In this document: positions 1-64,000 of the stretch, in pieces
How positions within the stretch are numbered: position 1 is the first letter of the stretch
Layout of the letters: the number at the start of each line of letters is the position of its first letter
NCBI GenBank assembly: GCA_036635835.1
Contig: JAVWPP010000001.1
Location: 68,890-132,889 of the forward strand
DNA: 64,000 nt
Direction of reading: 5' to 3'
Origin: Clostridia bacterium
GTDB taxonomy: Bacteria; Bacillota; Clostridia; TANB77; CAG-465
Program-made: the position numbers and the translations under genes
Notes under the pieces: generated by a model
What the model was told of the DNA's origin: nothing
The model's database searches: none
What the model saw: the letters and a program-made list of their open reading frames with translations, nothing else

Positions 1-378
1 AGCAATAGCTGGATTTATGAAGTTTGGATCAAAAAATGGTATTAAATTAAACACTAAATGATGTGGCATAGGGAAGTAAATTGCCGAATTTTGTCCCATA
101 CCTGAAAGTGAAAAAAGTAATCCTACAACTGACATAATTATATATACAAAAAATTGTAGTAAAGCTGTAAATGCTTTAACAAGTGGCTGCATAATTAATG
201 ATGCTCCACCTTCTAAAATATATGATATTCCGCTAACTTTATCGCCGTTTTCGTTTTCTATTACATTTTCTTCTATTACTTCAGATTCCGTTATTTGTGC
301 AGTTACACAGCTAGTTGTTCCAAATATAATTATTATTATCATAGATACAACTACGCATTTTTTCATTATTTTCTCCAT
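1..378 (-). CDS. Partial CDS (5' part in window, continues past left edge): N-terminal part of a paralog of the VirB6/TrbL-like polytopic membrane protein at 2093..4360
   Basis: My translation of the minus strand gives MEKIMKKCVVVSMIIIIIFGTTSCVTAQ..., then ...SAIYFPMPHHLVFNLIPFFDPNFINPAIA, which is near-identical to the motif EVYFPMPYHMVFNIIPFFDPNFINPAKA in the 755-aa protein. Signal-peptide-like N-terminus; ATG at 376-378. Confidence 0.6.
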   Translation of the reverse strand, partial: MEKIMKKCVVVSMIIIIIFGTTSCVTAQITESEVIEENVIENENGDKVSGISYILEGGASLIMQPLVKAFTALLQFFVYIIMSVVGLLFSLSGMGQNSAIYFPMPHHLVFNLIPFFDPNFINPAIA

Positions 379-624
379 ATTGATTACTCCTTATAATTCT
401 ACATTTATTGCTTCATTTATTGCTTCGATTTAATATTAAAATATTAATTTTTTCATTTATTTCCTATATTTATTTTTCGACAAAATAAACATAAATATAT
501 GCTTTATATTCTAACATATTTATCTCCGATTTTCAAGCTATAAGTTCGTTTTTATGTAAAACGTAATCAATTTATATGGCTAAGATACTAATTTGTACAT
601 ATTTATATATGTTGCTATATTTAT

Positions 625-653
625 AAAAAACGAGATAGATTTCGCTACCTCGT
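625..653 (-). terminator. Putative rho-independent terminator downstream of the 285-aa ORF
   Basis: On the minus strand the sequence reads ACGAGGTAGCGAAATCTATCTCGT followed by TTTTTT, a 5-bp stem plus U-run, located 30 nt after the stop at 684. Confidence 0.4.
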
Positions 654-683
654 GTTTTATTTGTTTAGGAAGCTATTATTTAT

Positions 684-1541
684 TTATACAACTTCATTAA
701 ATAAGAATTTGATTTCTATAGGCTCATCATTATTAGGCACTTTCACACTCTTTATTGAAAAGCCAGCCATATATCCATGAGATAATTGTCCAACTTTAAA
801 AGTTGCTAATGTATTTATTTCTTGGTTTGGCTGTATCACCACAGGTCTACCCATTGCAAATGAACTACTTGATACTATTTCTCCATCATTTAAATGATAT
901 CCATAAATGCATTCGTTTTTCGAATCTGAATTAAGTGTAACTGGCTGATCATTGTTGTTTCTTATTTTAAGTTTCATTTTATAAGTAGTAACACCAAAAT
1001 TAACATCAACTAATTCTACAGATATTTTATTACTTATGAATTTTTTATTTAAAGTTGCTTTGTAAATATAATCGTCAAAAGATATAGTGTAATTTCTTGG
1101 CGAAAGTTCTCGAATTATAATATATTCCTCAAGCAATTGATCTTTTGAAGTCATTCTAACTCTATAATATCTTTCATTGTTTATAATTCCATTAATGTAA
1201 TTTGACGGTACTAAATCTACTCCTAATATTTTTTTACCTTCTAATAAGGCTTTTAAATTGTCTTCTGTAATACCCTTTTCTGTAATATATGTATTTGTCA
1301 ATTTAGAGTATATTTCTTTAATGTTAGCCCTTTTTAACAGGTCTGCAATCTCTTTTAAATAACTGTTTAAGTATTTATTATTAGAATCCGTTGCAGATGT
1401 ATATTGGCCAAATTTTAATTCTTGTGGTTTTTCTTTTTTAGGTGCCCATATCATAACAAGTGCAATTATTAAAATTAGTACAACAACTGCAATTAGAATG
1501 CTAAATAAAGTTACCTCTTTTTTTATATCTTTTTCTTCCAT
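684..1541 (-). CDS. Bitopic membrane protein with N-terminal TM anchor and a ~250-aa extracytoplasmic domain, function unknown; candidate VirB8-like or accessory component of the T4SS-like cluster
   Basis: ORF of 285 aa. Hydrophobic segment FSILIAVVVLILIIALVMIW near the N-terminus. 8-nt gap to the upstream gene. No recognisable catalytic motif. Confidence 0.5.
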   Translation of the reverse strand: MEEKDIKKEVTLFSILIAVVVLILIIALVMIWAPKKEKPQELKFGQYTSATDSNNKYLNSYLKEIADLLKRANIKEIYSKLTNTYITEKGITEDNLKALLEGKKILGVDLVPSNYINGIINNERYYRVRMTSKDQLLEEYIIIRELSPRNYTISFDDYIYKATLNKKFISNKISVELVDVNFGVTTYKMKLKIRNNNDQPVTLNSDSKNECIYGYHLNDGEIVSSSSFAMGRPVVIQPNQEINTLATFKVGQLSHGYMAGFSIKSVKVPNNDEPIEIKFLFNEVV

Positions 1542-1549
1542 TACATCAC

Positions 1550-2077
1550 CTATATTTCTAAATAACTAATTTTAAATACTTTACTTCTTGTATCTAATTG
1601 GAATCCTATGAAGGTATTTTCGCTGATTGTTTTAATTTCAGCTAAATACACTTCAATTCCATTTTTATCTGCTATTTTATATAATTTAAATAAATTATTT
1701 TCATTAATATAAAAGTCATTGTCTTTTGTTGATTTAAAGTTTTTAGATATATATTCTTTTATTTTTTTCTTATAATCAAAGAAGGAGTGTTCTTTTTTAA
1801 GCGATTTTGTAAGTACTGAATATGTAGTTTTATCGTCCTTAGATAATAATCCTTCTATGTACATATTCATAACGGTTTCCGCTCTATTAAACTGCGTGTA
1901 ATCTTTGATAAGGTTTTCATCTTTAATATATGATTTGTAATCTTCAATTTTTATTTCACTTTTTGTGGTTTTTGCATTTAAACTTATCAAACTTGAGATT
2001 CCCCATAAAAGAATAACTGTAAGTCCTATAATGGCAATTATCATATTAATATTTTTCTTTTTAATATTTTCAAACAT
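1550..2077 (-). CDS. Small bitopic membrane protein (N-terminal TM), function unknown; part of the T4SS-like operon
   Basis: ORF of 175 aa. TM segment MIIAIIGLTVILLWGISSLISL. K/E-rich soluble domain. 15-nt gap to the VirB6-like gene. Confidence 0.5.
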   Translation of the reverse strand: MFENIKKKNINMIIAIIGLTVILLWGISSLISLNAKTTKSEIKIEDYKSYIKDENLIKDYTQFNRAETVMNMYIEGLLSKDDKTTYSVLTKSLKKEHSFFDYKKKIKEYISKNFKSTKDNDFYINENNLFKLYKIADKNGIEVYLAEIKTISENTFIGFQLDTRSKVFKISYLEI

Positions 2078-2092
2078 TAACTACCTCCATAA

Positions 2093-4360
2093 TTATTGTG
2101 AATCTTCTATATTATCTTTTTTTCTTTTATTATCTATTGTTGTTTTTACTGATTTTTCTCTATTTTGATTTCCTCCAATAGTTTTATTTGCACTACTCTC
2201 ATAACTTACTTGCTCGCTGATTTTTTGTTGTAAATGCTCTTCATAATTTATTTGAGGTTCTATCATTTTAAGCTGTGCTTCTCTTCCGACATTTTTTCCT
2301 ATAGTTTCTGCTATTTTGTCTCCGCCTGAAATTAATGCACCAGATATTGCTGACATATCATTAAGAGATCCAGATGCACCTCCACCCATAGCTAAACCTG
2401 CAACTACTGTTGCTGGTGACATGATTGCTGCAATTGTTTTTCCTGCTAATTGTTTTTCTTGTTCTCTAAGCTGCATTTCAAGTTCTTGTACAGACTTGCC
2501 TGGTAAACCAGAACTTGTCTGAGCTTGTTTTGGTAATTCTGCATTTGCCGCTGCTTGAATTCCTGTGCCTTTAGTTAATCTGTCTGGACTTGCTGCACCT
2601 TTAATTGTACTTGACATAGTTGAAGTTTGGCTCTGCACTGCTTGTAATATTTTATCTAACGCAAGTGCTATTCTATTTACTTCCGGTGAAGCTGTTCCTG
2701 TAGCTTTCAATGCTTGATTTACATCATTCATATCTACTTTTCCATCTCCAATACCAGGCTGCACTGTTGAAGTTTGCCTAGTAGCAGATGGACCTACATA
2801 TGTTAACAGATCCTTATTTGCAACATCTGTTGGTAATTTAGGAGGTGCTGCATTTGGCTGAACTTCTCTTGCTTTAGCTTTTTCAAGCTGAGATCTAGTA
2901 GATTTAATTCCTTTTCTACCAGCTGCCATACCCGTAAAGTTGTCTTTTATATTTTTTGTTGCACCAGCTGCAAGTGAGAAACCTGCAAAACCAAGTTTTC
3001 CTGCGTTTTGTAGACTTCCTGCTTTGGAATCTGGTACTCCAACGAAATCTTTAATTATTGCTTCTACTCTAGTTAATGAGGCTATTGCAACCACTTCTAT
3101 AATTGCTATAAGACCAGCAACTTTATCATGCTGCGCTGCATTATCTCCCATTTGTGTATCTAAAGTAGTAATGCCAGCTTGTTTTGCTAAACTGTTTATA
3201 AGTATCATAGTGAAAAACATTATAAATGCATGTATAGATTGCATAAATACTGCAATTCCAAACTGCGTTAACCATTTTTCAAAAAGTCCGCCTTTTTGTC
3301 CTAATACTTTTTTAATTGTATCTATTCCTATTACAAACGGGAATAGCATACCTAAAATAAGGCAGTAGAATAACCTTTTAATATATAGTATCGTTAGTGC
3401 AATAGTCTGTCCTATCATAACTGCAAGAATAATTGTAGCCATAAGTTCCCCAGATACCGACCTTTGCAAATACATTAAAAACATACCTTCAAATCCATAT
3501 GCTTTTTCTTGTACCGTTTCTACTTGGTTTAACCCTTCATTAATAAGAATTGCACCAAAAGATACTCCTAGTACCGGGCCTAGTAATACGGTCGTTGCTG
3601 CGCCTACTGCAGCGCCTGCGACCCATGCTCCTAGTTTCTCCATAAAGGATAGTTCTTTATCTTTTAATAAAGTTATAGACACTGGTATTTCTTCTTTTTG
3701 CGCGGCTTGATATAGATTAGAGACTATTTGCTCGTTTAGAAAAAATATACCTGCCATAAGGAAATGACCTACAAACAGCAGTATTATACCGGTTAGCCAA
3801 GTTGCTATTGCTGTTTTATATTGTGCTTTTTGCTGCGCTGAAACTGATATTGCAAGCTTTATTCCAATTATTAAAGCAATTACAACAAACAGAGTTGCAA
3901 CAATTGACACGCCTGTGTAATATAACGGGCTGATAGCTTTAGATACTATTTCTATTAAATTAAAGCTTCCTCCAGGAGGTGCTTTAGCTGGATTAATAAA
4001 ATTAGGATCAAAGAATGGTATGATATTAAACACCATATGATATGGCATTGGAAAATACACTTCCGTATTTTCAGTAACTCCCATCATTGAGAATACAACA
4101 GATATAACTGATACGACCATATAAATAATGAATCTTATTAGTAGTGAAAGCATATCTATTATAGCTCCTGAAATAAAGCCAAGCGAAGTAGCTTTTTTCA
4201 ATATTTGATTTAGTATTGTAGTTTTTTGACCATTCTCGCCATCAATTAAAGCTGTATTTAATTCCGTATGTGTTATTTCTGCAAAAATAGTGTTTGTAGC
4301 CACTAATACTAAAGTTACGATTAGAGATACTATTATAATTTTTTTAAGTACCTTTTTCAT
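2093..4360 (-). CDS. VirB6/TrbL-like polytopic membrane protein (compare Tn916 Orf15, ICEBs1 ConG, pCW3 TcpH) with a long hydrophilic low-complexity C-terminal extension
   Basis: 755 aa. Cleavable signal peptide (…TNTIFA-EIT), N-terminal extracytoplasmic region, then 6 or more TM helices in the middle. The C-terminal ~300 aa are A/G/Q/T/S-rich low complexity. Sits immediately downstream of the VirB4-like ATPase, as in Gram-positive conjugation loci. Confidence 0.6.
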   Translation of the reverse strand: MKKVLKKIIIVSLIVTLVLVATNTIFAEITHTELNTALIDGENGQKTTILNQILKKATSLGFISGAIIDMLSLLIRFIIYMVVSVISVVFSMMGVTENTEVYFPMPYHMVFNIIPFFDPNFINPAKAPPGGSFNLIEIVSKAISPLYYTGVSIVATLFVVIALIIGIKLAISVSAQQKAQYKTAIATWLTGIILLFVGHFLMAGIFFLNEQIVSNLYQAAQKEEIPVSITLLKDKELSFMEKLGAWVAGAAVGAATTVLLGPVLGVSFGAILINEGLNQVETVQEKAYGFEGMFLMYLQRSVSGELMATIILAVMIGQTIALTILYIKRLFYCLILGMLFPFVIGIDTIKKVLGQKGGLFEKWLTQFGIAVFMQSIHAFIMFFTMILINSLAKQAGITTLDTQMGDNAAQHDKVAGLIAIIEVVAIASLTRVEAIIKDFVGVPDSKAGSLQNAGKLGFAGFSLAAGATKNIKDNFTGMAAGRKGIKSTRSQLEKAKAREVQPNAAPPKLPTDVANKDLLTYVGPSATRQTSTVQPGIGDGKVDMNDVNQALKATGTASPEVNRIALALDKILQAVQSQTSTMSSTIKGAASPDRLTKGTGIQAAANAELPKQAQTSSGLPGKSVQELEMQLREQEKQLAGKTIAAIMSPATVVAGLAMGGGASGSLNDMSAISGALISGGDKIAETIGKNVGREAQLKMIEPQINYEEHLQQKISEQVSYESSANKTIGGNQNREKSVKTTIDNKRKKDNIEDSQ

Positions 4361-4371
4361 ATAATCTCCTT

Positions 4372-6360
4372 CTACTGTGCTGATTGAGCATTCATATTTG
4401 CGAGTTTAGATAAGTTTGTTTCAACAAATTCAAACTCTTTTTGTGTAGGTTGAATAGCAATAACTGCAGACTCTTGACCTATTTTTATTAAGCCTTCACC
4501 TCTAACACATGTTAATAAGAATTGTGATTCTCCATCACTTAGCTTAAATACTTCTTTTAAATATTGTATTTCAGATTTATCTTGTGCTAAAAATAATTTA
4601 ATTTCAGAAGATGTTAAAACTGCTTGAGCTTCTTTTTTCTCATAAAAGTCCTGGAACTTTTGAGAAACAACTGTTAATGATACATTTCTTTTTCTAGCAC
4701 GTCTAGCCATTGTATTTAAGAACTGTACAGCTTCTGGATAATCTAGTAACATCCACGCCTCATCTACTAGTACTCTCTTCTTTTTAGCTTTTGTTTTATC
4801 TTCACTGTTTTTCTTAACATATTTTTCCCATATCCAAGAAAGTAGGATTTGCTGAGCAAGTGGTCTTGCAAATTTTTCTTCTAGCTGAGATATATTAATA
4901 TTTATAAATGGTGAACCTTCTAAAAGTTCAAATGTAGATTGTCCATCAAAGTATGCCATTTGCCCATCTAGTTTTCTTACATACTGTTTCATAACTTTTA
5001 CAAGGTAACTGTAGTGATAACTGTATGCGCCATTTTGATTTTCTCCTGCTTTAACTAAAAGCGTATCATACCAAGAACTAATTGTTGGCATGTCTTTCTT
5101 TGTTAAGCCGATTCTATTGTTTATTCCACTTGCACTATTAGAATCTATGTATATACTATTTACGTCATTATTTATACCATGCCTTGCATATTCCTCAGCA
5201 ACTATTTCTGCTATTATTTGTTTTGTTAACTCATTAACTTCTGAGCTTCTTGTTGCTCCACGAGCCATTGTAAGTAGTGCTTGTGTAACGTCCTCTATTT
5301 TATTTTCTACATTAAGAACTAATTTATCTTTACCTGTAATTTCATCTTTAGTTGTTTCTGTCTCAATATCAAAAATATTTATTACAGTATTACTATTTGG
5401 GCTTAAATTGATGTTTATACCGCATAAAGCTTCTGCAACAACAACATACTCACCCTCGGCGTCTAGTACTAAATTTTCTATACCCATAAGTACAGATGAT
5501 CTAGCCATTATAGTTTTGATTGTAACTGATTTTCCAGAACCTGATTTTCCAAATATAATCATATTATAATTAGTTAATGAAGAATGGAAATTATCAAAAA
5601 GCAGTGGTAAACCTGTTTGTTTATTCATTCCTATAGGAACTCCAATTGGATGTCCAACTTCTGCTGCTACAAATGGGAAAACTGTTGACATTGAACCTCT
5701 ATCAAAAGTATGTTTTCTTGTTATTTTATTATTGTTAAGCGGTAAATTAGATTGAAGCGCTTCTTCTTGTATTGCCCATGCTGCTTTTAGAGTGATCATA
5801 TTTTTTGATGCTTCCATAGCAAGCATTTCTGAAGATTTATCTAACTCTTCTTTGTTATATGCAAAAAGAGTAGCAATAATAGTAGCTTCAAATAATTTAT
5901 TATATCCTGCTGCTATCTGATCTCTTAACTGTTCTGCTTCAGATTGTTTAGCAGATAGTACAGATTCTCTATTGATATCTCCTCTATCTCTTGCTACATA
6001 TCTTTCTGCTTGTAATTCAACAATGGTTTTTCCTAAATCTTTTTGAGATATAGTTTCAGATATTGGATTAATATATACGGATGTATTTATATCTCCAAAC
6101 TCATATATATCTGCTAAAAAATATGGGAATATTGCTTGTCTTGGTATGGTTGTTAAATAGAAAGTTCTAGCGTACCTAGATACTTTAGAAAATATCTCTA
6201 AATAATCAAAATGAGTAGCATCTATTCCTGATGGAGATATTAAGTCTTTTAATCCTGATTTGTTTTGGTCTAAAAAGCTCATTTCTTTTTCTCCAGCGCT
6301 TATGATTTCTTCTTCTGTTTTAACTGCTTCATTTTTTTGTTTTTTCTTACTTCCAAACAT
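4372..6360 (-). CDS. VirB4/TrsE/TcpF-like T4SS ATPase (DUF87/AAA-like family)
   Basis: 662 aa. Walker A IFGKSGSGKSV followed by the VirB4-type VLDAEGEY box. Walker B / DEAW motif RVLVDEAWMLLD. C-terminal SQKFQDF. Membrane-machine gene context. Confidence 0.8.
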   Translation of the reverse strand: MFGSKKKQKNEAVKTEEEIISAGEKEMSFLDQNKSGLKDLISPSGIDATHFDYLEIFSKVSRYARTFYLTTIPRQAIFPYFLADIYEFGDINTSVYINPISETISQKDLGKTIVELQAERYVARDRGDINRESVLSAKQSEAEQLRDQIAAGYNKLFEATIIATLFAYNKEELDKSSEMLAMEASKNMITLKAAWAIQEEALQSNLPLNNNKITRKHTFDRGSMSTVFPFVAAEVGHPIGVPIGMNKQTGLPLLFDNFHSSLTNYNMIIFGKSGSGKSVTIKTIMARSSVLMGIENLVLDAEGEYVVVAEALCGININLSPNSNTVINIFDIETETTKDEITGKDKLVLNVENKIEDVTQALLTMARGATRSSEVNELTKQIIAEIVAEEYARHGINNDVNSIYIDSNSASGINNRIGLTKKDMPTISSWYDTLLVKAGENQNGAYSYHYSYLVKVMKQYVRKLDGQMAYFDGQSTFELLEGSPFININISQLEEKFARPLAQQILLSWIWEKYVKKNSEDKTKAKKKRVLVDEAWMLLDYPEAVQFLNTMARRARKRNVSLTVVSQKFQDFYEKKEAQAVLTSSEIKLFLAQDKSEIQYLKEVFKLSDGESQFLLTCVRGEGLIKIGQESAVIAIQPTQKEFEFVETNLSKLANMNAQSAQ

Positions 6361-7995
6361 TTATATTCCTCCTTCGTTATTATTATTTGTTACAGCTTCT
6401 TTGTTTAAGTATGGGTTGTTATTGCGCATTTCTTCTAATTTTTGTTCTTTTGAAATCTCCGTACTTTGTACTGGCTGTTGTTTAATTACTTGTTCTAGTG
6501 GTCTTGCAACTTGTGGCTGAGTAGCTTGTGGCTGTTTAATTACCTGTTCTAACGGCCTTGCAACTTGCCCCTGCTGTGTAACTATCTGAGGCTGCTTAAC
6601 TACTTGTTCTAATGGTTTTGCAACTTGTGGCTCTTGTACTTGACTTGCTTGTGGAGCTTGAGGTGTATTTGGCTGCGCTGTTACTTGCTGAGCTTGTGGC
6701 GGCGTAGCTACTGGCCTTTGCACTTGTTGCTGCTGAACTACTTGTCTTTGCTGCATTGCTGCTGCTCTTTCGAATTCTTCTTGCCTTAACTTAGCCTGTC
6801 TTTCTCTTTCTTCTTCTTTTACTCTTTCTGCTCTATCTATGTGTTTTTTTATGATTATTTTAGTCAATGCATCTTTTGTTTCTAAGTCTATATCTGCTTC
6901 TGCAACATATTTCATAGCTAATTTATCTACATCTGCTTCTTCACTTGCTGCTTGCTCACCTGCTATAGGTAAAGAGCCTTTAGCTAGACCTTCTGTGATC
7001 ATTTGCTGTAATCTTTTTGAGCTTTCTTTTTGATATTCTTTAGAAAGAACTTCATCTTTTTTCTCTTCTATGTCTTTTGATGTTGAATATAGTCTATAGA
7101 ATTCTGATGATAATGCTTGTTTAACATCTATTATTTTTTCATCATCTCTGTTGTATGAAATATATAATAGTTCTGCTAGCTGGTTAGAATCTATTACTTC
7201 TCCTGAAACTGAGCAGGCTTGAAGTGCACTTATTATTGAGCGGGCTCTGGTGTAGAGCTCGGTATAGCACATTTGAGTTATTTCTTGTGGAGTGAATTTT
7301 TCTAAGTTTGTTATTTCGCTTTTATTATATGAAAAAATTATATAAAATTTTCTTTGAAGCATTTGCTTGTTACTACTCATTTTTTCTACATAATTTGTTA
7401 TATCATTTGCATACGAAAACATATTGCTATATTTTTGATAATTAAGCTGCGCATCAAACAAGTCTTTATGTGATGTTGTAGGCTCTTGTATTGCTTTTTT
7501 CAAATCTTGCTCATATGTTTTACATTGTAACTCTATATCATCTATTTTTTCTTTATATATTCTCATACTACTTCTTAAATCTACAGCTCTTGCTTGAACG
7601 TAAATTTGTATTGGACATCTTAATGTATTTAAAAAAGTTATAAAACCTTCTTCTACCGCCATTTGTTCTATTTCTGACATTAAATCATAATTTATACCTT
7701 TACACTGAACAACCATGGTATATACATTTCCACCTTTTTGTATTATCATATCATCTGAAATTTTATCAAATTCCATGAAATTAACTATATCAACCATTGG
7801 TACAGCTTTTTTAGCAAAAATCTTTTCTTCTTCTTTATCTACTTCGCCTTTTCCTGTTTCTTTTGTTTTAGGCGGTTTTTTATCTGTCATTATAAATACT
7901 ATTATTACAACTATTACAACTACTGCTCCTAGAATCCATATTAATTGATTTTCCATTTGACTTGTCTCCTTTTTTAGACATATGCTATTTAGCAT
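6361..7995 (-). CDS. Bitopic coiled-coil membrane protein, paralog of 8140..9375, with C-terminal Q/P-rich 17-aa tandem repeats; T4SS-like cluster component of unknown role
   Basis: 544 aa (true start possibly the internal MENQLIWILG). N-terminal TM. Conserved block YTMVVQCKGINYDLMSEIEQ and C-terminal ADIDLETKDALTKIIIKKHI shared with the 411-aa paralog. Its stop directly abuts the VirB4-like start codon. Confidence 0.55.
   Translation of the reverse strand: MLNSICLKKETSQMENQLIWILGAVVVIVVIIVFIMTDKKPPKTKETGKGEVDKEEEKIFAKKAVPMVDIVNFMEFDKISDDMIIQKGGNVYTMVVQCKGINYDLMSEIEQMAVEEGFITFLNTLRCPIQIYVQARAVDLRSSMRIYKEKIDDIELQCKTYEQDLKKAIQEPTTSHKDLFDAQLNYQKYSNMFSYANDITNYVEKMSSNKQMLQRKFYIIFSYNKSEITNLEKFTPQEITQMCYTELYTRARSIISALQACSVSGEVIDSNQLAELLYISYNRDDEKIIDVKQALSSEFYRLYSTSKDIEEKKDEVLSKEYQKESSKRLQQMITEGLAKGSLPIAGEQAASEEADVDKLAMKYVAEADIDLETKDALTKIIIKKHIDRAERVKEEERERQAKLRQEEFERAAAMQQRQVVQQQQVQRPVATPPQAQQVTAQPNTPQAPQASQVQEPQVAKPLEQVVKQPQIVTQQGQVARPLEQVIKQPQATQPQVARPLEQVIKQQPVQSTEISKEQKLEEMRNNNPYLNKEAVTNNNNEGGI
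6420..6665. repeat. Imperfect ~51-54-nt tandem repeats (about 3 units) encoding QVARPLEQVIKQPQ-type peptide repeats
   Basis: DNA units ...cttgttctagtggtcttgcaacttgtggctg... recur three times. The protein shows QVAKPLEQVVKQPQ / QVARPLEQVIKQPQ / QVARPLEQVIKQQP. Confidence 0.7.
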
Positions 7996-8139
7996 TAGAA
8001 ATTATTTATATTTTTTTATATTTTCATTACATACTATTATACTAAAATCTTATCATAAGTAGATTTTCTTTGCAAGAACTTTTAGTGATTTTCTACATGT
8101 TTTGCATATTAAAAAAAACATAAAAAAGGCAACCCAATA

Positions 8140-9375
8140 TTAAAATATTGAATTGCTTTTTATTGCAGGTGTAACAATACCTGTTTTACTATCAACCTTT
8201 GTTGTTTGATTTATGCTAGTATCTAGCTCAACTCCAGCTGCTTTTATTTTTTCTATATGTTTTTTAACAATTAATTTAGTTAATGCATCTTTTGTTTCTA
8301 GATCTATGTCTGCACCAGCTATAATTTTAACTGCCATTTTATCTATTTTCTCATCTCGCTCTACATCTTCGTTTACTTCTGGTTTAAGCCTGCCTTTAGC
8401 TTCATCTTGAGCTCTTTTTATTTTTTGCTTTTCTGCTTTTTCGCTTAAATATTCATTACGTAAAAACTCATTCTTCTGATTCATGCTGTCTCTAGTTGAT
8501 GAATATACATTGTAAAATCCAGAATCTACGGCTTGTTTTATTTCTATGATCTTATCGTCATAAGTATTTAGTGAAACATACAATAAGTCTACTAATTCAT
8601 TACTTGTAAGAACCTTTGAAACTACTTGACATGCATTTAATGCATCTATAAGTTCGCAAGCTTTTTTATATAATACGGAATACGCATATTCTGCAATCTT
8701 TTTGGCTTTTACTTTTTCATCTTGTGGTATTTCAGACTTATCAAAAGAAAATATAATGTAAAACTTTCTTTGAAGCATTCTTTTATTAAATGTAACTTTT
8801 TCAGTATATCTAGTTATATCATCTGCATATTGATACATATTATTTGTTTGCTGTATTTTCATTTGTGCATCATATATTTTTTTAGAATCTATCTCCATAC
8901 TTTGCATAAGCACTTGATATTCTCTCTCCGCATCTTCGCATTTAATTCTTAAGCTTTCTACTTTATTTTTATACATTTCTAAATTTTCTTTTAATTCTAT
9001 TGTTCTAGATTGAACATAAATTTGAATTGGGTAATCTATTAATTCCATACAATCAACGAAACCTTTTTCTACTTTTAATTGTTCTATTTCGGACATCAAA
9101 TCATAATTTATGCCTTTACACTGAATTATCATAGTATATCTACCATCTGAGTTTTGTACAATCATATTATCTAAAATTCTATCAAATTCTACAAACTTAG
9201 AAAGATTAACAAGTTCAGGAGGCTTAGCTTTTTTCTTAGGTTCATTGCTCTCAGGCATATTTGGATTTTTTTTATTTGCGGCTTTCTTTGCAGATTGTTT
9301 ATCTGTAACCATAAGAAATATAAATCCACCTACAGAAAGAACCAAAACTAATATTGTTATTAATTCAAAATTCAT
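8140..9375 (-). CDS. Bitopic coiled-coil membrane protein, paralog of 6361..7995
   Basis: 411 aa. N-terminal TM ITILVLVLSVGGFIFLMV. Shares the YTMIIQCKGINYDLMSEIEQ and ADIDLETKDALTKLIVKKHI blocks with the 544-aa protein. Its start ATG overlaps the stop of the upstream 125-aa gene (TAATG). Confidence 0.55.
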   Translation of the reverse strand: MNFELITILVLVLSVGGFIFLMVTDKQSAKKAANKKNPNMPESNEPKKKAKPPELVNLSKFVEFDRILDNMIVQNSDGRYTMIIQCKGINYDLMSEIEQLKVEKGFVDCMELIDYPIQIYVQSRTIELKENLEMYKNKVESLRIKCEDAEREYQVLMQSMEIDSKKIYDAQMKIQQTNNMYQYADDITRYTEKVTFNKRMLQRKFYIIFSFDKSEIPQDEKVKAKKIAEYAYSVLYKKACELIDALNACQVVSKVLTSNELVDLLYVSLNTYDDKIIEIKQAVDSGFYNVYSSTRDSMNQKNEFLRNEYLSEKAEKQKIKRAQDEAKGRLKPEVNEDVERDEKIDKMAVKIIAGADIDLETKDALTKLIVKKHIEKIKAAGVELDTSINQTTKVDSKTGIVTPAIKSNSIF

Positions 9376-19328: not shown

Positions 19329-20690
19329 CTAATATTTTGCTTCTACGGGCTCTACACCTTTATATAAATTTTTAAACTTCGTAAACTGTCCATACCAACC
19401 AAGTTCAATAGTTCCAGTAGATCCAGATCTGTTTTTAGCTATAATAACTTCCGCTAAATTTTTATTTTCCGGCACTTCTTTGTAGTAACTTTCTCTATGT
19501 ATAAACAAAACTTGATCCGCATCTTGTTCTATAGAACCAGATTCTCTTATATCACTTAGAGTTGGTCTATGCTCATCTCTTTTTTCAGAACAACGGTTTA
19601 ACTGTGTTAGTGCAATAATAGGTATTTTTAATTCTTTAGCTAGTATCTTTAAAGATCTACTTATTTCAGATATTTCTTGTTGTCTACCTTCAGATTTACC
19701 ATTTCCATTCATAAGCTGAATATAGTCAATAACTATAAGTCCTATGTTTTTTTCTAATTTTGCTTTTCTAGCCTGTGCTCTTAAAGTTGTTGAAGTTAAT
19801 TCTGGTGAATCTGCTATGTAGATAGGAAGTTCAGATATTACACCTGTAGCTTTTGAAATTTTAGCCCAATCTGCATCCTCTAACTTGCCGTTTTTTATTT
19901 TACCTGCATCTATTTCAGAATATGAAGATATGAATCTATTTATTATTTCTTTAGTTGCCATTTCTAGGCTAAATATAAGTACAGGAACATTTTGCGTCAT
20001 TGCAACATGAAGTGCTATATTTAAAGCAAATGCTGTTTTACCCATAGCTGGCCTTGCTCCTACTATAACAAGATTCGATGAATTTAAACCTGAAGTTTTT
20101 TCATCTACATCTATAAATCCAGATTCTAGTCCAGATACATTTCCTTCTCTATTGCATAGCTCTTCTAAATTTTCTAAACTTAACTTTAATCCTTCTTTCA
20201 TGTCTACATATCCAGTAGATTTTCTAGATTGTAATAGATCAAAAATCTTTTTTTCAGCTTGTTCTACTACAGAATCTGTTTCTGTTGTTTGTAAACTACA
20301 AAGAGAATGTATATCATTACTTGCTTTGATTAATTTTCTAAGAGTTGCTTTTTCTTCTACAATTTTTACGTACTCATTTATGTTAGATGTAGTTGGTAAA
20401 GCATCTACAAGTGATGTTATATATTCTATTCCACCTACTTTATCTAAACAATTATTTAGTTTTAATTGTTCTTTTAAAGTTATTGGATCTATTTTTCTAC
20501 CTAATGAATATAAATCCATCATAGCTTTATAAACTTGCCTATGATCTTCTCTATAGAAATCATCATCTTTTAATTTTTCTGTTGCTGCAACTATTGCATC
20601 GCTATCTATAATCATAGCTCCTAATACTGCTTTTTCTGCTTCTAAATCTGCTGGTATATTATTTACGTTATTTTCCATATCTATTCTCAC
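19329..20690 (-). CDS. dnaB: Replicative DNA helicase (DnaB family; called DnaC in Firmicutes)
   Basis: Walker A GARPAMGKT; conserved rplI-dnaB linkage. Confidence 0.9.
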   Translation of the reverse strand: MRIDMENNVNNIPADLEAEKAVLGAMIIDSDAIVAATEKLKDDDFYREDHRQVYKAMMDLYSLGRKIDPITLKEQLKLNNCLDKVGGIEYITSLVDALPTTSNINEYVKIVEEKATLRKLIKASNDIHSLCSLQTTETDSVVEQAEKKIFDLLQSRKSTGYVDMKEGLKLSLENLEELCNREGNVSGLESGFIDVDEKTSGLNSSNLVIVGARPAMGKTAFALNIALHVAMTQNVPVLIFSLEMATKEIINRFISSYSEIDAGKIKNGKLEDADWAKISKATGVISELPIYIADSPELTSTTLRAQARKAKLEKNIGLIVIDYIQLMNGNGKSEGRQQEISEISRSLKILAKELKIPIIALTQLNRCSEKRDEHRPTLSDIRESGSIEQDADQVLFIHRESYYKEVPENKNLAEVIIAKNRSGSTGTIELGWYGQFTKFKNLYKGVEPVEAKY

Positions 20691-20698
20691 CCTTTTTA

Positions 20699-21148
20699 CT
20701 ACTTTGCTTCTATAACACTTATTTTAACATTTGCAACTATACCTTCGTATAATTTTGCTTCTGCTGTATAAACTCCTAATGATTTTATTGGTACTTTTAC
20801 TGTTACTTTCTTTTTATCTATTTTTATTTGATGTGTTTCTTTAATTCTTTCTGCTATTTCTTTATCTGTAATGCTTCCAAAAAGTCTTCCTTCTTTTCCA
20901 ACTTTGATTTTAAACTCTAAAGTTTCTTTTTCTAGAATGCTTTTTACTTCGTTTGCTTTTTTAATTTCTTGCTCTTTTTTATATTTTTCTGATTCGACTT
21001 TAGACTTTGCTTCTGAAACAGACTTGTTATCTGCAAGTTTAGCCATTTTTCTTGGTATCAAATAATTTCTTGCATATCCCTCGCTTGCTTCGATAACTTG
21101 TAGTTTTTTTCCTAATCCTTTTATATCTTGCAATAAGACTATCTTCAT
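20699..21148 (-). CDS. rplI: 50S ribosomal protein L9
   Basis: MKIVLLQDIKGLGKKLQVIEASEGYARNYLIP. Confidence 0.95.
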   Translation of the reverse strand: MKIVLLQDIKGLGKKLQVIEASEGYARNYLIPRKMAKLADNKSVSEAKSKVESEKYKKEQEIKKANEVKSILEKETLEFKIKVGKEGRLFGSITDKEIAERIKETHQIKIDKKKVTVKVPIKSLGVYTAEAKLYEGIVANVKISVIEAK

Positions 21149-21163
21149 AAAATCTCTTCCCTT

Positions 21164-23146
21164 CTAATTATCTTTACTGTAATACGTATCTATGGCTTGA
21201 ATAAGCATTTCTTTTGCTTCTTCTAGCTCTACTCCTGCAAGCTGCGCGCCTGCAAATGTTAAATGACCTCCACCACCTAGGCGTTCTAATATCATTTGAA
21301 CGTTTATATCTCCCATTGATCTGCCAGATATCATTACTACCCCGTCTATTTTACAAAGAACAAACGAAGCTAAAACTTCACTTATAGATAGTAATTCATC
21401 TGCAGCTTGGGCAGCTATTACCGCTAAATTATCCATTGTTTTATCGCATATTGAAATTGCTATTTCTTTTCTTATAAATTCGGCTTTTTTAACGATTTCA
21501 ACTTTTGCTGTATATGTTTCAAAATTATTTTGGAATATTTGTTTTACTTCTGCTATGTCTAGTCCAACTCTTTTTAAATACGCAGCAGCTTCAAATGTTC
21601 TAACTCCAGTTTTAAATGTGAAATTTTTTGTATCTACTAAAATTCCTGCATACATAGCCTCTGCTTCGCTTTGCGAAAGTTCAATATCTGGTATGTACAT
21701 AAGAAGCTCTGTTACTAGCTCTGATGTTGATGAAGCGTATACTTCATGGTATGAAAGTATTGTATCTTCTATAAACTCAGGACCTCTTCTATGGTGATCT
21801 ACCAATATAACTTTTTCAAATTCTTCTAGCACTTCTGGAACTGCAAGATAACTCTTTTTATGCGTATCTACAATAATTAAAAGTGAATTGTTGAAATCTT
21901 GTTTCTTTATATCATCTTTTGTTATAAATACGTTTTCATATTTTTTATCTTTTTTTATTCTTTCCATTATCATTTGACTACTAGAATTGTATTTTGCATC
22001 TACAATAATATGTATAGGTGTATTTAATTTTTCTGCTATTTTACAAAATCCTATTGCAGCTCCAATGCAGTCTATGTCTGTGTTTTTATGTCCCATAACA
22101 TAAACGCTATCTGCTTTTTCAATAAGTTCTTTTGTTGCTTGAGCTATGGTTCTAGACCTAACTTTACTCATTTTTTCTACTTTTATAGCGGCATCTCCGT
22201 AAAAACCGTATTTGCCGTTTTCCTTAACTACTGTTTGATCTCCGCCTCTTCCAAGTGCTATATCTAAAGTTGCAACTGTAGATTTGTATCTTTCATACAA
22301 TGATTCCTCGTCGTTAGATATTCCTATGCTTAGAGATACCGGAACTTTTGTTAAATCTGTTATGTTTTTAATTTTTGATAATATTTCAAACTGCTTTTTT
22401 TTCAAAGTTTCTAATTCTTTTTTTGTTAATAATATCATATATCTATCTTTTTCAAATTTAGCAACAACTGCTCCTATGTTTTTGCCCCATTTTCTTATTT
22501 CTTTGTCTATTCTTGAAATTACATTAACTCTATCCATTTCGTCTAAGCCTTGAAGTACTTCTTCGAAATTATCTACAACTACAAGTCCAAGACATAATTT
22601 ATTGTCTACGATAGATGTTTTCATATTTTTTTCTTCTGTTTTGTCTATGAAACAAAGTAGCTTGAAGTTTTCATTTTCTATTAGGAAAGTGTTTTGGTAG
22701 ACTTCGTACTCGCTTTCATATAGATTAATTGTATAATTATCGTTTTTTGTCTTGCTATCTATTTGTAGCAAAACTTTCTCTAAATCTTCTGGAGTTACTA
22801 TAAACGAGAATTTTTTGTTGCTCCATATCATTTCATTTTTTTTATTTAAAATCATAATTGGTAGTTCCATGCGGTCAAATAATTTTTTCATCATTTTATT
22901 TGCGCTTTTTTCAATTTCTCCAATTCTAGCTGTTCTATTGAAAAATTCGTTTATTGTTATTGCAGCAATAAAGCCAATTACAATTAGCGATAAAGGTACT
23001 GAAATAAACCAACCTTTTGGGCTAACAAACAATATATATATAAATAATATAACTATTATAACCATATATATATATTGAGAAGTATATGCATCTATATTTA
23101 TTTTTTTTCTGAATTTTCTTTTATCATTTGATTTTTTTTCATTCAT
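21164..23146 (-). CDS. gdpP: c-di-AMP phosphodiesterase GdpP/YybT-like (2 TM, PAS-like, degenerate GGDEF, DHH/DHHA1)
   Basis: DHH motif VDHHR. 660 aa. Conserved yybT-rplI-dnaB gene order. Confidence 0.8.
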   Translation of the reverse strand: MNEKKSNDKRKFRKKINIDAYTSQYIYMVIIVILFIYILFVSPKGWFISVPLSLIVIGFIAAITINEFFNRTARIGEIEKSANKMMKKLFDRMELPIMILNKKNEMIWSNKKFSFIVTPEDLEKVLLQIDSKTKNDNYTINLYESEYEVYQNTFLIENENFKLLCFIDKTEEKNMKTSIVDNKLCLGLVVVDNFEEVLQGLDEMDRVNVISRIDKEIRKWGKNIGAVVAKFEKDRYMILLTKKELETLKKKQFEILSKIKNITDLTKVPVSLSIGISNDEESLYERYKSTVATLDIALGRGGDQTVVKENGKYGFYGDAAIKVEKMSKVRSRTIAQATKELIEKADSVYVMGHKNTDIDCIGAAIGFCKIAEKLNTPIHIIVDAKYNSSSQMIMERIKKDKKYENVFITKDDIKKQDFNNSLLIIVDTHKKSYLAVPEVLEEFEKVILVDHHRRGPEFIEDTILSYHEVYASSTSELVTELLMYIPDIELSQSEAEAMYAGILVDTKNFTFKTGVRTFEAAAYLKRVGLDIAEVKQIFQNNFETYTAKVEIVKKAEFIRKEIAISICDKTMDNLAVIAAQAADELLSISEVLASFVLCKIDGVVMISGRSMGDINVQMILERLGGGGHLTFAGAQLAGVELEEAKEMLIQAIDTYYSKDN

Positions 23147-23392
23147 AATTCTTTTCCTTTTTTCTATGCTTACATTTTACTATTTATATTTCTGTTTGTC
23201 AAGGAGTACAATGTTTTTTTATGTTACATAAGTACCTATTTTTCGCTAGTTTTTAGACTTTCCTTATTTAAAAAATTATTTCTTTATTTTTTTAAAATTT
23301 ATATCTACATTTATTTGATTTTAAGCATAAAAAAATTGAAATATACATAATTATCTCTAATCATCTTTATTTCAATTATTTTGACTATTTAA

Positions 23393-23746
23393 TTATATAA
23401 TTGATTGTGCTGCTGTAACAATGAATCCAACTAATGGTTCTGCTAAGAACACTATAATTGCACCTACAATTAGTATAACTGTTTGTTTTTTGATATCTGC
23501 TTTTGAATCTGCAGATGCAAACATATATCTAAGTCCTGCAAATATAATTGCTGCGAATGCAAGTACTTGTATTACAGTTGTTATTGTACTCCATACGTTT
23601 CCCATTGTTGCTCCAACACCTTCTGCAGCTGTTCCTCCGTTTGGTAATGATGTATCAATTCCTGTTCCTGCTGCAAATACAGTTGTTAAACATAATATCA
23701 ACATTAAAACTATAGGTAAAACCTTAACTAATTTTTTCATATTCAA
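23393..23746 (-). CDS. Secreted pilin-like small protein (VirB2/TrbC-like topology), copy 1 of a near-identical tandem pair
   Basis: Signal peptide ...TTVFA-AGT. Motif AGLRYMFASADSKADIKKQ. More than 95% nucleotide identity to 23890..24237. Confidence 0.55.
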   Translation of the reverse strand: MNMKKLVKVLPIVLMLILCLTTVFAAGTGIDTSLPNGGTAAEGVGATMGNVWSTITTVIQVLAFAAIIFAGLRYMFASADSKADIKKQTVILIVGAIIVFLAEPLVGFIVTAAQSII

Positions 23747-23889
23747 GCCTCCTTTGCTTATACATGTATTTAGTATATCAATACAAATTTAATTAGTCAA
23801 TACTATATTTGTAGTTTTGCTATATTTGTTTTTTAATTTTGACAAAAAAAATGTGATGAATAAATTCACCACATTATTATAATAAATTA

Positions 23890-24237
23890 TTATATAATTG
23901 ATTCTGCTGCTGTAACTATGAAACCAACTAATGGTTCTGCTAAGAACACTATAATTGCACCGACAATTAGGATAACTGTTTGTTTTTTGATATCTGCTTT
24001 TGAATCTGCAGATGCAAACATATATCTAAGTCCTGCAAATATAATTGCTGCGAATGCAAGTACTTGTATTACAGTTGTTATTGTACTCCATACGTTTCCC
24101 ATTGTTGCTCCAACGCCTTCTGCTGCTGTTCCTCCTGCTGGTAATGATGTATCAATTCCTGTTCCAGCTGCAAATACAGTTGTTAAACATAATATTAACA
24201 TTAAAACTACTGGTAAAACTTTAATAAATTTTTTCAT
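23890..24237 (-). CDS. Secreted pilin-like small protein, copy 2 of the tandem pair
   Basis: Differs from copy 1 by only a few residues (N/A at position 34, Q/E near the C-terminus, and the signal-peptide start). Confidence 0.55.
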   Translation of the reverse strand: MKKFIKVLPVVLMLILCLTTVFAAGTGIDTSLPAGGTAAEGVGATMGNVWSTITTVIQVLAFAAIIFAGLRYMFASADSKADIKKQTVILIVGAIIVFLAEPLVGFIVTAAESII

Positions 24238-24401
24238 AAAAATTCCTCCTAATCTATTCTATATTTAAATTATATCACAAAACTCTATAAAATGTCAACC
24301 ATTTTTATTTATTCTATCTACTTTTGCCTATTTATATACTCTTATGGCTATCTAATTGACTTTTTTTTATTTATTTATATTATTAAATTAAGGAGGCTAT
24401 A

Positions 24402-24938
24402 ATGAAAATAATAATTTATAAAATATTTTTATCTTTGCTTGTAGCAATTATAATAATTACTGGTTTATTAACTAAAACAAATACTGATTCTAGTAAATCT
24501 ACTGGTTTTATTTGGCCAAGCGATGTCCATAAAATCTCTTCTCCCTACGGAAAAAGAAATTTATTTACGGTGCATTTTCATAATGGTATTGATATACCTG
24601 CAAGGCAAGGCAGTAATATATATGCAATTTCAGATGGCGTTGTTGAATTTACAAATTTTAAAGGCTCTTTCGGATATACAATTGTGCTTAAACATGATGG
24701 CGAATATAAGAGTATGTACTGCCACGTTGATCCTAATTTTTTAGTTATAGAAGGGCAGTTTGTTAAGCAAGGTGATATAATTGCTAAAATAGGACCTGCT
24801 AGACTGCCAAACTCCGCTACAAAATATTATATTTTTAACGGATATAAGTCTAATGGCATGACTACTGGGCCGCATCTTCATTTTTCTACTATTTTTAAAG
24901 GAAAATATGTGAATCCACAGTCTTTAACGTATAAATAA
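24402..24938 (+). CDS. M23/LytM-family peptidoglycan endopeptidase with N-terminal membrane anchor
   Basis: HFHNGIDI (HxxxD) and GPHLHFS (HxH) zinc-ligand motifs; RBS AGGAGG. Confidence 0.8.
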   Translation: MKIIIYKIFLSLLVAIIIITGLLTKTNTDSSKSTGFIWPSDVHKISSPYGKRNLFTVHFHNGIDIPARQGSNIYAISDGVVEFTNFKGSFGYTIVLKHDGEYKSMYCHVDPNFLVIEGQFVKQGDIIAKIGPARLPNSATKYYIFNGYKSNGMTTGPHLHFSTIFKGKYVNPQSLTYK

Positions 24939-24971
24939 AGCATCAAGATTTCTCCTGATGCCATTTATTAT

Positions 24972-25631
24972 CTATTCTTGTTCTGCTTGTTCTTCTTTTT
25001 CTTCTTTATCTAATAATTCTAATTTAGAAACTGAAACTTCATATGCAAGGTTCTTTACAACAGTACCATCTTCATATTTTTTTTCATATTCTCTACTTTG
25101 AACTCTTCCTTCGATTTTAATATTTGTTCCTACAGGCAAGTTTTCGCAGAATTTAGCGTTTCTTCCCCACATTATACAAGGTATATAATCTGATTTATTA
25201 TATGCTCTATTTACAGCTATTAAAACATCTGCAATTTCTCTACCTAGAGGTGTTTTTCTGTATACTGGTTTTTTACAAACAAAACCATTTAATAAAGCTT
25301 CATTTTTAGTTTTTGCTTCTTCTTCTACCTCAATAGTTCTTAGCTCTTTGATAAATATAGATAATACTAATTTACTTTTTTCTTCACGATACTTATTATA
25401 TGATCTAAACTGACCTTCAATTTCAATAAGTAATCCCGGTTTAAACGTTGCTAAATCTATAAGTCTTTCTGAAACTATAACTGGTATTTTATCATCAGCT
25501 CCACTAAGTCTACTTACACTTATATCAAATATGTAAAACTTTTCACCATATACTTCATGACTTATTTGAAGTTCTGAAGCTATAGTACCTCCTATTTTTA
25601 CAATATTATTTTCACTATAATTATTTAACAC
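24972..25631 (-). CDS. Hypothetical protein with two OB-fold-like halves, the second SSB/PriB-like; acidic C-terminal tail
   Basis: 219 aa. Weak SSB-like pattern in the C-terminal half; EEKEEQAEQE tail. Not a canonical SSB. Confidence 0.3.
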   Translation of the reverse strand: MLNNYSENNIVKIGGTIASELQISHEVYGEKFYIFDISVSRLSGADDKIPVIVSERLIDLATFKPGLLIEIEGQFRSYNKYREEKSKLVLSIFIKELRTIEVEEEAKTKNEALLNGFVCKKPVYRKTPLGREIADVLIAVNRAYNKSDYIPCIMWGRNAKFCENLPVGTNIKIEGRVQSREYEKKYEDGTVVKNLAYEVSVSKLELLDKEEKEEQAEQE

Positions 25632-25758
25632 AAATATTCCTCCTTTGATATTATCTATACTATTCTTATGTTCATTTTTTCGTTTTTATAACACTTTTTA
25701 GATTATATCATAAAAAAAAGTTTTTGTAAATACTTTATGTTAACTTTAAATTTTTATT

Positions 25759-27072
25759 TTACTTATTTTTTGCTATATATTCATTTTCTTTTTCTTTTAT
25801 ATAACTCATCATATTATTCTTATATGCTTCTACACCTGGCTGATTAAATGGATTAACCTCAGATAGATACGCACTCATAGCGCAGGCTTTTTCAAAAAAG
25901 TATATTAACTGTCCTACGGTATATTCGTTTATTTCTTTTATATTTATTAATATATTAGGTACATTTCCAGATACATGGGCGTCTACTGTGCCTTTAAATG
26001 CTTTATTGTTTATCCAATCTATTGTTGTACCTGCTAAATATTCTAAACCATCAAAGTTATCTTTAGACTTTGGCACGCATATTTCTTCTTTTGTATTTTC
26101 TATGTTTAAAACAGTTTCAAATACGTTTCTTTTACCTTCTTGTATTATTTGGCCTAAAGAATGTAGATCAGTTGAAAAGTCTACACCTACTGGGAAAATA
26201 CCTTTCCCATCTTTGCCTTCGCTTTCGCCAAATAGTTGTTTGAACCACTCTACAAAATAATGTAGAGATTGGTCGTAACTTGCCATAATTTCTATGTCCT
26301 TGCCTTTATTTCTAAAGATCTGTCTAAACGCAGCATATTTATATGCATCATTTTTTTCTATTGTTTCAGCAGAATATATTGCTTTTGCAAAAGTTGCGCC
26401 TTCTAAAATTTCATTTATATCTAAGCCTGCGGCTGCAATAGGAAGTAAGCCAACTGGCGTAAGAACTGAATATCTACCACCTATATCATCTGGTATAACA
26501 AAAGTTTTATACTGATTTTTATCTGCTATTTCTTTTAATATGCCTTTTTCCTTATCTGTAGTTATGTATATTCTATCTGCGGCTCCGCCTTCTCCATATT
26601 TTTCTTCTAAAAATGATTTTAATATTCTAAAAGTAATTGCGGGTTCTAAGGTTTTACCGGATTTTGAGATAACATTTACTGCTACGTCTTTATCCAATAT
26701 ATATTCAACCAAATTTCTTAAATATTTTCCACTCATGTTATTGCCTGCAAAAATAATCTCAGGCTTTTTATGGCTGAATTTGTCTGAAAGCATGTCAATA
26801 ACAGCTCTAGAGCCCAAGTAAGATCCGCCTATTCCAACTACAACTAGCACATCTGCCTGCCTTTGTATTTTTTTAGCCGTGTCTTTTATATCCTCTATTT
26901 CTTCTTCTGATATTTTTTCTGCATAATCTAGCCAGCCTAGCATTTCACTTCCTACGCCACTTCTATCTTCTATAATTCTATGTTTTTGAATGACTTTATC
27001 ATTCATATATTCAAGTTCTTCTTTTTCTACAAATTTATCTGCATTTGAAAAATCTAATGAAATTCCTACCAT
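25759..27072 (-). CDS. pgi: Glucose-6-phosphate isomerase (short Firmicute type)
   Basis: 437 aa; GGRYSVLTPVGLLP and SGKTLE motifs. Confidence 0.9.
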   Translation of the reverse strand: MVGISLDFSNADKFVEKEELEYMNDKVIQKHRIIEDRSGVGSEMLGWLDYAEKISEEEIEDIKDTAKKIQRQADVLVVVGIGGSYLGSRAVIDMLSDKFSHKKPEIIFAGNNMSGKYLRNLVEYILDKDVAVNVISKSGKTLEPAITFRILKSFLEEKYGEGGAADRIYITTDKEKGILKEIADKNQYKTFVIPDDIGGRYSVLTPVGLLPIAAAGLDINEILEGATFAKAIYSAETIEKNDAYKYAAFRQIFRNKGKDIEIMASYDQSLHYFVEWFKQLFGESEGKDGKGIFPVGVDFSTDLHSLGQIIQEGKRNVFETVLNIENTKEEICVPKSKDNFDGLEYLAGTTIDWINNKAFKGTVDAHVSGNVPNILINIKEINEYTVGQLIYFFEKACAMSAYLSEVNPFNQPGVEAYKNNMMSYIKEKENEYIAKNK

Positions 27073-27126
27073 TTATATCACTCCTTCATTAGTATTTTAT
27101 ACTGAAATGCAAATCTATGCAATAGT

Positions 27127-28170
27127 TTATACATACAACTCGTTTAATAATTTAGATAGGTATTTCATTGAATTTTCGACTTCATCTATGGTGTTTCCGG
27201 TTGTTCCGCACTCTATTAATAGCGAGCATTTATTCATGTCTTGGTTGTATTTTGAATTTCTTATAAGCATTGTTCTAAATAGGCCTTTATAATTGGCGTT
27301 TGCTATTGCGGTGATGTTTAAAGCAAGCGAAAGATTGTCTAATGCGTATTTATTGTACACTCCATTTGTGCCCATTCCTACAACAAACATTAGTTGTGCG
27401 CATTTTTCCCCATTTATTTCTGTTACAAGTCCTTTGTTTAAATCTCCAAGTGCATCTCTATGTAGGTCTATTATTATTGCATATTTGTCTGTTGCTAGTC
27501 TTTTTTCTATTGTAGCTTTAGACCTTTTATATGCGTTTTCATATGCGCCATAATCGTGAGGAGTTGTGTCTTGGTCCACTTTTATATTATATTTATTTAA
27601 TTTTTTTGCTAGTACGTCTCCTATTTTTAGCATATTATATGATGCGTTTGTAGTTCTATATGTTCCTGTATATGAAAACGTATATTTGAGGCTATTATTA
27701 TACGACTCAGATGTATGCGTATTATATAGTAATATTTTATCTTTTCCTTTATCTAAATTTATATTATTTTTCATTATTTGAGCAAAATCTAGATTACGAG
27801 TAGATGAATAATTATTTATACCTATTCCATTTAAATTTATTTTCTGTAGATTCTTAGTTTCACTAAGTATAACGGGATTTGCATGCATTTCGAATTTTTT
27901 TAATACTTCTGGTGACATATCTTCTTGCTCTAATAAACAATTGATTTCATTGCTTTTTATTTTAGTTTGCGCTGAATATTCTAAATATATATTGTTGCAA
28001 AAATTAAAGGAAAGTATTAGAAAAAGTAGCATAACAGATAATGCAGAAAGTTTATGACTTGCTAAGCCTTTAAAAAAGCTACTTTGCTTTTTACGCTGCA
28101 TTAAATTATTTACGATTTTTTTTCTTCTACTCTTTTTTTTAAAATTAAAAGAAACTACTGCATATTTCAT
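27127..28170 (-). CDS. spoIIP: Stage II sporulation protein P (SpoIIP) family
   Basis: N-terminal TM; ILLYNTHTSESY block characteristic of the SpoIIP family. Confidence 0.65.
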   Translation of the reverse strand: MKYAVVSFNFKKKSRRKKIVNNLMQRKKQSSFFKGLASHKLSALSVMLLFLILSFNFCNNIYLEYSAQTKIKSNEINCLLEQEDMSPEVLKKFEMHANPVILSETKNLQKINLNGIGINNYSSTRNLDFAQIMKNNINLDKGKDKILLYNTHTSESYNNSLKYTFSYTGTYRTTNASYNMLKIGDVLAKKLNKYNIKVDQDTTPHDYGAYENAYKRSKATIEKRLATDKYAIIIDLHRDALGDLNKGLVTEINGEKCAQLMFVVGMGTNGVYNKYALDNLSLALNITAIANANYKGLFRTMLIRNSKYNQDMNKCSLLIECGTTGNTIDEVENSMKYLSKLLNELYV

Positions 28171-28226
28171 AGAATTACCTCCTGGTAATATTCTATACTT
28201 ATTACAATAGTCTCTTGTTTATTCAA

Positions 28227-28646
28227 CTAATCCATTAAATCTCCTAGTTGCGTACAATATTTATCCAAAGTTTTTATAGCTTTTTCTCTAAGCTCTATAA
28301 CATCTTTCTTTAAATCTAATAATTTTTCTTTTTCCATTTCTATTAATTGTTCTATTCTATTTCTTTCATCCAAAGCTTCTGCTCTTGCCTGCTCAATAAT
28401 TTTTTTTGCTTGATCTTCTGCAGTAATAAGGGCATTAGCTACTTTTTCTTGTTTTTCAACATAATCTGTTTCGTATCTATCTAACTTCTTTTTAACAATT
28501 GTAAGCTCATTTGCAATTCTATTGTTCTCAGCTTTTTCGGCATATACTTTACTTTCATAGTCTGCTTTAATGTCTTTTATATATTCTTCAACTTCTTTTT
28601 TATCATATCCAAACATCTCGTTTGAAAATTTCTTCTCGTTATCCAC
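28227..28646 (-). CDS. DivIVA-domain coiled-coil protein
   Basis: N-terminal F..YDKKEVEEYI DivIVA signature, then coiled coil. Confidence 0.6.
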   Translation of the reverse strand: MDNEKKFSNEMFGYDKKEVEEYIKDIKADYESKVYAEKAENNRIANELTIVKKKLDRYETDYVEKQEKVANALITAEDQAKKIIEQARAEALDERNRIEQLIEMEKEKLLDLKKDVIELREKAIKTLDKYCTQLGDLMD

Positions 28647-28771
28647 AAAGCTACCTCCATTTTCAAGATTATTTTATCAAACAATGCTTGTTTTTTCAAG
28701 TATATTAACGTTTTTTATTATTAAAACTGAATATTTCTTTTTTTTTTGCAAATAATTTTAATGGTGATATT

Positions 28772-29245
28772 ATGAAAGATTTAAGTATAGAAGAAAAAAT
28801 GCAATTTTCTAAAGAAGAATATTCTTCTTACGTTGAAACAAAATCTCAAAAAACAAATATGTTTAAAAATTGTTTTTTTGCGTTTTTAGTCGGCGGTTTA
28901 ATTTGTTGCATTGGTCAAAGTATAGTTGAGATTTGCAAATATTATGGATTAGAAAAAGAAATATATTCTATAATTTCAGCTATATCTTTAGTTGGATTAG
29001 GTGCTTTTTTAACCGCACTTAGAATCTATAACAATATAGGATCTATAGCAGGAGCTGGCTCTATTGTTCCAATAACAGGATTTGCAAATTCTGTCGTATC
29101 TCCTGCTATAGAGTTCAAATCGGAAGGATATATTTTAGGAATAGGAGCAAACATGTTTAAAATAGCAGGACCCGTACTAGTTTACGGAATTGGTAGTTCT
29201 ACAATAGTAGGCATTATCTACTGGTTTTCTAAAATGTTTATGTAG
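28772..29245 (+). CDS. spoVAC: Stage V sporulation protein AC
   Basis: 157-aa 4-TM protein, first gene of a spoVAC-AD-AEb trio. Confidence 0.75.
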   Translation: MKDLSIEEKMQFSKEEYSSYVETKSQKTNMFKNCFFAFLVGGLICCIGQSIVEICKYYGLEKEIYSIISAISLVGLGAFLTALRIYNNIGSIAGAGSIVPITGFANSVVSPAIEFKSEGYILGIGANMFKIAGPVLVYGIGSSTIVGIIYWFSKMFM

Positions 29246-29253
29246 GTGATATT

Positions 29254-30282
29254 ATGAAAATTGGAAAACAAACTTATGCGCTGAAAAACACCCCAACTTT
29301 ACTAGAATGCGCATGTATAGTTGGCCCAAAAGAGGGAAATGGCCCTTTAAAAGATTTTTTCGATTTGTCTGTAAAAGATGTTTCTTGGGAAGAATCTTCA
29401 TTTGAAAAAGCAGAAAGTAAATTTATTAATGAAACTTTTAAACTTTTACTTTCTAAAACAAATTTAAATATTAAAGACATAGACATAGTGCTAGGTGGAG
29501 ACCTATTAAATCAATGTATTGCTTCAAATTTTGCGCTAAGAAATGTAGATGTTCCTTTTCTTGGCCTCTATGGAGCTTGTTCTACGTTTGTAGAAGGTCT
29601 CTGTATAAATAGTATGCTTGTAAATGCAGGTTATGCAAAAAGAATAATTAATATAAGTTCGTCACATTACTGCACAGCTGAAAGGCAATTTAGGTTACCT
29701 TTAGAACAAGGTGCGCAAAAAACGCCAACTTCTCAGTGGACTGTAACTGGTAGTGGCGCTGCAATTGTCATACCTAAAAAGCATGCACCATACCTCACAC
29801 ACGTTACTTTAGGTAAAATAATAGATTACGGTATAAACGATATTGGAAACATGGGAGCTGCAATGGCACCAGCTGCTTTTGACACAATATCTACTCATCT
29901 TTATGACACAGGAAGAGATGCTAATTATTATGATGCTATAATAACTGGAGACTTAGGATATCTTGGAAGTGATATTTTAATAGAACTTTGTGAAAAAAAT
30001 GATATACATATTGGAGCTGTTCATAACGACTGTGGTAAATTAATTTTTTATCCAGATGATTCAGATGTGAAATCTGGGGCAAGTGGCTGTGGTTGCTGCT
30101 CAACTGTTTTTTCTGGATACTGGCTAGATATGCTAAAAAGAAAAAAAATAAATAAAGTATTACTAATAGCAACTGGAGCTCTTATGAGTCCTATTTCAAC
30201 TATGCAAGGAGAAACAATACCCTGTATTGCGCATGCTATAAGTATAGAAAATAATATAGGTGAAGATATATGGAAATATTAA
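29254..30282 (+). CDS. spoVAD: Stage V sporulation protein AD (thiolase-fold)
   Basis: 342 aa; N-terminal KEGNGPL and LLECACIVGP blocks; sits between spoVAC and spoVAEb. Confidence 0.8.
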   Translation: MKIGKQTYALKNTPTLLECACIVGPKEGNGPLKDFFDLSVKDVSWEESSFEKAESKFINETFKLLLSKTNLNIKDIDIVLGGDLLNQCIASNFALRNVDVPFLGLYGACSTFVEGLCINSMLVNAGYAKRIINISSSHYCTAERQFRLPLEQGAQKTPTSQWTVTGSGAAIVIPKKHAPYLTHVTLGKIIDYGINDIGNMGAAMAPAAFDTISTHLYDTGRDANYYDAIITGDLGYLGSDILIELCEKNDIHIGAVHNDCGKLIFYPDDSDVKSGASGCGCCSTVFSGYWLDMLKRKKINKVLLIATGALMSPISTMQGETIPCIAHAISIENNIGEDIWKY

Positions 30283-30644
30283 TGAGATTTATAAATTGTT
30301 TTTGGGTAGGCGGAGTTATTTGTATAATTGGCCAAATTTTAATTGATAAAACAAAGCTTACACCAGCTAGAATACTTGTGCTTTTTGTTACTTTAGGAGT
30401 TATACTAACTGCTATAGGTATTTATGAACCAATAGTTAAATATGCCGGAAGTGGCGCTACAGTGCCTCTTACAGGCTTTGGATATTCTCTTGCTAAAGGT
30501 TCTATTAAAGCAGTAGATGAAATAGGAATTTTAGGCGCGTTTACAGGTGGAATTACAAATACAGCAGGAGGTATAACTGCAGCAATTGTATTTGGATACA
30601 TAGCTTCTTTAATTTCCAAACCAGATATTCCTTCTAAAAAGTAA
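30270..30644 (+). CDS. spoVAEb: Stage V sporulation protein AEb
   Basis: Small polytopic membrane protein overlapping the spoVAD stop; GGxxTAxIVFGY-type C-terminus. Confidence 0.7.
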   Translation: MEILMRFINCFWVGGVICIIGQILIDKTKLTPARILVLFVTLGVILTAIGIYEPIVKYAGSGATVPLTGFGYSLAKGSIKAVDEIGILGAFTGGITNTAGGITAAIVFGYIASLISKPDIPSKK

Positions 30645-30716
30645 ATTTTAAATATATATAAAGAATAAAAACAAAAAATATGCTAATACTATTATAGTAA
30701 ATTAGGAGGTATTTTT

Positions 30717-30896
30717 ATGGAATTTACTCAAGAAGAACTACAAAATGTTCGTCATTTAATTGGTGCAAGTTGCACCCTAAGTAAAAAGGTTAACTACTAC
30801 TCAACATGCATTAATGACCAAAATGCTACTGAATTATTATCTAAAATCGAAAAAGCTGCAAAAGATAACGAAACTTATCTTTGCGGCAAATTATAG
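30717..30896 (+). CDS. Small spore-coat-associated protein (YraE/YraG-like partner of a CotF-like protein)
   Basis: My own ORF call, not in the supplied track: MEFTQEELQNVRHLIGASCTLSKK...YLCGKL. RBS AGGAGG at 30704. Sits immediately upstream of the CotF-like ORF. Confidence 0.45.
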   Translation: MEFTQEELQNVRHLIGASCTLSKKVNYYSTCINDQNATELLSKIEKAAKDNETYLCGKL

Positions 30897-30905
30897 GAGG
30901 ATATT

Positions 30906-31154
30906 ATGGAAGAAAAAATTATGGTTGGAGACACTTTGTCTTCTATTAACACATATTTCAACCTTTTAAATTATTCTATTATTCAATGTGATGATAAAAA
31001 TTTAAGAGATTATTTAGTGGGTGTTAGAAATCAATTCGAAGCTTTGCAGTGGCAAGTATACGAATTTGCAAAAGAAAAACAATATTATATTCCTGCTGCT
31101 CCTGCCGGAGAAGCAGATATAGATATAGTTAGACAAGAATGCCAAGCTGAATAA
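30906..31154 (+). CDS. Coat F (CotF/YraD)-domain spore coat protein
   Basis: 82 aa; ALQWQVYEFAKEKQYYIPAAP motif typical of the Coat_F domain. Confidence 0.5.
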   Translation: MEEKIMVGDTLSSINTYFNLLNYSIIQCDDKNLRDYLVGVRNQFEALQWQVYEFAKEKQYYIPAAPAGEADIDIVRQECQAE

Positions 31155-31196
31155 ATTAAAAGTACGATGAAAATTTCTCATCGTACTTTTTTTATT

Positions 31197-32906
31197 TTAT
31201 TTATTTTTCTTAATTTCTATAAATCTTTTTATTTTCATTGTTGTAGTCTTTTCAAATTCGCCATCTTTTATTTTTATGTTTTTCATAGCTTTATATGGTA
31301 CTAAAGTTCTATTGATATCCTTAATGTCTTTCCATATTTTTTCTTCTAAGTTTTCATTTGAAGGTCTATCTTTACCATATTTCTCTTTAATATATTCTTC
31401 ATCTAAGCTAACAATAACCGCAACTTCTGGATCTGTAGCATCTTGCTCATTTTCCTTAGAATATACAAGTGACTCTTTTACTTCTGGAATTTCATTAACT
31501 AAAAATTCTAATTCTTCTGGGAATATTTTTTTACCGTTTTTTGTTACAATTAGATTTTTAGCTCTTCCACAAACAACTAAATTATTTTCTTTATCTAAAT
31601 ATGCTAAATCTCCAGTGTGGAACCAGCCATCTATTACGCATTCTGCTGTAAGTTCTGGTGCTTCATAATATCCAAGCATTAAATTAGTGCCTTTTGTTAT
31701 TATTTCGCCTATACCATCATCATTTACATTATCTAATTTTACTTTCATGCCTTTTGATGCTATTCCAACTGTACCAGCTTTTCTATTTGAAAGCGGTGTT
31801 CCGCATATTAGTGGAGCAGTTTCTGTAAGTCCAAAACCTTGTAAAACAGCGATTCCTAAGCCTTCATAAGCTTTAATTAAATTAGCATCTATAGGAGCTG
31901 AACCAGTTAGAACATACTTTAATCTACCACCAAGTTTTTGATGTATTTGTTTAAACATTATACGTTTTATCTTAATACCAACTTTATCTAGTCCATTAGT
32001 TATTTTAACCATTTTAGTAACTAGTTCTTTTTTACCTTGAGCAATTAAAGTTTTGTCTATTTTTTTATATAATTTGTCTAAAAGAAGCGGTACAGCTACT
32101 AGCATAGTAGGCTTGTAATCTTCCATATTAGTAGAAATATACTTAAGACCTTGGCATACTCCTACACTTGCTCCATTATATAGGGCAAACATATACGTAC
32201 CAGTTAATTCATATGTGTGATGTATTGGCAAAATAGAAATCAATTTATCTTCTTTTGTTAGAGGTAAATAGTCTCTTGCTCCATCTAAATTACCTATTAC
32301 ATTGCCGTGACAAAGCATAACACCCTTAGCTGCTGCAGTTGTACCAGATGTAAATAGTAATATTTTGAACTCTCTTGGATCTATTTTTATACTTTCATAA
32401 ACTTGATTTCCAGCAGCTCTTAATTCTCTACCTTCTTTAATTATTTTATCTAGTGTAAGATCATTTGGAGTTTCTGCTTCCTCACTATACATTTCTATAA
32501 AATGCTTAATTGTTGGAACCTTATCCCTAATTTCTGCTATGCATTCTGCTTTTTTAGGAGCATATATTATAGCTTCTGCCTTAGATCTTACAATTAAATT
32601 TTGAATCTCATTAGCAGGCAGCTCTTTATCTAGCGGAACTACTATACCAACTGCTGTTGTAACAGCTAAATATGATACTATCCACTGATAACTATTCTCA
32701 CCTATTACAGCCACTTTTTTACCTTGTAAATGATATTTTTCTATTAAAGCAGTTGCTAAATCTTGAATATTCTCTTTTAAATCTGAATATAAATAATCTT
32801 TATATCCTTTTTCTGTTATTCTTCTTTCTGTTATAGCGACTCTTTCCATGTAATTTTCCCATCCGAAGTCTACCATATCTTTAAATGACTTAATATTATT
32901 ACTCAT
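31197..32906 (-). CDS. AMP-dependent synthetase/ligase (long-chain acyl-CoA synthetase, FadD-like), paralog 1
   Basis: TSGTTAAAKGV AMP-binding motif; YGLTE; GWFHTGD. Confidence 0.85.
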   Translation of the reverse strand: MSNNIKSFKDMVDFGWENYMERVAITERRITEKGYKDYLYSDLKENIQDLATALIEKYHLQGKKVAVIGENSYQWIVSYLAVTTAVGIVVPLDKELPANEIQNLIVRSKAEAIIYAPKKAECIAEIRDKVPTIKHFIEMYSEEAETPNDLTLDKIIKEGRELRAAGNQVYESIKIDPREFKILLFTSGTTAAAKGVMLCHGNVIGNLDGARDYLPLTKEDKLISILPIHHTYELTGTYMFALYNGASVGVCQGLKYISTNMEDYKPTMLVAVPLLLDKLYKKIDKTLIAQGKKELVTKMVKITNGLDKVGIKIKRIMFKQIHQKLGGRLKYVLTGSAPIDANLIKAYEGLGIAVLQGFGLTETAPLICGTPLSNRKAGTVGIASKGMKVKLDNVNDDGIGEIITKGTNLMLGYYEAPELTAECVIDGWFHTGDLAYLDKENNLVVCGRAKNLIVTKNGKKIFPEELEFLVNEIPEVKESLVYSKENEQDATDPEVAVIVSLDEEYIKEKYGKDRPSNENLEEKIWKDIKDINRTLVPYKAMKNIKIKDGEFEKTTTMKIKRFIEIKKNK

Positions 32907-33062
32907 TATTTCCTCCTATAATTATTACCTAGTGCTAATATACACTATTTTTTAAATTTTGTCAATACATTTGCATTTTAAAAATATATTTTAGCAAGTT
33001 AAAGTAAAAATATAAGTGCAAGAATTCAATAATTTAGAATACTTGCACTTATGCTTTTTATA

Positions 33063-35006
33063 TTACTTGTTTTTGGGTTTATCTATTTCTTTATTTTTAG
33101 CTTGTTTTTTTATTTCTTTTACTTTTGTTGCTTTTACATCTTTTACTTTTGTTTTTTTCTTCTCTTCATCCTTCTTAATTTCAGCAAATCTTTTTATTTT
33201 CATAGTAGTAGTCTTTTCAAATTCATCTGATTTAATTTCTAGATGCTTAATTGCTTTATATGATGTTAAAGTTCTATTTACTTCTTTGATTTCTTTCCAA
33301 ATTATATTATATATTTCTTCTTCGTTTAAATCTCCATGGTTTTCTTTAATGTACTCTAAATTAGGAATAACCTTAACTGAAATACTTAATTCCTGTTTAT
33401 CTTCATTCTTACCATACACCATACATTCTTTTACGTATGGTATTTTAGCTACAATCATTTCTAATTCTTCTGGATAAATATTTTTGCCGTTTTGCGTAAC
33501 TATTACATTTTTACATCTGCCAGTAATGAATAAATATCCTTCATCGTCTAAGTATCCAATATCTCCAGAATGGAACCATCCATCTATTACGCATGCATCG
33601 GTTTCTTCTTTGTTTTCATAGTATCCAAGCATTAAAGTGGTACTTTTAATTAATATTTCACCTTCGCCATTTTCATTTGGATCTTTTATTTTTAATTCTG
33701 CGCATGGTACAGCTTTACCAGTAGAACCTACCTTAGGCTTGTAGTCTGGTGTAAATGCTGCAATAGGGGCAGTTTCTGTTAATCCATATCCTTGTAAAAA
33801 CATGATTCCTATGTCCTCTAGCCATTTACCTATTTTAGGATCTATTGGAGCTGCTGCTGAAACTATTAATCTAATATTTCCACCTAAATTATCATAAATT
33901 TCACTAAAGACTTTCTTTTTTAAATCTATATTTACAGTTTTTAATGCATTAGTAACATGTATCATTGAATTAACTAAGTTTTCTTTTTTACTTTTTTGTA
34001 TATTTGCAATTATTTTTTTATATAAATTCTCTACAAGTACTGGTACTGCTAAAAGTGCTGTAGGTTTTGTTTCTTTTAAATTTGTAACAATGTATTTTAA
34101 GCCTTCGCATATTGCAACAGATGCACCACCATACATTGGCATAAGGAAGCCAATTGTTGATTCATATGTATGATGAAGTGGTAATACAGAGAAAAATCTA
34201 TCCTTATCGTCCATATATGCATATGATAATGCACCAAAAATGTTATCTGTTAGGTTTCTGTTACATATCATAACACCTTTTGACTGAGCTGTTGTTCCAG
34301 ATGTAAAAATTAAAACTTTAAACTCATCTGGGTCTATTTTTATTTTTCTAAAATCTTCATTGCCTGTTTTAACAAGTTGTTTACCTACGTTTATTACATA
34401 CTCAAGTCCTACGTCTTTGCCTTCTATTTCACTGTCTGAATTCATTTCTATAAAATAATCTACATCTGGTAAATTGTCTTTTACTTTATTTATTATATCT
34501 TTTTTTCTTTTAGAATAAATAACCGCAGATGCTTTTGCTCTTTTTACTACATTTTCTATTTCATTTGCAGGTAAATCCTTGTCTACAGGTACTGCAATTC
34601 CAGTTCCACAAAGCATTGCCATGTATGAAGTATACCAGTGATATGTGTTTTCTCCTATGATAACAACTCGTTTATCTTTTAAGCCAAGTAGCTCGTTAAG
34701 CGCTGTGCCAAGGCCAATTACGTCTTCTTCAAATGCTTTATATGTTATTTCTGTATATGGCTGTTTATGATCGAATTTCTCAAGAATTACTGTATTTGAA
34801 GCGTATTTTTTGGCTGAATCGTAGAACATATCTCTTATTGTTTTATATCTAGTTCTTTCGTAGATTTTGCCTTCTTTTTTTTCTTTGTTTTTAGCTTGAG
34901 CTGCTAAATCTAAATTAACTTTAATTTCATCTATGTTTAATAAGCCAGGCATTTTAAATTTTGGAAACTTAAAATCTGGGATCTTTATATCTTTTAATAT
35001 TCTCAT
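33063..35006 (-). CDS. AMP-dependent synthetase/ligase, paralog 2, with N-terminal extension and lysine-rich C-terminal tail
   Basis: TSGTTAQSKGV, YGLTE, GWFHSGD motifs; K-rich tail. Confidence 0.85.
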   Translation of the reverse strand: MRILKDIKIPDFKFPKFKMPGLLNIDEIKVNLDLAAQAKNKEKKEGKIYERTRYKTIRDMFYDSAKKYASNTVILEKFDHKQPYTEITYKAFEEDVIGLGTALNELLGLKDKRVVIIGENTYHWYTSYMAMLCGTGIAVPVDKDLPANEIENVVKRAKASAVIYSKRKKDIINKVKDNLPDVDYFIEMNSDSEIEGKDVGLEYVINVGKQLVKTGNEDFRKIKIDPDEFKVLIFTSGTTAQSKGVMICNRNLTDNIFGALSYAYMDDKDRFFSVLPLHHTYESTIGFLMPMYGGASVAICEGLKYIVTNLKETKPTALLAVPVLVENLYKKIIANIQKSKKENLVNSMIHVTNALKTVNIDLKKKVFSEIYDNLGGNIRLIVSAAAPIDPKIGKWLEDIGIMFLQGYGLTETAPIAAFTPDYKPKVGSTGKAVPCAELKIKDPNENGEGEILIKSTTLMLGYYENKEETDACVIDGWFHSGDIGYLDDEGYLFITGRCKNVIVTQNGKNIYPEELEMIVAKIPYVKECMVYGKNEDKQELSISVKVIPNLEYIKENHGDLNEEEIYNIIWKEIKEVNRTLTSYKAIKHLEIKSDEFEKTTTMKIKRFAEIKKDEEKKKTKVKDVKATKVKEIKKQAKNKEIDKPKNK

Positions 35007-35016
35007 AAAATCACTC

Positions 35017-36723
35017 CTACTTTTTCACTTCAGCAAATCTTTTTATTTTCATTGTTGTTGTTGTTTCAAATTCGCCTTCTTTTATTTTTAAATTTTTCAT
35101 TGCTTTATATGGTACTAAAGTTCTATTAATGTCTTTGATATCTTTCCATATTTTTTCTTCTAAAACCTCATTTGAAGGTCTTGTTTTGCCGTATTTTTCT
35201 TTTATATATTCTTCATCAAGTGTAACTATAACGCCAACCGCTGGGTCTAGTGGGTCTTCTTCGTTTTCTTTTTCATAAACTAGTGACTGCTCTACTTCTG
35301 GTATGTTATTTACAAGGCCTTCTAATTCTTCTGGGAAAATCTTTTTACCGTTTTTTGTTACAATAACATTTTTTGCTCTTCCACATAAATAGAAATTACC
35401 TTTTTTATCTTGATAAGCTAAGTCTCCTGTGTGAAACCACCCATCTATTATTACTTCGTTTGTTTTTTCTTCATTTTCATAATATCCAAGCATAACATTT
35501 GGACCTTTAGTAATTATTTCTCCAACGCCTTCTTCATTTACATCGAAAAGTTTTGCTTTAGAACATTCTATTGCTTTTCCAATAGTACCAGGTTTTCTAT
35601 TTTTATATGTTGTAGCACAAACAAGCGGAGCAGTTTCAGTAAGTCCAAAACCTTGTAAAACCTTGAAACCAAAGGCTTCAAATCCTTTTATAACTTCTGG
35701 ATCCATTGGCGCAGAACCAGTTAAAACATATTTTAAATTTCCGCCTAAATTATCATGAATCTCTTTAAATATAGCTTTTTTACAGTCTATACCTACTTTT
35801 TGTAATGAATCTGTGATTTTTATAGCCTTAAAAACCATTTTTGTTTTCCCTTTTTCGTCTACAGTTTTCAATATTTTTTTATAAATTTTATCTATAAGTA
35901 ATGGTACAGATACAATTATACTTGGACTAACTTCTTGTATGTTTTTAGATATATACTTTAGTCCTTGACACACTGCAACGCTAGCTCCAGAATAGATTGC
36001 ATACATATATGTAACTGTTGATTCGTACGTATGATGAATTGGTAGCACTGAAAAAAATCTATCTTTTGAAGTTATTGGCATAAGTACAGGCGCAGATTCC
36101 ACATTAGATAATATATTTTTATGCGAAATTTTTACACCTTTTGCATCTGAAGTTGTTCCTGAAGTAAACAGTAAAACTCTGAAATCTTCTGCTTTTACAT
36201 CTGCTTTTTCATATGAGTCATCTCCTGAAACTCTTAGCTCACGGCCTTCTTTTATAACTGACTCATACGTTTTATCTATTATATCCATATTTGCTTCATC
36301 GCTATACATTTCTATAAAATGTTTAACTGTAGGAACTTTATCCTTTAAGTTATTTATATATTCTTCTTTTCTGCTTGAATAAATGATAGCTTCTGCTTTA
36401 GATCTAACTAGTAAATTTACTATTTCGTTTTCTGGAAGCTCTTTATCTAAAGGAACTACTATTCCTGTTGCAGATGTTACTGCCATGTATGAAACAAACC
36501 ATTTATAGCTGTTTTCACCTATTATAGCTACTTTTTTATTATATAATTTGTACTTAGTTATAAGCGCTGTAGCTAAATCTATAGTATCTTCTTTTAAATC
36601 TGCATAAGTATAATTTATAAACTCTTTTTTAGAATCTCTTTTCTCCATAATAGCTACATTTTTAGCGTATTTTTCTCCGTTAATTAACACCACATCTCTA
36701 AGTGTTTTTATTTGATTTTTCAC
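35017..36723 (-). CDS. AMP-dependent synthetase/ligase, paralog 3
   Basis: TSGTTSDAKGV, FGLTE, GWFHTGD motifs. Confidence 0.85.
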   Translation of the reverse strand: MKNQIKTLRDVVLINGEKYAKNVAIMEKRDSKKEFINYTYADLKEDTIDLATALITKYKLYNKKVAIIGENSYKWFVSYMAVTSATGIVVPLDKELPENEIVNLLVRSKAEAIIYSSRKEEYINNLKDKVPTVKHFIEMYSDEANMDIIDKTYESVIKEGRELRVSGDDSYEKADVKAEDFRVLLFTSGTTSDAKGVKISHKNILSNVESAPVLMPITSKDRFFSVLPIHHTYESTVTYMYAIYSGASVAVCQGLKYISKNIQEVSPSIIVSVPLLIDKIYKKILKTVDEKGKTKMVFKAIKITDSLQKVGIDCKKAIFKEIHDNLGGNLKYVLTGSAPMDPEVIKGFEAFGFKVLQGFGLTETAPLVCATTYKNRKPGTIGKAIECSKAKLFDVNEEGVGEIITKGPNVMLGYYENEEKTNEVIIDGWFHTGDLAYQDKKGNFYLCGRAKNVIVTKNGKKIFPEELEGLVNNIPEVEQSLVYEKENEEDPLDPAVGVIVTLDEEYIKEKYGKTRPSNEVLEEKIWKDIKDINRTLVPYKAMKNLKIKEGEFETTTTMKIKRFAEVKK

Positions 36724-36786
36724 AAAATCCCCCCATTATCTTTTATTATAATTATATTGCTACATTTATATTTTGTCAACATTTTT

Positions 36787-37521
36787 TTATTTTCCAGCTA
36801 TATTAAACAATATATCTGTTATGAAATATGACAAACTAGAACACATATCTATGTATAAATCTATAAAATATTGTGGCTCTATAAACATTAGAAGAACGGC
36901 TGCTATTACTATAAATGGCCCAAAAGGTATGTAGCTATCAAAACCTTTTTTCTTTACTACTAGGCAAATACATGAAATTATTGCTCCTATAAAAAAAGCT
37001 AAAAATGTAAGTACAAACGTAGTTTTAATTCCAAATAAAAGTCCTAACACTGCCATTAATTTTACATCACCAAATCCCATGCCTTCTTTTTTAAAAATCA
37101 TAACAGCAAGTTTTCCTAACAAATAGAAAATTCCGCCTCCAAGAAGTGCTCCTAATAATGCATCAACAATACTGCTACCTGTAAGTAGTATTTTTATTAA
37201 AGCAATGTACCCGATAAATAAAGAACATTCATCAGGTATAAGCTCAAATCTGTAATCTACAGAAAATACTATTGCAAGTGAAAATATTACTAATGAATAT
37301 ATCACAGACATAAGAAGATTTTGTGTTGAAAATAAGATAAAATTATGAATTATTAAGAAAATTAATGAATATTTTAAATCCACTTTGAAATCTTTTTTTA
37401 TACCGCTTAAAAATTGTGGATATGTTATCTCCTCAGCAACAACAGGAGGAAATTTTAAGCATAGCTGTTTGCATATTTGTCCAAGTATAACAGCAAGTAT
37501 ACTCATTATTACATATTCCAT
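36787..37521 (-). CDS. A24-family prepilin peptidase (short form without the N-terminal zinc-finger domain)
   Basis: First catalytic Asp in VDYRFELIPDE, second in MGFGDVKLMAVLG. C-terminal IPFGPFI motif. No adjacent type IV pilin gene. Confidence 0.75.
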   Translation of the reverse strand: MEYVIMSILAVILGQICKQLCLKFPPVVAEEITYPQFLSGIKKDFKVDLKYSLIFLIIHNFILFSTQNLLMSVIYSLVIFSLAIVFSVDYRFELIPDECSLFIGYIALIKILLTGSSIVDALLGALLGGGIFYLLGKLAVMIFKKEGMGFGDVKLMAVLGLLFGIKTTFVLTFLAFFIGAIISCICLVVKKKGFDSYIPFGPFIVIAAVLLMFIEPQYFIDLYIDMCSSLSYFITDILFNIAGK

Positions 37522-37522
37522 A

Positions 37523-38023
37523 TTATTTTTTCCTCACATCTGTATATTTCATTTTGTATTTAATAATATTCTCTAATGGTCTTTTTAGTTTTATCCAAAA
37601 AGGTTCAAAAATATCAAAAGGGTCTACTAAAATAGATCTCATTTTATATCTGTTTCCACCAAGTACATCTGTAAATACTTGATCTCCAATAATTGCACAT
37701 TTTTCTTTTGGTAAATCTAAAATTCCAAGTGCCATAGTGAAGCCTTTTTTACTAGGTTTCATAGCGTTTAGCAAATATGGTACGCCTATTATTTTAGCAA
37801 CGCTAGAAACTTTATCTAAATTTCCAGAGTTACTTAATATGCATATCTTAACTCCGCTTTCTATGACTTCTCCAATCCACTTCATTTTTTCTTCTGAGAT
37901 TACCCTTTGAACATCTATTATAGTATTATCTAAATCTATAATTATTCCTTCTATGTTTTCTTTTTTAAAAAAATTAACATCTATATCTTCTATACCTTTA
38001 AAATAATATGACGGTTTAAACAT
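37523..38023 (-). CDS. HAD-superfamily IIIA phosphatase (YqeG-like)
   Basis: DLDNT motif I; ILSNS; GDQVFTD motif IV. Confidence 0.7.
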   Translation of the reverse strand: MFKPSYYFKGIEDIDVNFFKKENIEGIIIDLDNTIIDVQRVISEEKMKWIGEVIESGVKICILSNSGNLDKVSSVAKIIGVPYLLNAMKPSKKGFTMALGILDLPKEKCAIIGDQVFTDVLGGNRYKMRSILVDPFDIFEPFWIKLKRPLENIIKYKMKYTDVRKK

Positions 38024-38157
38024 TTTACACTTCCTTTACATATACTAATATATTACCATTGTTAGCTTGTATTTTCAACAATATTAAGCTATTTACTTTT
38101 AATTTAGTAGTATTTATGATATACTTAAATGAATTAATTATATGAGGAGGAATTTCA

Positions 38158-39381
38158 ATGACAATTTACGACATTTTAAAAGAAAGAGATTTAATTAAGC
38201 AAATAGCTTTCGAAGAAGAATTTAAAGAATTAGTAGAAAACAAAAAAATATCTTTATACCTTGGAATAGATCCAACTGCAGATAGCATACATATTGGACA
38301 CTTTATTCCACTAATGCTTATGTCATATTTTCAGGAATGTGGACACAGACCAATTATTTTAATCGGTGGCGGAACTGCTATGATTGGAGATCCAAGCGGT
38401 AAAACAGATATGAGAAAAATGCTTACAGCTGAAGATATTGCAAACAATGTTGAAAAAATTAAAAAACAAGTTTCGAAATTTATATCTTTTGAAGGAGAAA
38501 ATGCAGCTATAATTGTAAATAATGCTGACTGGCTTTTGAATTTAAATTATATGGAGTTTTTAAGAGATATAGGTGTGCATTTTAACGTTAATAGAATGCT
38601 TGCTGCAGAATGCTATAAACAACGTTTAGAAAATGGATTAACTTTTTTTGAACTTAATTATATGATAATGCAAAGTTTTGACTTTTTAACACTTTTAAAT
38701 AATTATAATTGTCAGCTTGAAATAGGCGGTGATGATCAATGGTCTAACATGTTAGGTGGAGTAGATTTAATTAGAAAAATCCATAAAAACGGAAGTTTTT
38801 GCTTAACTTGTCCTTTACTTCTTAATTCTGAAGGATTAAAAATGGGTAAAACAGTTAGTGGTGCTTTATGGTTAGATCCAGAAAAGACTTCTCCATATGA
38901 GTTCTATCAGTACTGGAGAAACATTGCAGATCCAGATGTATACAACGTTCTTAGAATGTTAACTAAGTTACCTATGGAGGAAGTTAATAGACTTTCTAAC
39001 TTAAAAGGTAATGATATAAACGAAGCTAAAAAAATTGCAGCTTATGCAATAACTAAATTAATACATGGTGAAGAAGAAGCTAATAAAGCAAAAGAAGCTG
39101 CTGAAAGTATATTTGAAAATGGAAATACTAACATAGCTGATATGCCAACAATAGAGATGCAAAAAAATGATGATGGATTAAATATTTTAGACATTCTTAT
39201 TGCTTCTTCTGTTGCTTCATCTAAAGGTCAAAGTAGAATTTTAATTAATCAAGGTGGAATTTCTATAGATGACAAAAAAATAGATTCAGATAAACATATT
39301 GTTTCTTTATCTGAATTTGAAAAAGGTTATGTAGTTCTTAAAAAAGGTAAAAAAATATTTATTAAAGTAACTATAAAATAA
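38158..39381 (+). CDS. tyrS: Tyrosyl-tRNA synthetase
   Basis: HIGH (SIHIGH) and KMSKS (KMGKT) motifs; C-terminal S4 domain; RBS GAGGAGG. Confidence 0.95.
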   Translation: MTIYDILKERDLIKQIAFEEEFKELVENKKISLYLGIDPTADSIHIGHFIPLMLMSYFQECGHRPIILIGGGTAMIGDPSGKTDMRKMLTAEDIANNVEKIKKQVSKFISFEGENAAIIVNNADWLLNLNYMEFLRDIGVHFNVNRMLAAECYKQRLENGLTFFELNYMIMQSFDFLTLLNNYNCQLEIGGDDQWSNMLGGVDLIRKIHKNGSFCLTCPLLLNSEGLKMGKTVSGALWLDPEKTSPYEFYQYWRNIADPDVYNVLRMLTKLPMEEVNRLSNLKGNDINEAKKIAAYAITKLIHGEEEANKAKEAAESIFENGNTNIADMPTIEMQKNDDGLNILDILIASSVASSKGQSRILINQGGISIDDKKIDSDKHIVSLSEFEKGYVVLKKGKKIFIKVTIK

Positions 39382-39383
39382 TT

Positions 39384-39409
39384 AAAAACCAGCATATGCT
39401 GGTTTTTTT
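39384..39409 (+). terminator. Rho-independent terminator of tyrS
   Basis: aaaaa-ccagcatatgctgg-ttttttt, a perfect 14-nt palindrome followed by a U-run. Confidence 0.8.
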
Positions 39410-39555
39410 ATTTGTTTTATTCTTATTTGTTTTATTCTTTATTTTTCTATTTTTATTTTCTATTAATTGTTTTGAAACATATAAATAACTTCATTCTCAT
39501 TAATATTATTACCGTATCTAGATAGTTTAGTTTTATATGTTTTTCTATCAAAAAA

Positions 39556-40449
39556 TTATTTTTTTTGATTCTTCATTTTATTTGCAATGTTTTCAAAGTC
39601 AAACCAAAGTGGTGATGCAACAAAAATTGAAGAATAAGTTCCACTAAATAATCCAATTATAAGTGGGAATGCAAAATCTTGAAGTACTTGTTGATTGTAA
39701 ATTAAAGCTACAATAAACAGTACAACTGCACATGCTACTGTTGTTAAACTAGTATATACGCATCTTGTAAATACATCTTTTATGCTTGAATTTATAACTT
39801 CAGCACTATCTGCTTTTGCAAGTTTCTTTTTATTTTCTCTAATTCTGTCGTAAACTATCAAAGTATCATTAATTGAATAACCTATAATTGTTAATATAGC
39901 TGCAACAAATACTGAATTTACAGGCACTTTAAATACTGTATAAATTGTAAACATTATTAATACGTCATGTACTAATGCAAGTACTGCTGAAAGCCCTGCT
40001 GTAAAGCCCATTACTCTAAATCTGAATGCAACATAAATTAAGATCATAAGCACTGAAAAACCAACTGCTTTAAGCGCTGAACTTATAAGTTCTTTTCCGA
40101 AAGCTGGTTGTATGTTTTTAGTTGTTGGTTCATTCATTTCCGGATATTTTTCTTTTAATTTATTTACTATTTTTTGCATATCTTCTGTTGAAATAGTATT
40201 TGTAGTGATACTAATTGATTTTTGATCAGTACCCACCTTTTGTATTAATGGTTCTTGTTTAATTGTTTCTTTAACAAGTTTCTCTATTTCGTTATTATCA
40301 AAAGTTTTACCTAAATTAGCTTCTATAGTTGTTCCACCTTTAAAATCTATATCTAATTTGAAACCTGTAAATATTGCTGATATTATACCAATACATATTA
40401 CTATTATTGATGCCATGTAGAATTTTTTTCTATTTTCAATTATTTTCAT
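39556..40449 (-). CDS. secF: Protein translocase subunit SecF
   Basis: 297 aa polytopic protein immediately downstream of secD. Confidence 0.85.
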   Translation of the reverse strand: MKIIENRKKFYMASIIVICIGIISAIFTGFKLDIDFKGGTTIEANLGKTFDNNEIEKLVKETIKQEPLIQKVGTDQKSISITTNTISTEDMQKIVNKLKEKYPEMNEPTTKNIQPAFGKELISSALKAVGFSVLMILIYVAFRFRVMGFTAGLSAVLALVHDVLIMFTIYTVFKVPVNSVFVAAILTIIGYSINDTLIVYDRIRENKKKLAKADSAEVINSSIKDVFTRCVYTSLTTVACAVVLFIVALIYNQQVLQDFAFPLIIGLFSGTYSSIFVASPLWFDFENIANKMKNQKK

Positions 40450-40450
40450 T

Positions 40451-41734
40451 TTACTTAGCCCCCTTTACAGCAAAAATTTCCTTGTGGTTTTTAGCTAGTC
40501 CAATAAGTTGTTTTAATAAGAATTTAGTTATAAATATTGATGTAAACATACTTAAAAGTACACCTACTCCTAGTACCATACCAAATCCTTTTATTGTTCC
40601 TATACCAAAAATGTATAAGAATAAAGCTATTATTAAAGTTGTAATATTTCCATCTATTATAGCAGTAAGTGCTTTAGAAAAACTGTTTTCAAAAGCTTTT
40701 TCAACACTTCTACCAATTTTAATTTCTTCTTTTAATCTTTCAAATATTATTACGTTTGCATCTACAGCCATACCTATTGATAATATTAAACTGGCTATAC
40801 CAGGAAGTGTTAGGGTTATACCTGTTGCCGCAAGCAGTAGCAAGAATAACGCTGTATATGTAATCAATGAAAGTGCAGATACTATACCTGGAACTCTATA
40901 TACACATAGCATAAATATAATAACTAATGCTAGTGCAATTCCTCCAGCTAGTATGCTAACTTCTAAGGCTTGCTGACCTATAGTTGGTCCTACAAATTCT
41001 TTGTTTATTACTTTTAAACTAAATGGTAACGCACCAGATGAGATAAGCATTGATAATTGCTTAGCTTCCGCTCTTTTTGCATTAACTTCTTTTCCACCTA
41101 ATGTAATAATAGCACTTGGGCTATCTATTTCTTGGTTTACAAAAGGATCAGATATTTGTTGATCATCTAGGAATATTAAAATTTGTTTTCCTACGTTTTT
41201 CTTTGTAGCTTCTCTAAACTTTTTTCTTCCTTCTTCACTAAACTTAAGAACAACATGTGGTTCTGGTAATCCAGAATTATCTACTGGATCTTCGCTAAAC
41301 TCAGCACTTGCAACATCTGTACCAGCTAAGATAACATTTCCTTGCTCATCCTTAAATTGAATTATAGCAGTCTTATCTAAGCCTTCAACAACTTTTAAAG
41401 GATCTGCTTTTCCTTTTATATCTGCTGGAATTTCTAAATATATATATCCTTTTGAGCTATCTGCTCTAGTTGTAGCATCATATATATTTTTTCCTTCTAA
41501 TCTTTTTCTAAGTACTTCTACTGCTTTATTAAGGTCTGTATCTGTAACAACTTTGTCTGTATCTGCTTCATATACAATAGAAACACCTCCGCTTATGTCA
41601 AGTCCTGTTTGAATTTTTTTAGCGGATTTAACATATTCTTTTTTATTTATTACTACGCCATTTAATGCTATGTAGCATAATACACAAATAACTATAACTG
41701 AAATTATTAATTTTAATACGTTTTGTTTTTTCAT
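40451..41734 (-). CDS. secD: Protein translocase subunit SecD
   Basis: 427 aa, large periplasmic loop plus 6 TM; adjacent to secF. Confidence 0.85.
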   Translation of the reverse strand: MKKQNVLKLIISVIVICVLCYIALNGVVINKKEYVKSAKKIQTGLDISGGVSIVYEADTDKVVTDTDLNKAVEVLRKRLEGKNIYDATTRADSSKGYIYLEIPADIKGKADPLKVVEGLDKTAIIQFKDEQGNVILAGTDVASAEFSEDPVDNSGLPEPHVVLKFSEEGRKKFREATKKNVGKQILIFLDDQQISDPFVNQEIDSPSAIITLGGKEVNAKRAEAKQLSMLISSGALPFSLKVINKEFVGPTIGQQALEVSILAGGIALALVIIFMLCVYRVPGIVSALSLITYTALFLLLLAATGITLTLPGIASLILSIGMAVDANVIIFERLKEEIKIGRSVEKAFENSFSKALTAIIDGNITTLIIALFLYIFGIGTIKGFGMVLGVGVLLSMFTSIFITKFLLKQLIGLAKNHKEIFAVKGAK

Positions 41735-41896
41735 CTATATTTCCTCCTATATCTTCATATACCTAATTAAATTAAATCTAATTTTCATTTAAATTAATTT
41801 AGTATTTGGTAACTTAAAACCACTATATTTATACCATAAAGCGAGCATAAAAGCAATGAATAGTAAATAAAAAAGCGAAAAGGAGTTAAATACTCC

Positions 41897-43297
41897 TTAT
41901 ACTTTTAGTTTAATATTTGTACCTTTACCTATTTCACTTTCAATTGTAACATCGAATTTATGTAAGTCAATTATATATTTTGCTATACACATACCAAGCC
42001 CATTTCCGTTTTTTTGCGGATCTACTTGATAGAATCTATCATAAATATGATCTACTTGTTCCTTACTCATTCCAATTCCATGATCTTTTATTGTTATTGT
42101 ACTATTTTCTAAAATAACTTCAACATTAGAACCTTTTTCTGAGTATTTAATAGCATTATCCATGAAAATAGTTAAGACCTGTTTTAACTTAAGATAATCT
42201 ATTTCAAAAATATTAGGATCTCTATTCTCATTTTTGAAAATCAAATTAATATCTTTATTTATAGCAATTTGTGTCATGTCATTTACTAAATCTCCAACTA
42301 ATTGATTTAAATCTAGTAGTTCCTTTTTTAAAATAACTTTTCCGGTTTGATATTTACTAAGATCTAAAACTTCATTAACAAGCCTCTCCAAAAGCTTAGT
42401 ATTTCTGATTATTTTATTATATACTTCATCCGATGGTTCAACTGTTCCATCTTGTAAATTTTCTACATATCCCCTTATTAAAGTAAGAGGCGTTTTGAAT
42501 TCATGAGAAACATTAGCAACAAGCTCTTTTGCGGATAATTCTAATCTTTTAATATCTTTTATATACTTTTCAAGTTCAACTGACATATTATCTAGCGCTA
42601 GCGCAAGTTCTCCTATTTCATCGTCTTGCTCAATACCTGTTTTTCTTCCGTAATTTCCTTTAGATATGTCTTTTGCAATTTGCGTCATTTTATCTATAGG
42701 TTTAGTAAATCTATATGAATAAATAACGCCAAGCACAATGCTAAGTAGCATTCCTATAACTATAGTAGCAGATACAGACTGCGCTAAATTATCATATTTA
42801 ACATAAATATCATCAATATTTTTATGTAAAAAGACAACACCAACTACATTATTACCTTTAGTTATTTTTCTTATTAAGGTCATTTGTTTATTATTAAAAT
42901 GTCCACTATATACAAATGAAACAATTGACATTTCCTTTGATTTTAAAAGCTTATCTACATCTCTTTGTATTTTATTTTTTATGTTTTCAGTATCTTTCAA
43001 ACCAGAATTTACAATGAGTTTATTGTTTTCTAATGTTAACATCCATATTTTTGTATCTGTTACCGTTGATAGTATTTCTACCGCTTCTGCATTTTGCATT
43101 ATATCATTATAATTATTTACACCACTGTTAGAAGCAGCAACAGTAGCTATTTGCCTAGCACTATTATCTAATTCATTTTTTCTTTCTTCTAATAATATAT
43201 CTCTATACTGCGTTAAAAAAAAGAAACCAATAACTACTGAAAGAAATAATACAATTGCTGATATTCCAATTACGAGTTTTTTGGTTATCCTTTTCAT
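41897..43297 (-). CDS. Sensor histidine kinase (HAMP plus HisKA/HATPase)
   Basis: H-box VSHEFKTPLT, G-boxes DHGIGM and GNGLGMCI; N-terminal TM sensor domain. Confidence 0.85.
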   Translation of the reverse strand: MKRITKKLVIGISAIVLFLSVVIGFFFLTQYRDILLEERKNELDNSARQIATVAASNSGVNNYNDIMQNAEAVEILSTVTDTKIWMLTLENNKLIVNSGLKDTENIKNKIQRDVDKLLKSKEMSIVSFVYSGHFNNKQMTLIRKITKGNNVVGVVFLHKNIDDIYVKYDNLAQSVSATIVIGMLLSIVLGVIYSYRFTKPIDKMTQIAKDISKGNYGRKTGIEQDDEIGELALALDNMSVELEKYIKDIKRLELSAKELVANVSHEFKTPLTLIRGYVENLQDGTVEPSDEVYNKIIRNTKLLERLVNEVLDLSKYQTGKVILKKELLDLNQLVGDLVNDMTQIAINKDINLIFKNENRDPNIFEIDYLKLKQVLTIFMDNAIKYSEKGSNVEVILENSTITIKDHGIGMSKEQVDHIYDRFYQVDPQKNGNGLGMCIAKYIIDLHKFDVTIESEIGKGTNIKLKV

Positions 43298-43298
43298 A

Positions 43299-43991
43299 TT
43301 ACTTTTCCTCTATTTCAAATTTATATCCAACGCCCCATACTGTTTTTATATCCCAAGTAAACTTTTTATCATTTAAACCTAGCTTTGCTCTAAGCCTTTT
43401 TATATGTGTATCTACATTTCTAGCATCTCCATAATACTCATATCCCCATAAAGTATTTAATAGTGTTTCCCTAGAATATACCATAGACGGGTGTTTTGCA
43501 AGTAAATACAATATTTCTATTTCTTTTTTTGTAAGCTCAACAATTTCTCCATCTATTCTTATTGTATATTCATCCATATTAATATTTAGATTTTCAACAT
43601 TTAGCACTTTATCGTTATCATTAGAAATATCTAATCTTCTAAGAATAGCTTTTACTTTTGCTACTACTTGTTTAGGGCTAAATGGTTTTACTATATAATC
43701 ATCTGCTCCAACGTCTAAACCCATGATAACATCCTCATCTTCTGATTTTGCAGTTATCATAATAATTGGTGTTTTGCTGTTTTTTCTTATTTCTTTACAT
43801 ACAGTTATTCCATCTTTTTTAGGCATCATTATGTCAAGCAAAACAATAAGCGGTTTTTTTTCATAAAACAATTTTTCTGCTTCTTCTCCATCTCTTGCTA
43901 TAACCGGCATAAAACCTTCTTTCACTAAGTGTGGGATTAGAAGATCTATTATTTCTTCATTATCATCTACTAACAATATTTCTTTATTCAT
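43299..43991 (-). CDS. OmpR-family response regulator
   Basis: Receiver domain with LLDIMMPKKDG; winged-helix C-terminus ending in VWGVGYKF. Confidence 0.9.
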   Translation of the reverse strand: MNKEILLVDDNEEIIDLLIPHLVKEGFMPVIARDGEEAEKLFYEKKPLIVLLDIMMPKKDGITVCKEIRKNSKTPIIMITAKSEDEDVIMGLDVGADDYIVKPFSPKQVVAKVKAILRRLDISNDNDKVLNVENLNINMDEYTIRIDGEIVELTKKEIEILYLLAKHPSMVYSRETLLNTLWGYEYYGDARNVDTHIKRLRAKLGLNDKKFTWDIKTVWGVGYKFEIEEK

Positions 43992-44106
43992 TTTTTCTCA
44001 CCTTTCATGTTATTTATTAAATACACTTTTTATAGTGCTTTATTTTAGCTTATTATACAATATATTTGTGTCTATTCTGTGTAGATGGTTTGACTAGATA
44101 TAGTTT

Positions 44107-45189
44107 TTATAGATTTTCAACAATATAGAAATAAGTTGAGTCTTTTAAAAATTGTATATTATTTATTCTATTTGCAATATATTTAGAAGCAGTCTTACCT
44201 CTAAGATATTCTCCATTTTTCCATACAAGTGGATCTACGTACCTTTTTTTTGCTTTCACATGCAAACATTCAACACCATCTAACACTATATCTGAACGCC
44301 CGACAAAAGTTATTTTAGTAAGCTCATTCCACATCTTTAACGCTTTACTTTTTTCATGCTTCATTAATGTATTAATGAAATCTTTTTCCGTCATTTTATA
44401 CATATTTTTTTCTGTTATTATACCATTATCAATAGTTTCTTTTAATATATTTCCTATAAGTAGCATGCTAAGCTTATTTTCATTTTGCTGAAGTAAAAAG
44501 CTATATTTATATGCTCCTTCATAAAATTTATCTGCTACTTCTTCATTGTTAAAGGCTATTTCCTTATTTTTATTTTCGTTAATCCCTACTTGTATAGCAC
44601 TATATATTTCTTTTATTTCCTTCATAGTCCATAATTTATTCCAAATATAATTGGTGCATAAAACACTTTCTAATCTATCTGCGCATAGTTTTGGTCCTTC
44701 ATTTTCTAAAATTCTATACTGAGTAATATCTTTAAAATCTGTCGCTTCCATTTTATCTAGTTCAAGCGCTTCAATTAATTTTTGATCTTTTGCTATCATA
44801 TCCAAAAGATTTTTTTCCGAAGAAATTTGCTTTTCAGAATCCCCATACATATAATCTACGCAGTGGCTAAAAATAGGGGTACCTGCGTCATGCAATAACG
44901 CAACAATAGTCTCCTTTTTATCTTTTGTTAGCTGCCAAACAATAAGCGCAACAGCTATGCTATGGTCGTACCTAGAATACCAATATTTTAATTCATGTGA
45001 CGGAAATAAGTTGTAATCTATGCCACAAAAATGTCCAACACCTTTTAATCTTTTCATAGTTTCTGTATTTAAGTACTTAGTTATAAATTCAGGAATACCT
45101 TCGTTTCCTGCTAATATTTCAAAATATTCTTGTATTTCTGAATTGTCGTTTAATATCATAATATCATCTCCAAAAATATTATATACCAA
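44107..45189 (-). CDS. HD-domain phosphohydrolase-like protein
   Basis: H...HD pattern (YDHSIAV ... LLHDAGTPIFSH). Confidence 0.4.
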   Translation of the reverse strand: MVYNIFGDDIMILNDNSEIQEYFEILAGNEGIPEFITKYLNTETMKRLKGVGHFCGIDYNLFPSHELKYWYSRYDHSIAVALIVWQLTKDKKETIVALLHDAGTPIFSHCVDYMYGDSEKQISSEKNLLDMIAKDQKLIEALELDKMEATDFKDITQYRILENEGPKLCADRLESVLCTNYIWNKLWTMKEIKEIYSAIQVGINENKNKEIAFNNEEVADKFYEGAYKYSFLLQQNENKLSMLLIGNILKETIDNGIITEKNMYKMTEKDFINTLMKHEKSKALKMWNELTKITFVGRSDIVLDGVECLHVKAKKRYVDPLVWKNGEYLRGKTASKYIANRINNIQFLKDSTYFYIVENL

Positions 45190-45309
45190 AATATAAATAT
45201 TTCAAAGTATTACTATCTTATTTTATGGTATACAACTTTAACGTATAAAAACTCAGTCTGCTACCTTAATATTCAGTACTGAGTTTTTACAAATACATAA
45301 CATATATAT

Positions 45310-46377
45310 TTAAATTATTGTTCCGCCACCAACAAGTATATCTTCGTCATAAAAAACTATAGCTTGTCCAGGTGTAACAGATTTTTGAGCTTCTGCAAAG
45401 GACACTTTTACATTTCCATTTTCAAGTGGATAAATTGTAGCTACAGCTTCTTTAGCAGAGTATCTTATTTTTGCAGTTACTATTATAGGCTTTATAAGTT
45501 TTTCAAAAGGCATAAAATTTAGGTTTGTGCAAATTAAAGATTCTGTATACAAATCTTTTTCTTCTCCTAATTTAACAGTGTTTTGTTCTACATCAACGCC
45601 AGTTACATACATAGGTTTACCAAAAGTTATACCTAGTCCTTTTCTTTGACCTATTGTATAATTTATTATACCTTGATGCTCTCCTAAAACTTTACCTTCT
45701 TTAGATATAAATTTACCTTTTTTAGGTACATAATTATAATTTTCTTTGATAAATCTAGAGTAATTATTATCTTCTACAAAACAAATTTCTTGACTTTCAC
45801 TTTTTTTAGCATTAATTAAATTTGCTTCTTCAGCAATTTTTCTAACTTCCGGCTTATTGTAGCTGCCAAGAGGCATTAATATATGTGAAAGCTGGTTTTG
45901 TGTTAAAGTATATAATGCATATGTTTGATCTTTTTCTATGGTTACAGATTTCCTTAGAAAATATCTTCCTGTTTCTTTATTGAAATCTACTTTTGCATAA
46001 TGCCCAGTAGCTATATAATCTGCACCAATAGAAATTGCTTTATCTAGTAAAGCTTCAAACTTAACATATCTATTACAAGCTATACATGGGTTTGGAGTTT
46101 TTCCGTTCATATATTCATTAGCAAAATAATCTATTACTTTTTTTTCAAAAACCTCTCTGAAATTATACACATAGTATGGTATATCTAGTTTTTTAGCAAC
46201 AGCTCTTGCATCATTTACTGCGTCTATATTGCAGCAAGCTTTATCACAAGTATTTTCGCTTTCACTTTCCCATAAATTCATTGTAATTCCTATTACATCA
46301 TAACCTTCTTTTTTCAACAATAATGCAGTTACAGAGCTATCCACTCCGCCACTCATTCCTACGACAACTTTCTTCAA
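45310..46377 (-). CDS. mnmA: tRNA-specific 2-thiouridylase MnmA
   Basis: PP-loop VVGMSGGVDSSV; conserved Cys residues. Confidence 0.9.
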   Translation of the reverse strand: MKKVVVGMSGGVDSSVTALLLKKEGYDVIGITMNLWESESENTCDKACCNIDAVNDARAVAKKLDIPYYVYNFREVFEKKVIDYFANEYMNGKTPNPCIACNRYVKFEALLDKAISIGADYIATGHYAKVDFNKETGRYFLRKSVTIEKDQTYALYTLTQNQLSHILMPLGSYNKPEVRKIAEEANLINAKKSESQEICFVEDNNYSRFIKENYNYVPKKGKFISKEGKVLGEHQGIINYTIGQRKGLGITFGKPMYVTGVDVEQNTVKLGEEKDLYTESLICTNLNFMPFEKLIKPIIVTAKIRYSAKEAVATIYPLENGNVKVSFAEAQKSVTPGQAIVFYDEDILVGGGTII

Positions 46378-46501
46378 AATATCCGCTCCTTTTTTACTAT
46401 TTACATAACATATATTATACTATGTAAACCTTTATATTTCAATATTTTTATTGAAATATGTCCTTTTAAGTGCTATAATATATGCGTTAGGAGAGATTTA
46501 T

Positions 46502-47092
46502 ATGGAAAAGAAGAAAGAAGAATTTATAACTTTATATAATAATTTAATACATAGAGAAGGCGCAGACAAATTACTAGATTATTTACTATCTAATACTAAC
46601 GATTTTTTTACTGCACCTGCAAGCACTAGATTTCATGGTAGTTTCGAAGGTGGACTTTTAGAACATAGCTTAAATGTGTATTATTGTTTAAAAGATTATC
46701 TTGGAAGAGAACGCGTACAAAACGAATATAGCATGAACTATACAGATGAAACTATAGCAATCGTTTCACTTTTACATGATATTTGTAAAATAAATTGCTA
46801 TAAAAAAGGATTTAGAAATGTTAAAGATGATAATGGAGTTTGGCAAAAAGTAGAGACATTTGAATTTGCAGATAACATGCCATATGGACACGGTGAAAAA
46901 TCTGTATATATAATTAACGGATTTATGAAACTATCACGTGAAGAAGCCTTTGCTATTAGGTATCACATGGGATTTTCAGGTACAGAAGATCAAAGAAATA
47001 TTGGATCTACTTTTGAGTTATTTCCTTTATCCTTCGCACTTTGTACAGCAGACATGGAAGCAACTTATTATCTAGAAGGAAAAAATAATTAA
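46502..47092 (+). CDS. HD-domain metal-dependent phosphohydrolase
   Basis: Start at MEKKKEEF (RBS AGGAGAG). H...LLHDICK HD signature. Confidence 0.5.
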   Translation: MEKKKEEFITLYNNLIHREGADKLLDYLLSNTNDFFTAPASTRFHGSFEGGLLEHSLNVYYCLKDYLGRERVQNEYSMNYTDETIAIVSLLHDICKINCYKKGFRNVKDDNGVWQKVETFEFADNMPYGHGEKSVYIINGFMKLSREEAFAIRYHMGFSGTEDQRNIGSTFELFPLSFALCTADMEATYYLEGKNN

Positions 47093-47340
47093 TTTTTAGG
47101 CCTATTATTTATATTGAAAAAGTATAACTTATTTCTTTATATTTATAGGACTTTTTTTATATTATCTAGTACTATAAGATATAATATTTTTTTAAAAAAT
47201 AGCTTGTTATTCATGTAGAAATGTTAAATCTGAAATAACGATAGCTATATGAATGATCAAATATGAACAAAAAAAACACTTTAAAGCGTTTATATAAACG
47301 TATCAAAGTGTTTTTTATTAATATAAGTATTGCTTCATGT

Positions 47341-47428
47341 TGGTGGGAATGATCGGAATCGAACCGATACGACTGTTAAGGTCGCAGGATTTTAAGTCCT
47401 GTGCGTCTGCCAGTTCCGCCACACTCCC
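47341..47428 (-). tRNA. tRNA-Leu (anticodon UAA) with long variable arm
   Basis: 88 nt. Acceptor stem GGGAGUG/CAUUCCC pairs. Anticodon loop CUUAAAA. T-loop GGTTCGATTCC. 3' ACCA encoded. Confidence 0.85.
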
Positions 47429-47495
47429 TCATATAAACAAATCCATATATTGTATTTAATTGTTTTGTATTTAGCTAGTGCTTCCTACGAATACT

Positions 47496-47524
47496 ATTAT
47501 AATATAGTTTAAATGTTTTGTCAA
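47496..47524 (-). promoter_or_regulatory. Consensus sigma-A promoter (TTGACA-17 nt-TATAAT) oriented toward tRNA-Leu
   Basis: The minus strand reads TTGACAaaacatttaaactatatTATAAT, about 65 nt upstream of the tRNA 5' end. Confidence 0.5.
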
Positions 47525-47580
47525 TAGTTTTTTAATTTTTTTATACCTTTTTTCAAGGATATAAATTATAAAACTAACTT

Positions 47581-47734
47581 CTATTAACTGTAATCTCGTT
47601 TAAACTAAATGTTGAGAAGAATCATAATCCTGTTAGAGAAATATTTCAATTGCTTAGATTTACTGACAAAAATCCAAGAAAAGGTTGATTTAACGTTCTC
47701 GCATATAATTTAGTAACTAGATTACAGTTAATAG
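47581..47734. repeat. Perfect 16-bp inverted repeat (ctattaactgtaatct / agattacagttaatag) separated by 122 bp, in the truA to tRNA-Leu intergenic region
   Basis: Direct inspection: 47581-47596 is the exact reverse complement of 47719-47734. Confidence 0.7.
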
Positions 47735-47891
47735 AAATTAGTTTTTCTATACATACATTATACAACAAAAAACAATAAAAAGCAACCCTTTAGTTACAAT
47801 TAATCCTTTTATGTAGAATTTAATCGGTAACTATACATTACTTTTCCATATAGAACTTGGTTTTTAATTATTTTTTATAAGTTCCTTGATT

Positions 47892-48626
47892 TTAATATTC
47901 AACTTCTACTAAATATAAGCCTTGTGGATCAACAGTGCGCCCTGCAAGTTTTCGATCTTTGTTTTCTAATATTTTTTCAATAATATCTACATCTAAATTT
48001 CCTCTACCAATTTCAATTAAAGTTCCTACCATTATTCTAACTTGGTTATATAGAAAGCCATTTCCAACAAAGTCTATAGTTATAATTCCATCTTCTTTTT
48101 TTATAGTAGCTTCTTCTATTATTCTTATTGTTTGTTTAATAACACTGCCAGTATTCATAAAGCCTGCAAAGTCATGTTCTCCCTCTAAATTTTGGATTGC
48201 ACTTTGCATTTTAAGAAAATCTAAAGGAAATTTGCAAAACATTTCTCTATTTCTATTTAAAGCAGATTTTATAGTTCTATTATTTATTATATATTTATAA
48301 TGTTTTTTCTTTGCACTCAGCCTTGCATGAAAAGAGTTATCCACAGTTTCCACATCTTTAACTACAATATCTACCGGTAAATTTGAATTTATTGCTTTAA
48401 GTAAAGATATAGGCTCTATTGCTAATTTTGTTTCAAAATTAACAACCTGATTTAATGCATGTACGCCGGCATCTGTTCTTCCAGAACCAAACACAGTAAC
48501 TTTTTCTTTTAGAATTTTTTCTAATACTTGTTCTAATGTTCCCTGTATAGTATTGTATAAAGGTTGCTTGGCAAATCCATGATAATTTGTTCCATCATAT
48601 TCAATTATAACTTTATAATTATTCAA
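47892..48626 (-). CDS. truA: tRNA pseudouridine(38-40) synthase TruA
   Basis: Likely TTG start (RBS AGGAAG) giving LNNYKVIIEYDGTNYHGFAKQ... Catalytic-Asp region GRTDAGVHA. Confidence 0.85.
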   Translation of the reverse strand: MNNYKVIIEYDGTNYHGFAKQPLYNTIQGTLEQVLEKILKEKVTVFGSGRTDAGVHALNQVVNFETKLAIEPISLLKAINSNLPVDIVVKDVETVDNSFHARLSAKKKHYKYIINNRTIKSALNRNREMFCKFPLDFLKMQSAIQNLEGEHDFAGFMNTGSVIKQTIRIIEEATIKKEDGIITIDFVGNGFLYNQVRIMVGTLIEIGRGNLDVDIIEKILENKDRKLAGRTVDPQGLYLVEVEY

Positions 48627-48690
48627 TATTATCTTCCTTTCGATTTTTAATATAATAAAAGATATGTAGCAAGGCCACATATCTTTATAA

Positions 48691-49569
48691 TTAACTTCTG
48701 TGATGTGTTTCTATAACTTCATTGTTATTTGCCACTTCAGCCATTTGGGTATATATTTGTGTAGACGCAATGTCTGTATGTCCTAAAACTTCTTGAACAA
48801 ATTTTAATTCTTGTCCACTTTGAAGCATGTGAACTGCAAACGTATGTCTAATTGTATGAGGTGTAAGTTCTTTATCGATTTTCGCTTGAACTTTATATTG
48901 TTTTAAAATCTTCCAAAAACCTTGTCTTGTCATTTTTTGACCATTAGCATTGATAAAAAGTACGTTTTCTTCTTCTGATTTAATCAAAAGTGGTCTAACG
49001 TTAGCAATATATGTTTTTACTGCTCTTATTGCACTGTTTGATAATGGTATAACTCTTTCTTTAGTCTTTTTCTTGATTTTAACTGTTCCATTTGAAATAT
49101 TTAAGTCATCTAACGTTAGTGAAACTAATTCAGTTACTCTAATTCCAGTAGCATAAAGTACTTCAAGCATTGCTCTGTCTCTTTGTCCTTTTAAATCAGT
49201 AGTATCTGGTTGTTCTAATAAATTTTCTACTTCTTTAATAGTTAAAATTCCTGGTTCTTTTTTTTCTACTTTTGGAACTTCAACTTTTTCAGCGATATTG
49301 CAATCTGCTAGTTTGTGTTTGCATAAATATCTATAAAACGCCTTGATAGACGCTATCCCCCTTGATATTGTAGCATTAGATTTGTTTTGACTTTGCATAT
49401 ATTCTGCGTATTTAGTTATGTCATCCTCTGTTGCATCAAATAGTTCCTTGTTGTTATTGTCTAAAAATTTAACAAGCTGATTGATGTCGCGCTCATATGA
49501 CAAAATTGTATTTTGAGATACCTGTCTGTTTTTTAGGTAATCAATAAAATCTTGTACTATTAACTTCAT
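48691..49569 (-). CDS. Tyrosine site-specific recombinase, XerD/XerC-like
   Basis: 292 aa; C-terminal HTIRHTFAVHML...LGHTDIASTQIYT with the R, H-x-x-R and Y catalytic residues; N-terminal SAM-like domain. Confidence 0.75.
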   Translation of the reverse strand: MKLIVQDFIDYLKNRQVSQNTILSYERDINQLVKFLDNNNKELFDATEDDITKYAEYMQSQNKSNATISRGIASIKAFYRYLCKHKLADCNIAEKVEVPKVEKKEPGILTIKEVENLLEQPDTTDLKGQRDRAMLEVLYATGIRVTELVSLTLDDLNISNGTVKIKKKTKERVIPLSNSAIRAVKTYIANVRPLLIKSEEENVLFINANGQKMTRQGFWKILKQYKVQAKIDKELTPHTIRHTFAVHMLQSGQELKFVQEVLGHTDIASTQIYTQMAEVANNNEVIETHHRS

Positions 49570-49799
49570 GTTCCCCTACCCCATTACATCATAATTCATA
49601 CTTTAGGCACATTGTTATTCTGTCCTCTATATGTTGACTTTATTTTATACTATTTTATATGATTTTGCAAGTCTTTTGATAAATTTTTATGTAAATTTTA
49701 AATTTTTATATGATTAAAAGAATTTTGTCGAATTTTGTCGAATTTTAGCGTTTTACATCTCTCAAATATTATAATATTTACATGAAATTGCATTTGTAT

Positions 49800-50237
49800 T
49801 TATATTCTTTTAATAGCATCTGTTGCAAGTTTATCACATACATTATTGTATTTATTAGTAGAATGCCCTTTCACTTTTATGAATTCCACTATGTTTTGTT
49901 CTAAAACCAACAAATCTAGTTCTCTCCACAAATCATCGTTTTTCACAGGTTGCTTACCAGCAGTCTTCCAGTTATTTTGTTTCCATGAAGTAATCCATTC
50001 TTTATCAAAAGCATTTACAACATAAGCACTATCACTATGTATTTTTACATTGCATTTTTCTTTTAACATTTTTAAAGCTTCTATTACCGCAGTTAATTCC
50101 ATCCTATTATTCGTTGTATCATTCTGAGATCCAGATATTTCTTTCTCATTGTTTTCATATATAAGCACAGCTCCCCATCCACCTGGTCCTGGGTTACCAC
50201 TACACGCTCCATCAGTGTATATAATTATATTTTTCAT
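49800..50237 (-). CDS. rnhA: Ribonuclease HI
   Basis: IYTDGACSGNPGPGGWG signature. Confidence 0.9.
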   Translation of the reverse strand: MKNIIIYTDGACSGNPGPGGWGAVLIYENNEKEISGSQNDTTNNRMELTAVIEALKMLKEKCNVKIHSDSAYVVNAFDKEWITSWKQNNWKTAGKQPVKNDDLWRELDLLVLEQNIVEFIKVKGHSTNKYNNVCDKLATDAIKRI

Positions 50238-50315
50238 TATGTCCTCCTTGAATATCTATGTTTTTTATGTTAATATACATTATATCAGTTTTATATAAAA
50301 AGTAAAGGAGAATTT

Positions 50316-51515
50316 ATGAAAATATTAGGAATAATCGCAGAATATAATCCATTTCATAGCGGACATAAATATCATATTGAAAAAGCTAAAAAAATTACTT
50401 CTGCAGACTATGTTATATGTATAATGTCTGGTAACTTTACGCAGCAAGGTAATGTTGCAGTACTAGATAAATTTACTAGAGCTAAAATTGCTTGTAGTTA
50501 TGGTGTAGATTTAGTTTTGGAACTGCCTACTGTTTTTGCAACATCAAGTTCAGAGTACTTTGCAAAATCTGCAATAAGTATTCTTCATTCATTAGGCTGC
50601 ATAGATTATATTTGCTTTGGAAGTGAAGCTAAAAATATAGAAGAATTTAATGAAGTATATACCCATATAACTCAAAATAAAGCTAAAATAGATGTTTCCA
50701 TTAAAACAAAATTAGATACTGGAATGGCTTTTCAAAATGCAAAAATAAAAAGCATTTGCGAAGAGTATAATGGTAAACTAGATATCGACTCATTTTTTAA
50801 ATCTAATAACATTTTAGGCCTAGAGTATGTAATGGCTTTAAAGTCGCTAAACAGTACCATACAGCCATTATGTATACATAGAAGTAAATCTACGTACAAT
50901 TCAAAAGTGGTCGCTTTAAACGGCCTTTCTAGCGCAACTAGCATAAGGGAATATCTATATGCAAATAATGATTTAACTAAACTAACTTGCACTATACCAG
51001 AAATTTCACTAAAAAGCTTACAAAATTCGTATTTACCTAAAAACGAAGATTTCTATAGTGTTTTTAGATATATCGTTTTAGGAAACAAAAATATTATAAA
51101 AGATATTGATGACATTTCAGAAGGATTAGAAAATAGGATTTATGCAAATGCAGTTAAATGTACAAGCTATGGCGATTTTTTAAACGCTACTATAACAAAA
51201 AGATATACATTGTCTAAGATTAAAAGAATCTATTGCAAAATTCTTTTAAATATCACAAAAGAAAAATCTCAATTATTATATGAAAAAAACGCTCTATATG
51301 CACGTATTTTAGCTTTAAATACAAATAGCAAGTGTTTACTCGGTCATATTGCAAAAAACGCTAATTTGCCCATCCTAAGCATGCTAAATCAGGCTTCCTA
51401 CAAAGAGTTAAACGAGAAGCAAAAATGCTTGCTAGATGTTGATATATTAGCTACTAATTTATATGATATTATTCAAAAGAAAACATTGAACAATGATTAT
51501 TTCAATCATTTGTAG
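50316..51515 (+). CDS. tmcAL: tRNA(Met) cytidine acetate ligase TmcAL (YlbM/UPF0348 nucleotidyltransferase)
   Basis: N-terminal GIIAEYNPFHSGHKYHI HxGH nucleotidyltransferase motif, typical of YlbM. Confidence 0.75.
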   Translation: MKILGIIAEYNPFHSGHKYHIEKAKKITSADYVICIMSGNFTQQGNVAVLDKFTRAKIACSYGVDLVLELPTVFATSSSEYFAKSAISILHSLGCIDYICFGSEAKNIEEFNEVYTHITQNKAKIDVSIKTKLDTGMAFQNAKIKSICEEYNGKLDIDSFFKSNNILGLEYVMALKSLNSTIQPLCIHRSKSTYNSKVVALNGLSSATSIREYLYANNDLTKLTCTIPEISLKSLQNSYLPKNEDFYSVFRYIVLGNKNIIKDIDDISEGLENRIYANAVKCTSYGDFLNATITKRYTLSKIKRIYCKILLNITKEKSQLLYEKNALYARILALNTNSKCLLGHIAKNANLPILSMLNQASYKELNEKQKCLLDVDILATNLYDIIQKKTLNNDYFNHL

Positions 51516-51565
51516 CTTTTATGCATACTAAAATGCAGCAACCTTAATAAGGTTTGCTGCATTTT

Positions 51566-52078
51566 TTAATTACCTCTAATCAATTCTAATTTATTAATGA
51601 TTAAATTTGTTATTAAATTTATTCTTACATTATCTACTATACCATATACCGAATCAGATTTTTCTTTTAATAGTATAGTTTTTTGTAGTATTCTATTTTC
51701 GTTAGTATATTTAATCGTTATTCCATATCCATCCCAAATTTTTTCGTTATTAAAATATGGACAAACCTCTCCTATGTATTCTTTTCTTATTTCAATTACA
51801 TTATTAATATCTATAAGCGTAGGTCGAGAATTACTATTTGTTTCTGTTATTCTTAAATAATTAGCTAAAAACTCGATTTTATTGTTTTTTGTTATAAAGT
51901 CATTTTTTCTTTTTAATTGCTTTATTATTTTTTCATCTTTGTAATATATATGTTTCTCCAATAGTTTTTGCGCTATATCTCGTTGGATTGATTTTCTTTT
52001 TAGTTTTTTAAATAAAATTATTATTGTTATACAAAGAATCACTAATCCTAGCAATAATATTATTTTTGCTATATCCAT
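51566..52078 (-). CDS. Hypothetical membrane-anchored protein
   Basis: N-terminal TM AKIILLLGLVILCITIIILF; no recognisable domain. Confidence 0.4.
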   Translation of the reverse strand: MDIAKIILLLGLVILCITIIILFKKLKRKSIQRDIAQKLLEKHIYYKDEKIIKQLKRKNDFITKNNKIEFLANYLRITETNSNSRPTLIDINNVIEIRKEYIGEVCPYFNNEKIWDGYGITIKYTNENRILQKTILLKEKSDSVYGIVDNVRINLITNLIINKLELIRGN

Positions 52079-52196
52079 ACTTTACTCCTTTTTTTATCTA
52101 TATATATATTATACTACATTATGTGTAATTATGTCAACTTGTTTTTGAAAAGTGGTAAAAAAAAATGCAATTTCTTGCATTCTTTTTATATATAAA

Positions 52197-52718
52197 CTAT
52201 ATTAGTTCTATTATTGCTCTATCAGCTCCGTCGCCTTTTCTTGCAACTAATTTAATAATTCTAGTGTATCCACCATTGTTTGCTTCATATTTTGGAGCAA
52301 TATCATTAAATAATTTTTCTGTTAAATCAATAGTATTTCCTTTATAATCTTTTAACTTCATTATTGTTTTAAACATTTTTCTTCTTGCAGCTAATTTAGA
52401 AGCTTTATCTGTTTTTACTTCTTCTTTAACTATTTCTCTTACTACAACGTCATATTTGTTTCCGTTTTTAGAAGTCTTAGTTTCTTTTACTATTTTTCCG
52501 TTTTCAACTTTAGCTCTTGAAACTGTTTTTTCAACCATTTCAAAATTGTCTTTTTCAGATATAGCAAGAGCAACTAAACTGTCTACTAAAGGTTTAACTT
52601 CTTTAGCTTTAGGTAATGTAGTCTCAATTTTACCGTTAAGTATTACTTGAGATACTAGATTATTAAGTAAAGCTTTTCTATGAGCAGTAGTTCTTCCTAG
52701 TTTTCTTGTTCCTGGCAT
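52197..52718 (-). CDS. rplQ: 50S ribosomal protein L17 with an internal insertion of about 55 aa
   Basis: L17 N-terminus (RKLGRTTAHRKALLNNL) and C-terminus (GGYTRIIKLVARKGDGADRAIIELI) are separated by an extra K/E-rich segment; total 173 aa. Confidence 0.85.
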   Translation of the reverse strand: MPGTRKLGRTTAHRKALLNNLVSQVILNGKIETTLPKAKEVKPLVDSLVALAISEKDNFEMVEKTVSRAKVENGKIVKETKTSKNGNKYDVVVREIVKEEVKTDKASKLAARRKMFKTIMKLKDYKGNTIDLTEKLFNDIAPKYEANNGGYTRIIKLVARKGDGADRAIIELI

Positions 52719-52737
52719 TTATTCGTCCTCCTATATA

Positions 52738-53685
52738 TTATTCTTCAACTGATTTAAATTCTAATCCTAAAGAGCGTACTTTGTTTATTACTTCTTCTAA
52801 AGACTTTTTACCAAGATTTCTAACTTGCATCATTTCATGTTCCTTTTTAGCAACTATATCTGCAACTGTTAGTAATCCCGCTCTCTTTAAGCAGTTAAAC
52901 GATCTTACTGATAATTCTAATTCTTCAATTGACATTTCCATCATTTTATCTTTTTCAGACATTTCTTTTTGTGACATTATTGACATATTTCTTGCTATAT
53001 CAGATAAGTCTATAAACATATCTAAATGTTCATTCAAAATTTTAGCAGCTAAACTTAGCGCTTGATATGGTTCTAAAACACCATTAGTCCAAATTTCAAC
53101 AGTTAACTTATCGTAATCTGTTTCTTGTCCAACTCTTGTTTTATCCACATTAAAGTTAGCTTTAACTACTGGTGAGAATATTGAATCAATTGGAATTGCG
53201 TTTACAGGTAATTCATCTGATTTATTTTTTTCAGCTTGTACATATCCTCTACCTTTTTTTGCATGCATCTCTATGTTTAAAGTTGCACCATCATCTAAGT
53301 ATGCTATATGTAAATCTTTATTTATAATTTCACAAGTAGAATCTGCGAATATATCTGCAGCTGTAACCTCGCAAGGTCCAACGGCTTTAATATTTAACAT
53401 TTTTTCATCAACACCATCAGATTTAACACAAACTTCTTTTATGTTTAATATTATATCAGTAACATCTTCTGTGATACCTGGTAAAGTTGTGAATTCATGA
53501 GCTACTCCATCAATCTTGATATCGCATATTGCGTATCCTGGTAATGATGAAAGTAATATTCTTCTCAATGAGTTTCCAAGAGTGATTCCAAATCCTCTTT
53601 CTAGTGGTTCAACCTCAAATTTTGCATAAAAAGTATCTGGATCTAACTCCACACATTTAATTTCTGGTCTTTCCATTTCTAACAT
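52738..53685 (-). CDS. rpoA: DNA-directed RNA polymerase subunit alpha
   Basis: 315 aa; N-terminal dimerisation domain and C-terminal alpha-CTD. Confidence 0.95.
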   Translation of the reverse strand: MLEMERPEIKCVELDPDTFYAKFEVEPLERGFGITLGNSLRRILLSSLPGYAICDIKIDGVAHEFTTLPGITEDVTDIILNIKEVCVKSDGVDEKMLNIKAVGPCEVTAADIFADSTCEIINKDLHIAYLDDGATLNIEMHAKKGRGYVQAEKNKSDELPVNAIPIDSIFSPVVKANFNVDKTRVGQETDYDKLTVEIWTNGVLEPYQALSLAAKILNEHLDMFIDLSDIARNMSIMSQKEMSEKDKMMEMSIEELELSVRSFNCLKRAGLLTVADIVAKKEHEMMQVRNLGKKSLEEVINKVRSLGLEFKSVEE

Positions 53686-53735
53686 TCTGCTTCCCCCTTA
53701 TTTACTAAGCGATCAATATATCACTTAGTTTAAAA

Positions 53736-54365
53736 TTAGTTTTTAGAGTAAAGCTCTACTATCAAGCTTTCTTGTACGTCTAAATCAACATCTTCTCTAG
53801 TTGGTAATCTTAGTACTTTTGCTTCATTTATTTCTCTGTTTAATTCTAACCATGATGGAATAACTTTAGAATTAGTTGCTTCTAATACTTGAACTATTGT
53901 TTTATTGTCTTTCTTAGCTTCTCTAACTTTTACAACATCTCCTACTTTAACAATATAAGATGGTATATCTGTTTTCTTACCGTTAACTTCTAACATTCCA
54001 AATCTAACTAATTGTCTTGATTCAGCTCTAGATGTTCCGATTCCTAATCTATATGCTACATTATCTAGTCTTCTTTCTAATATTCCGAATAATGTTTCAG
54101 AAGTTACTCCTTCTGCATTAAACGCTTCATCAAAATATTTTCTGAATTGGCTTTCTAATATTCCGTAGTATATCTTTGTTCTTTGTTTTGCTCTTAATTG
54201 TGTTCCATATTCTGATAATTTAGATTTTGCCTTACCATGTTGTCCTGGAGCATAATTACGTCTTTCCAAAGCACATTTACTTGTTGTACATCTTGTTCCT
54301 TTTAAGAAAAGCTTTGTACCTTCTCTTCTACATTTTCTACATAATGCCTCTGTATATCTTGCCAT
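53736..54365 (-). CDS. rpsD: 30S ribosomal protein S4
   Basis: MARYTEALCRKCRREG zinc-ribbon N-terminus. Confidence 0.95.
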   Translation of the reverse strand: MARYTEALCRKCRREGTKLFLKGTRCTTSKCALERRNYAPGQHGKAKSKLSEYGTQLRAKQRTKIYYGILESQFRKYFDEAFNAEGVTSETLFGILERRLDNVAYRLGIGTSRAESRQLVRFGMLEVNGKKTDIPSYIVKVGDVVKVREAKKDNKTIVQVLEATNSKVIPSWLELNREINEAKVLRLPTREDVDLDVQESLIVELYSKN

Positions 54366-54384
54366 TTTTCGTTTTCACCCCCGA

Positions 54385-54780
54385 CTATATTCTTCTTCTT
54401 TTTGGTGGTCTGCAACCATTATGAGGAATTGGAGTTACATCTTTAATCATGTTTATTTCCAATCCAGCAGCTTGTAATGCTCTTATAGCTGCTTCTCTTC
54501 CTGATCCAGGTCCTTTTACAAATACTTCTATATTTTTTAATCCATGTTCCATAGCGGCTTTTGCTGCTATTTCAGCAGCTGTTTGAGCAGCGAATGGAGT
54601 ATTTTTTCTAGATCCTTTGAATCCTTGGCTTCCTGCACTTGACCAAGATAAAACATTACCTTGTGAATCTGTCATAGTAACAATTGTATTGTTAAATGAA
54701 GATTGAATGTGTGCAACGCCAGTTGTTATGTTTTTTCTGACTTTTTTCTTTGTTGCTGTTTTTTTAGTTACTTTTGCCAT
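54385..54780 (-). CDS. rpsK: 30S ribosomal protein S11
   Basis: [18 protein letters not shown]. Confidence 0.95.
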
Positions 54781-54797
54781 TTTGTTATACCCCTTTC

Positions 54798-55163
54798 TTA
54801 ACCCTTCTTATTAGCTACTATTTTCTTAGGACCTTTTCTTGTTCTTGCATTAGTTTTTGTTCTTTGTCCTCTTACTGGTAATTTCTTTTTGTGTCTTTGT
54901 CCTCTATAACAATTAATTTCCATTAATCTTTTGATGTTTAAAGCGACATCTCTTCTTAAATCACCTTCAACTGTTTCTCTTTCGATTATTGCTCTTATTT
55001 TTGCAATATCTTCATCAGTTAAATCTTTTATTCTAATTGTACTATCAATACCAGCTTCTGCTAATATTGCTCTTGATTTTGATCTTCCAATACCATAAAT
55101 ATAAGTTAATCCTATTTCTGCTACCTTATTATTTGGTAAATCAATTCCTGCTATACGTGCCAT
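54798..55163 (-). CDS. rpsM: 30S ribosomal protein S13
   Basis: [13 protein letters not shown]. Confidence 0.95.
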
Positions 55164-55181
55164 TTAAGCCACACCTCCTAA

Positions 55182-55295
55182 TTAACCTTGTCTTTGTTTG
55201 TGTTTTGCTGTTGGACATATTACTCTAACAACACCTTTTCTTTTTATGATTTTGCATTTTTCACAAATCTTTTTTACAGATGGTCTTACTTTCAT
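55182..55295 (-). CDS. rpmJ: 50S ribosomal protein L36
   Basis: My own ORF call, not in the supplied track: [37 protein letters not shown], a C-x2-C...C...H zinc ribbon. Confidence 0.9.
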
Positions 55296-55445
55296 TTTCG
55301 ATGTTCCTCCTTTAAAAAATGCTTTTTGAAATACCGCTCAATGTGTGCAAGCTAATATTTCATATATATTAAAACAAACTATGTAATGAATCTTAGATTC
55401 ACAGCCGCTACTTCATTTGCTTCAAACTAAATTAATAAATAATGA

Positions 55446-55664
55446 CTACTTGCCTCTCCAAGTTATTCTACCTTTAGTTAAGTCATACGTTGATAATTCA
55501 AGTTTAACTTTATCCCCAGGAAGAATCTTAATGTAATGCATTCTAAGTTTACCTGATATATGAGCTAATACTTGATGCCCGTTTTCAAGTTGTACTTTAA
55601 AAGTTGCGTTTGGTAATGCTTCTGAAACAATTCCCTCAACCTCAATTACATCATCTTTTGCCAT
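55446..55664 (-). CDS. infA: Translation initiation factor IF-1
   Basis: 72 aa S1-like protein: [11 protein letters not shown]... Confidence 0.95.
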
Positions 55665-55746
55665 GTTTTCGCCTCCTATTTATTTCCTTACCGCTACTTA
55701 TGTTACTCTCACGGTAATGTAACACATATATTATACCGTTTCTCAA

Positions 55747-56511
55747 CTAAAAAGTCAAGATGTCTGGTGAATTTTCTGTAATTATTATTGTATTTTCGTA
55801 ATAGGCTCCTAGCTTACCGTCTTTAGTGACTATTGTCCATAGATCCGAAAGGACTTCTACGTCTGGATTTCCTTCAGTAATCATAGGTTCTATTGCTAAT
55901 CCCATTCCCTTTACAAGCCTCATTCCAGTGCCTTTTCTACCTATATTAGGAACTCCAGGATCTTCATGCATTTCTTTACCTATACCATGTCCTTGAAAGT
56001 CTCTTAATAACCCAAATCCATTTTTTTCTACATAAGTTTGAATTGCATTTGAAATATCACCTATTCTATTTCCTGCTTTTGCATAATCCATTGCATAGAA
56101 AAATGCTTCTTCCGCAACTTTTATTAATTTTTCTGCAGTTTTAGATACTTTTCCTACCGCGTAAGTTCTTCCTGCATCTGCACAGTATCCATTTTTTTCA
56201 ATAGTAACATCTAAACATAACACATCTCCTTCTTTTAAAGGTGTATTATTTGGTATTCCGTGTATTATTGCATCATTTACAGACATGCAAGTACAGTGTT
56301 TATATGATTTCCCTTCAGGAAACATACAAGGTACACCAATAAAAGATGGTTTTGCTTTATTTTCTTTTATTATTTTTGCAACCATTGTATCTAACTCAAG
56401 AGTTGTAACTCCCGGTTTAACTTCTTTTTCCATTGCTATGAAAATCTTTTTTACTATTTCACCTGCTTCACGCATTAATTGTATTTCTTTTTCGTTTTTT
56501 ATATGTATCAT
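55747..56511 (-). CDS. map: Methionine aminopeptidase type I
   Basis: 254 aa pita-bread fold, metal ligands present (D...D...H...E...E). Confidence 0.9.
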   Translation of the reverse strand: MIHIKNEKEIQLMREAGEIVKKIFIAMEKEVKPGVTTLELDTMVAKIIKENKAKPSFIGVPCMFPEGKSYKHCTCMSVNDAIIHGIPNNTPLKEGDVLCLDVTIEKNGYCADAGRTYAVGKVSKTAEKLIKVAEEAFFYAMDYAKAGNRIGDISNAIQTYVEKNGFGLLRDFQGHGIGKEMHEDPGVPNIGRKGTGMRLVKGMGLAIEPMITEGNPDVEVLSDLWTIVTKDGKLGAYYENTIIITENSPDILTF

Positions 56512-57153
56512 TTATTCAGCTAACGCTTGCTCTAAAGCTATTTCAGGAGTTTTTCCAGAATCAATAGACTTTAAAACACCTTTCTTTTTATAATATTCAA
56601 CAATTGGATCTGTATTTGTATTAAATATTGCAAGTCTTCTATCTAAAGCTTCTTTATTGTCATCTGCTCTTACTTTTATTTCAGAACCACATTTATCGCA
56701 AATATTTTCTACTTTTTCTGGTGTATCTAAACTAAAAGTTGCTCTACAATTTACACATTCTTTTCTTGAAAGAATTCTTCTGTATATTGTTTCTTTAGAT
56801 ACTTCTAATAAAAACGCAGCAGTTACTTTTCTATTAATAGATCCAAGTAATTGGTCTAAACATACTGCTTGTTCGTAATTTCTAGGATATCCATCTAATA
56901 TAAATCCAGCTTTACAATCGTCTTTAGAAATTCTATTTAATAACAAAGTATTTATTACACTATCTGGTAATAATTCTCCTTTTTGAAGTAACTCAATTGC
57001 TTCTTTAGGTAAATCTTCAGTTTTTCTAAGCATTTCTCCTGTAGATATACATGGTATTCCTTTATTTTCAGAGATCAATCTAGAAATTGTTCCCTTCCCT
57101 GAGCCTGGTGCTCCTAATAAAACTATTATCACTATTATTCCCTCCATATTCAT
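56512..57153 (-). CDS. adk: Adenylate kinase (intact copy, zinc-binding LID)
   Basis: P-loop GAPGSGKGT; LID cysteines CVNC...CDKC. Confidence 0.9.
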   Translation of the reverse strand: MNMEGIIVIIVLLGAPGSGKGTISRLISENKGIPCISTGEMLRKTEDLPKEAIELLQKGELLPDSVINTLLLNRISKDDCKAGFILDGYPRNYEQAVCLDQLLGSINRKVTAAFLLEVSKETIYRRILSRKECVNCRATFSLDTPEKVENICDKCGSEIKVRADDNKEALDRRLAIFNTNTDPIVEYYKKKGVLKSIDSGKTPEIALEQALAE

Positions 57154-57268
57154 TCACATAATATTATTACATATTTTCGTCCAAAAGTAAAGATTGAATG
57201 CGTATTTTCTTTGTTTTATATGCAAAAAAAACACAAACTATTATGTTTGTGTTTTTAAATTGATTTTT

Positions 57269-57883
57269 CTAAAAAATATCCTTGATTATTTCCTCAACTT
57301 CCATATTTCCATCTATTACTTTTAGTATACCTTTATTTTTGTAATATTCTATTATTTCTTTTGACTCATTATCAAAAATTTGAATTCTTCTTTTAATGCT
57401 ATTTATATTATCATCAGATCTTTTTTTTAGATAACTATGACAACAATCACATATATTTTCGTTTTTAGGTTTGTTGTTTATATTATATATTTTTCCACAA
57501 TTATCGCATTGAATTCTTTCAATAACTCTATTTATTAATATGTCTTTAGGTACATCTAAAAAAATCACTTTTTCCTCTTCAGTATTTAGATTTTTAAATG
57601 TATTTTCTAAAAATGCCACTTGAGAAAAGTTTCTAGGATATCCATCTAAAATAAAACCTTCTTAGCAATCTTTTGCTTTAACTCTATTTTTTAAGACTTC
57701 ATTTACAATATCATCAGTTAAAAGTTCACCACTTCTAATTGCTTTAATGTCTTCGCTAGTTAAAAATTCGTTTTTTCTTAAAAGCTCACCTGTAGATATC
57801 GTTGGTATTCCGGTTTTTTCTGAAATAGCTCTTGCTATAGTGCCTTTACCTGAGCCTGGTGCTCCAATTAAAATAATTCTCAT
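57269..57883 (-). pseudogene. adk: Second, divergent adenylate kinase copy interrupted by a single in-frame TAA at a conserved Lys codon
   Basis: Two ORFs (57662..57883 and 57269..57619) lie in the same frame. Reading through the TAA at 57662-57664 gives ...KAKDC*EGFILDGYPRN..., which is colinear with the intact copy (...KDDCKAGFILDGYPRN). LID cysteines CDNC...CDCC are present. Confidence 0.7.
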
Positions 57884-58058
57884 ATATTTTGCCTCCCTAT
57901 TATTTATTAAAATAATATCTATAAATATTTGTCTAAAATATTATATCATAGTTATGTAAAGTTGTAAAGTATTTTTTAAAGATATATGTACAAAGTATCC
58001 GGGTTATTGAATAAAAAAAATAGCACTATCTAAGATAGCACCATTTCTTTTACATAAT

Positions 58059-59366
58059 TTAGTCTATAAATCCTTTATAGTGTCTGCTCACCATTTGTGA
58101 TTCTAATTGTTTTAATATTTCAAGTGCAACACCTACTACGATAAGTATTGATGTTCCTCCAAAAGAAACTTTTAAAGCTGGCATTAATCCTTGTACTAAT
58201 ATTGGTAGTACAGCAACTAATGCTAGGAAAAATCCTCCTGCCCATGTAATATTGTTTAATACATTAGATATATAATCACTAGTTGGTTTACCAGCTCTTA
58301 TACCAGGAATAAATCCTCCATTTTTCTTTAGGCCATTAGCCATTTCTATTGGGTTAACTATTATTGTAGTATAGAAGAATGTAAATACTAGGATAAGTAT
58401 CATATATATTAATGCATATGCTACAAGTCCCCATACATTACCTGTATTCATTGAAAACATATCGTATACACCTTTCCAGAACCCTGTTGGGGCACCTTTA
58501 GATACGATTTGTATAATTGTTGCTGGAAACATCATGAATGACATTGCGAATATAACAGGAATTACACCAGCCATAGCCACTTTAAGTGGTATATGAGTGT
58601 TTTGTCCTCCCATCATTCTTCTTCCGACAACTCTTTTTGCATAGTTTACAGGAATTCTTCTTTCTGCTTGTTGTACAAAAATTACTCCAGCAACTAGTGC
58701 TATCATAGCTGCAACAAATGCAACTAATACTAACACATGAGTAAGGCTAGTAGCATAATTAACTAATGCTGATACTGCAGCAGGAGCTCTTGAAACGATA
58801 CTTACAAATATGATCATTGATACACCATTTCCAAGTCCTGTTTCTGTTATTTTATCTGATAGCCACATTAATAAAGCTGTTCCAGCCATTAATGAAGATA
58901 CAAATAGTAATAATCCTACTATCATTCCAGCGCCAGATAATAAAGGTCCTACTAAGAACTTTCTATATTGAAGATATAAACCTACACCTTCAACAAGAGC
59001 AAAAGCAACAGTTAAATATTTAGTATATTTAGCTAATTTCTTTTTGCCTGTTTCACCTTCTCTAGCTAATTTTTCTAAACTAGGTATTACAATTTGTAAT
59101 AAATTTAGAATAATTGATGCTGTGATGTATGGTCCAATTGTCATAGCAAATATTGATAGACGACTGAACGCACCACCTGATATAATATTGATAGTTCCTA
59201 ATATTCCATTACTAGCATTATTAAAGTCTTCCATAAAGGCGATTTTATTAATACCTGGTACTGTTATAAAAGAACCAATTCTATATAATACAATTATAAA
59301 GAACACATATAAAATTTTCTTTTTAATATCTTTTACAGAAAATATATCTTTTAAGGTTTGAAGCAT
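58059..59366 (-). CDS. secY: Preprotein translocase subunit SecY
   Basis: 435 aa, 10-TM SecY. Confidence 0.95.
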   Translation of the reverse strand: MLQTLKDIFSVKDIKKKILYVFFIIVLYRIGSFITVPGINKIAFMEDFNNASNGILGTINIISGGAFSRLSIFAMTIGPYITASIILNLLQIVIPSLEKLAREGETGKKKLAKYTKYLTVAFALVEGVGLYLQYRKFLVGPLLSGAGMIVGLLLFVSSLMAGTALLMWLSDKITETGLGNGVSMIIFVSIVSRAPAAVSALVNYATSLTHVLVLVAFVAAMIALVAGVIFVQQAERRIPVNYAKRVVGRRMMGGQNTHIPLKVAMAGVIPVIFAMSFMMFPATIIQIVSKGAPTGFWKGVYDMFSMNTGNVWGLVAYALIYMILILVFTFFYTTIIVNPIEMANGLKKNGGFIPGIRAGKPTSDYISNVLNNITWAGGFFLALVAVLPILVQGLMPALKVSFGGTSILIVVGVALEILKQLESQMVSRHYKGFID

Positions 59367-59367
59367 A

Positions 59368-59808
59368 TTACTTCACCTCGATCTTTCCACCTGCAGCTTC
59401 AATTTTTGATTTTGCAGATTCAGAAAAACACTTAGCTACAACAGTAAGTTTTTTAGTTAAGTTACCATTTCCTAATACTTTAACTCCAGATAATTCTTTT
59501 CTAACAATTCCTTCTTTAAGTAATAATGCAGCGTCAACTACTGTACCATCTTCAAATACTTCTAAAGATGAAACATTAACTATTGCATATTCTCTAGCAA
59601 AAATGTTGTTGAATCCTCTTTTAGGAATTCTTCTATATATAGGTGTTTGTCCACCTTCGAATCCTCTTCTAACTCCACCGCCACTTCTAGCATTTTGTCC
59701 TTTATGACCTTTACCAGCAGTTTTACCTGTGCCTGATCCAATTCCTCTTCCTACTCTTTTAACACCAGAAGTGCTTCCAAAAGCGGGACCTAAATCGTTT
59801 ATTTTCAT
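59368..59808 (-). CDS. rplO: 50S ribosomal protein L15
   Basis: Glycine-rich N-terminus ([19 protein letters not shown]). Confidence 0.95.
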
Positions 59809-59862
59809 TTTTTGCGTCCTCCCTTCAATAGGTATTTAGTACCTATCCATACGGATATTATA

Positions 59863-60357
59863 CTATTTTTTTAATAAATCTTCAACCTTTTTTCCTCTAA
59901 GTCTAGCAATTTCTTCGATTGTTCTTGTTTCTTGTAATGCTTTCATTGTTGCATATACAACATTTCTTGCATTTCTAGAACCTAAAGTTTTTACAGTTAC
60001 ATCTCTTATTCCAGCAAGTTCCATTACTGGTCTTACTGCTCCTCCAGCGATAACTCCTGTTCCCTCTGGAGCTGGTTTTATTATAACATTTGTTGATCCA
60101 AATGATGTAGTTGATCCGTATGGTAGTGTTCCATTAACTAATGGTACATTTATAAGGTTTTTTCTAGCTTCTTCTGATGCTTTTCTGATAGCGTCTGGTA
60201 CTTCAGAAGCTTTTCCGCTTCCAACTCCAACTCTACCGTTTTCATCTCCAACAACTACTAAAACGCTAAATCTAAATGTTCTACCACCTTTAACAACTTT
60301 AGCTACTCTACTTACGTGAACAACTTTTTCTTTTAATTCTGTTTTAGTTTCTTGCAC
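59863..60357 (-). CDS. rpsE: 30S ribosomal protein S5
   Basis: [24 protein letters not shown]. Confidence 0.95.
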
Positions 60358-60375
60358 TGTAATTTCCTCCTTTTT

Positions 60376-60735
60376 TTAGAATTCAAGTCCTGCTTCTCTA
60401 GCTGCTTCAGCTAAAGCTTTAACTTTTCCGTGATATAAGTATCCATTTCTATCAAATACAACTTTAGTTAATTTTAGTTCTAAAGCTTTTTTTGCTATTA
60501 AAGTTCCTACTTCAGTTGCAGCTTCTATGTTTGAAGCTTTTACTTTTACTTCTTTATTAAGAGTAGAAGCACTACAAAGAGTAACTCCAGTTTCATCATT
60601 AATTATTTGAGCATAAATATTATTTAAGCTTCTAAATACTGATAATCTTGGTCTAGCAGATGTACCTTTAACTCTATTTCTAACTCTATATTGTCTAGAA
60701 ATTCTACCTTCATTTTTGCTTATTTTGTTTATCAT
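60376..60735 (-). CDS. rplR: 50S ribosomal protein L18
   Basis: 119 aa. Confidence 0.95.
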
Positions 60736-60761
60736 TATAAGTTCCCTCCTTTACCTAGGAT

Positions 60762-64000: not shown

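Follow-up and report, generated by a model that had tools for sequence, protein, structure and literature searches.

Results

Two intact genes for a large polytopic protein

The window, by which we mean the whole 64-kb stretch of DNA that was analysed, holds one complete gene (paralog A, 755 aa) and, at its left edge, the start of a second gene (paralog B, 736 aa) that are intact, long-diverged paralogs and probably code for the large polytopic subunit of a chromosomal, monoderm, MPF_FATA-related T4S or pilus apparatus of an uncultured, spore-forming gut Clostridia bacterium. The coordinates of the features discussed are given in Table 1.

Table 1. Features of the gene cluster at the left end of the window. 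Positions are those of the window.
Feature	Position	Strand	Basis
Paralog B, first 126 codons: signal peptide, first hydrophobic helix, family motif YFPMPHHLVFNLIPFFDPNFINPA	1..378	-	Translation and matching contig
Promoter-like site TTGAAA-17-TG-TAGAAT (extended-10 TG)	508..536	-	Consensus scan, GC content, sequence
Hairpin resembling an intrinsic terminator (stem of 9 bp, loop of 6 nt, T6 run)	630..653	-	Folding and shuffles
Bitopic membrane protein of 285 aa with one TM helix at the N terminus and a globular part	684..1541	-	Conserved cluster member
175-aa bitopic membrane protein	1550..2077	-	Conserved cluster member
Paralog A, polytopic protein at the VirB6 position, 755 aa	2093..4360 (including stop codon)	-	ORF list, relatives' alignment, AF2, Foldseek
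C-terminal module of paralog A, residues 353-755: two hydrophobic helices and the ~285-aa tail	2093..3304	-	Split genes in relatives
Tail hairpin of paralog A, hydrophobic and rich in glycine (residues ~640-690; SPATVVAGLAMGGGASG...ISGGDKIAETIGK)	2291..2443	-	Family and paralog conservation
Helical hairpin resembling a VirB2 pilin (helices 135-171 and 175-222 in AF2, with the loop SAQQKAQYK)	3695..3958	-	Profile matches and AF2
Family signature motif YFPMPYHMVFNIIPFFDPNFINPA, paralog A residues 101-124	3989..4060	-	Conservation in 95 diverse members
Signal peptide of paralog A, residues 1-27, predicted cleavage after IFA	4280..4360	-	Hydrophobicity scan and close-family conservation
VirB4-like ATPase, 662 aa, without the usual N-terminal ~180 residues	4372..6360	-	NF045971, Pfam
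TraC-like/TrsD-like membrane-anchored protein, 544-aa ORF (public record 531 aa), Q/P-rich repeat tail	6361..7995	-	NF045975, PF26593
Second TraC-like/TrsD-like paralog, 411 aa	8140..9375	-	PF26593 on record
PrgI/VirB3-like small membrane protein (called 113 aa, 9375..9716)	9375..9752	-	Pfam PrgI, E 8e-4, below threshold
Two VirB2-type pilin genes: double-pilin fusion 9818..10462/10480; 111-aa pilin 10508..10843	9818..10939	-	Pfam, internal repeat

The edge ORF runs for 126 codons from an ATG at 378 without a stop codon. Contig JAVWSZ010000001.1 (GCA_036667975.1), which is 100% identical to window positions 1..16360 (16,360 nt), was used for the sequence to the left of the window, and on this contig paralog B was found to be complete at 736 aa. 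The gene of a 1245-aa multi-domain peptidoglycan hydrolase (gene table and Pfam matches) follows it directly, with no terminator seen between the two genes when one was looked for. The edge gene is thus of full length, and the truncated pseudogene fragment that the earlier note had allowed for is not what lies there.

When aligned end to end, including the tail, paralog A and the full paralog B share 51% identity and 71% positives, which bears out the proposal of two real paralogs of a polytopic subunit in a T4SS-type cluster. The first 126 aa of paralog B are 41% identical to paralog A (BLASTP, E 1e-30), and identity in the mid-tail is about 23-42%. The description of the edge ORF as a nearly verbatim repeat of the N terminus therefore holds for a 24-aa signature motif (21/24 residues identical) and not for the region overall. 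Eight of these 21 identical residues are encoded by different codons and the motif is family-wide, so that the identity reflects selection and not recent copying. Across identical residues, third-position identity was 0.33-0.82 per 40-codon window, the longest exact nucleotide match was 32 nt, and synonymous sites were near saturation. All checkable family-invariant residues are present in both proteins. These comparisons support the view that A and B are two intact, long-diverged genes.

It is very unlikely that one of the copies is redundant and decaying, that is, a silenced or non-functional duplicate with its frame still open. In favour of decay, the nearest relatives have one copy, and the N-terminal 126 aa and mid-tail have diverged strongly. 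Against it, both ORFs are intact despite the nearly saturated synonymous sites, and neither copy has lost its Shine-Dalgarno sequence, its signal peptide, the conserved motifs of the tail, or any of the invariant residues of the family. Furthermore, same-species assemblies that reach these genes are 99.3-100% identical in nucleotide sequence to contig JAVWSZ010000001.1, and the region of the A-to-B junction is 100% and 99.95% identical in independent assemblies.

History of the duplication

A single copy was found at the main locus in all 15 of the other species-level loci examined, and only one locus (L025) has a second tandem module. Most of the distant relatives carry their one copy at the A position, after VirB4. 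The two nearest relatives (L031, and L033/L034, with VirB4 identities of 94% and 91%, respectively) carry theirs at the B position, and in a full-length tree the window copies A and B are mutual closest relatives with 100% bootstrap. Most simply, copy A would be a lineage-specific duplicate of copy B that returned to the A site. Because the only copy of the nearest relatives sits at the B position, the 755-aa gene appears to be the extra one in this lineage, which reverses the earlier framing of the edge gene as the second copy. Judged from the loci compared, the duplication is an exception in this protein family.

Architecture of the two proteins

An AAGGAG precedes the start of paralog A, and the VirB4-like gene ends 11 nt before it. 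The N terminus reads MKK...TNTIFA, followed after the predicted cleavage by EIT; A27 and T30 are invariant among close family members and are compatible with a signal peptidase I site. Beyond the signal peptide, about eight hydrophobic helices reaching residue ~436 were found in a Kyte-Doolittle scan (five or more being taken as polytopic), and the AF2 model of the core agrees (pLDDT 82, pTM 0.80), so that a signal peptide and polytopic core, as first described, are confirmed. The topology is uncertain: when helices are simply counted, the signal peptide and the first hydrophobic helix do not both fit with a pilin loop that faces inward, and the majority of the hydrophobic helices of R388 VirB6 are outside the membrane (PMC12857230). 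Paralog B has its own AAGGAG at ~387..392, 8 nt ahead of its ATG, and within its first 126 aa it has one hydrophobic helix and, as had been noted, its own signal peptide (..CVTA, then QIT after the cleavage point).

Within the signature motif, all of 95 diverse family sequences have N112, D118, and N120, and P104, D107, F111, F121, and P124 are at least 90% conserved in the same set. The tail of paralog A (residues 471-755, ~285 aa) contains 11.6% A, 9.1% K, 9.1% G, 8.8% S, 7.7% Q, and 7.4% T. A tail of ~300 aa rich in A, G, Q, and T had been predicted to be disordered; the composition is borne out, with K and S to be added, but the tail is not simply disordered, as it has the family-conserved motifs DNFTG and AGxAxGxGA...AGDKxAE and aligns throughout between the paralogs. 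The tail hairpin, in which G659, G661, and D681 are almost invariant in the family, is kept between A and B, and that of paralog A matches Phi92_gp134 weakly (E 9e-4). The C-terminal module is a separate ORF in many relatives, with a start equivalent to residue ~352 of paralog A (split genes at loci L003-L007 and L021), and many family representatives consist of the N part only (320-360 aa).

A putative pilin-like hairpin, seen as a helical hairpin in the AF2 model, is embedded in the polytopic core. PF18895 (T4SS_pilin) was matched by 38/59 relatives (best E 6e-7), the only pilin-like model matched by paralog A itself was NCBIfam Mbov_0395 (residues 139-198, E 0.0074), and an hhalign comparison of the region with the cluster's own pilins was collinear across the whole mature pilin (E 5e-4, probability 31%).

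The spacer upstream of paralog B

The terminator-like hairpin lies 31 nt past the stop codon of the 285-aa gene and folds with a dG of -20.9 kcal/mol in a 101-nt context (z = -5.2; 0/200 shuffles folded equally well). The spacer 379..683 has a GC content of 21.3%, compared to 29.7% for the window, and within it the promoter-like site is about 130 nt upstream of the paralog B ATG. The promoter scan gave a count of 73, compared to 60 +/- 9 in shuffled controls, which is no excess, and the promoter call therefore rests on context. At the level of sequence, the terminator and an AT-rich, promoter-like region do lie between the edge ORF and the operon, as had been noted, and the data support a terminator-bounded, promoter-like upstream region belonging to paralog B itself.

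The gene cluster and its genomic setting

The gene order is pilins, PrgI/VirB3-like gene, two TraC/TrsD-like genes, VirB4, copy A, 175-aa and 285-aa genes, the terminator/promoter-like spacer, and copy B; beyond it come the 1245-aa hydrolase, three small proteins, a protein with an S1 domain, and a Replic_Relax-like protein of 341 aa. The gene order of the cluster is common to all 15 of the other loci, and the window's arrangement recurs in independent assemblies.

The VirB4-like protein matches the CD1110-family VirB4 model NF045971 (E 6.5e-66, model positions 180-730) and the Pfam families P-loop_TraG, AAA_10, and DUF87; more than 120 clusters have it at 76-94% identity. The 544-aa TraC-like protein resembles the VirB4 N-terminal domain (NF045975 positions 95-268, E 0.0013), and PF26593 (TraC-like) is recorded for a 397-aa allele of its gene in two other assemblies (L029 and L030); TrsD has been described (PMC12102498). 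The 411-aa TraC-like protein has a 52% identical ortholog in L031, and its gene is followed by a terminator-like hairpin (8156..8129). Relatives have the PrgI/VirB3-like protein at 48-58% identity. The pilin genes at 9818..10939 gave matches to PF18895 (E 2.5e-7) and TrbC (E 5e-6) and show an internal repeat. In total the window has at least four pilin genes, the extra ones 12.5 kb away.

The 285-aa protein has homologs in relatives at 24-35% identity and no Pfam or PDB sequence match; it occupies the position expected for a VirB8-like protein and may be one. The 175-aa protein, for which a PDB search gave no match, is weakly related to it over the N-terminal ~95 aa (hhalign, E 1e-5).

The cluster is chromosomal and syntenic in many Clostridia MAGs, and the host is spore-forming (SpoIIP is present). 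It is extremely unlikely that the second copy came from a different conjugative element, with two ICEs lying side by side or recombined. Such an origin could account for the duplicated parts (two TraC-like genes, the distant extra pilin genes, and two polytopic genes), for the family's resemblance to Mycoplasma ICE proteins, and for the Replic_Relax-like gene at the cluster end. However, no integrase or coupling protein (T4CP) was found in the 64-kb window plus ~10 kb beyond its left edge, the Replic_Relax-like gene is sub-threshold and is the only relaxase-like gene there, and the cluster has a single VirB4, a single hydrolase, and the GC content of the chromosome. Moreover, the cluster adjoins spoIIP-pgi in several MAGs, a junction retained in the window, and conservation is gene-specific (VirB4 83%, 341-aa protein 78%, and polytopic protein 30%, compared to 61% for PGI), which fits a long vertical residence of the cluster.

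Relationship to VirB6/TrbL

Both paralogs belong to a large unnamed family with at least 3,500 cluster representatives. The VirB6/TrbL-like label given to them in the earlier note is partly supported, by the place of the gene in the cluster, the polytopic architecture of the protein, and remote signals that are weak. Paralog A is beside the VirB4-like gene with PrgI-like and pilin genes upstream, an order conserved in relatives. Placement by curated profile did not follow: the 755-aa protein matched no Pfam family at E<=1 and no TrbL/VirB6 family in Pfam or NCBIfam (PF04610, TrbL_2/3/4), whereas PrgH, as a control, matched Pfam TrbL at E 1e-6. TrbL_4 was matched by 2/59 relatives (best E 6e-6). 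A search for sequence matches of the 755-aa protein to solved structures gave none. The hhalign comparison with the PrgH (VirB6) family was not significant (E 0.29), with the family invariant R329...P341 aligned onto the PrgH invariant R155...P167, and neither was that of the family profile with Tn916 Orf15 (E 0.11). In a Foldseek search with the AF2 core, R388 TrwI/VirB6 chains were among the best matches and no natural PDB protein scored higher, but no match was significant (all E >=0.2, rmsd >10 A); for chain 7o3v_G the prob was 0.95 and the target-normalised TM 0.49, and DotA was listed too.

The paralogs could instead belong to a separate family of the Mycoplasma-ICE MMCAP2_0566/Mbov_0396 type, in which a polytopic domain is joined to a pilin-like hairpin, that sits at the VirB6 position as a functional analogue or in another role, for example as a pilin chaperone or anchor, which we consider unlikely. 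The only recurrent curated matches of the family are indeed to NF045848 (MMCAP2_0566; 40/59 relatives, best E 4e-10) and NF045889 (Mbov_0396; 18/59), and the match of one relative (P0009) to a model of this type is collinear over positions 13-315 of 322; the lack of a Pfam TrbL match and the PrgH E-value point the same way. Against this, the best score among ten relatives scored individually was 26 bits, compared to cut-offs of 90 and 70 bits, respectively, the window 755-aa protein matched neither model, and the Mycoplasma proteins are without an established fold. In addition, VirB6 chains recur as Foldseek's best natural matches, TrbL_4 is found in two relatives, and no other VirB6 candidate was found in the cluster (Pfam, NCBIfam, and gene table).

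Discussion

The preferred reading, a duplicated large polytopic subunit of an MPF_FATA-related apparatus, suggests a model in which each paralog is exported through its Sec signal peptide and, by analogy with TrwI/VirB6 and PrgH, oligomerises into a membrane platform beside VirB4. This platform would be the base on which VirB2-type pilins assemble and the passage for substrate, as in the platform model for other systems (PMC12857230; bioRxiv 10.64898/2025.12.18.695078). The pilin-like hairpin (residues ~123-222) is plausibly a docking or nucleation surface for the pilins. Copy B would be the first gene of a distal transcription unit that includes the hydrolase, and copy A would be read with the VirB4 operon; given these separate units, the two copies probably give rise to alternative or mixed platforms, which would differ mainly in the mid-tail and in the N-terminal ~100 residues, predicted to be exposed. 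With its complete second copy, this system is unusual among a type that is widespread but little described.

Like TrwI of R388 (PDB 7O3V/8RT9) and PrgH of pCF10 (PF04610), paralog A is polytopic, mostly helical, and encoded in a VirB3/VirB4 block, in a cluster that also has VirB2-type pilins and a VirB1-type hydrolase. However, it is about three times the length of PrgH (266 aa) and differs from both in having a cleavable signal peptide, the putative pilin-like hairpin, and a conserved 285-aa tail; its gene follows virB4, whereas prgH in pCF10 is ahead of prgI and prgJ. In size (755 and 736 aa, within the range of 700-800 aa, compared to the 700 aa or more of extended VirB6 proteins) and in combining a hydrophobic core with a large hydrophilic, partly unstructured extension, the paralogs resemble the Rickettsiales RvhB6 paralogs and Orf15 of Tn916 and ConG of ICEBs1 (MPF_FA, 700-900 aa). 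Compared to Orf15 and RvhB6, the window system is MPF_FATA-like (CD1110-type VirB4 and PrgI) and monoderm. Rickettsiales have more than one VirB6 paralog per genome (PMC12857230), and the earlier note had invoked this hallmark; it serves here as an analogy only, since the present cluster is monoderm, chromosomal, and MPF_FATA-like, with just two copies, between which lie a terminator and two other genes, in a family in which duplication is rare.

The Mycoplasma ICEs have a similar neighbourhood of pilin-like (Mbov_0395), polytopic, and VirB4 (Mbov_0397) genes, and theirs are the only curated models matched by many family members, collinearly over the core, with scores far below the cut-offs. 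Their polytopic proteins, of ~300 aa, lack the long tail and belong to mobile ICEs, whereas the window locus is fixed in the chromosome. The relaxase-poor chromosomal T4SS of Patescibacteria (PMC12102498) resembles the window cluster in its component set, namely PF18895/PF04956 pilin arrays, PrgI/VirB3, TrsD-like, VirB4 of MPF_FATA ancestry, and VirB6-like proteins, and for both no coupling protein is seen near the cluster. The window cluster differs in its spore-forming Clostridia host, the giant peptidoglycan hydrolase, and the S1-domain and Replic_Relax-like proteins.

The edge gene is a complete second copy

The window has a GC content of about 30%, and its minus strand holds nearly all genes. 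Copy A, which encodes the 755-aa polytopic protein, is preceded by AAGGAG and starts 11 nt past the stop codon of the VirB4-like gene. Its product has an N-terminal signal peptide with predicted cleavage after IFA27, about eight more hydrophobic helices reaching residue ~436, and a tail of about 285 aa enriched in A, K, G, S, Q and T, and so the architecture proposed in the earlier note (signal peptide, polytopic core and A/G/Q/T-type tail) held up. Copy B leaves the window at its left edge, with 126 codons inside; it has its own AAGGAG-ATG start, one hydrophobic helix and, as had been claimed, its own signal peptide. The first 126 aa of copy B are 41% identical to the start of copy A (E 1e-30), and 21 residues of a 24-aa motif are the same in both, so that the description of this repeat as nearly verbatim applies to the motif but not to the rest of the N terminus. 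The motif is a signature of the whole family, with N112, D118 and N120 invariant in 95 diverse members. Because 8 of the 21 identical residues are encoded by different codons in A and B, the motif was kept by selection and not by recent copying, and recent gene conversion as its source was ruled out.

When the VirB4-like protein was used as a query, an identical (100%) protein was found in a Clostridia MAG, and the contig GCA_036667975.1 JAVWSZ010000001.1 (225 kb) was found to be 100% identical to positions 1..16360 of the window. This contig reaches 5.6 kb past the left edge (9.3 kb with a second look-up) and contains copy B as a complete gene of 736 aa, 51% identical and 71% similar to copy A over the entire length, tail motifs included. 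Both copies are therefore genuine, and the edge copy is not the truncated pseudogene considered in the earlier note. Over the stretch between the C-terminal portion of A and the N-terminal portion of B, with both portions included, independent assemblies show 100% and 99.95% identity. The gene located 36 nt 3′ of copy B, with no terminator in the gap, encodes a 1245-aa protein with Peptidase_M23, Peptidase_C39_2 and Glucosaminidase domains, and is followed by genes for three small proteins, an S1-domain protein and a 341-aa protein.

Copies A and B share a 32-nt exact repeat (also at 17069..17100 of locus L027). The contigs of several independent assemblies (loci L029, L030, L036 and L037) stop at or within ~30 nt of this repeat, and that of L028 stops ~56 nt beyond it. 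Therefore, the A/B paralogy fragments short-read assemblies of the locus.

The terminator hairpin and the AT-rich promoter region of about 300 bp that had been reported between the copies were both recovered (see the table), and Rfam gave no RNA element in the spacer. These predicted features are signals for two transcription units between copies A and B; copy A would be made together with the VirB4 operon, and copy B together with the hydrolase unit.

Features of the T4SS-type cluster and its surroundings in the window
Feature	Position (strand)	Remarks
Copy B	1..378 (-)	leaves window at left edge
Promoter-like site	536..508 (-)	TTGAAA-17-TG-TAGAAT
Spacer upstream of copy B		305 bp, 21% GC
Hairpin with T-run, terminator-like	653..630 (-)	folding z = -5.2
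Genes for 175-aa and 285-aa bitopic membrane proteins	(-)	between copies A and B
Copy A	2093..4360 (-)	755 aa
32-nt A/B repeat	3234..3265 (-)	copy A nt 1095-1126
VirB4-like ATPase		upstream of copy A; NF045971 CD1110 family, E 6.5e-66, without first ~180 model positions
TraC-like/TrsD-like paralogs, membrane-anchored	6361..7995 (-), 8140..9375 (-)	544 and 411 aa; resemble VirB4 N-terminal domain
Terminator-like hairpin	8156..8129 (-)	between the two TraC-like/TrsD-like genes
PrgI/VirB3-like protein		further out from copy A than the TraC-like/TrsD-like pair
VirB2-type pilin genes (two)		outermost of cluster, upstream of copy A; one a double-pilin fusion
Double-pilin fusion	9818..10480 (-)	214/220 aa
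Pilin, 111 aa	10508..10843	start at 10843
Promoter-like site	10877..10905 (-)	TTGACT-17-TG-TATACT
Hairpin with T-run	10925..10966 (-)	directly after rseP
Tandem VirB2-type pilins	23393..23746 (-), 23890..24237 (-)	95.7% identical to each other
M23-like gene, divergent	24402..24938 (+)	
Three AMP-binding paralogs	31197..36723 (-)	acyl-CoA ligase-like; 569, 647 and 568 aa

Identity of the polytopic protein family

Copy A matched no Pfam or NCBIfam model and, by sequence, no solved structure, and PDB sequence-profile searches gave nothing credible. A match to Phi92_gp134 (E 9e-4) falls in the tail, which is coiled-coil and glycine-rich, and was put down to composition. A word-indexed protein search gave 12 relatives and missed the 755-aa protein, as if the family were rare, but an exhaustive profile (HMM) search returned at least 3,517 family representatives at E<=1e-3, of which 2,555 reach E<=1e-10. 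The invariant residues of the family are N112, D118, N120, N209, E210, Y326, R329 and P341.

When 59 diverse members were compared with curated profiles, 38 matched PF18895 T4SS_pilin (best E 6e-7) and two matched PF19597 TrbL_4 (best E 6e-6). Two profiles of Mycoplasma ICE proteins, NF045848 (MMCAP2_0566) and NF045889 (Mbov_0396), were matched by 40 (best E 4e-10) and 18 (best E 2.3e-7), respectively; these matches were all far under the NCBIfam cut-offs, and one was collinear across the whole core. Comparisons by hhalign with PrgH, the PrgH family profile (E 0.29) and Tn916 Orf15 were not significant, and the non-significant PrgH-family alignment sets the invariant R329...P341 on the invariant R155...P167 of PrgH.

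Residues ~123-205 of copy A are collinear with the cluster's own pilins (E 5e-4). An AlphaFold2 model of residues 1-470, made from a 95-sequence alignment, was confident (pLDDT 82, pTM 0.80) and shows this pilin-like region as a long hairpin of two helices joined by a short loop rich in K; a full-length model from eight sequences (pLDDT 53) was too poor for use. Our reading is that the polytopic protein is a VirB6-position platform subunit with an embedded pilin-like hairpin. The label VirB6/TrbL-like, as given in the earlier note, is favored by the position of the gene, the TrbL_4 matches and the R/P alignment with PrgH, and is weakened by the lack of a Pfam or NCBIfam match and by the hhalign E value. 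The protein is probably a very remote VirB6 homolog, and it cannot be shown to belong to any curated VirB6 family.

In many relatives (loci L003-L007, L021 and L023) the gene is split into two ORFs in different frames at the equivalent of residue ~352 (window ~3305), with ~340 aa encoded by the N-terminal ORF, and two helices and the tail by the C-terminal one. The exhaustive search also returned many N-part-only proteins of 320-360 aa. Either the 755-aa form may be a fusion or the split forms may be fissions. A VirB8-like identity for the 175-aa and 285-aa proteins found no support, as PDB profile searches and an hhalign comparison with PrgL were negative.

History of the two copies

In a full-length tree, copies A and B grouped together with 100% bootstrap, as sister to the protein relatives P0001 and P0002 (100%); a tree based on the 126-aa fragment was unresolved (57% bootstrap). 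Orthology of the edge copy with P0001, with the 755-aa gene coming from an older lineage, was dropped because the full-length tree joins A and B.

Most relatives have a single polytopic gene directly after VirB4 (the A position). The A position is empty in the two closest relatives, GCA_028748505.1 (VirB4 94% identical) and L033/L034 (VirB4 91%), and their single copy is located, like the edge gene, between the 285-aa gene and the hydrolase gene (the B position). By position, the edge copy is therefore orthologous to the sole copy of the nearest relatives, and the 755-aa gene is most simply explained as a duplicate specific to this lineage that was placed at the A site. The event is old, since synonymous positions are near saturation between A and B and the longest exact match is 32 nt. 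Both copies nevertheless retain all invariant residues, an argument for both being functional.

Multiple paralogs had been called a hallmark of specialized T4SSs (Rickettsiales), but two copies are the exception in this family. A distant relative on a different branch, locus L025 (1..18606, GCA_947631415.1), has a second tandem module 28-30% identical to the first, consisting of a 983-aa polytopic gene at the head, two bitopic genes, a hydrolase gene and a ~315-aa gene, with an 877-aa AgI/II-MucBP-SpaA adhesin gene between the two modules. Therefore, duplication of exposed parts around one ATPase recurs in the family.

Conservation and chromosomal setting of the cluster

For comparison with the cluster, 15 further species-level loci were taken from MAGs and metagenomes of gut origin, among them mouse, rabbit and leopard; family-peptide scans gave five loci from a genome collection and six from metagenomes, and the source genome was not among them. 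The same gene order was found in all 15: pilins, PrgI, one TrsD-like protein, VirB4, the polytopic protein, proteins of ~180 and ~290 aa, and a multi-domain hydrolase of 1100-1700 aa, followed by small membrane proteins, an S1-domain protein and a ~340-aa protein that scored 24.5 bits against Replic_Relax (cut-off 25.3). The S1-domain (~273 aa) and ~341-aa proteins end the cluster past the left edge of the window (L035, 19139..20858) and also in L022, L023 and L025, and the latter is 73-78% identical across species. In some relatives a ~525-aa SWIM zinc-finger protein is added to the cluster end. The S1-domain, ~341-aa and SWIM proteins are possible nucleic-acid-handling parts of the system.

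Directly past the pilin genes lie rseP, cdsA, frr, pyrH, tsf, rpsB, ftsH, tilS, dnaB and gdpP, and farther along are pgi, spoIIP, secDF, tyrS and secY; the window is part of the chromosome of a spore-forming Clostridia bacterium. In loci L022, L003, L004 and L007, spoIIP, pgi, a 219-aa gene and a divergent M23-like gene are followed directly by the cluster. The window retains this spoIIP-pgi-M23-like junction at 23.4-28.2 kb, with two almost identical pilin genes, but the remainder of the cluster lies beyond a 12.5-kb block of housekeeping genes (gdpP to rseP). Therefore, the cluster of the window has been split by the housekeeping block.

Identity to L022 differed greatly from gene to gene: 83% for VirB4, 78% for the 341-aa protein, 70% for the S1-domain protein, 61% for PGI, 56% for SpoIIP, 53% for the PrgI-like, 48% for the TrsD-like, 34% for the 175-aa and 30% for the polytopic protein, 28% for the hydrolase and 27% for the 285-aa protein. 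This pattern fits long vertical residence with fast evolution of envelope-exposed parts and is at odds with an element that moved recently. Neither an integrase nor a coupling protein was seen in the 64-kb window or in the ~10 kb past its left edge, where the sole relaxase-like gene is the sub-threshold Replic_Relax-like gene closing the cluster. Searches of plasmid and phage collections with the region DNA and the 755-aa protein yielded nothing of use, only one 157-nt VirB4 match. The best 120 matching VirB4 clusters (90%-identity clusters) are all 76-94% identical to the VirB4 of the window, and many are on contigs of 100-850 kb; therefore, the apparatus is widespread and chromosomal in uncultured Clostridia.

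A proposed role for the two copies

Gram-positive T4SSs were for a long time believed to lack pili. It has recently been proposed that VirB6-like pentamers nucleate VirB2-like pili in Gram-positive T4SSs too (PMC12857230; bioRxiv 10.64898/2025.12.18.695078). The locus has a conserved gene content and order, with two intact and conserved paralogs. By analogy with work on R388 and pCF10, the polytopic protein would oligomerize beside VirB3/VirB4 and serve as the base for polymerization of VirB2-type pilins and as a passage for substrate, and the giant hydrolase would open the cell wall. The S1-domain and Replic_Relax-like proteins hint at nucleic acid as the substrate. Divergence between A and B is greatest in the first ~100 mature residues and in the mid-tail, the regions most likely to be exposed. 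The most economical idea is that the copies provide alternative or mixed platforms that differ in the pilins or partners for which they are specific. The parallel that the earlier note drew with Rickettsiales is an analogy only: the cluster is of a monoderm, MPF_FATA-like type, and comparison with the extended VirB6 protein Orf15 of Tn916 gave no sign of homology.

Like the cluster of the window, the Patescibacteria T4SS has no nearby coupling protein (PMC12102498). In a tentative and rather unlikely reading, A and B serve as alternative platform subunits of a T4SS-like pilus machine that is vertically inherited, coupling-protein-less and widespread in gut Clostridia; this machine would be a free-living Bacillota counterpart, and possibly the source lineage, of the T4SS that is essential and chromosomal in Patescibacteria. 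In the Clostridia machine the cytoplasmic engine would be frozen, with cross-species identity of ~80% for VirB4 and ~75% for the 341-aa protein, while the exposed polytopic subunit, bitopic proteins, hydrolase and pilins (~27-45% identical) race ahead. The built-in pilin hairpin of the platform would nucleate the pilus, and duplication of the platform gene with repositioning of A and B would switch or broaden partner or pilin specificity.

The duplication is real and now fully resolved, and it concerns a divergent VirB6-position protein of a T4SS-like cluster that is chromosomal, widespread and under-described. Taken alone, it is a gene duplication in an uncharacterized system. The putative joining of a pilin-like hairpin to the platform protein itself characterizes a family of thousands of uncultured Clostridia sequences that has no curated profile. 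Because the cluster looks chromosomal and fixed, with the parts list of the essential Patescibacteria T4SS, it bears on the role of non-conjugative monoderm T4SSs. The two-platform locus, with one ATPase, one hydrolase and several pilins, is a convenient natural genetic test bed that could reveal the part of the platform in pilus assembly and specificity.

Other paralogs and signals in the window

The window has two TraC-like/TrsD-like genes, compared to one in most relatives. The 544-aa copy ends in a Q/P-rich repeat (VA[KR]PLEQV[VI]KQ, three times), and two further assemblies of the species have it annotated as 397 + 91 aa, which suggests length or frame variation in the repeat. The double-pilin fusion is an internal tandem duplication, with units at residues ~66-138 and ~141-218. 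The tandem pilins at 23.4 kb are ~50% identical to the 111-aa pilin; they are 12.5 kb from the main cluster, adjoin the divergent M23-like gene and are near a 219-aa OB-fold-like gene, pgi and spoIIP. Farther along, the three AMP-binding paralogs are successive. The hairpin after rseP is long and AT-rich, and the best promoter-like site of the region, just upstream of the start of the 111-aa pilin gene, is likely the start of the T4SS operon.

Follow-up and report, generated by a model that had tools for sequence, protein, structure and literature searches.

A tandem pair of membrane-anchored TrsD-like proteins, probably the detached front end of a VirB4 ATPase, in a type IV secretion cluster of gut Clostridia

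Two adjacent genes in a chromosomal type IV secretion (T4SS) cluster of an uncultured gut member of the Clostridia, contained in the 64,000-nucleotide stretch of DNA that we analysed (the window), probably encode membrane-anchored TrsD-like proteins that represent the detached front end of a VirB4 ATPase. Our confidence, which is good, applies to this explanation as a whole: the proteins would be of the TrsD type, would derive from a VirB4 split over two genes and would act in trans as an adaptor.

All features described here lie on the reverse (-) strand. The pair had been singled out from the sequence alone, and the two open reading frames are present as described, at 6361-7995 and 8140-9375. 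The first of these, at its longest, reaches 7995 and corresponds to 544 residues, but the ATG at 7956 has an AGGAG ribosome-binding site in front of it and the NCBI annotation likewise gives 531 residues, so that the true product of this gene (copy 2, 6361-7956) is probably 531 residues long. Copy 1 (8140-9375, 411 residues) consists of a transmembrane helix, a disordered linker, an α/β core with a helical-hairpin insertion, a C-terminal helical box and a short tail; copy 2 has the same layout with an additional Q/P-rich tail of about 150 residues. Directly upstream of copy 1 is the gene of a small PrgI/VirB3-like membrane protein (9375-9752), whose stop codon overlaps the start of copy 1 in the sequence TAATG and which is translationally coupled to it. 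At the other end, the stop codon of copy 2 immediately adjoins the start codon of a gene for a short VirB4/TrsE-like ATPase (4372-6360, 662 residues, Walker A at residue 271). A terminator-like hairpin with a T-run spans the stop codon of copy 1 (8129-8156), and a 183-nt AT-rich spacer separates it from copy 2. The PrgI/VirB3-like and VirB4-like neighbours place the pair in a type IV secretion cluster, as had been proposed.

The sequence-only reading had called the two proteins novel, unique to this cluster and without a match to any T4SS family, none of which holds. In precomputed annotation (E ≤ 1e-5), the 411-residue protein and the assembly-truncated, 462-residue long copy of L003 carry the tag PF26593 (TraC-like), and so do 18 of the 19 pSK41-type TrsD/TraD proteins that we found, the exception being a fragment of 156 residues. 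The annotation contains no such tag for the intact 531-residue product. The family comprises about 1,900 clusters at 90% identity (1,282 representatives at 50%) from hundreds of species and extends to plasmids of Clostridium, Bacillus and Staphylococcus. Since the pair belong to so widespread a family, all that sets them apart is that they are duplicated in tandem and that one has a repeat-rich tail. TrsD itself has been described as distantly homologous to the N-terminus of VirB4, without an assigned function, and as the most abundant T4SS component in the Patescibacteria genomes of a 2025 study (PMC12102498). The proteins named TraD in pELF and pNP40 are unrelated.

Searches of both proteins against a local Pfam collection that does not contain PF26593, and against PHROGs, gave nothing useful, and neither protein matches the NCBIfam model of TrsD (NF041427, cut-off 200 bits), which 10 of 57 family members match below the cut-off (best E-value 2.4e-6). 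When a shallow family profile was compared, by HMM and hhalign, with pSK41 TrsD or with individual sequences of full-length VirB4, the results were not significant; the link to TrsD and VirB4 required a deeper alignment, built from an exhaustive search. With this deep profile, hhalign aligned the family to TrsD over 165 columns, nearly all of TrsD (E-value 8.3e-5, probability 61%).

The same family matches the N-terminal part of full-length VirB4/TraC proteins (the CD1110 family; the VirB4 of mycoplasma ICEs, NF045975; R388 TrwK). The two window proteins align to positions 95-268 and 92-305 of the 894 positions of NF045975 (E-values 1.3e-3 and 2e-2), neither reaching the curated cut-offs, and the adjacent ATPase covers positions 263-891 of this model and 180-730 of the 752 positions of the CD1110 VirB4 model. 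Among family members, 18 of 41 and 31 of 57 also match NF045975 (best E-values 4e-9 and 1e-7), and every match for which positions were given falls in the N-terminal part of the model; among the 57, three match CD1110 VirB4 and two match TIGR00929 VirB4. Comparison of the deep profile with the N-termini of three full-length VirB4 proteins yielded a P-value of 3e-4, within the first 122 alignment columns. A homologue search from the VirB4 N-terminus of L. lactis returned nothing.

The ATPases show the complementary picture. Their Walker A motif is at residues 265-272 where they are paired with a TrsD-like gene (window, pSK41 TrsE, C. botulinum, C. perfringens) and at 417-469 in full-length CD1110 VirB4. 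The 662-residue ATPase of the window, which presumably works together with the TrsD-like proteins, lacks the first 150-200 or so residues of full-length VirB4, which is the length of the VirB4 N-terminal segment. The pair itself can be excluded as VirB4/TraC ATPases proper: in contrast to VirB4, they are separate polypeptides without a P-loop, and neither contains DUF87 or AAA_10, all of which are found in the neighbouring 662-residue protein.

The order pilin(s), PrgI, TrsD-like protein, ATPase is kept in all of 80 species-level loci, and its core, a PrgI/VirB3-like gene followed by a short gene and the ATPase, recurs on pCBG, pJFP838A and pSK41 (trsC-trsD-trsE). The closest named counterparts are TrsD of pSK41/pGO1 and TraD of pIP501-type plasmids (NF041427). 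Besides the PF26593 tag, they share with the window pair the slot between the VirB3-like gene (trsC/prgI) and an ATPase of about 670 residues with Walker A near 270, as well as a block of the form G-[IV]-N-x-[DE]-L-[ML]-x3-EQ. However, pSK41 TrsD has about 225 residues and no hydrophobic segment, as against 411 and 531 residues in the window, an architectural difference that does not speak against homology. Relative to TrsD, the window proteins have added a membrane anchor, a 68-residue helical-hairpin insertion, the C-terminal box and, in the long copy, the Q/P-rich tail, and they form a tandem pair. A further set is encoded on plasmids upstream of a DUF87 ATPase (C. botulinum pCBG-type, C. 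perfringens pJFP838A, Bacillus pXO1-type) and is annotated as "TraC family protein" or hypothetical. These proteins match the family HMM with E-values of 1e-14 and 3e-33 and reach hhalign probabilities of 96.5-99.4%, with the same order of PrgI, short gene and ATPase; the C. botulinum homologue likewise begins with a hydrophobic segment and matches PF11130 (TraC_F_IV) weakly. They differ from the window pair in their length of 257-312 residues, in the absence of the C-terminal box and tail, and in being single-copy and plasmid-borne, whereas the window pair is chromosomal.

The two copies are clear paralogues, as had been claimed (BLASTP E-value 8e-106), with 168 identical residues in 378 (44%). 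Identity is 55.6% in the N-terminal and 52.6% in the C-terminal part of the core, 53.5% in the C-terminal box, 32% in the helical hairpin and 17% in the linker; the figure of roughly 55% given earlier is therefore valid for the conserved blocks (53-56%) and not overall. The two motifs reported for the pair, YTM[IV][IV]QCKGINYDLMSEIEQ in the N-terminal block and ADIDLETKDALTK[IL]I[IV]KKHI in the C-terminal box, are found in both copies, and both retain all 35 invariant columns of a 41-sequence family alignment. Tails in the family vary greatly in length and are followed by a conserved acidic-hydrophobic C-terminal tip. In the long copy of the window this tip is degenerate, and the 411-type copies have lost tail and tip altogether and sit on a long branch in the tree. 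The pair probably arose by a tandem duplication common to a small clade; the 531-residue copy has retained the long tail of the ancestor and its close junction to the ATPase gene, and the 411-residue copy has retained the PrgI junction, lost its tail and diverged further.

With the family assignment intact, one of the two copies could nevertheless be a redundant or decaying duplicate without a role of its own. The tandem occurs in a few close relatives and in none of the 80 other species-level loci, so that one copy evidently suffices; the long copy of L092 is broken into pieces of 76 and 293 residues, and the degenerate tip and the tail-less long branch noted above would fit decay. Yet both copies are intact in the window and in L001 and L002, two strains identical to it, both types stand in tandem in L092, L093 and L094, each type has orthologues in several other assemblies, and the invariant columns are complete in both. 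We therefore regard redundancy of one copy as unlikely.

Concerning function, the most plausible scheme is that in Gram-positive T4SSs of the MPF-FATA, pGO1/pSK41-like type VirB4 is split over two genes, the separate upstream gene bearing its first 150-200 or so residues and the short ATPase (4372-6360) bearing the remaining N-terminal domain and the motor domain. To the detached piece, the present subfamily would have added an N-terminal membrane helix with N-out/C-in orientation, a long hairpin of helices, a helical box near the C-terminus and a disordered tail. The TrsD-like proteins most likely serve in trans as an adaptor, anchored in the membrane, through which the ATPase ring is docked to the PrgI/VirB3-like protein and to the translocon. 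The analogy is with the solved Gram-negative machines, where the N-terminal domain of VirB4 is located at the membrane, interacts with VirB3 and forms a link between VirB4 protomers; these domains are membrane-embedded, join both protomers of a dimer and touch VirB3 as well as VirB8 (PMC12857230). If the adaptor model is true, the pair would be a natural membrane-docking module of VirB4 acting in trans, usable to dissect the attachment of VirB4 to VirB3.

Canonical VirB4 assembles as a hexamer of dimers; N-terminal domains of the inner ring touch VirB3, and those of the outer ring touch VirB8. We infer from this that the two diverged copies could occupy two non-equivalent VirB4 N-terminal positions, one contacting VirB3 and the other VirB8, in a possibly non-conjugative chromosomal T4SS, with the tail-less copy coupled to PrgI and the copy with the long tethered tail coupled to the ATPase. 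Such a division of labour is a speculative proposal, to which we assign a low probability.

A regulatory role appears quite improbable. The detached module would then compete with or gate VirB4-VirB4 or VirB4-VirB3 contacts, and the tail and tip would recruit another factor; a conserved acidic-hydrophobic tip at the end of a length-variable tail does resemble a tethered docking motif, and the terminator-like hairpin between the copies would allow them to differ in dosage. However, in 80 of 80 loci the gene is strictly linked, one to one, with the genes of PrgI and the ATPase and is translationally coupled to them, which suggests a structural subunit of fixed stoichiometry. Moreover, the homologous segment is missing from the ATPase, which leaves the module nothing to compete with.

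Each copy contains a single strongly hydrophobic segment, located N-terminally, and no second one, so both proteins are bitopic, in agreement with the sequence-only reading. In copy 1 this helix comprises residues ~3-27 (9295-9369) and is followed by the flank DKQSAKKAANKK; in copy 2 it comprises residues ~4-29 in the 531-residue numbering (7870-7947) and is followed by DKKPPKTK. The N-terminal stub, which has about 2-4 residues and a net negative charge, and the lysine-rich C-terminal flank, together with the homology to the cytoplasmic N-terminal domain of VirB4, predict an N-out/C-in orientation. The bulk of each protein, including the Q/P repeats, would therefore be cytoplasmic rather than, as had been supposed, extracellular or periplasmic.

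This prediction bears on the alternative, in the direction of the earlier reading, that the pair forms an extracytoplasmic bitopic scaffold similar to VirB8 or VirB10, with its bulk and the Q/P repeats in the cell wall. The single N-terminal membrane helix and the location within a T4SS cluster would be compatible with such a scaffold, and repeats rich in proline and glutamine are frequent in regions that span the cell wall. Apart from the charge distribution, it is contradicted by the recurrent matches, which are to the N-terminal part of cytoplasmic VirB4 and to TrsD, a protein without a membrane helix. Neither the window proteins nor the 41 and 57 family members scanned have a Pfam or NCBIfam match to VirB8, VirB10, TcpC or PrgL, in line with the original failure to place the pair in these families by eye, and no VirB8-like or NTF2-like structure occurred among the Foldseek matches. 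A VirB10-like protein was rejected specifically, as there is no TrbI/VirB10 match and the Q/P tract is C-terminal with no folded domain beyond it. We consider the extracytoplasmic scaffold very improbable; "inner-membrane scaffold" was loosely right as a description, but a detached N-terminal module of the ATPase describes the proteins better.

In the AlphaFold2 (AF2) model of the 411-residue copy, the conserved α/β core comprises residues 56-292 (8500-9210, mean pLDDT 82), the region that shares homology with TrsD and with the VirB4 N-terminal segment. Inserted into it is an antiparallel helical hairpin (residues 128-195, 8791-8994) that is absent from pSK41 TrsD. The region past the core is modelled as helical or disordered and contains the C-terminal helical box (residues 336-378, ...DKMAVKIIAGADIDLETKDALTKLIVKKHI..., 8242-8370), which is kept throughout the gut-Clostridia subfamily. 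The long coiled coils read from the sequence have a counterpart in the long helices at 128-195 and 295-379. Foldseek searches against the PDB with the full-length and the core-only model found no significant match and no solved VirB4; the top matches included BAR domains, SNAREs and a chemoreceptor (E-values >0.01, TM-scores ≤0.3), and the matches to BAR, SNARE, FemX and cytochrome structures are due to the helical hairpin. Sequence searches of the PDB with a single sequence and with the family profile gave only low-complexity or coiled-coil noise. The long helices and these matches are all that would favour an unrelated SMC-, chemoreceptor- or BAR-like coiled-coil membrane protein that merely lies inside the cluster, a view effectively refuted by the non-significance of every Foldseek match (chemoreceptor 2ch7: E-value 0.69, TM-score 0.12), by conservation that resides in the α/β core (53-56% identity between the copies) and not in the helices (26-32%), and by the invariant synteny with PrgI and the ATPase. 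An archaeal SMC-related model matched one of the 57 members, likewise without significance (E-value 2e-3).

The assignment of the pair to the TrsD family removes a false claim of novelty and makes the relation to a split VirB4 concrete for a very large, unnamed subfamily of gut Clostridia, supported by complementary model coverage, the shift of Walker A and invariant synteny. For the membrane anchor, the hairpin insertion, the C-terminal box and the variable tail with its acidic-hydrophobic tip we found no description in the literature consulted. VirB3-VirB4 fusions in some MPF-T systems show that the module boundaries of the membrane-proximal VirB3/VirB4 unit are evolutionarily plastic (PMC4027160), although these represent the opposite event, fusion rather than fission. 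In gene content, the cluster resembles the T4SS of Patescibacteria (PMC12102498), which is likewise chromosomal, is encoded in streamlined genomes and has VirB2-like pilins, PrgI/VirB3, TrsD and VirB4; the phylum differs, and no relaxase or coupling protein was found among the window ORFs tested. Under the speculative proposal of two specialised copies, the chromosomal T4SS conserved in hundreds of small-genome uncultured gut Clostridia might be a non-conjugative apparatus comparable to that required for epibiotic growth in Saccharibacteria.

The tail of copy 2 is a low-complexity region rich in glutamine and proline (6364-6801; 24% Q, 10% P). As had been reported, it contains three repeats (6472-6627), but these are imperfect, with a 14-residue core QVA[KR]PLEQV[VI]KQ[PQ][QP] (6472-6513, 6526-6567, 6586-6627) in place of clean 17-residue units, and with DNA periods of 60 and 54 nt in place of 51 nt. 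TRF reported no array in this region, and the copies are 83-90% identical at the DNA level; 36 more residues follow the last repeat. With regard to variation between strains, the tails of L001 and L002 are identical to that of the window, and since those of L003 and L093 contain runs of N, a single 12-nt indel could be scored. The Q/P-rich tail is specific to the small clade around the window.

The two adjacent reading frames, copy 1 (8140-9375, minus strand, 411 aa) and copy 2 (longest frame 6361-7995, minus strand, 544 aa), are unambiguous paralogues (BLASTP E 8e-106, 168/378 residues or 44% identical). The identity of ~55% estimated in the sequence-only reading holds for the conserved blocks, namely the N-terminal (55.6%) and C-terminal (52.6%) halves of the core and the C-terminal box (53.5%), but not for the whole length, with 32% in the helical hairpin and 17% in the linker; both motifs quoted in that reading are found in either copy. 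Copy 2 is probably 531 aa long, rather than 544 aa as first read, because an AGGAG ribosome-binding site lies 8-9 nt 5' of an ATG at 7956 and the NCBI annotation gives a 531-aa product. Over the region of the pair, the window is identical to contigs of GCA_036667975.1 and GCA_036637655.1 ('MAG: Clostridia bacterium'), where the genes carry the locus tags RR922_00835 and RR922_00840.

The first clue to the identity of the pair was complementary coverage of one full-length VirB4 model, NF045975 (894 positions). The two proteins weakly match positions 95-268 and 92-305, and the short VirB4/TrsE-like ATPase encoded next to them (4372-6360, minus strand, 662 aa) matches positions 263-891, as well as positions 180-730 of 752 in the CD1110 VirB4 model. 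NF045975 was matched by 18 of the 41 members of our first family alignment (best E 4e-9) and by 31 of the 57 members of a deeper one (best E 1e-7), at model positions ~92-270 wherever positions were given. Of these 57, ten matched NF041427, the model for TrsD/TraD (best E 2.4e-6), three CD1110 VirB4 and two TIGR00929 VirB4; no unrelated family recurred comparably. The VirB4-model signal is thus recurrent and not due to chance, with the window proteins themselves scoring far under every curated cut-off.

Precomputed Pfam annotation places PF26593 ('TraC-like') on copy 1, and the same tag is carried by 18 of 19 pSK41-type TrsD/TraD proteins found in a search with pSK41 TrsD; the one without it is a 156-aa fragment. 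The gene order of pSK41 is colinear: trsB (pilin-like), trsC (VirB3-like), trsD (227 aa), trsE (672-aa DUF87 ATPase). In profile-profile comparisons, the deep family alignment matched the TrsD alignment (E 8.3e-5, probability 61%, 165 columns) over nearly all of TrsD, with the helical hairpin as an insertion, and three full-length VirB4 N-termini with a best P of 3e-4, inside the first 122 alignment columns. A shallower family profile reached neither TrsD nor full-length VirB4. In full-length CD1110 VirB4, Walker A is at residues 417-469; in the ATPases of the window, pSK41 (TrsE), C. botulinum and C. perfringens, it is at 265-272. This offset of 150-200 residues comes close to the length of the TrsD-like core once the hairpin is left out, and the partner ATPases are truncated to match that core.

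Identities as VirB8-, VirB10-, SMC- or chemoreceptor-like proteins were rejected, as was VirB4 proper, since the window proteins have no P-loop. The relationship to the VirB4 N-terminus is stated for TrsD in the literature, in a passage that names Southlakia epibionticum (PMC12102498). This published description agrees with independent evidence from models of three kinds, from the invariant synteny and from the way the ATPase is truncated in complement, so that membership of the pair in the TrsD/TraD family, where no named T4SS family had been recognized by eye, is well supported. Their nearest known counterparts are TrsD/TraD of pSK41, pGO1 and pIP501-type systems, short 'TraC family' proteins on clostridial plasmids, the N-terminal part of full-length VirB4 and the TrsD homologues of Patescibacteria. 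From the TrsD prototype, the window proteins differ in size, membrane anchor, hairpin insertion, C-terminal box and tail, and tandem duplication.

Far from being unique to this cluster, as initially supposed, the proteins have numerous relatives, among them plasmid homologues. Copy 1 has 1,902 relatives at E <= 1e-3 (90%-identity clusters), and the family profile found 1,282 representatives at 50% identity (E <= 1e-10 for 497, <= 1e-30 for 145). With one genome scanned per species, 293 loci were confirmed, nearly all in gut Clostridia or Bacillota MAGs of uncultured organisms (among them Clostridium sp. CAG:508, CAG:465 and CAG:921). In all 80 loci that were fetched, the gene is single-copy, in the order pilin(s), PrgI-like gene, TrsD-like gene, ATPase, p755-like protein. 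Distant homologues on C. botulinum pCBG (257 aa, annotated 'TraC family protein') and C. perfringens pJFP838A (312 aa) are hit by the family HMM at 1e-14 and 3e-33 (hhalign probability 96.5-99.4%) and show the arrangement of the window, PrgI, short gene, ATPase. In tblastn searches, both the TrsD-like gene and the ATPase matched Bacillus plasmids; the matches of the ATPase include B. anthracis pXO1. The family and its VirB4 relationship have been described before, and members of the subfamily are very common; what is new, if modestly so, is the duplication specific to this lineage, together with the tail.

Each protein has one strong hydrophobic segment, at the N-terminus, and none elsewhere. 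In the AF2 model of copy 1, this segment is a helix (residues 3-27), followed by a disordered linker and an alpha/beta core into which a helical hairpin, long and antiparallel (128-195), is inserted; additional helices lie at 295-379. The initial description as single-pass membrane proteins with long helices is thereby borne out. Under the positive-inside rule, a net-negative stub of ~2-4 residues before the membrane helix and a lysine-rich flank after it (DKQSAKKAANKK; DKKPPKTK) point to a predicted N-out/C-in topology for both proteins. This would place core, hairpin, C-box and Q/P repeats in the cytoplasm, in agreement with their homology to the N-terminal domain of VirB4, which is cytoplasmic, and not on the outside, where the repeats had been thought likely to lie.

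In solved Gram-negative machines, the N-terminal domains of VirB4 are embedded in the membrane, join both protomers of each dimer and touch VirB3 in the inner ring and VirB8 in the outer ring (PMC12857230). Since these domains sit in the membrane and contact VirB3, the TrsD-like proteins would, by analogy, most likely form an in-trans membrane-docking module for the short ATPase, tying it to the PrgI/VirB3-like protein (9375-9752, minus strand). A stoichiometric complex would be in keeping with the gene junctions: PrgI stop and copy 1 start overlap (TAATG), and the stop of copy 2 abuts the start of the ATPase, whose GGAGG ribosome-binding site lies within the last codons of copy 2. A terminator-like hairpin (8129-8156, minus strand; 12 pairs, then a T-run), of a kind not expected in shuffles of the region, overlaps the copy 1 stop codon and is followed, before copy 2, by an AT-rich spacer of 183 nt. 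Together they could allow different expression of pilins, PrgI and copy 1 versus copy 2 and the ATPase.

Two copies occur in 0 of the 80 species-level loci, but the tandem pair is also present in the loci of three close relatives (L092, L093, L094). In a neighbor-joining tree, the 411-type (copy 1) forms a clade with the homologous proteins P0002, P0004 and P0005 on a long branch, whereas the 531-type (copy 2) adjoins P0006, P0008 and P0011, basal in the single-copy family. Because of this split and the shared pair, the duplication is older than the window species. Simple decay of one copy is argued against by the 35 invariant columns of the 41-sequence alignment, all of which are kept in both copies. 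In L092 (8407-9516), either a frameshift or pseudogenisation has broken the long copy into 76 + 293 aa. We consider it unlikely that the copies are specialized for two non-equivalent VirB4 positions, in a non-conjugative chromosomal T4SS resembling the one that Saccharibacteria need for epibiosis.

Throughout the subfamily, a low-complexity tail of 4-224 aa follows the C-box (family alignment A1), and most gut-Clostridia members carry at its end an acidic-hydrophobic tip that is conserved (...SSEDDIIV, ...ENDSIV, ...DESLIN) and resembles a tethered docking motif. Both tail and tip have been lost from the 411-type copies. The 531-type retains a long tail, which is Q/P-rich in this small clade only (Q+P fraction 0.32-0.36 versus <=0.22 elsewhere), and the tip of copy 2 (6361-6390) is degenerate (...NNNNEGGI). 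As noted earlier, copy 2 has three repeats; yet their core, QVA[KR]PLEQV[VI]KQ[PQ][QP] (6472-6513, 6526-6567, 6586-6627, minus strand), has 14 and not 17 aa, and the DNA periods are 60 and 54 nt (identity 83-90%) and not ~51 nt. TRF did not report the Q/P array, and 36 residues remain after the last repeat.

Variation in repeat number between strains could be followed in part. The loci L001 and L002 are identical to the window. In L003 and L093 (3110-4945), runs of N coincide precisely with the long copy's tail, so the repeat region breaks short-read assemblies. In L003 (11420-13182), these runs lead to spurious truncated gene calls (462 + 91 aa). The sole scorable difference is a genuine 12-nt indel in the Q/P tract of L003 relative to the window.

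The T4SS locus is chromosomal. It follows immediately on rpsB-tsf-pyrH-frr-cdsA-rseP, on their downstream side, and the remaining window ORFs that were tested are housekeeping genes; at least 293 species-level genomes, from uncultured gut Clostridia, have conserved the cluster. In the window it is split, with the pilin-pilin-PrgI-TrsD-ATPase block (upstream part at 9375-10939) ~12.4 kb from a second, upstream group (23393-25631) that comprises an SSB gene (24972-25631, minus strand), an M23 peptidase (24402-24938, plus strand) and two more TrbC/VirB2-type pilin genes (23890-24237, 23393-23746), which brings the VirB2-like pilin genes to four. Between the halves runs a housekeeping series (gdpP ... 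dnaB, tilS, ftsH, rpsB, tsf, pyrH, frr, cdsA, rseP); in L004 and L092 both halves are contiguous. Neither a relaxase nor a coupling protein of the VirD4 type turned up among the tested ORFs of the window or in the 10 kb downstream in related loci (L002, L004). In being chromosomal, conserved and without these genes nearby, the cluster resembles the T4SS reported for Patescibacteria, where the coupling protein is often far from virB4 (PMC12102498). Downstream of the ATPase (684-4360, minus strand) lie three genes, conserved and syntenic in many related loci, whose products (755, 175 and 285 aa) had no Pfam match and are candidates for VirB6/TrsF-like and other channel components. The SSB encoded beside the pilin genes has an N-terminal extension of ~100 aa, its SSB domain covering residues 110-206 of 219. 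Elsewhere in the window (31197-36723, minus strand), a tandem array of three consecutive paralogues encodes AMP-binding (acyl-CoA synthetase-like) proteins of 569, 647 and 568 aa.

Follow-up and report, generated by a model that had tools for sequence, protein, structure and literature searches.

Chromosomal T4SSs with arrays of VirB2-like pilin genes have been described for the Patescibacteria/Saccharibacteria (Quinonero-Coronel et al. 2025, PMC12102498; Wang et al. 2023 as cited there). The members of these pilin arrays share 25% identity on average and 54% at most (PMC12102498), and a review from December 2025 describes VirB2 as absent from Gram-positive T4SSs except for those of the Patescibacteria (PMC12857230). 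In the literature, we found no described Clostridial or TANB77 chromosomal T4SS bearing VirB2. The locus presented here lies in a window of 64,000 nucleotides (the whole stretch of DNA analysed) from a Clostridia genome and shares with the patescibacterial system a monoderm host, a chromosomal location as well as peptidase and lysozyme-type hydrolases downstream of virB4 (PMC12102498). Judged by gene content, the patescibacterial-type set, consisting of VirB4, TrsD-like, PrgI/VirB3, VirB6 and at least two tandem VirB2-like pilins with no relaxase in the cluster or nearby, is present here as well; neither a relaxase nor a coupling-protein domain was detected in the 20 kb examined. The two systems differ in their hosts, as the present one belongs to a spore-forming Clostridia lineage, and in the pilin array, which is parted here from the ATPase by 12 kb and includes two adjacent genes, named pilA and pilB, whose full-length products are 96% identical compared with the maximum of 54% among patescibacterial array members (PMC12102498).

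According to the summary given in PMC12102498, Bartonella and Anaplasma likewise carry tandem copies of the major pilin gene at the head of their T4SS loci, and these virB2 paralogues are diversified and thought to serve antigenic or host-range variation. Measured against that summary, the predicted mature pilins of the present pair, which are only two residues apart, point to dosage or homogenisation rather than variation.

Cluster organisation in the window and in related genomes

The main T4SS-like cluster occupies the left part of the window and continues past its left edge (Table 1). Between the nearest gene of this cluster (the longest ORF there ends at 10939) and the pilin pair lies a distance of 12.45 kb, which is taken up by a co-oriented block of housekeeping genes. 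An earlier note on this DNA had described the pair and the adjacent gene for a small M23 peptidase as a satellite locus, a term that proved misleading once related genomes were compared. In more than 30 related loci of gut Clostridia, the cluster is contiguous and shows the order PGI, SSB, small M23 (on the opposite strand), one to four VirB2-like pilins, double pilin, PrgI/VirB3, TrsD-like, VirB4, VirB6, two small genes and a large multidomain peptidoglycan hydrolase. The contiguous arrangement with the M23 gene divergent from the pilins was found in 21 species genomes retrieved through the M23 protein, in the nearest VirB4 relatives (83-84% identity), including loci of the L092/L094 type with a single M23-proximal pilin, and in two abundant gut species. 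The housekeeping block occurs at this position in this species only and is absent there from all related loci with a contiguous cluster.

Table 1. Features of the locus, with positions in the window
Feature	Position	Strand	Basis or remark
Second VirB6-like paralogue (736 aa)	1..378	minus	N-terminus only in window; continues past left edge
Main T4SS-like cluster within window	684..10843	minus	
285-aa gene	684-1541	minus	
175-aa gene	1550-2077	minus	
VirB6-like	2093-4360	minus	
VirB4-like ATPase	4372-6360	minus	
TrsD/TraC-like paralogue	6361-7995	minus	precomputed Pfam PF26593 (TraC-like/TrsD-type)
TrsD/TraC-like paralogue	8140-9375	minus	precomputed Pfam PF26593 (TraC-like/TrsD-type)
PrgI/VirB3-like	9375-9752	minus	
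Double pilin	9818-10480	minus	
Pilin, 111 aa	10508-10843	minus	
Housekeeping block, 12.2 kb	10967..23146	minus	co-oriented; rseP, cdsA, frr, pyrH, tsf, rpsB, ftsH, tilS, dnaB, rplI, gdpP
pilA, second copy of pilB, 115 aa	23393..23740	minus	ORF, PF04956
pilA promoter-like site	23772..23800	minus	separate, weaker; TTGACT, 17 nt, TATACT, with TG
Terminator-like hairpin with T-run	23850..23875	minus	directly after pilB stop codon
pilB, M23-proximal VirB2/TrbC-type pilin	23890..24237	minus	ORF, PF04956, homologues
pilB promoter, consensus sigma-70-type	24269..24298	minus	sequence; TTGACA, 18 nt, TG-n-TATAAT; 12/12 matches
Small M23/LytM metallopeptidase, 178 aa	24402..24938	plus	PF01551, E=1e-24; divergent from pilB
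Terminator-like hairpin	24939..24962	minus	between convergent M23 and SSB genes
SSB-family gene, two OB folds	24972..25631	minus	NCBIfam PRK05813; constant neighbour of small M23 in closer VirB4 clade

Because the cluster is contiguous in these more than 30 loci, the pair is to be seen not as a satellite but as the ancestral front end of the cluster, which the housekeeping block has severed from the rest. The locus would then represent what was originally the promoter-proximal end of a T4SS-like cluster that gut Clostridia carry on the chromosome and inherit vertically, and by parsimony the housekeeping block would have come to lie within the pilin array in this species. After this split, the first pilin and its conserved consensus promoter would have stayed beside M23-SSB-PGI, and the remaining cluster would have ended up beside rseP. 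As an explanation of the whole, we consider such a split origin, combined with a small M23 peptidase that is not a missing wall-cutter, to be the best one and reasonably probable. The main result would thus be a corrective one: what looked like a satellite belongs to one rearranged cluster, in which the M23 protein has no gap to fill.

Overall, a very large set of gut Clostridia has kept the VirB4-centred cluster with tandem VirB2-like pilins, apparently by vertical descent. The VirB4 search yielded more than 6,900 protein clusters, and in the related loci VirB4 is 73-84% identical, the neighbouring PGI showing about 60% identity there.

The pilin pair and its near-identity

Against the PF04956 model (TrbC/VirB2), pilA and pilB scored 32.4 and 30.7 bits, respectively, which is above the Pfam gathering threshold of 27.9 bits. 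With PF18895 (T4SS_pilin), the single pilins remained below the cutoff (22 vs 26.6), whereas the double pilin exceeded it (31.1). For pilB, 386 homologues were found. Its product is predicted to carry a Sec signal peptide (cleavage between ...TTVFA and AGTG) followed by two hydrophobic helices connected via a RYMFASADSKADIKKQ loop, and the AF2 model (pLDDT 72) shows helices at residues 3-25, 40-77 and 83-114. A signal peptide ahead of two hydrophobic helices that form a hairpin around a short charged loop, as predicted here, is a feature of the pilin family. Foldseek of the AF2 model against the PDB yielded no match below E=7, and a profile search of PDB sequences returned no pilin and no solved VirB2, both methods being ill-suited to small helical hairpins. 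Taken together, Pfam scores slightly over the threshold, predicted topology and gene context support the assignment of pilA and pilB as VirB2/TrbC-type pilin homologues of a T4SS-like system. The loop motif GxRYMFASADxKADIKK was nearly invariant among 40 homologues and represents a family-wide signature. The rseP-adjacent paralogues carry it as close variants, so that the earlier claim of the same motif in both places is correct for the signature but not for the identical string. The rest of the window contained no further pilin-like or small-M23 genes.

The ORFs of the pair (23393..23746 and 23890..24237, minus strand) have a start-to-start spacing of 497 bp. They had been reported to encode 115 and 117 aa, of which the first value holds and the second results from reading pilA from an upstream TTG. 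An ATG at 23740 is located 7 nt downstream of AGGAGG, and the gene callers gave 115 aa for both pilins in three assemblies. The coding sequences differ at 17 of 348 nucleotides (95.1% identity) and the proteins at 5 of 115 residues, with only two differences among the 92 residues of the predicted mature protein. This likeness is confined to the 348-bp CDS and a few bases around the ribosome-binding site: the 5' and 3' flanks scored no better than shuffled sequence, the spacer at 23741-23889 is unrelated to the region upstream of pilB, and TRF detected no tandem array here, which is consistent with CDS-only similarity. What had been seen as two ~497-bp units of more than 95% identity is therefore accurate with regard to start spacing and CDS identity, but there is no repeat unit.

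Since two short-read contigs (L004, L005) break at or beside the pair, as would be expected for a repeat, the second copy could in principle be an assembly artefact. However, the A-type and B-type copies are stable across three independent assemblies, with the same copy-specific differences and unique flanks for each copy, and we rejected this extremely improbable explanation on account of the three concordant assemblies.

In the pilin tree, pilA and pilB are sisters, joined next by the rseP-adjacent pilin (51% identity) and then by the single M23-proximal pilin of L092 and L094, of which pilB is the positional orthologue. Across 70 other multi-pilin loci, paralogue identity reached 69% at most (median 41%), and a near-identical pair was seen only here. 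Sister placement and this maximum mark the near-identity as lineage-specific, in agreement with the earlier attribution to recent duplication or gene conversion. A distinction between these two is based on the dissimilarity of the flanks and on one mosaic statistic, namely a central run of 143 nt without any difference between the copies (P about 0.013 under uniform divergence). Among the three strains, no conversion events between pilA and pilB were seen. Ten of the 15 codons that differ are synonymous and thus consistent with purifying selection on both copies.

A simple and very recent tandem duplication without gene conversion, kept for dosage, would account for two sister genes with 95% nucleotide identity where the nearest relatives have a single pilin, and this lineage also has the TrsD-like gene twice (44% identity) and the VirB6-like gene twice (51%). 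Such an event should, however, have copied the flanking sequence too, whereas the flanks are no closer to each other than shuffled sequence next to a CDS that is only 4.9% different, and the differences are clustered, leaving the identical core of 143 nt; we therefore regard it as a possible but rather unlikely origin. The near-identity is best explained by CDS-limited gene conversion or recent duplication: following a duplication, gene conversion confined to the CDS would have homogenised the copies, or the copies would be of very recent origin.

Regarding transcription, the pilB promoter shares its TTGACA/extended -10 arrangement with L092 and L094, where this precedes the orthologous pilin gene, and pilB looks like a transcription unit of its own. 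Because a promoter-like site is located upstream of each copy, a higher pilin dosage from two separately promoted copies can reasonably be inferred, and the previously suggested dosage amplification of the presumed major subunit stands at this strength. The effect would be an approximately doubled supply of this pilus subunit. The near-identical pair with its consensus promoter marks the likely major subunit and thereby offers a practical target for antibodies, expression and cryo-ET. In recent publications, VirB2 pilins figure among monoderm T4SSs as a patescibacterial peculiarity, an assumption that would change if the Clostridia pilins form a pilus; Firmicutes would then be a possible source for the patescibacterial system.

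Cell-wall hydrolases of the locus

The earlier note had stated that the main cluster contains no cell-wall hydrolase and had proposed the small M23 protein as a candidate for this missing dedicated enzyme. The first statement is true only inside the window, where no hydrolase domains were found in the main-cluster proteins. On the same contig, about 3 kb beyond the left window edge, the cluster continues to a gene for a 1245-aa protein with M23, Peptidase_C39_2 and Glucosaminidase domains (L096:13411-17148), located two genes past the 285-aa gene and next after the 736-aa VirB6-like paralogue. This protein has the layout of PrgK of pCF10 (also TraG of pIP501, Orf14 of Tn916, CwlT and TcpG), comprising an M23/LytM domain, a papain-like peptidase domain and a glucosaminidase/muramidase-type domain. 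Its gene closes the T4SS gene row and runs in the same direction as virB4 and virB6, which fits a VirB1-type position, and equivalent large hydrolases occupy the same cluster position in every relative examined, including the sister clade. As judged from domains and gene order, the VirB1-type wall-opening role is shown to be covered by the 1245-aa PrgK-like protein at the far cluster end. Due to this large dedicated hydrolase just outside the window, the small M23 peptidase is probably not the missing wall-cutter, and its proposed candidacy is contradicted by a cluster that has its own PrgK-like enzyme. An origin of the small M23 in the large hydrolase's own M23 domain was rejected (21% identity, E=0.05).

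The small M23 protein has a hydrophobic N-terminus (anchor or signal sequence) and, ahead of the HxH motif, an insert of 17 residues. The motifs HxxxD (H60/D64) and HxH (H158/H160) are intact, and H60, D64, H108, H158 and H160 were invariant among 24 members of the small-M23 family. It aligns to solved M23 enzymes, with 27 matches among PDB sequences (E up to 0.001), the best being PDB 3slu (‘M23 peptidase domain protein’), presumably an M23 enzyme from Neisseria with a reported effect on type IV pili. PF01551 was the sole domain found, without any glycosidase or CHAP/NlpC-P60 domain. Together, PF01551, the catalytic motifs and the N-terminus confirm the initial description as a membrane-anchored M23/LytM peptidase beside the pair on the opposite strand, and we conclude with moderate confidence that the protein is an active membrane-tethered LytM-type endopeptidase.

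This enzyme could still be a T4SS-associated hydrolase that acts alongside the large PrgK-like protein, e.g. by local cleavage of peptide cross-links for a VirB2-type pilus or channel. In line with such a role, its gene is divergent from the first pilin in every one of the 21 genomes of clade A and neighbours it in 12 of the 13 metagenome loci that were anchored on VirB4 in the closer clade, its catalytic motifs are invariant across the family, it has a membrane anchor as known Gram-positive VirB1-type enzymes do, and its best solved-structure match is 3slu. In contrast to the PrgK-type hydrolases, however, it consists of a LytM domain alone and is located outside the operon, on the opposite strand and outside the gene row at every locus. 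The glycan-cleaving (SLT, lysozyme, glucosaminidase) and/or CHAP/NlpC-P60 domains of VirB1-type enzymes are absent, no hydrolase is missing, contrary to the premise, and the gene does not travel with T4SS genes across lineages, being absent beside all 22 sister-clade clusters and in one further locus (L111). Measured as adjacency, the co-occurrence of M23 and pilin genes, which had been suggested as a check, holds within the closer clade and clade A but not in the sister VirB4 clade. Presence of the small M23 co-varies with the SSB-family gene rather than with T4SS genes: both coincide perfectly in the closer clade (both in 12 loci, neither in one), and in L099, where two inserted genes part M23 from the pilins, M23 is still beside SSB. 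The M23 tree places the protein in the T4SS/SSB-adjacent clade A, whose members were never seen without an adjacent T4SS cluster. In about 40 species, the genes of its sister clade B adjoin efp/Xaa-Pro peptidase in a housekeeping context, and a distance of 10 kb around them includes no T4SS genes. In the 20-kb windows used for the genome context of the sister M23 and sister VirB4 clades, the efp-context M23 genomes and the sister-clade T4SS loci showed no overlap in shared flanking genes. On balance, we consider a T4SS-associated hydrolase doubtful.

The architecture of an N-terminal anchor plus LytM is also that of SpoIIQ, and in a sporulation reading the position near spoIIP and spoVA would be what matters. 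The neighbourhood includes SpoIIP, DivIVA, SpoVAC/D/E and CotF, and the protein weakly matches the NCBIfam SpoIIQ model (E=3e-6). The score of 27 bits is nevertheless far from the cutoff of 250 and below those of MepM-, ShyA- and NlpD-type models, none of the 27 PDB matches mentioned above is named SpoIIQ, and the sister M23 clade adjoins efp and not sporulation genes. Based on the model score and synteny (no spoIID or spoIIID neighbours), this very improbable identity was rejected.

Domesticated conjugation machinery (PMC9905601, PMC13395361) provides a further comparison. The archaeal Ced/Ted and Helicobacter ComB DNA import systems are, like the present cluster, chromosomal VirB4/VirB6 systems without a relaxase, and Ced/Ted has VirB2-type pilins too. 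An SSB-family gene is located directly upstream of the cluster in the closer clade here, but the likeness to these systems is one of gene content only, and the SSB adjacency is absent in the sister VirB4 clade. A joint reading, in which a domesticated T4SS without relaxase serves these spore-forming gut Clostridia for making a VirB2-type pilus, with the small M23 as a dedicated gate-opener through the thick wall, the pilin pair as an active dosage adaptation and the whole machine, given the SSB-family gene, as a Ced/Ted- or ComB-like device for DNA import or cell-to-cell exchange, appears to us decidedly unlikely.

Our reading, of moderate confidence, is that the small M23 most likely serves the cell wall in general, as a neighbour conserved within the lineage, and is at most a T4SS accessory. 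Such an accessory role may exist, given its conserved divergent position by the first pilin in one clade, and the short intergenic region common to the M23 and pilin genes could allow their co-regulation.

Pilin gene pair and its probable origin

The products of both genes of the pair, pilA and pilB, score above the gathering threshold of the Pfam TrbC/VirB2 pilin family, which bears out the pilin identity proposed in an earlier note on this DNA; the NCBI label of the protein is already "TrbC/VirB2 family". The arrangement of two pilin genes on one strand and an M23 peptidase gene (small M23) on the other agrees with the ORFs and Pfam matches. Of the reported protein lengths, 115 aa stood and 117 aa did not: the longer pilA reading begins at a TTG, an ATG at 23740 sits 7 nt after AGGAGG, and gene callers in three assemblies gave 115 aa for both. 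The same locus was found in GCA_036667975.1, GCA_036659155.1 and GCA_036636615.1, the window itself being from a metagenome-assembled "Clostridia bacterium". The small M23 has a hydrophobic N-terminus, aligns to solved active M23 enzymes across the whole domain, and retains H60, D64, H108, H158 and H160, residues shared without exception by 24 family members.

Features of the pilin/M23 locus, the T4SS-like cluster and compared loci (window positions unless a locus is named)
Feature	Position	Strand	Remarks
pilA ORF	23393..23746	-	117-aa reading; TrbC/VirB2 pilin, 32.4 bits (threshold 27.9)
pilB ORF	23890..24237	-	TrbC/VirB2 pilin, 30.7 bits (threshold 27.9)
Small M23 ORF	24402..24938	+	Peptidase_M23, E=1e-24 (Pfam)
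SSB-family gene	24972-25631	-	two OB folds (NCBIfam PRK05813)
pilB promoter	24298-24269	-	consensus match; perfect TTGACA, 18 nt, TG-n-TATAAT
pilB terminator-like hairpin and T-run	23875-23850	-	predicted; immediately 3' of stop codon
pilA promoter-like site	23800-23772	-	consensus match; weaker than that of pilB
23-nt unit x2.2	23267-23316		77% matches; AT-rich spacer between pilA and gdpP
gdpP promoter-like site	23202-23174	-	strong
Housekeeping block	10967-23146	-	12.2 kb, co-oriented; rseP, cdsA, frr, pyrH, tsf, rpsB, ftsH, tilS, dnaB, rplI, gdpP
TrsD/TraC-like paralogue	8140-9375	-	44% identical to the next
TrsD/TraC-like paralogue	6361-7995	-	C-terminus (about 6361-6900) long, repetitive and Q/P-rich
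Second VirB6-like paralogue	1-378	-	N-terminus
VirB6-like paralogue, then 1245-aa protein	L096:11164-17148		same contig, past left window edge
1245-aa protein domains	residues 599-704, 915-1057, 1104-1236		Peptidase_M23, Peptidase_C39_2, Glucosaminidase
L099 insertion	L099:3132-6204		AAA_14/DUF4143 ATPase gene and 490-aa gene
TraX-family gene (PF05857)	L010:11278-12105; L098:3711-4478		between PGI and SSB

The pair had been described as units of about 497 bp with more than 95% identity. The start-to-start spacing of the direct repeat is indeed 497 bp, but similarity is limited to the coding sequence, in which nucleotide alignment gave 17 differences in 348 nt (95.1% identity). Upstream the alignment holds only as far as the ribosome-binding site, and downstream it collapses about 15 nt after the stop codon; the 5' flanks, and likewise the 3' flanks, align locally no better than shuffled sequence, and Tandem Repeats Finder reported no array at the pair. 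The differences are spread over 15 codons (5 amino-acid changes, 10 synonymous), with three of the five changes in the predicted signal peptide, and the mature proteins differ by N34A and Q112E only. They are also clustered: 143 consecutive nt in the centre have none, an outcome seen in about 1.3% of simulations that place the differences uniformly. Since the copy-specific differences are identical in three assemblies, the alignment, which had been proposed for dating the duplication, shows a real pair that is older than the split of the strains. In the same species, two short-read contigs (L004, L005) end at or inside the pair, as expected for assemblers at a 350-bp near-identical repeat.

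pilA and pilB group together as sisters in the pilin tree; they are joined first by the rseP-adjacent pilin (51% identity) and then by the one pilin that lies near M23 in the nearest relatives. By this order, the genome's three single pilins look as though they arose within the lineage by copying of one ancestral gene. The lineage has also doubled its TrsD-like and VirB6-like genes, whose copies are 44% and 51% identical, respectively. A pair at 96% is exceptional, since within-locus pilin identity reached at most 69% (median 41%) in 70 other loci with at least two pilin-like genes, and at most 54% in patescibacterial arrays (PMC12102498). The earlier proposal of recent duplication or gene conversion holds. 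Plain recent duplication seems doubtful given the unrelated flanks, the coding-sequence-limited similarity and the mosaic pattern of differences; the same features fit better with gene conversion between older tandem paralogues, which probably made the pair near-identical.

The predominance of synonymous codon differences, together with a promoter-like site for each gene, indicates that both copies are maintained. From this we infer raised dosage of the presumed major subunit as the simplest reading of what had been called active dosage amplification. The two nearest relatives have kept the pilB promoter ahead of their orthologous pilin gene.

Gene order at the head of the cluster

Following an M23 homologue search, the small-M23 family alignment was run against GTDB with one genome for each species. 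Matches came from 393 species, and the window proteins were mapped onto the 80 loci kept. In 21 of these loci a divergent M23 adjoins one to four pilin genes, after which come double pilin, PrgI/VirB3-like, TrsD/TraC-like, VirB4-like ATPase (73-78% identical to that of the window), VirB6-like and 285-aa genes, while SSB and PGI flank M23 on its other side. The relatives with the closest VirB4 (83-84% identity) show the upstream order SpoVA, DivIVA, SpoIIP, PGI, SSB, 300-aa gene and M23 (opposite strand), then one pilin, double pilin, PrgI, 528-aa gene, VirB4, VirB6, 178-aa gene and 286-aa gene, ending in a protein of ~1200 aa with M23 and SLT (in one contig also NlpC/P60). Two abundant gut species have the same layout; contiguity is thus the general state. 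In the window, the housekeeping block parts the pilin pair from the rest of the cluster. Judged from the gene order of relatives, what was called a satellite is the cluster's ancestral head.

The window has two TrsD/TraC-like paralogues where relatives have one. The TraX-family gene, of the F-pilin acetylase family, occurs by the cluster in some relatives and is absent from the window.

Wall hydrolases and the small M23

The earlier note saw no cell-wall hydrolase in the main cluster. A domain search of the cluster proteins inside the window likewise found no hydrolase domains, but the cluster runs off the left window edge. Past the 285-aa gene, the contig encodes a 736-aa VirB6-like paralogue, which shares 51% identity with the 755-aa copy, followed by the 1245-aa protein, whose layout is of PrgK type as described for Gram-positive T4SS hydrolases (PMC12857230). 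Relatives have large hydrolases at the same position; in the sister clade (VirB4 67-71% identical) this is a lysozyme or glucosaminidase with NlpC/P60 and without an M23 domain. Judged from these genes, the machine has a dedicated wall hydrolase of its own, and the proposal that the small M23 is the missing one fails. Its identity to the M23 domain of the 1245-aa protein is only 21%.

A T4SS-linked role of the small M23 draws support from a neighbour-joining tree, in which the T4SS/SSB-adjacent M23s, including that of the window, form one clade, with a T4SS cluster beside every member seen. Against it stand the counts from a VirB4-anchored scan of metagenome contigs, taken as an unbiased sample, from which loci with 7 kb or more upstream were counted. 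In the closer clade (VirB4 at least 73% identical) M23 is present in 12 of 13 loci, but SSB occurs in exactly the same 12, L111 having neither; M23 or SSB was found in 0 of 22 sister-clade loci, although these clusters carry pilins, PrgI, TrsD, VirB4, VirB6 and the large hydrolase. In L099, from an abundant gut species, two unrelated genes part M23 from the pilins, yet M23 remains beside SSB. Furthermore, in about 40 species the M23 of the other small-M23 clade has as neighbours a 160-aa gene, efp and an Xaa-Pro peptidase, and T4SS genes are missing within 10 kb. We consider a T4SS-linked role unlikely and conclude that the adjacency is a clade-specific synteny, function-linked or not. No genome contributed loci of both M23 clades to the 80 loci kept, which hints at one small M23 per genome.

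The SSB-family gene, directly upstream of and co-oriented with the cluster, accompanies every closer-clade locus having M23 (e.g. L010, L092, L098, L099), is absent beside sister-clade clusters, and might indicate that the system handles DNA. Sister-clade clusters (L125, L134, L155) have conserved surroundings of another kind, with two ORFs of roughly 425-450 aa upstream and two genes of 410-450 aa downstream, all unannotated.

The T4SS-like system and its spread

With the observation of the earlier note partly confirmed and its interpretation partly supported, the pair and the M23 gene are of moderate interest; the surrounding T4SS-like system merits attention in its own right. Its chromosomal gene set comprises VirB4, TrsD-like, PrgI/VirB3, VirB6, tandem VirB2-like pilins and downstream peptidase/lysozyme-type hydrolases, and no relaxase was seen in the cluster stretch examined. 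The T4SS of Patescibacteria has the same gene set (PMC12102498). According to that paper and a December 2025 review (PMC12857230), the Gram-positive T4SS classes otherwise have no VirB2 homologues. Our literature search found no description of a Clostridial VirB2-array T4SS. The cluster (684-10843; related loci L010, L092, L098-L179) looks like a chromosomal, relaxase-less VirB2-array T4SS of a kind so far described only in Patescibacteria, but carried by spore-forming gut Clostridia. Its hosts carry the sporulation genes SpoIIP, SpoVA and CotF and are thus genuine Firmicutes.

The VirB4 family comprises more than 6,900 protein clusters, the best 120 of which all show at least 76% identity, and VirB4 is 67-84% identical over a very large number of lineages. 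Its higher conservation than that of the neighbouring PGI in related loci (73-78% versus about 60% identity) speaks against a mobile element and for a strongly constrained, vertically inherited cluster.
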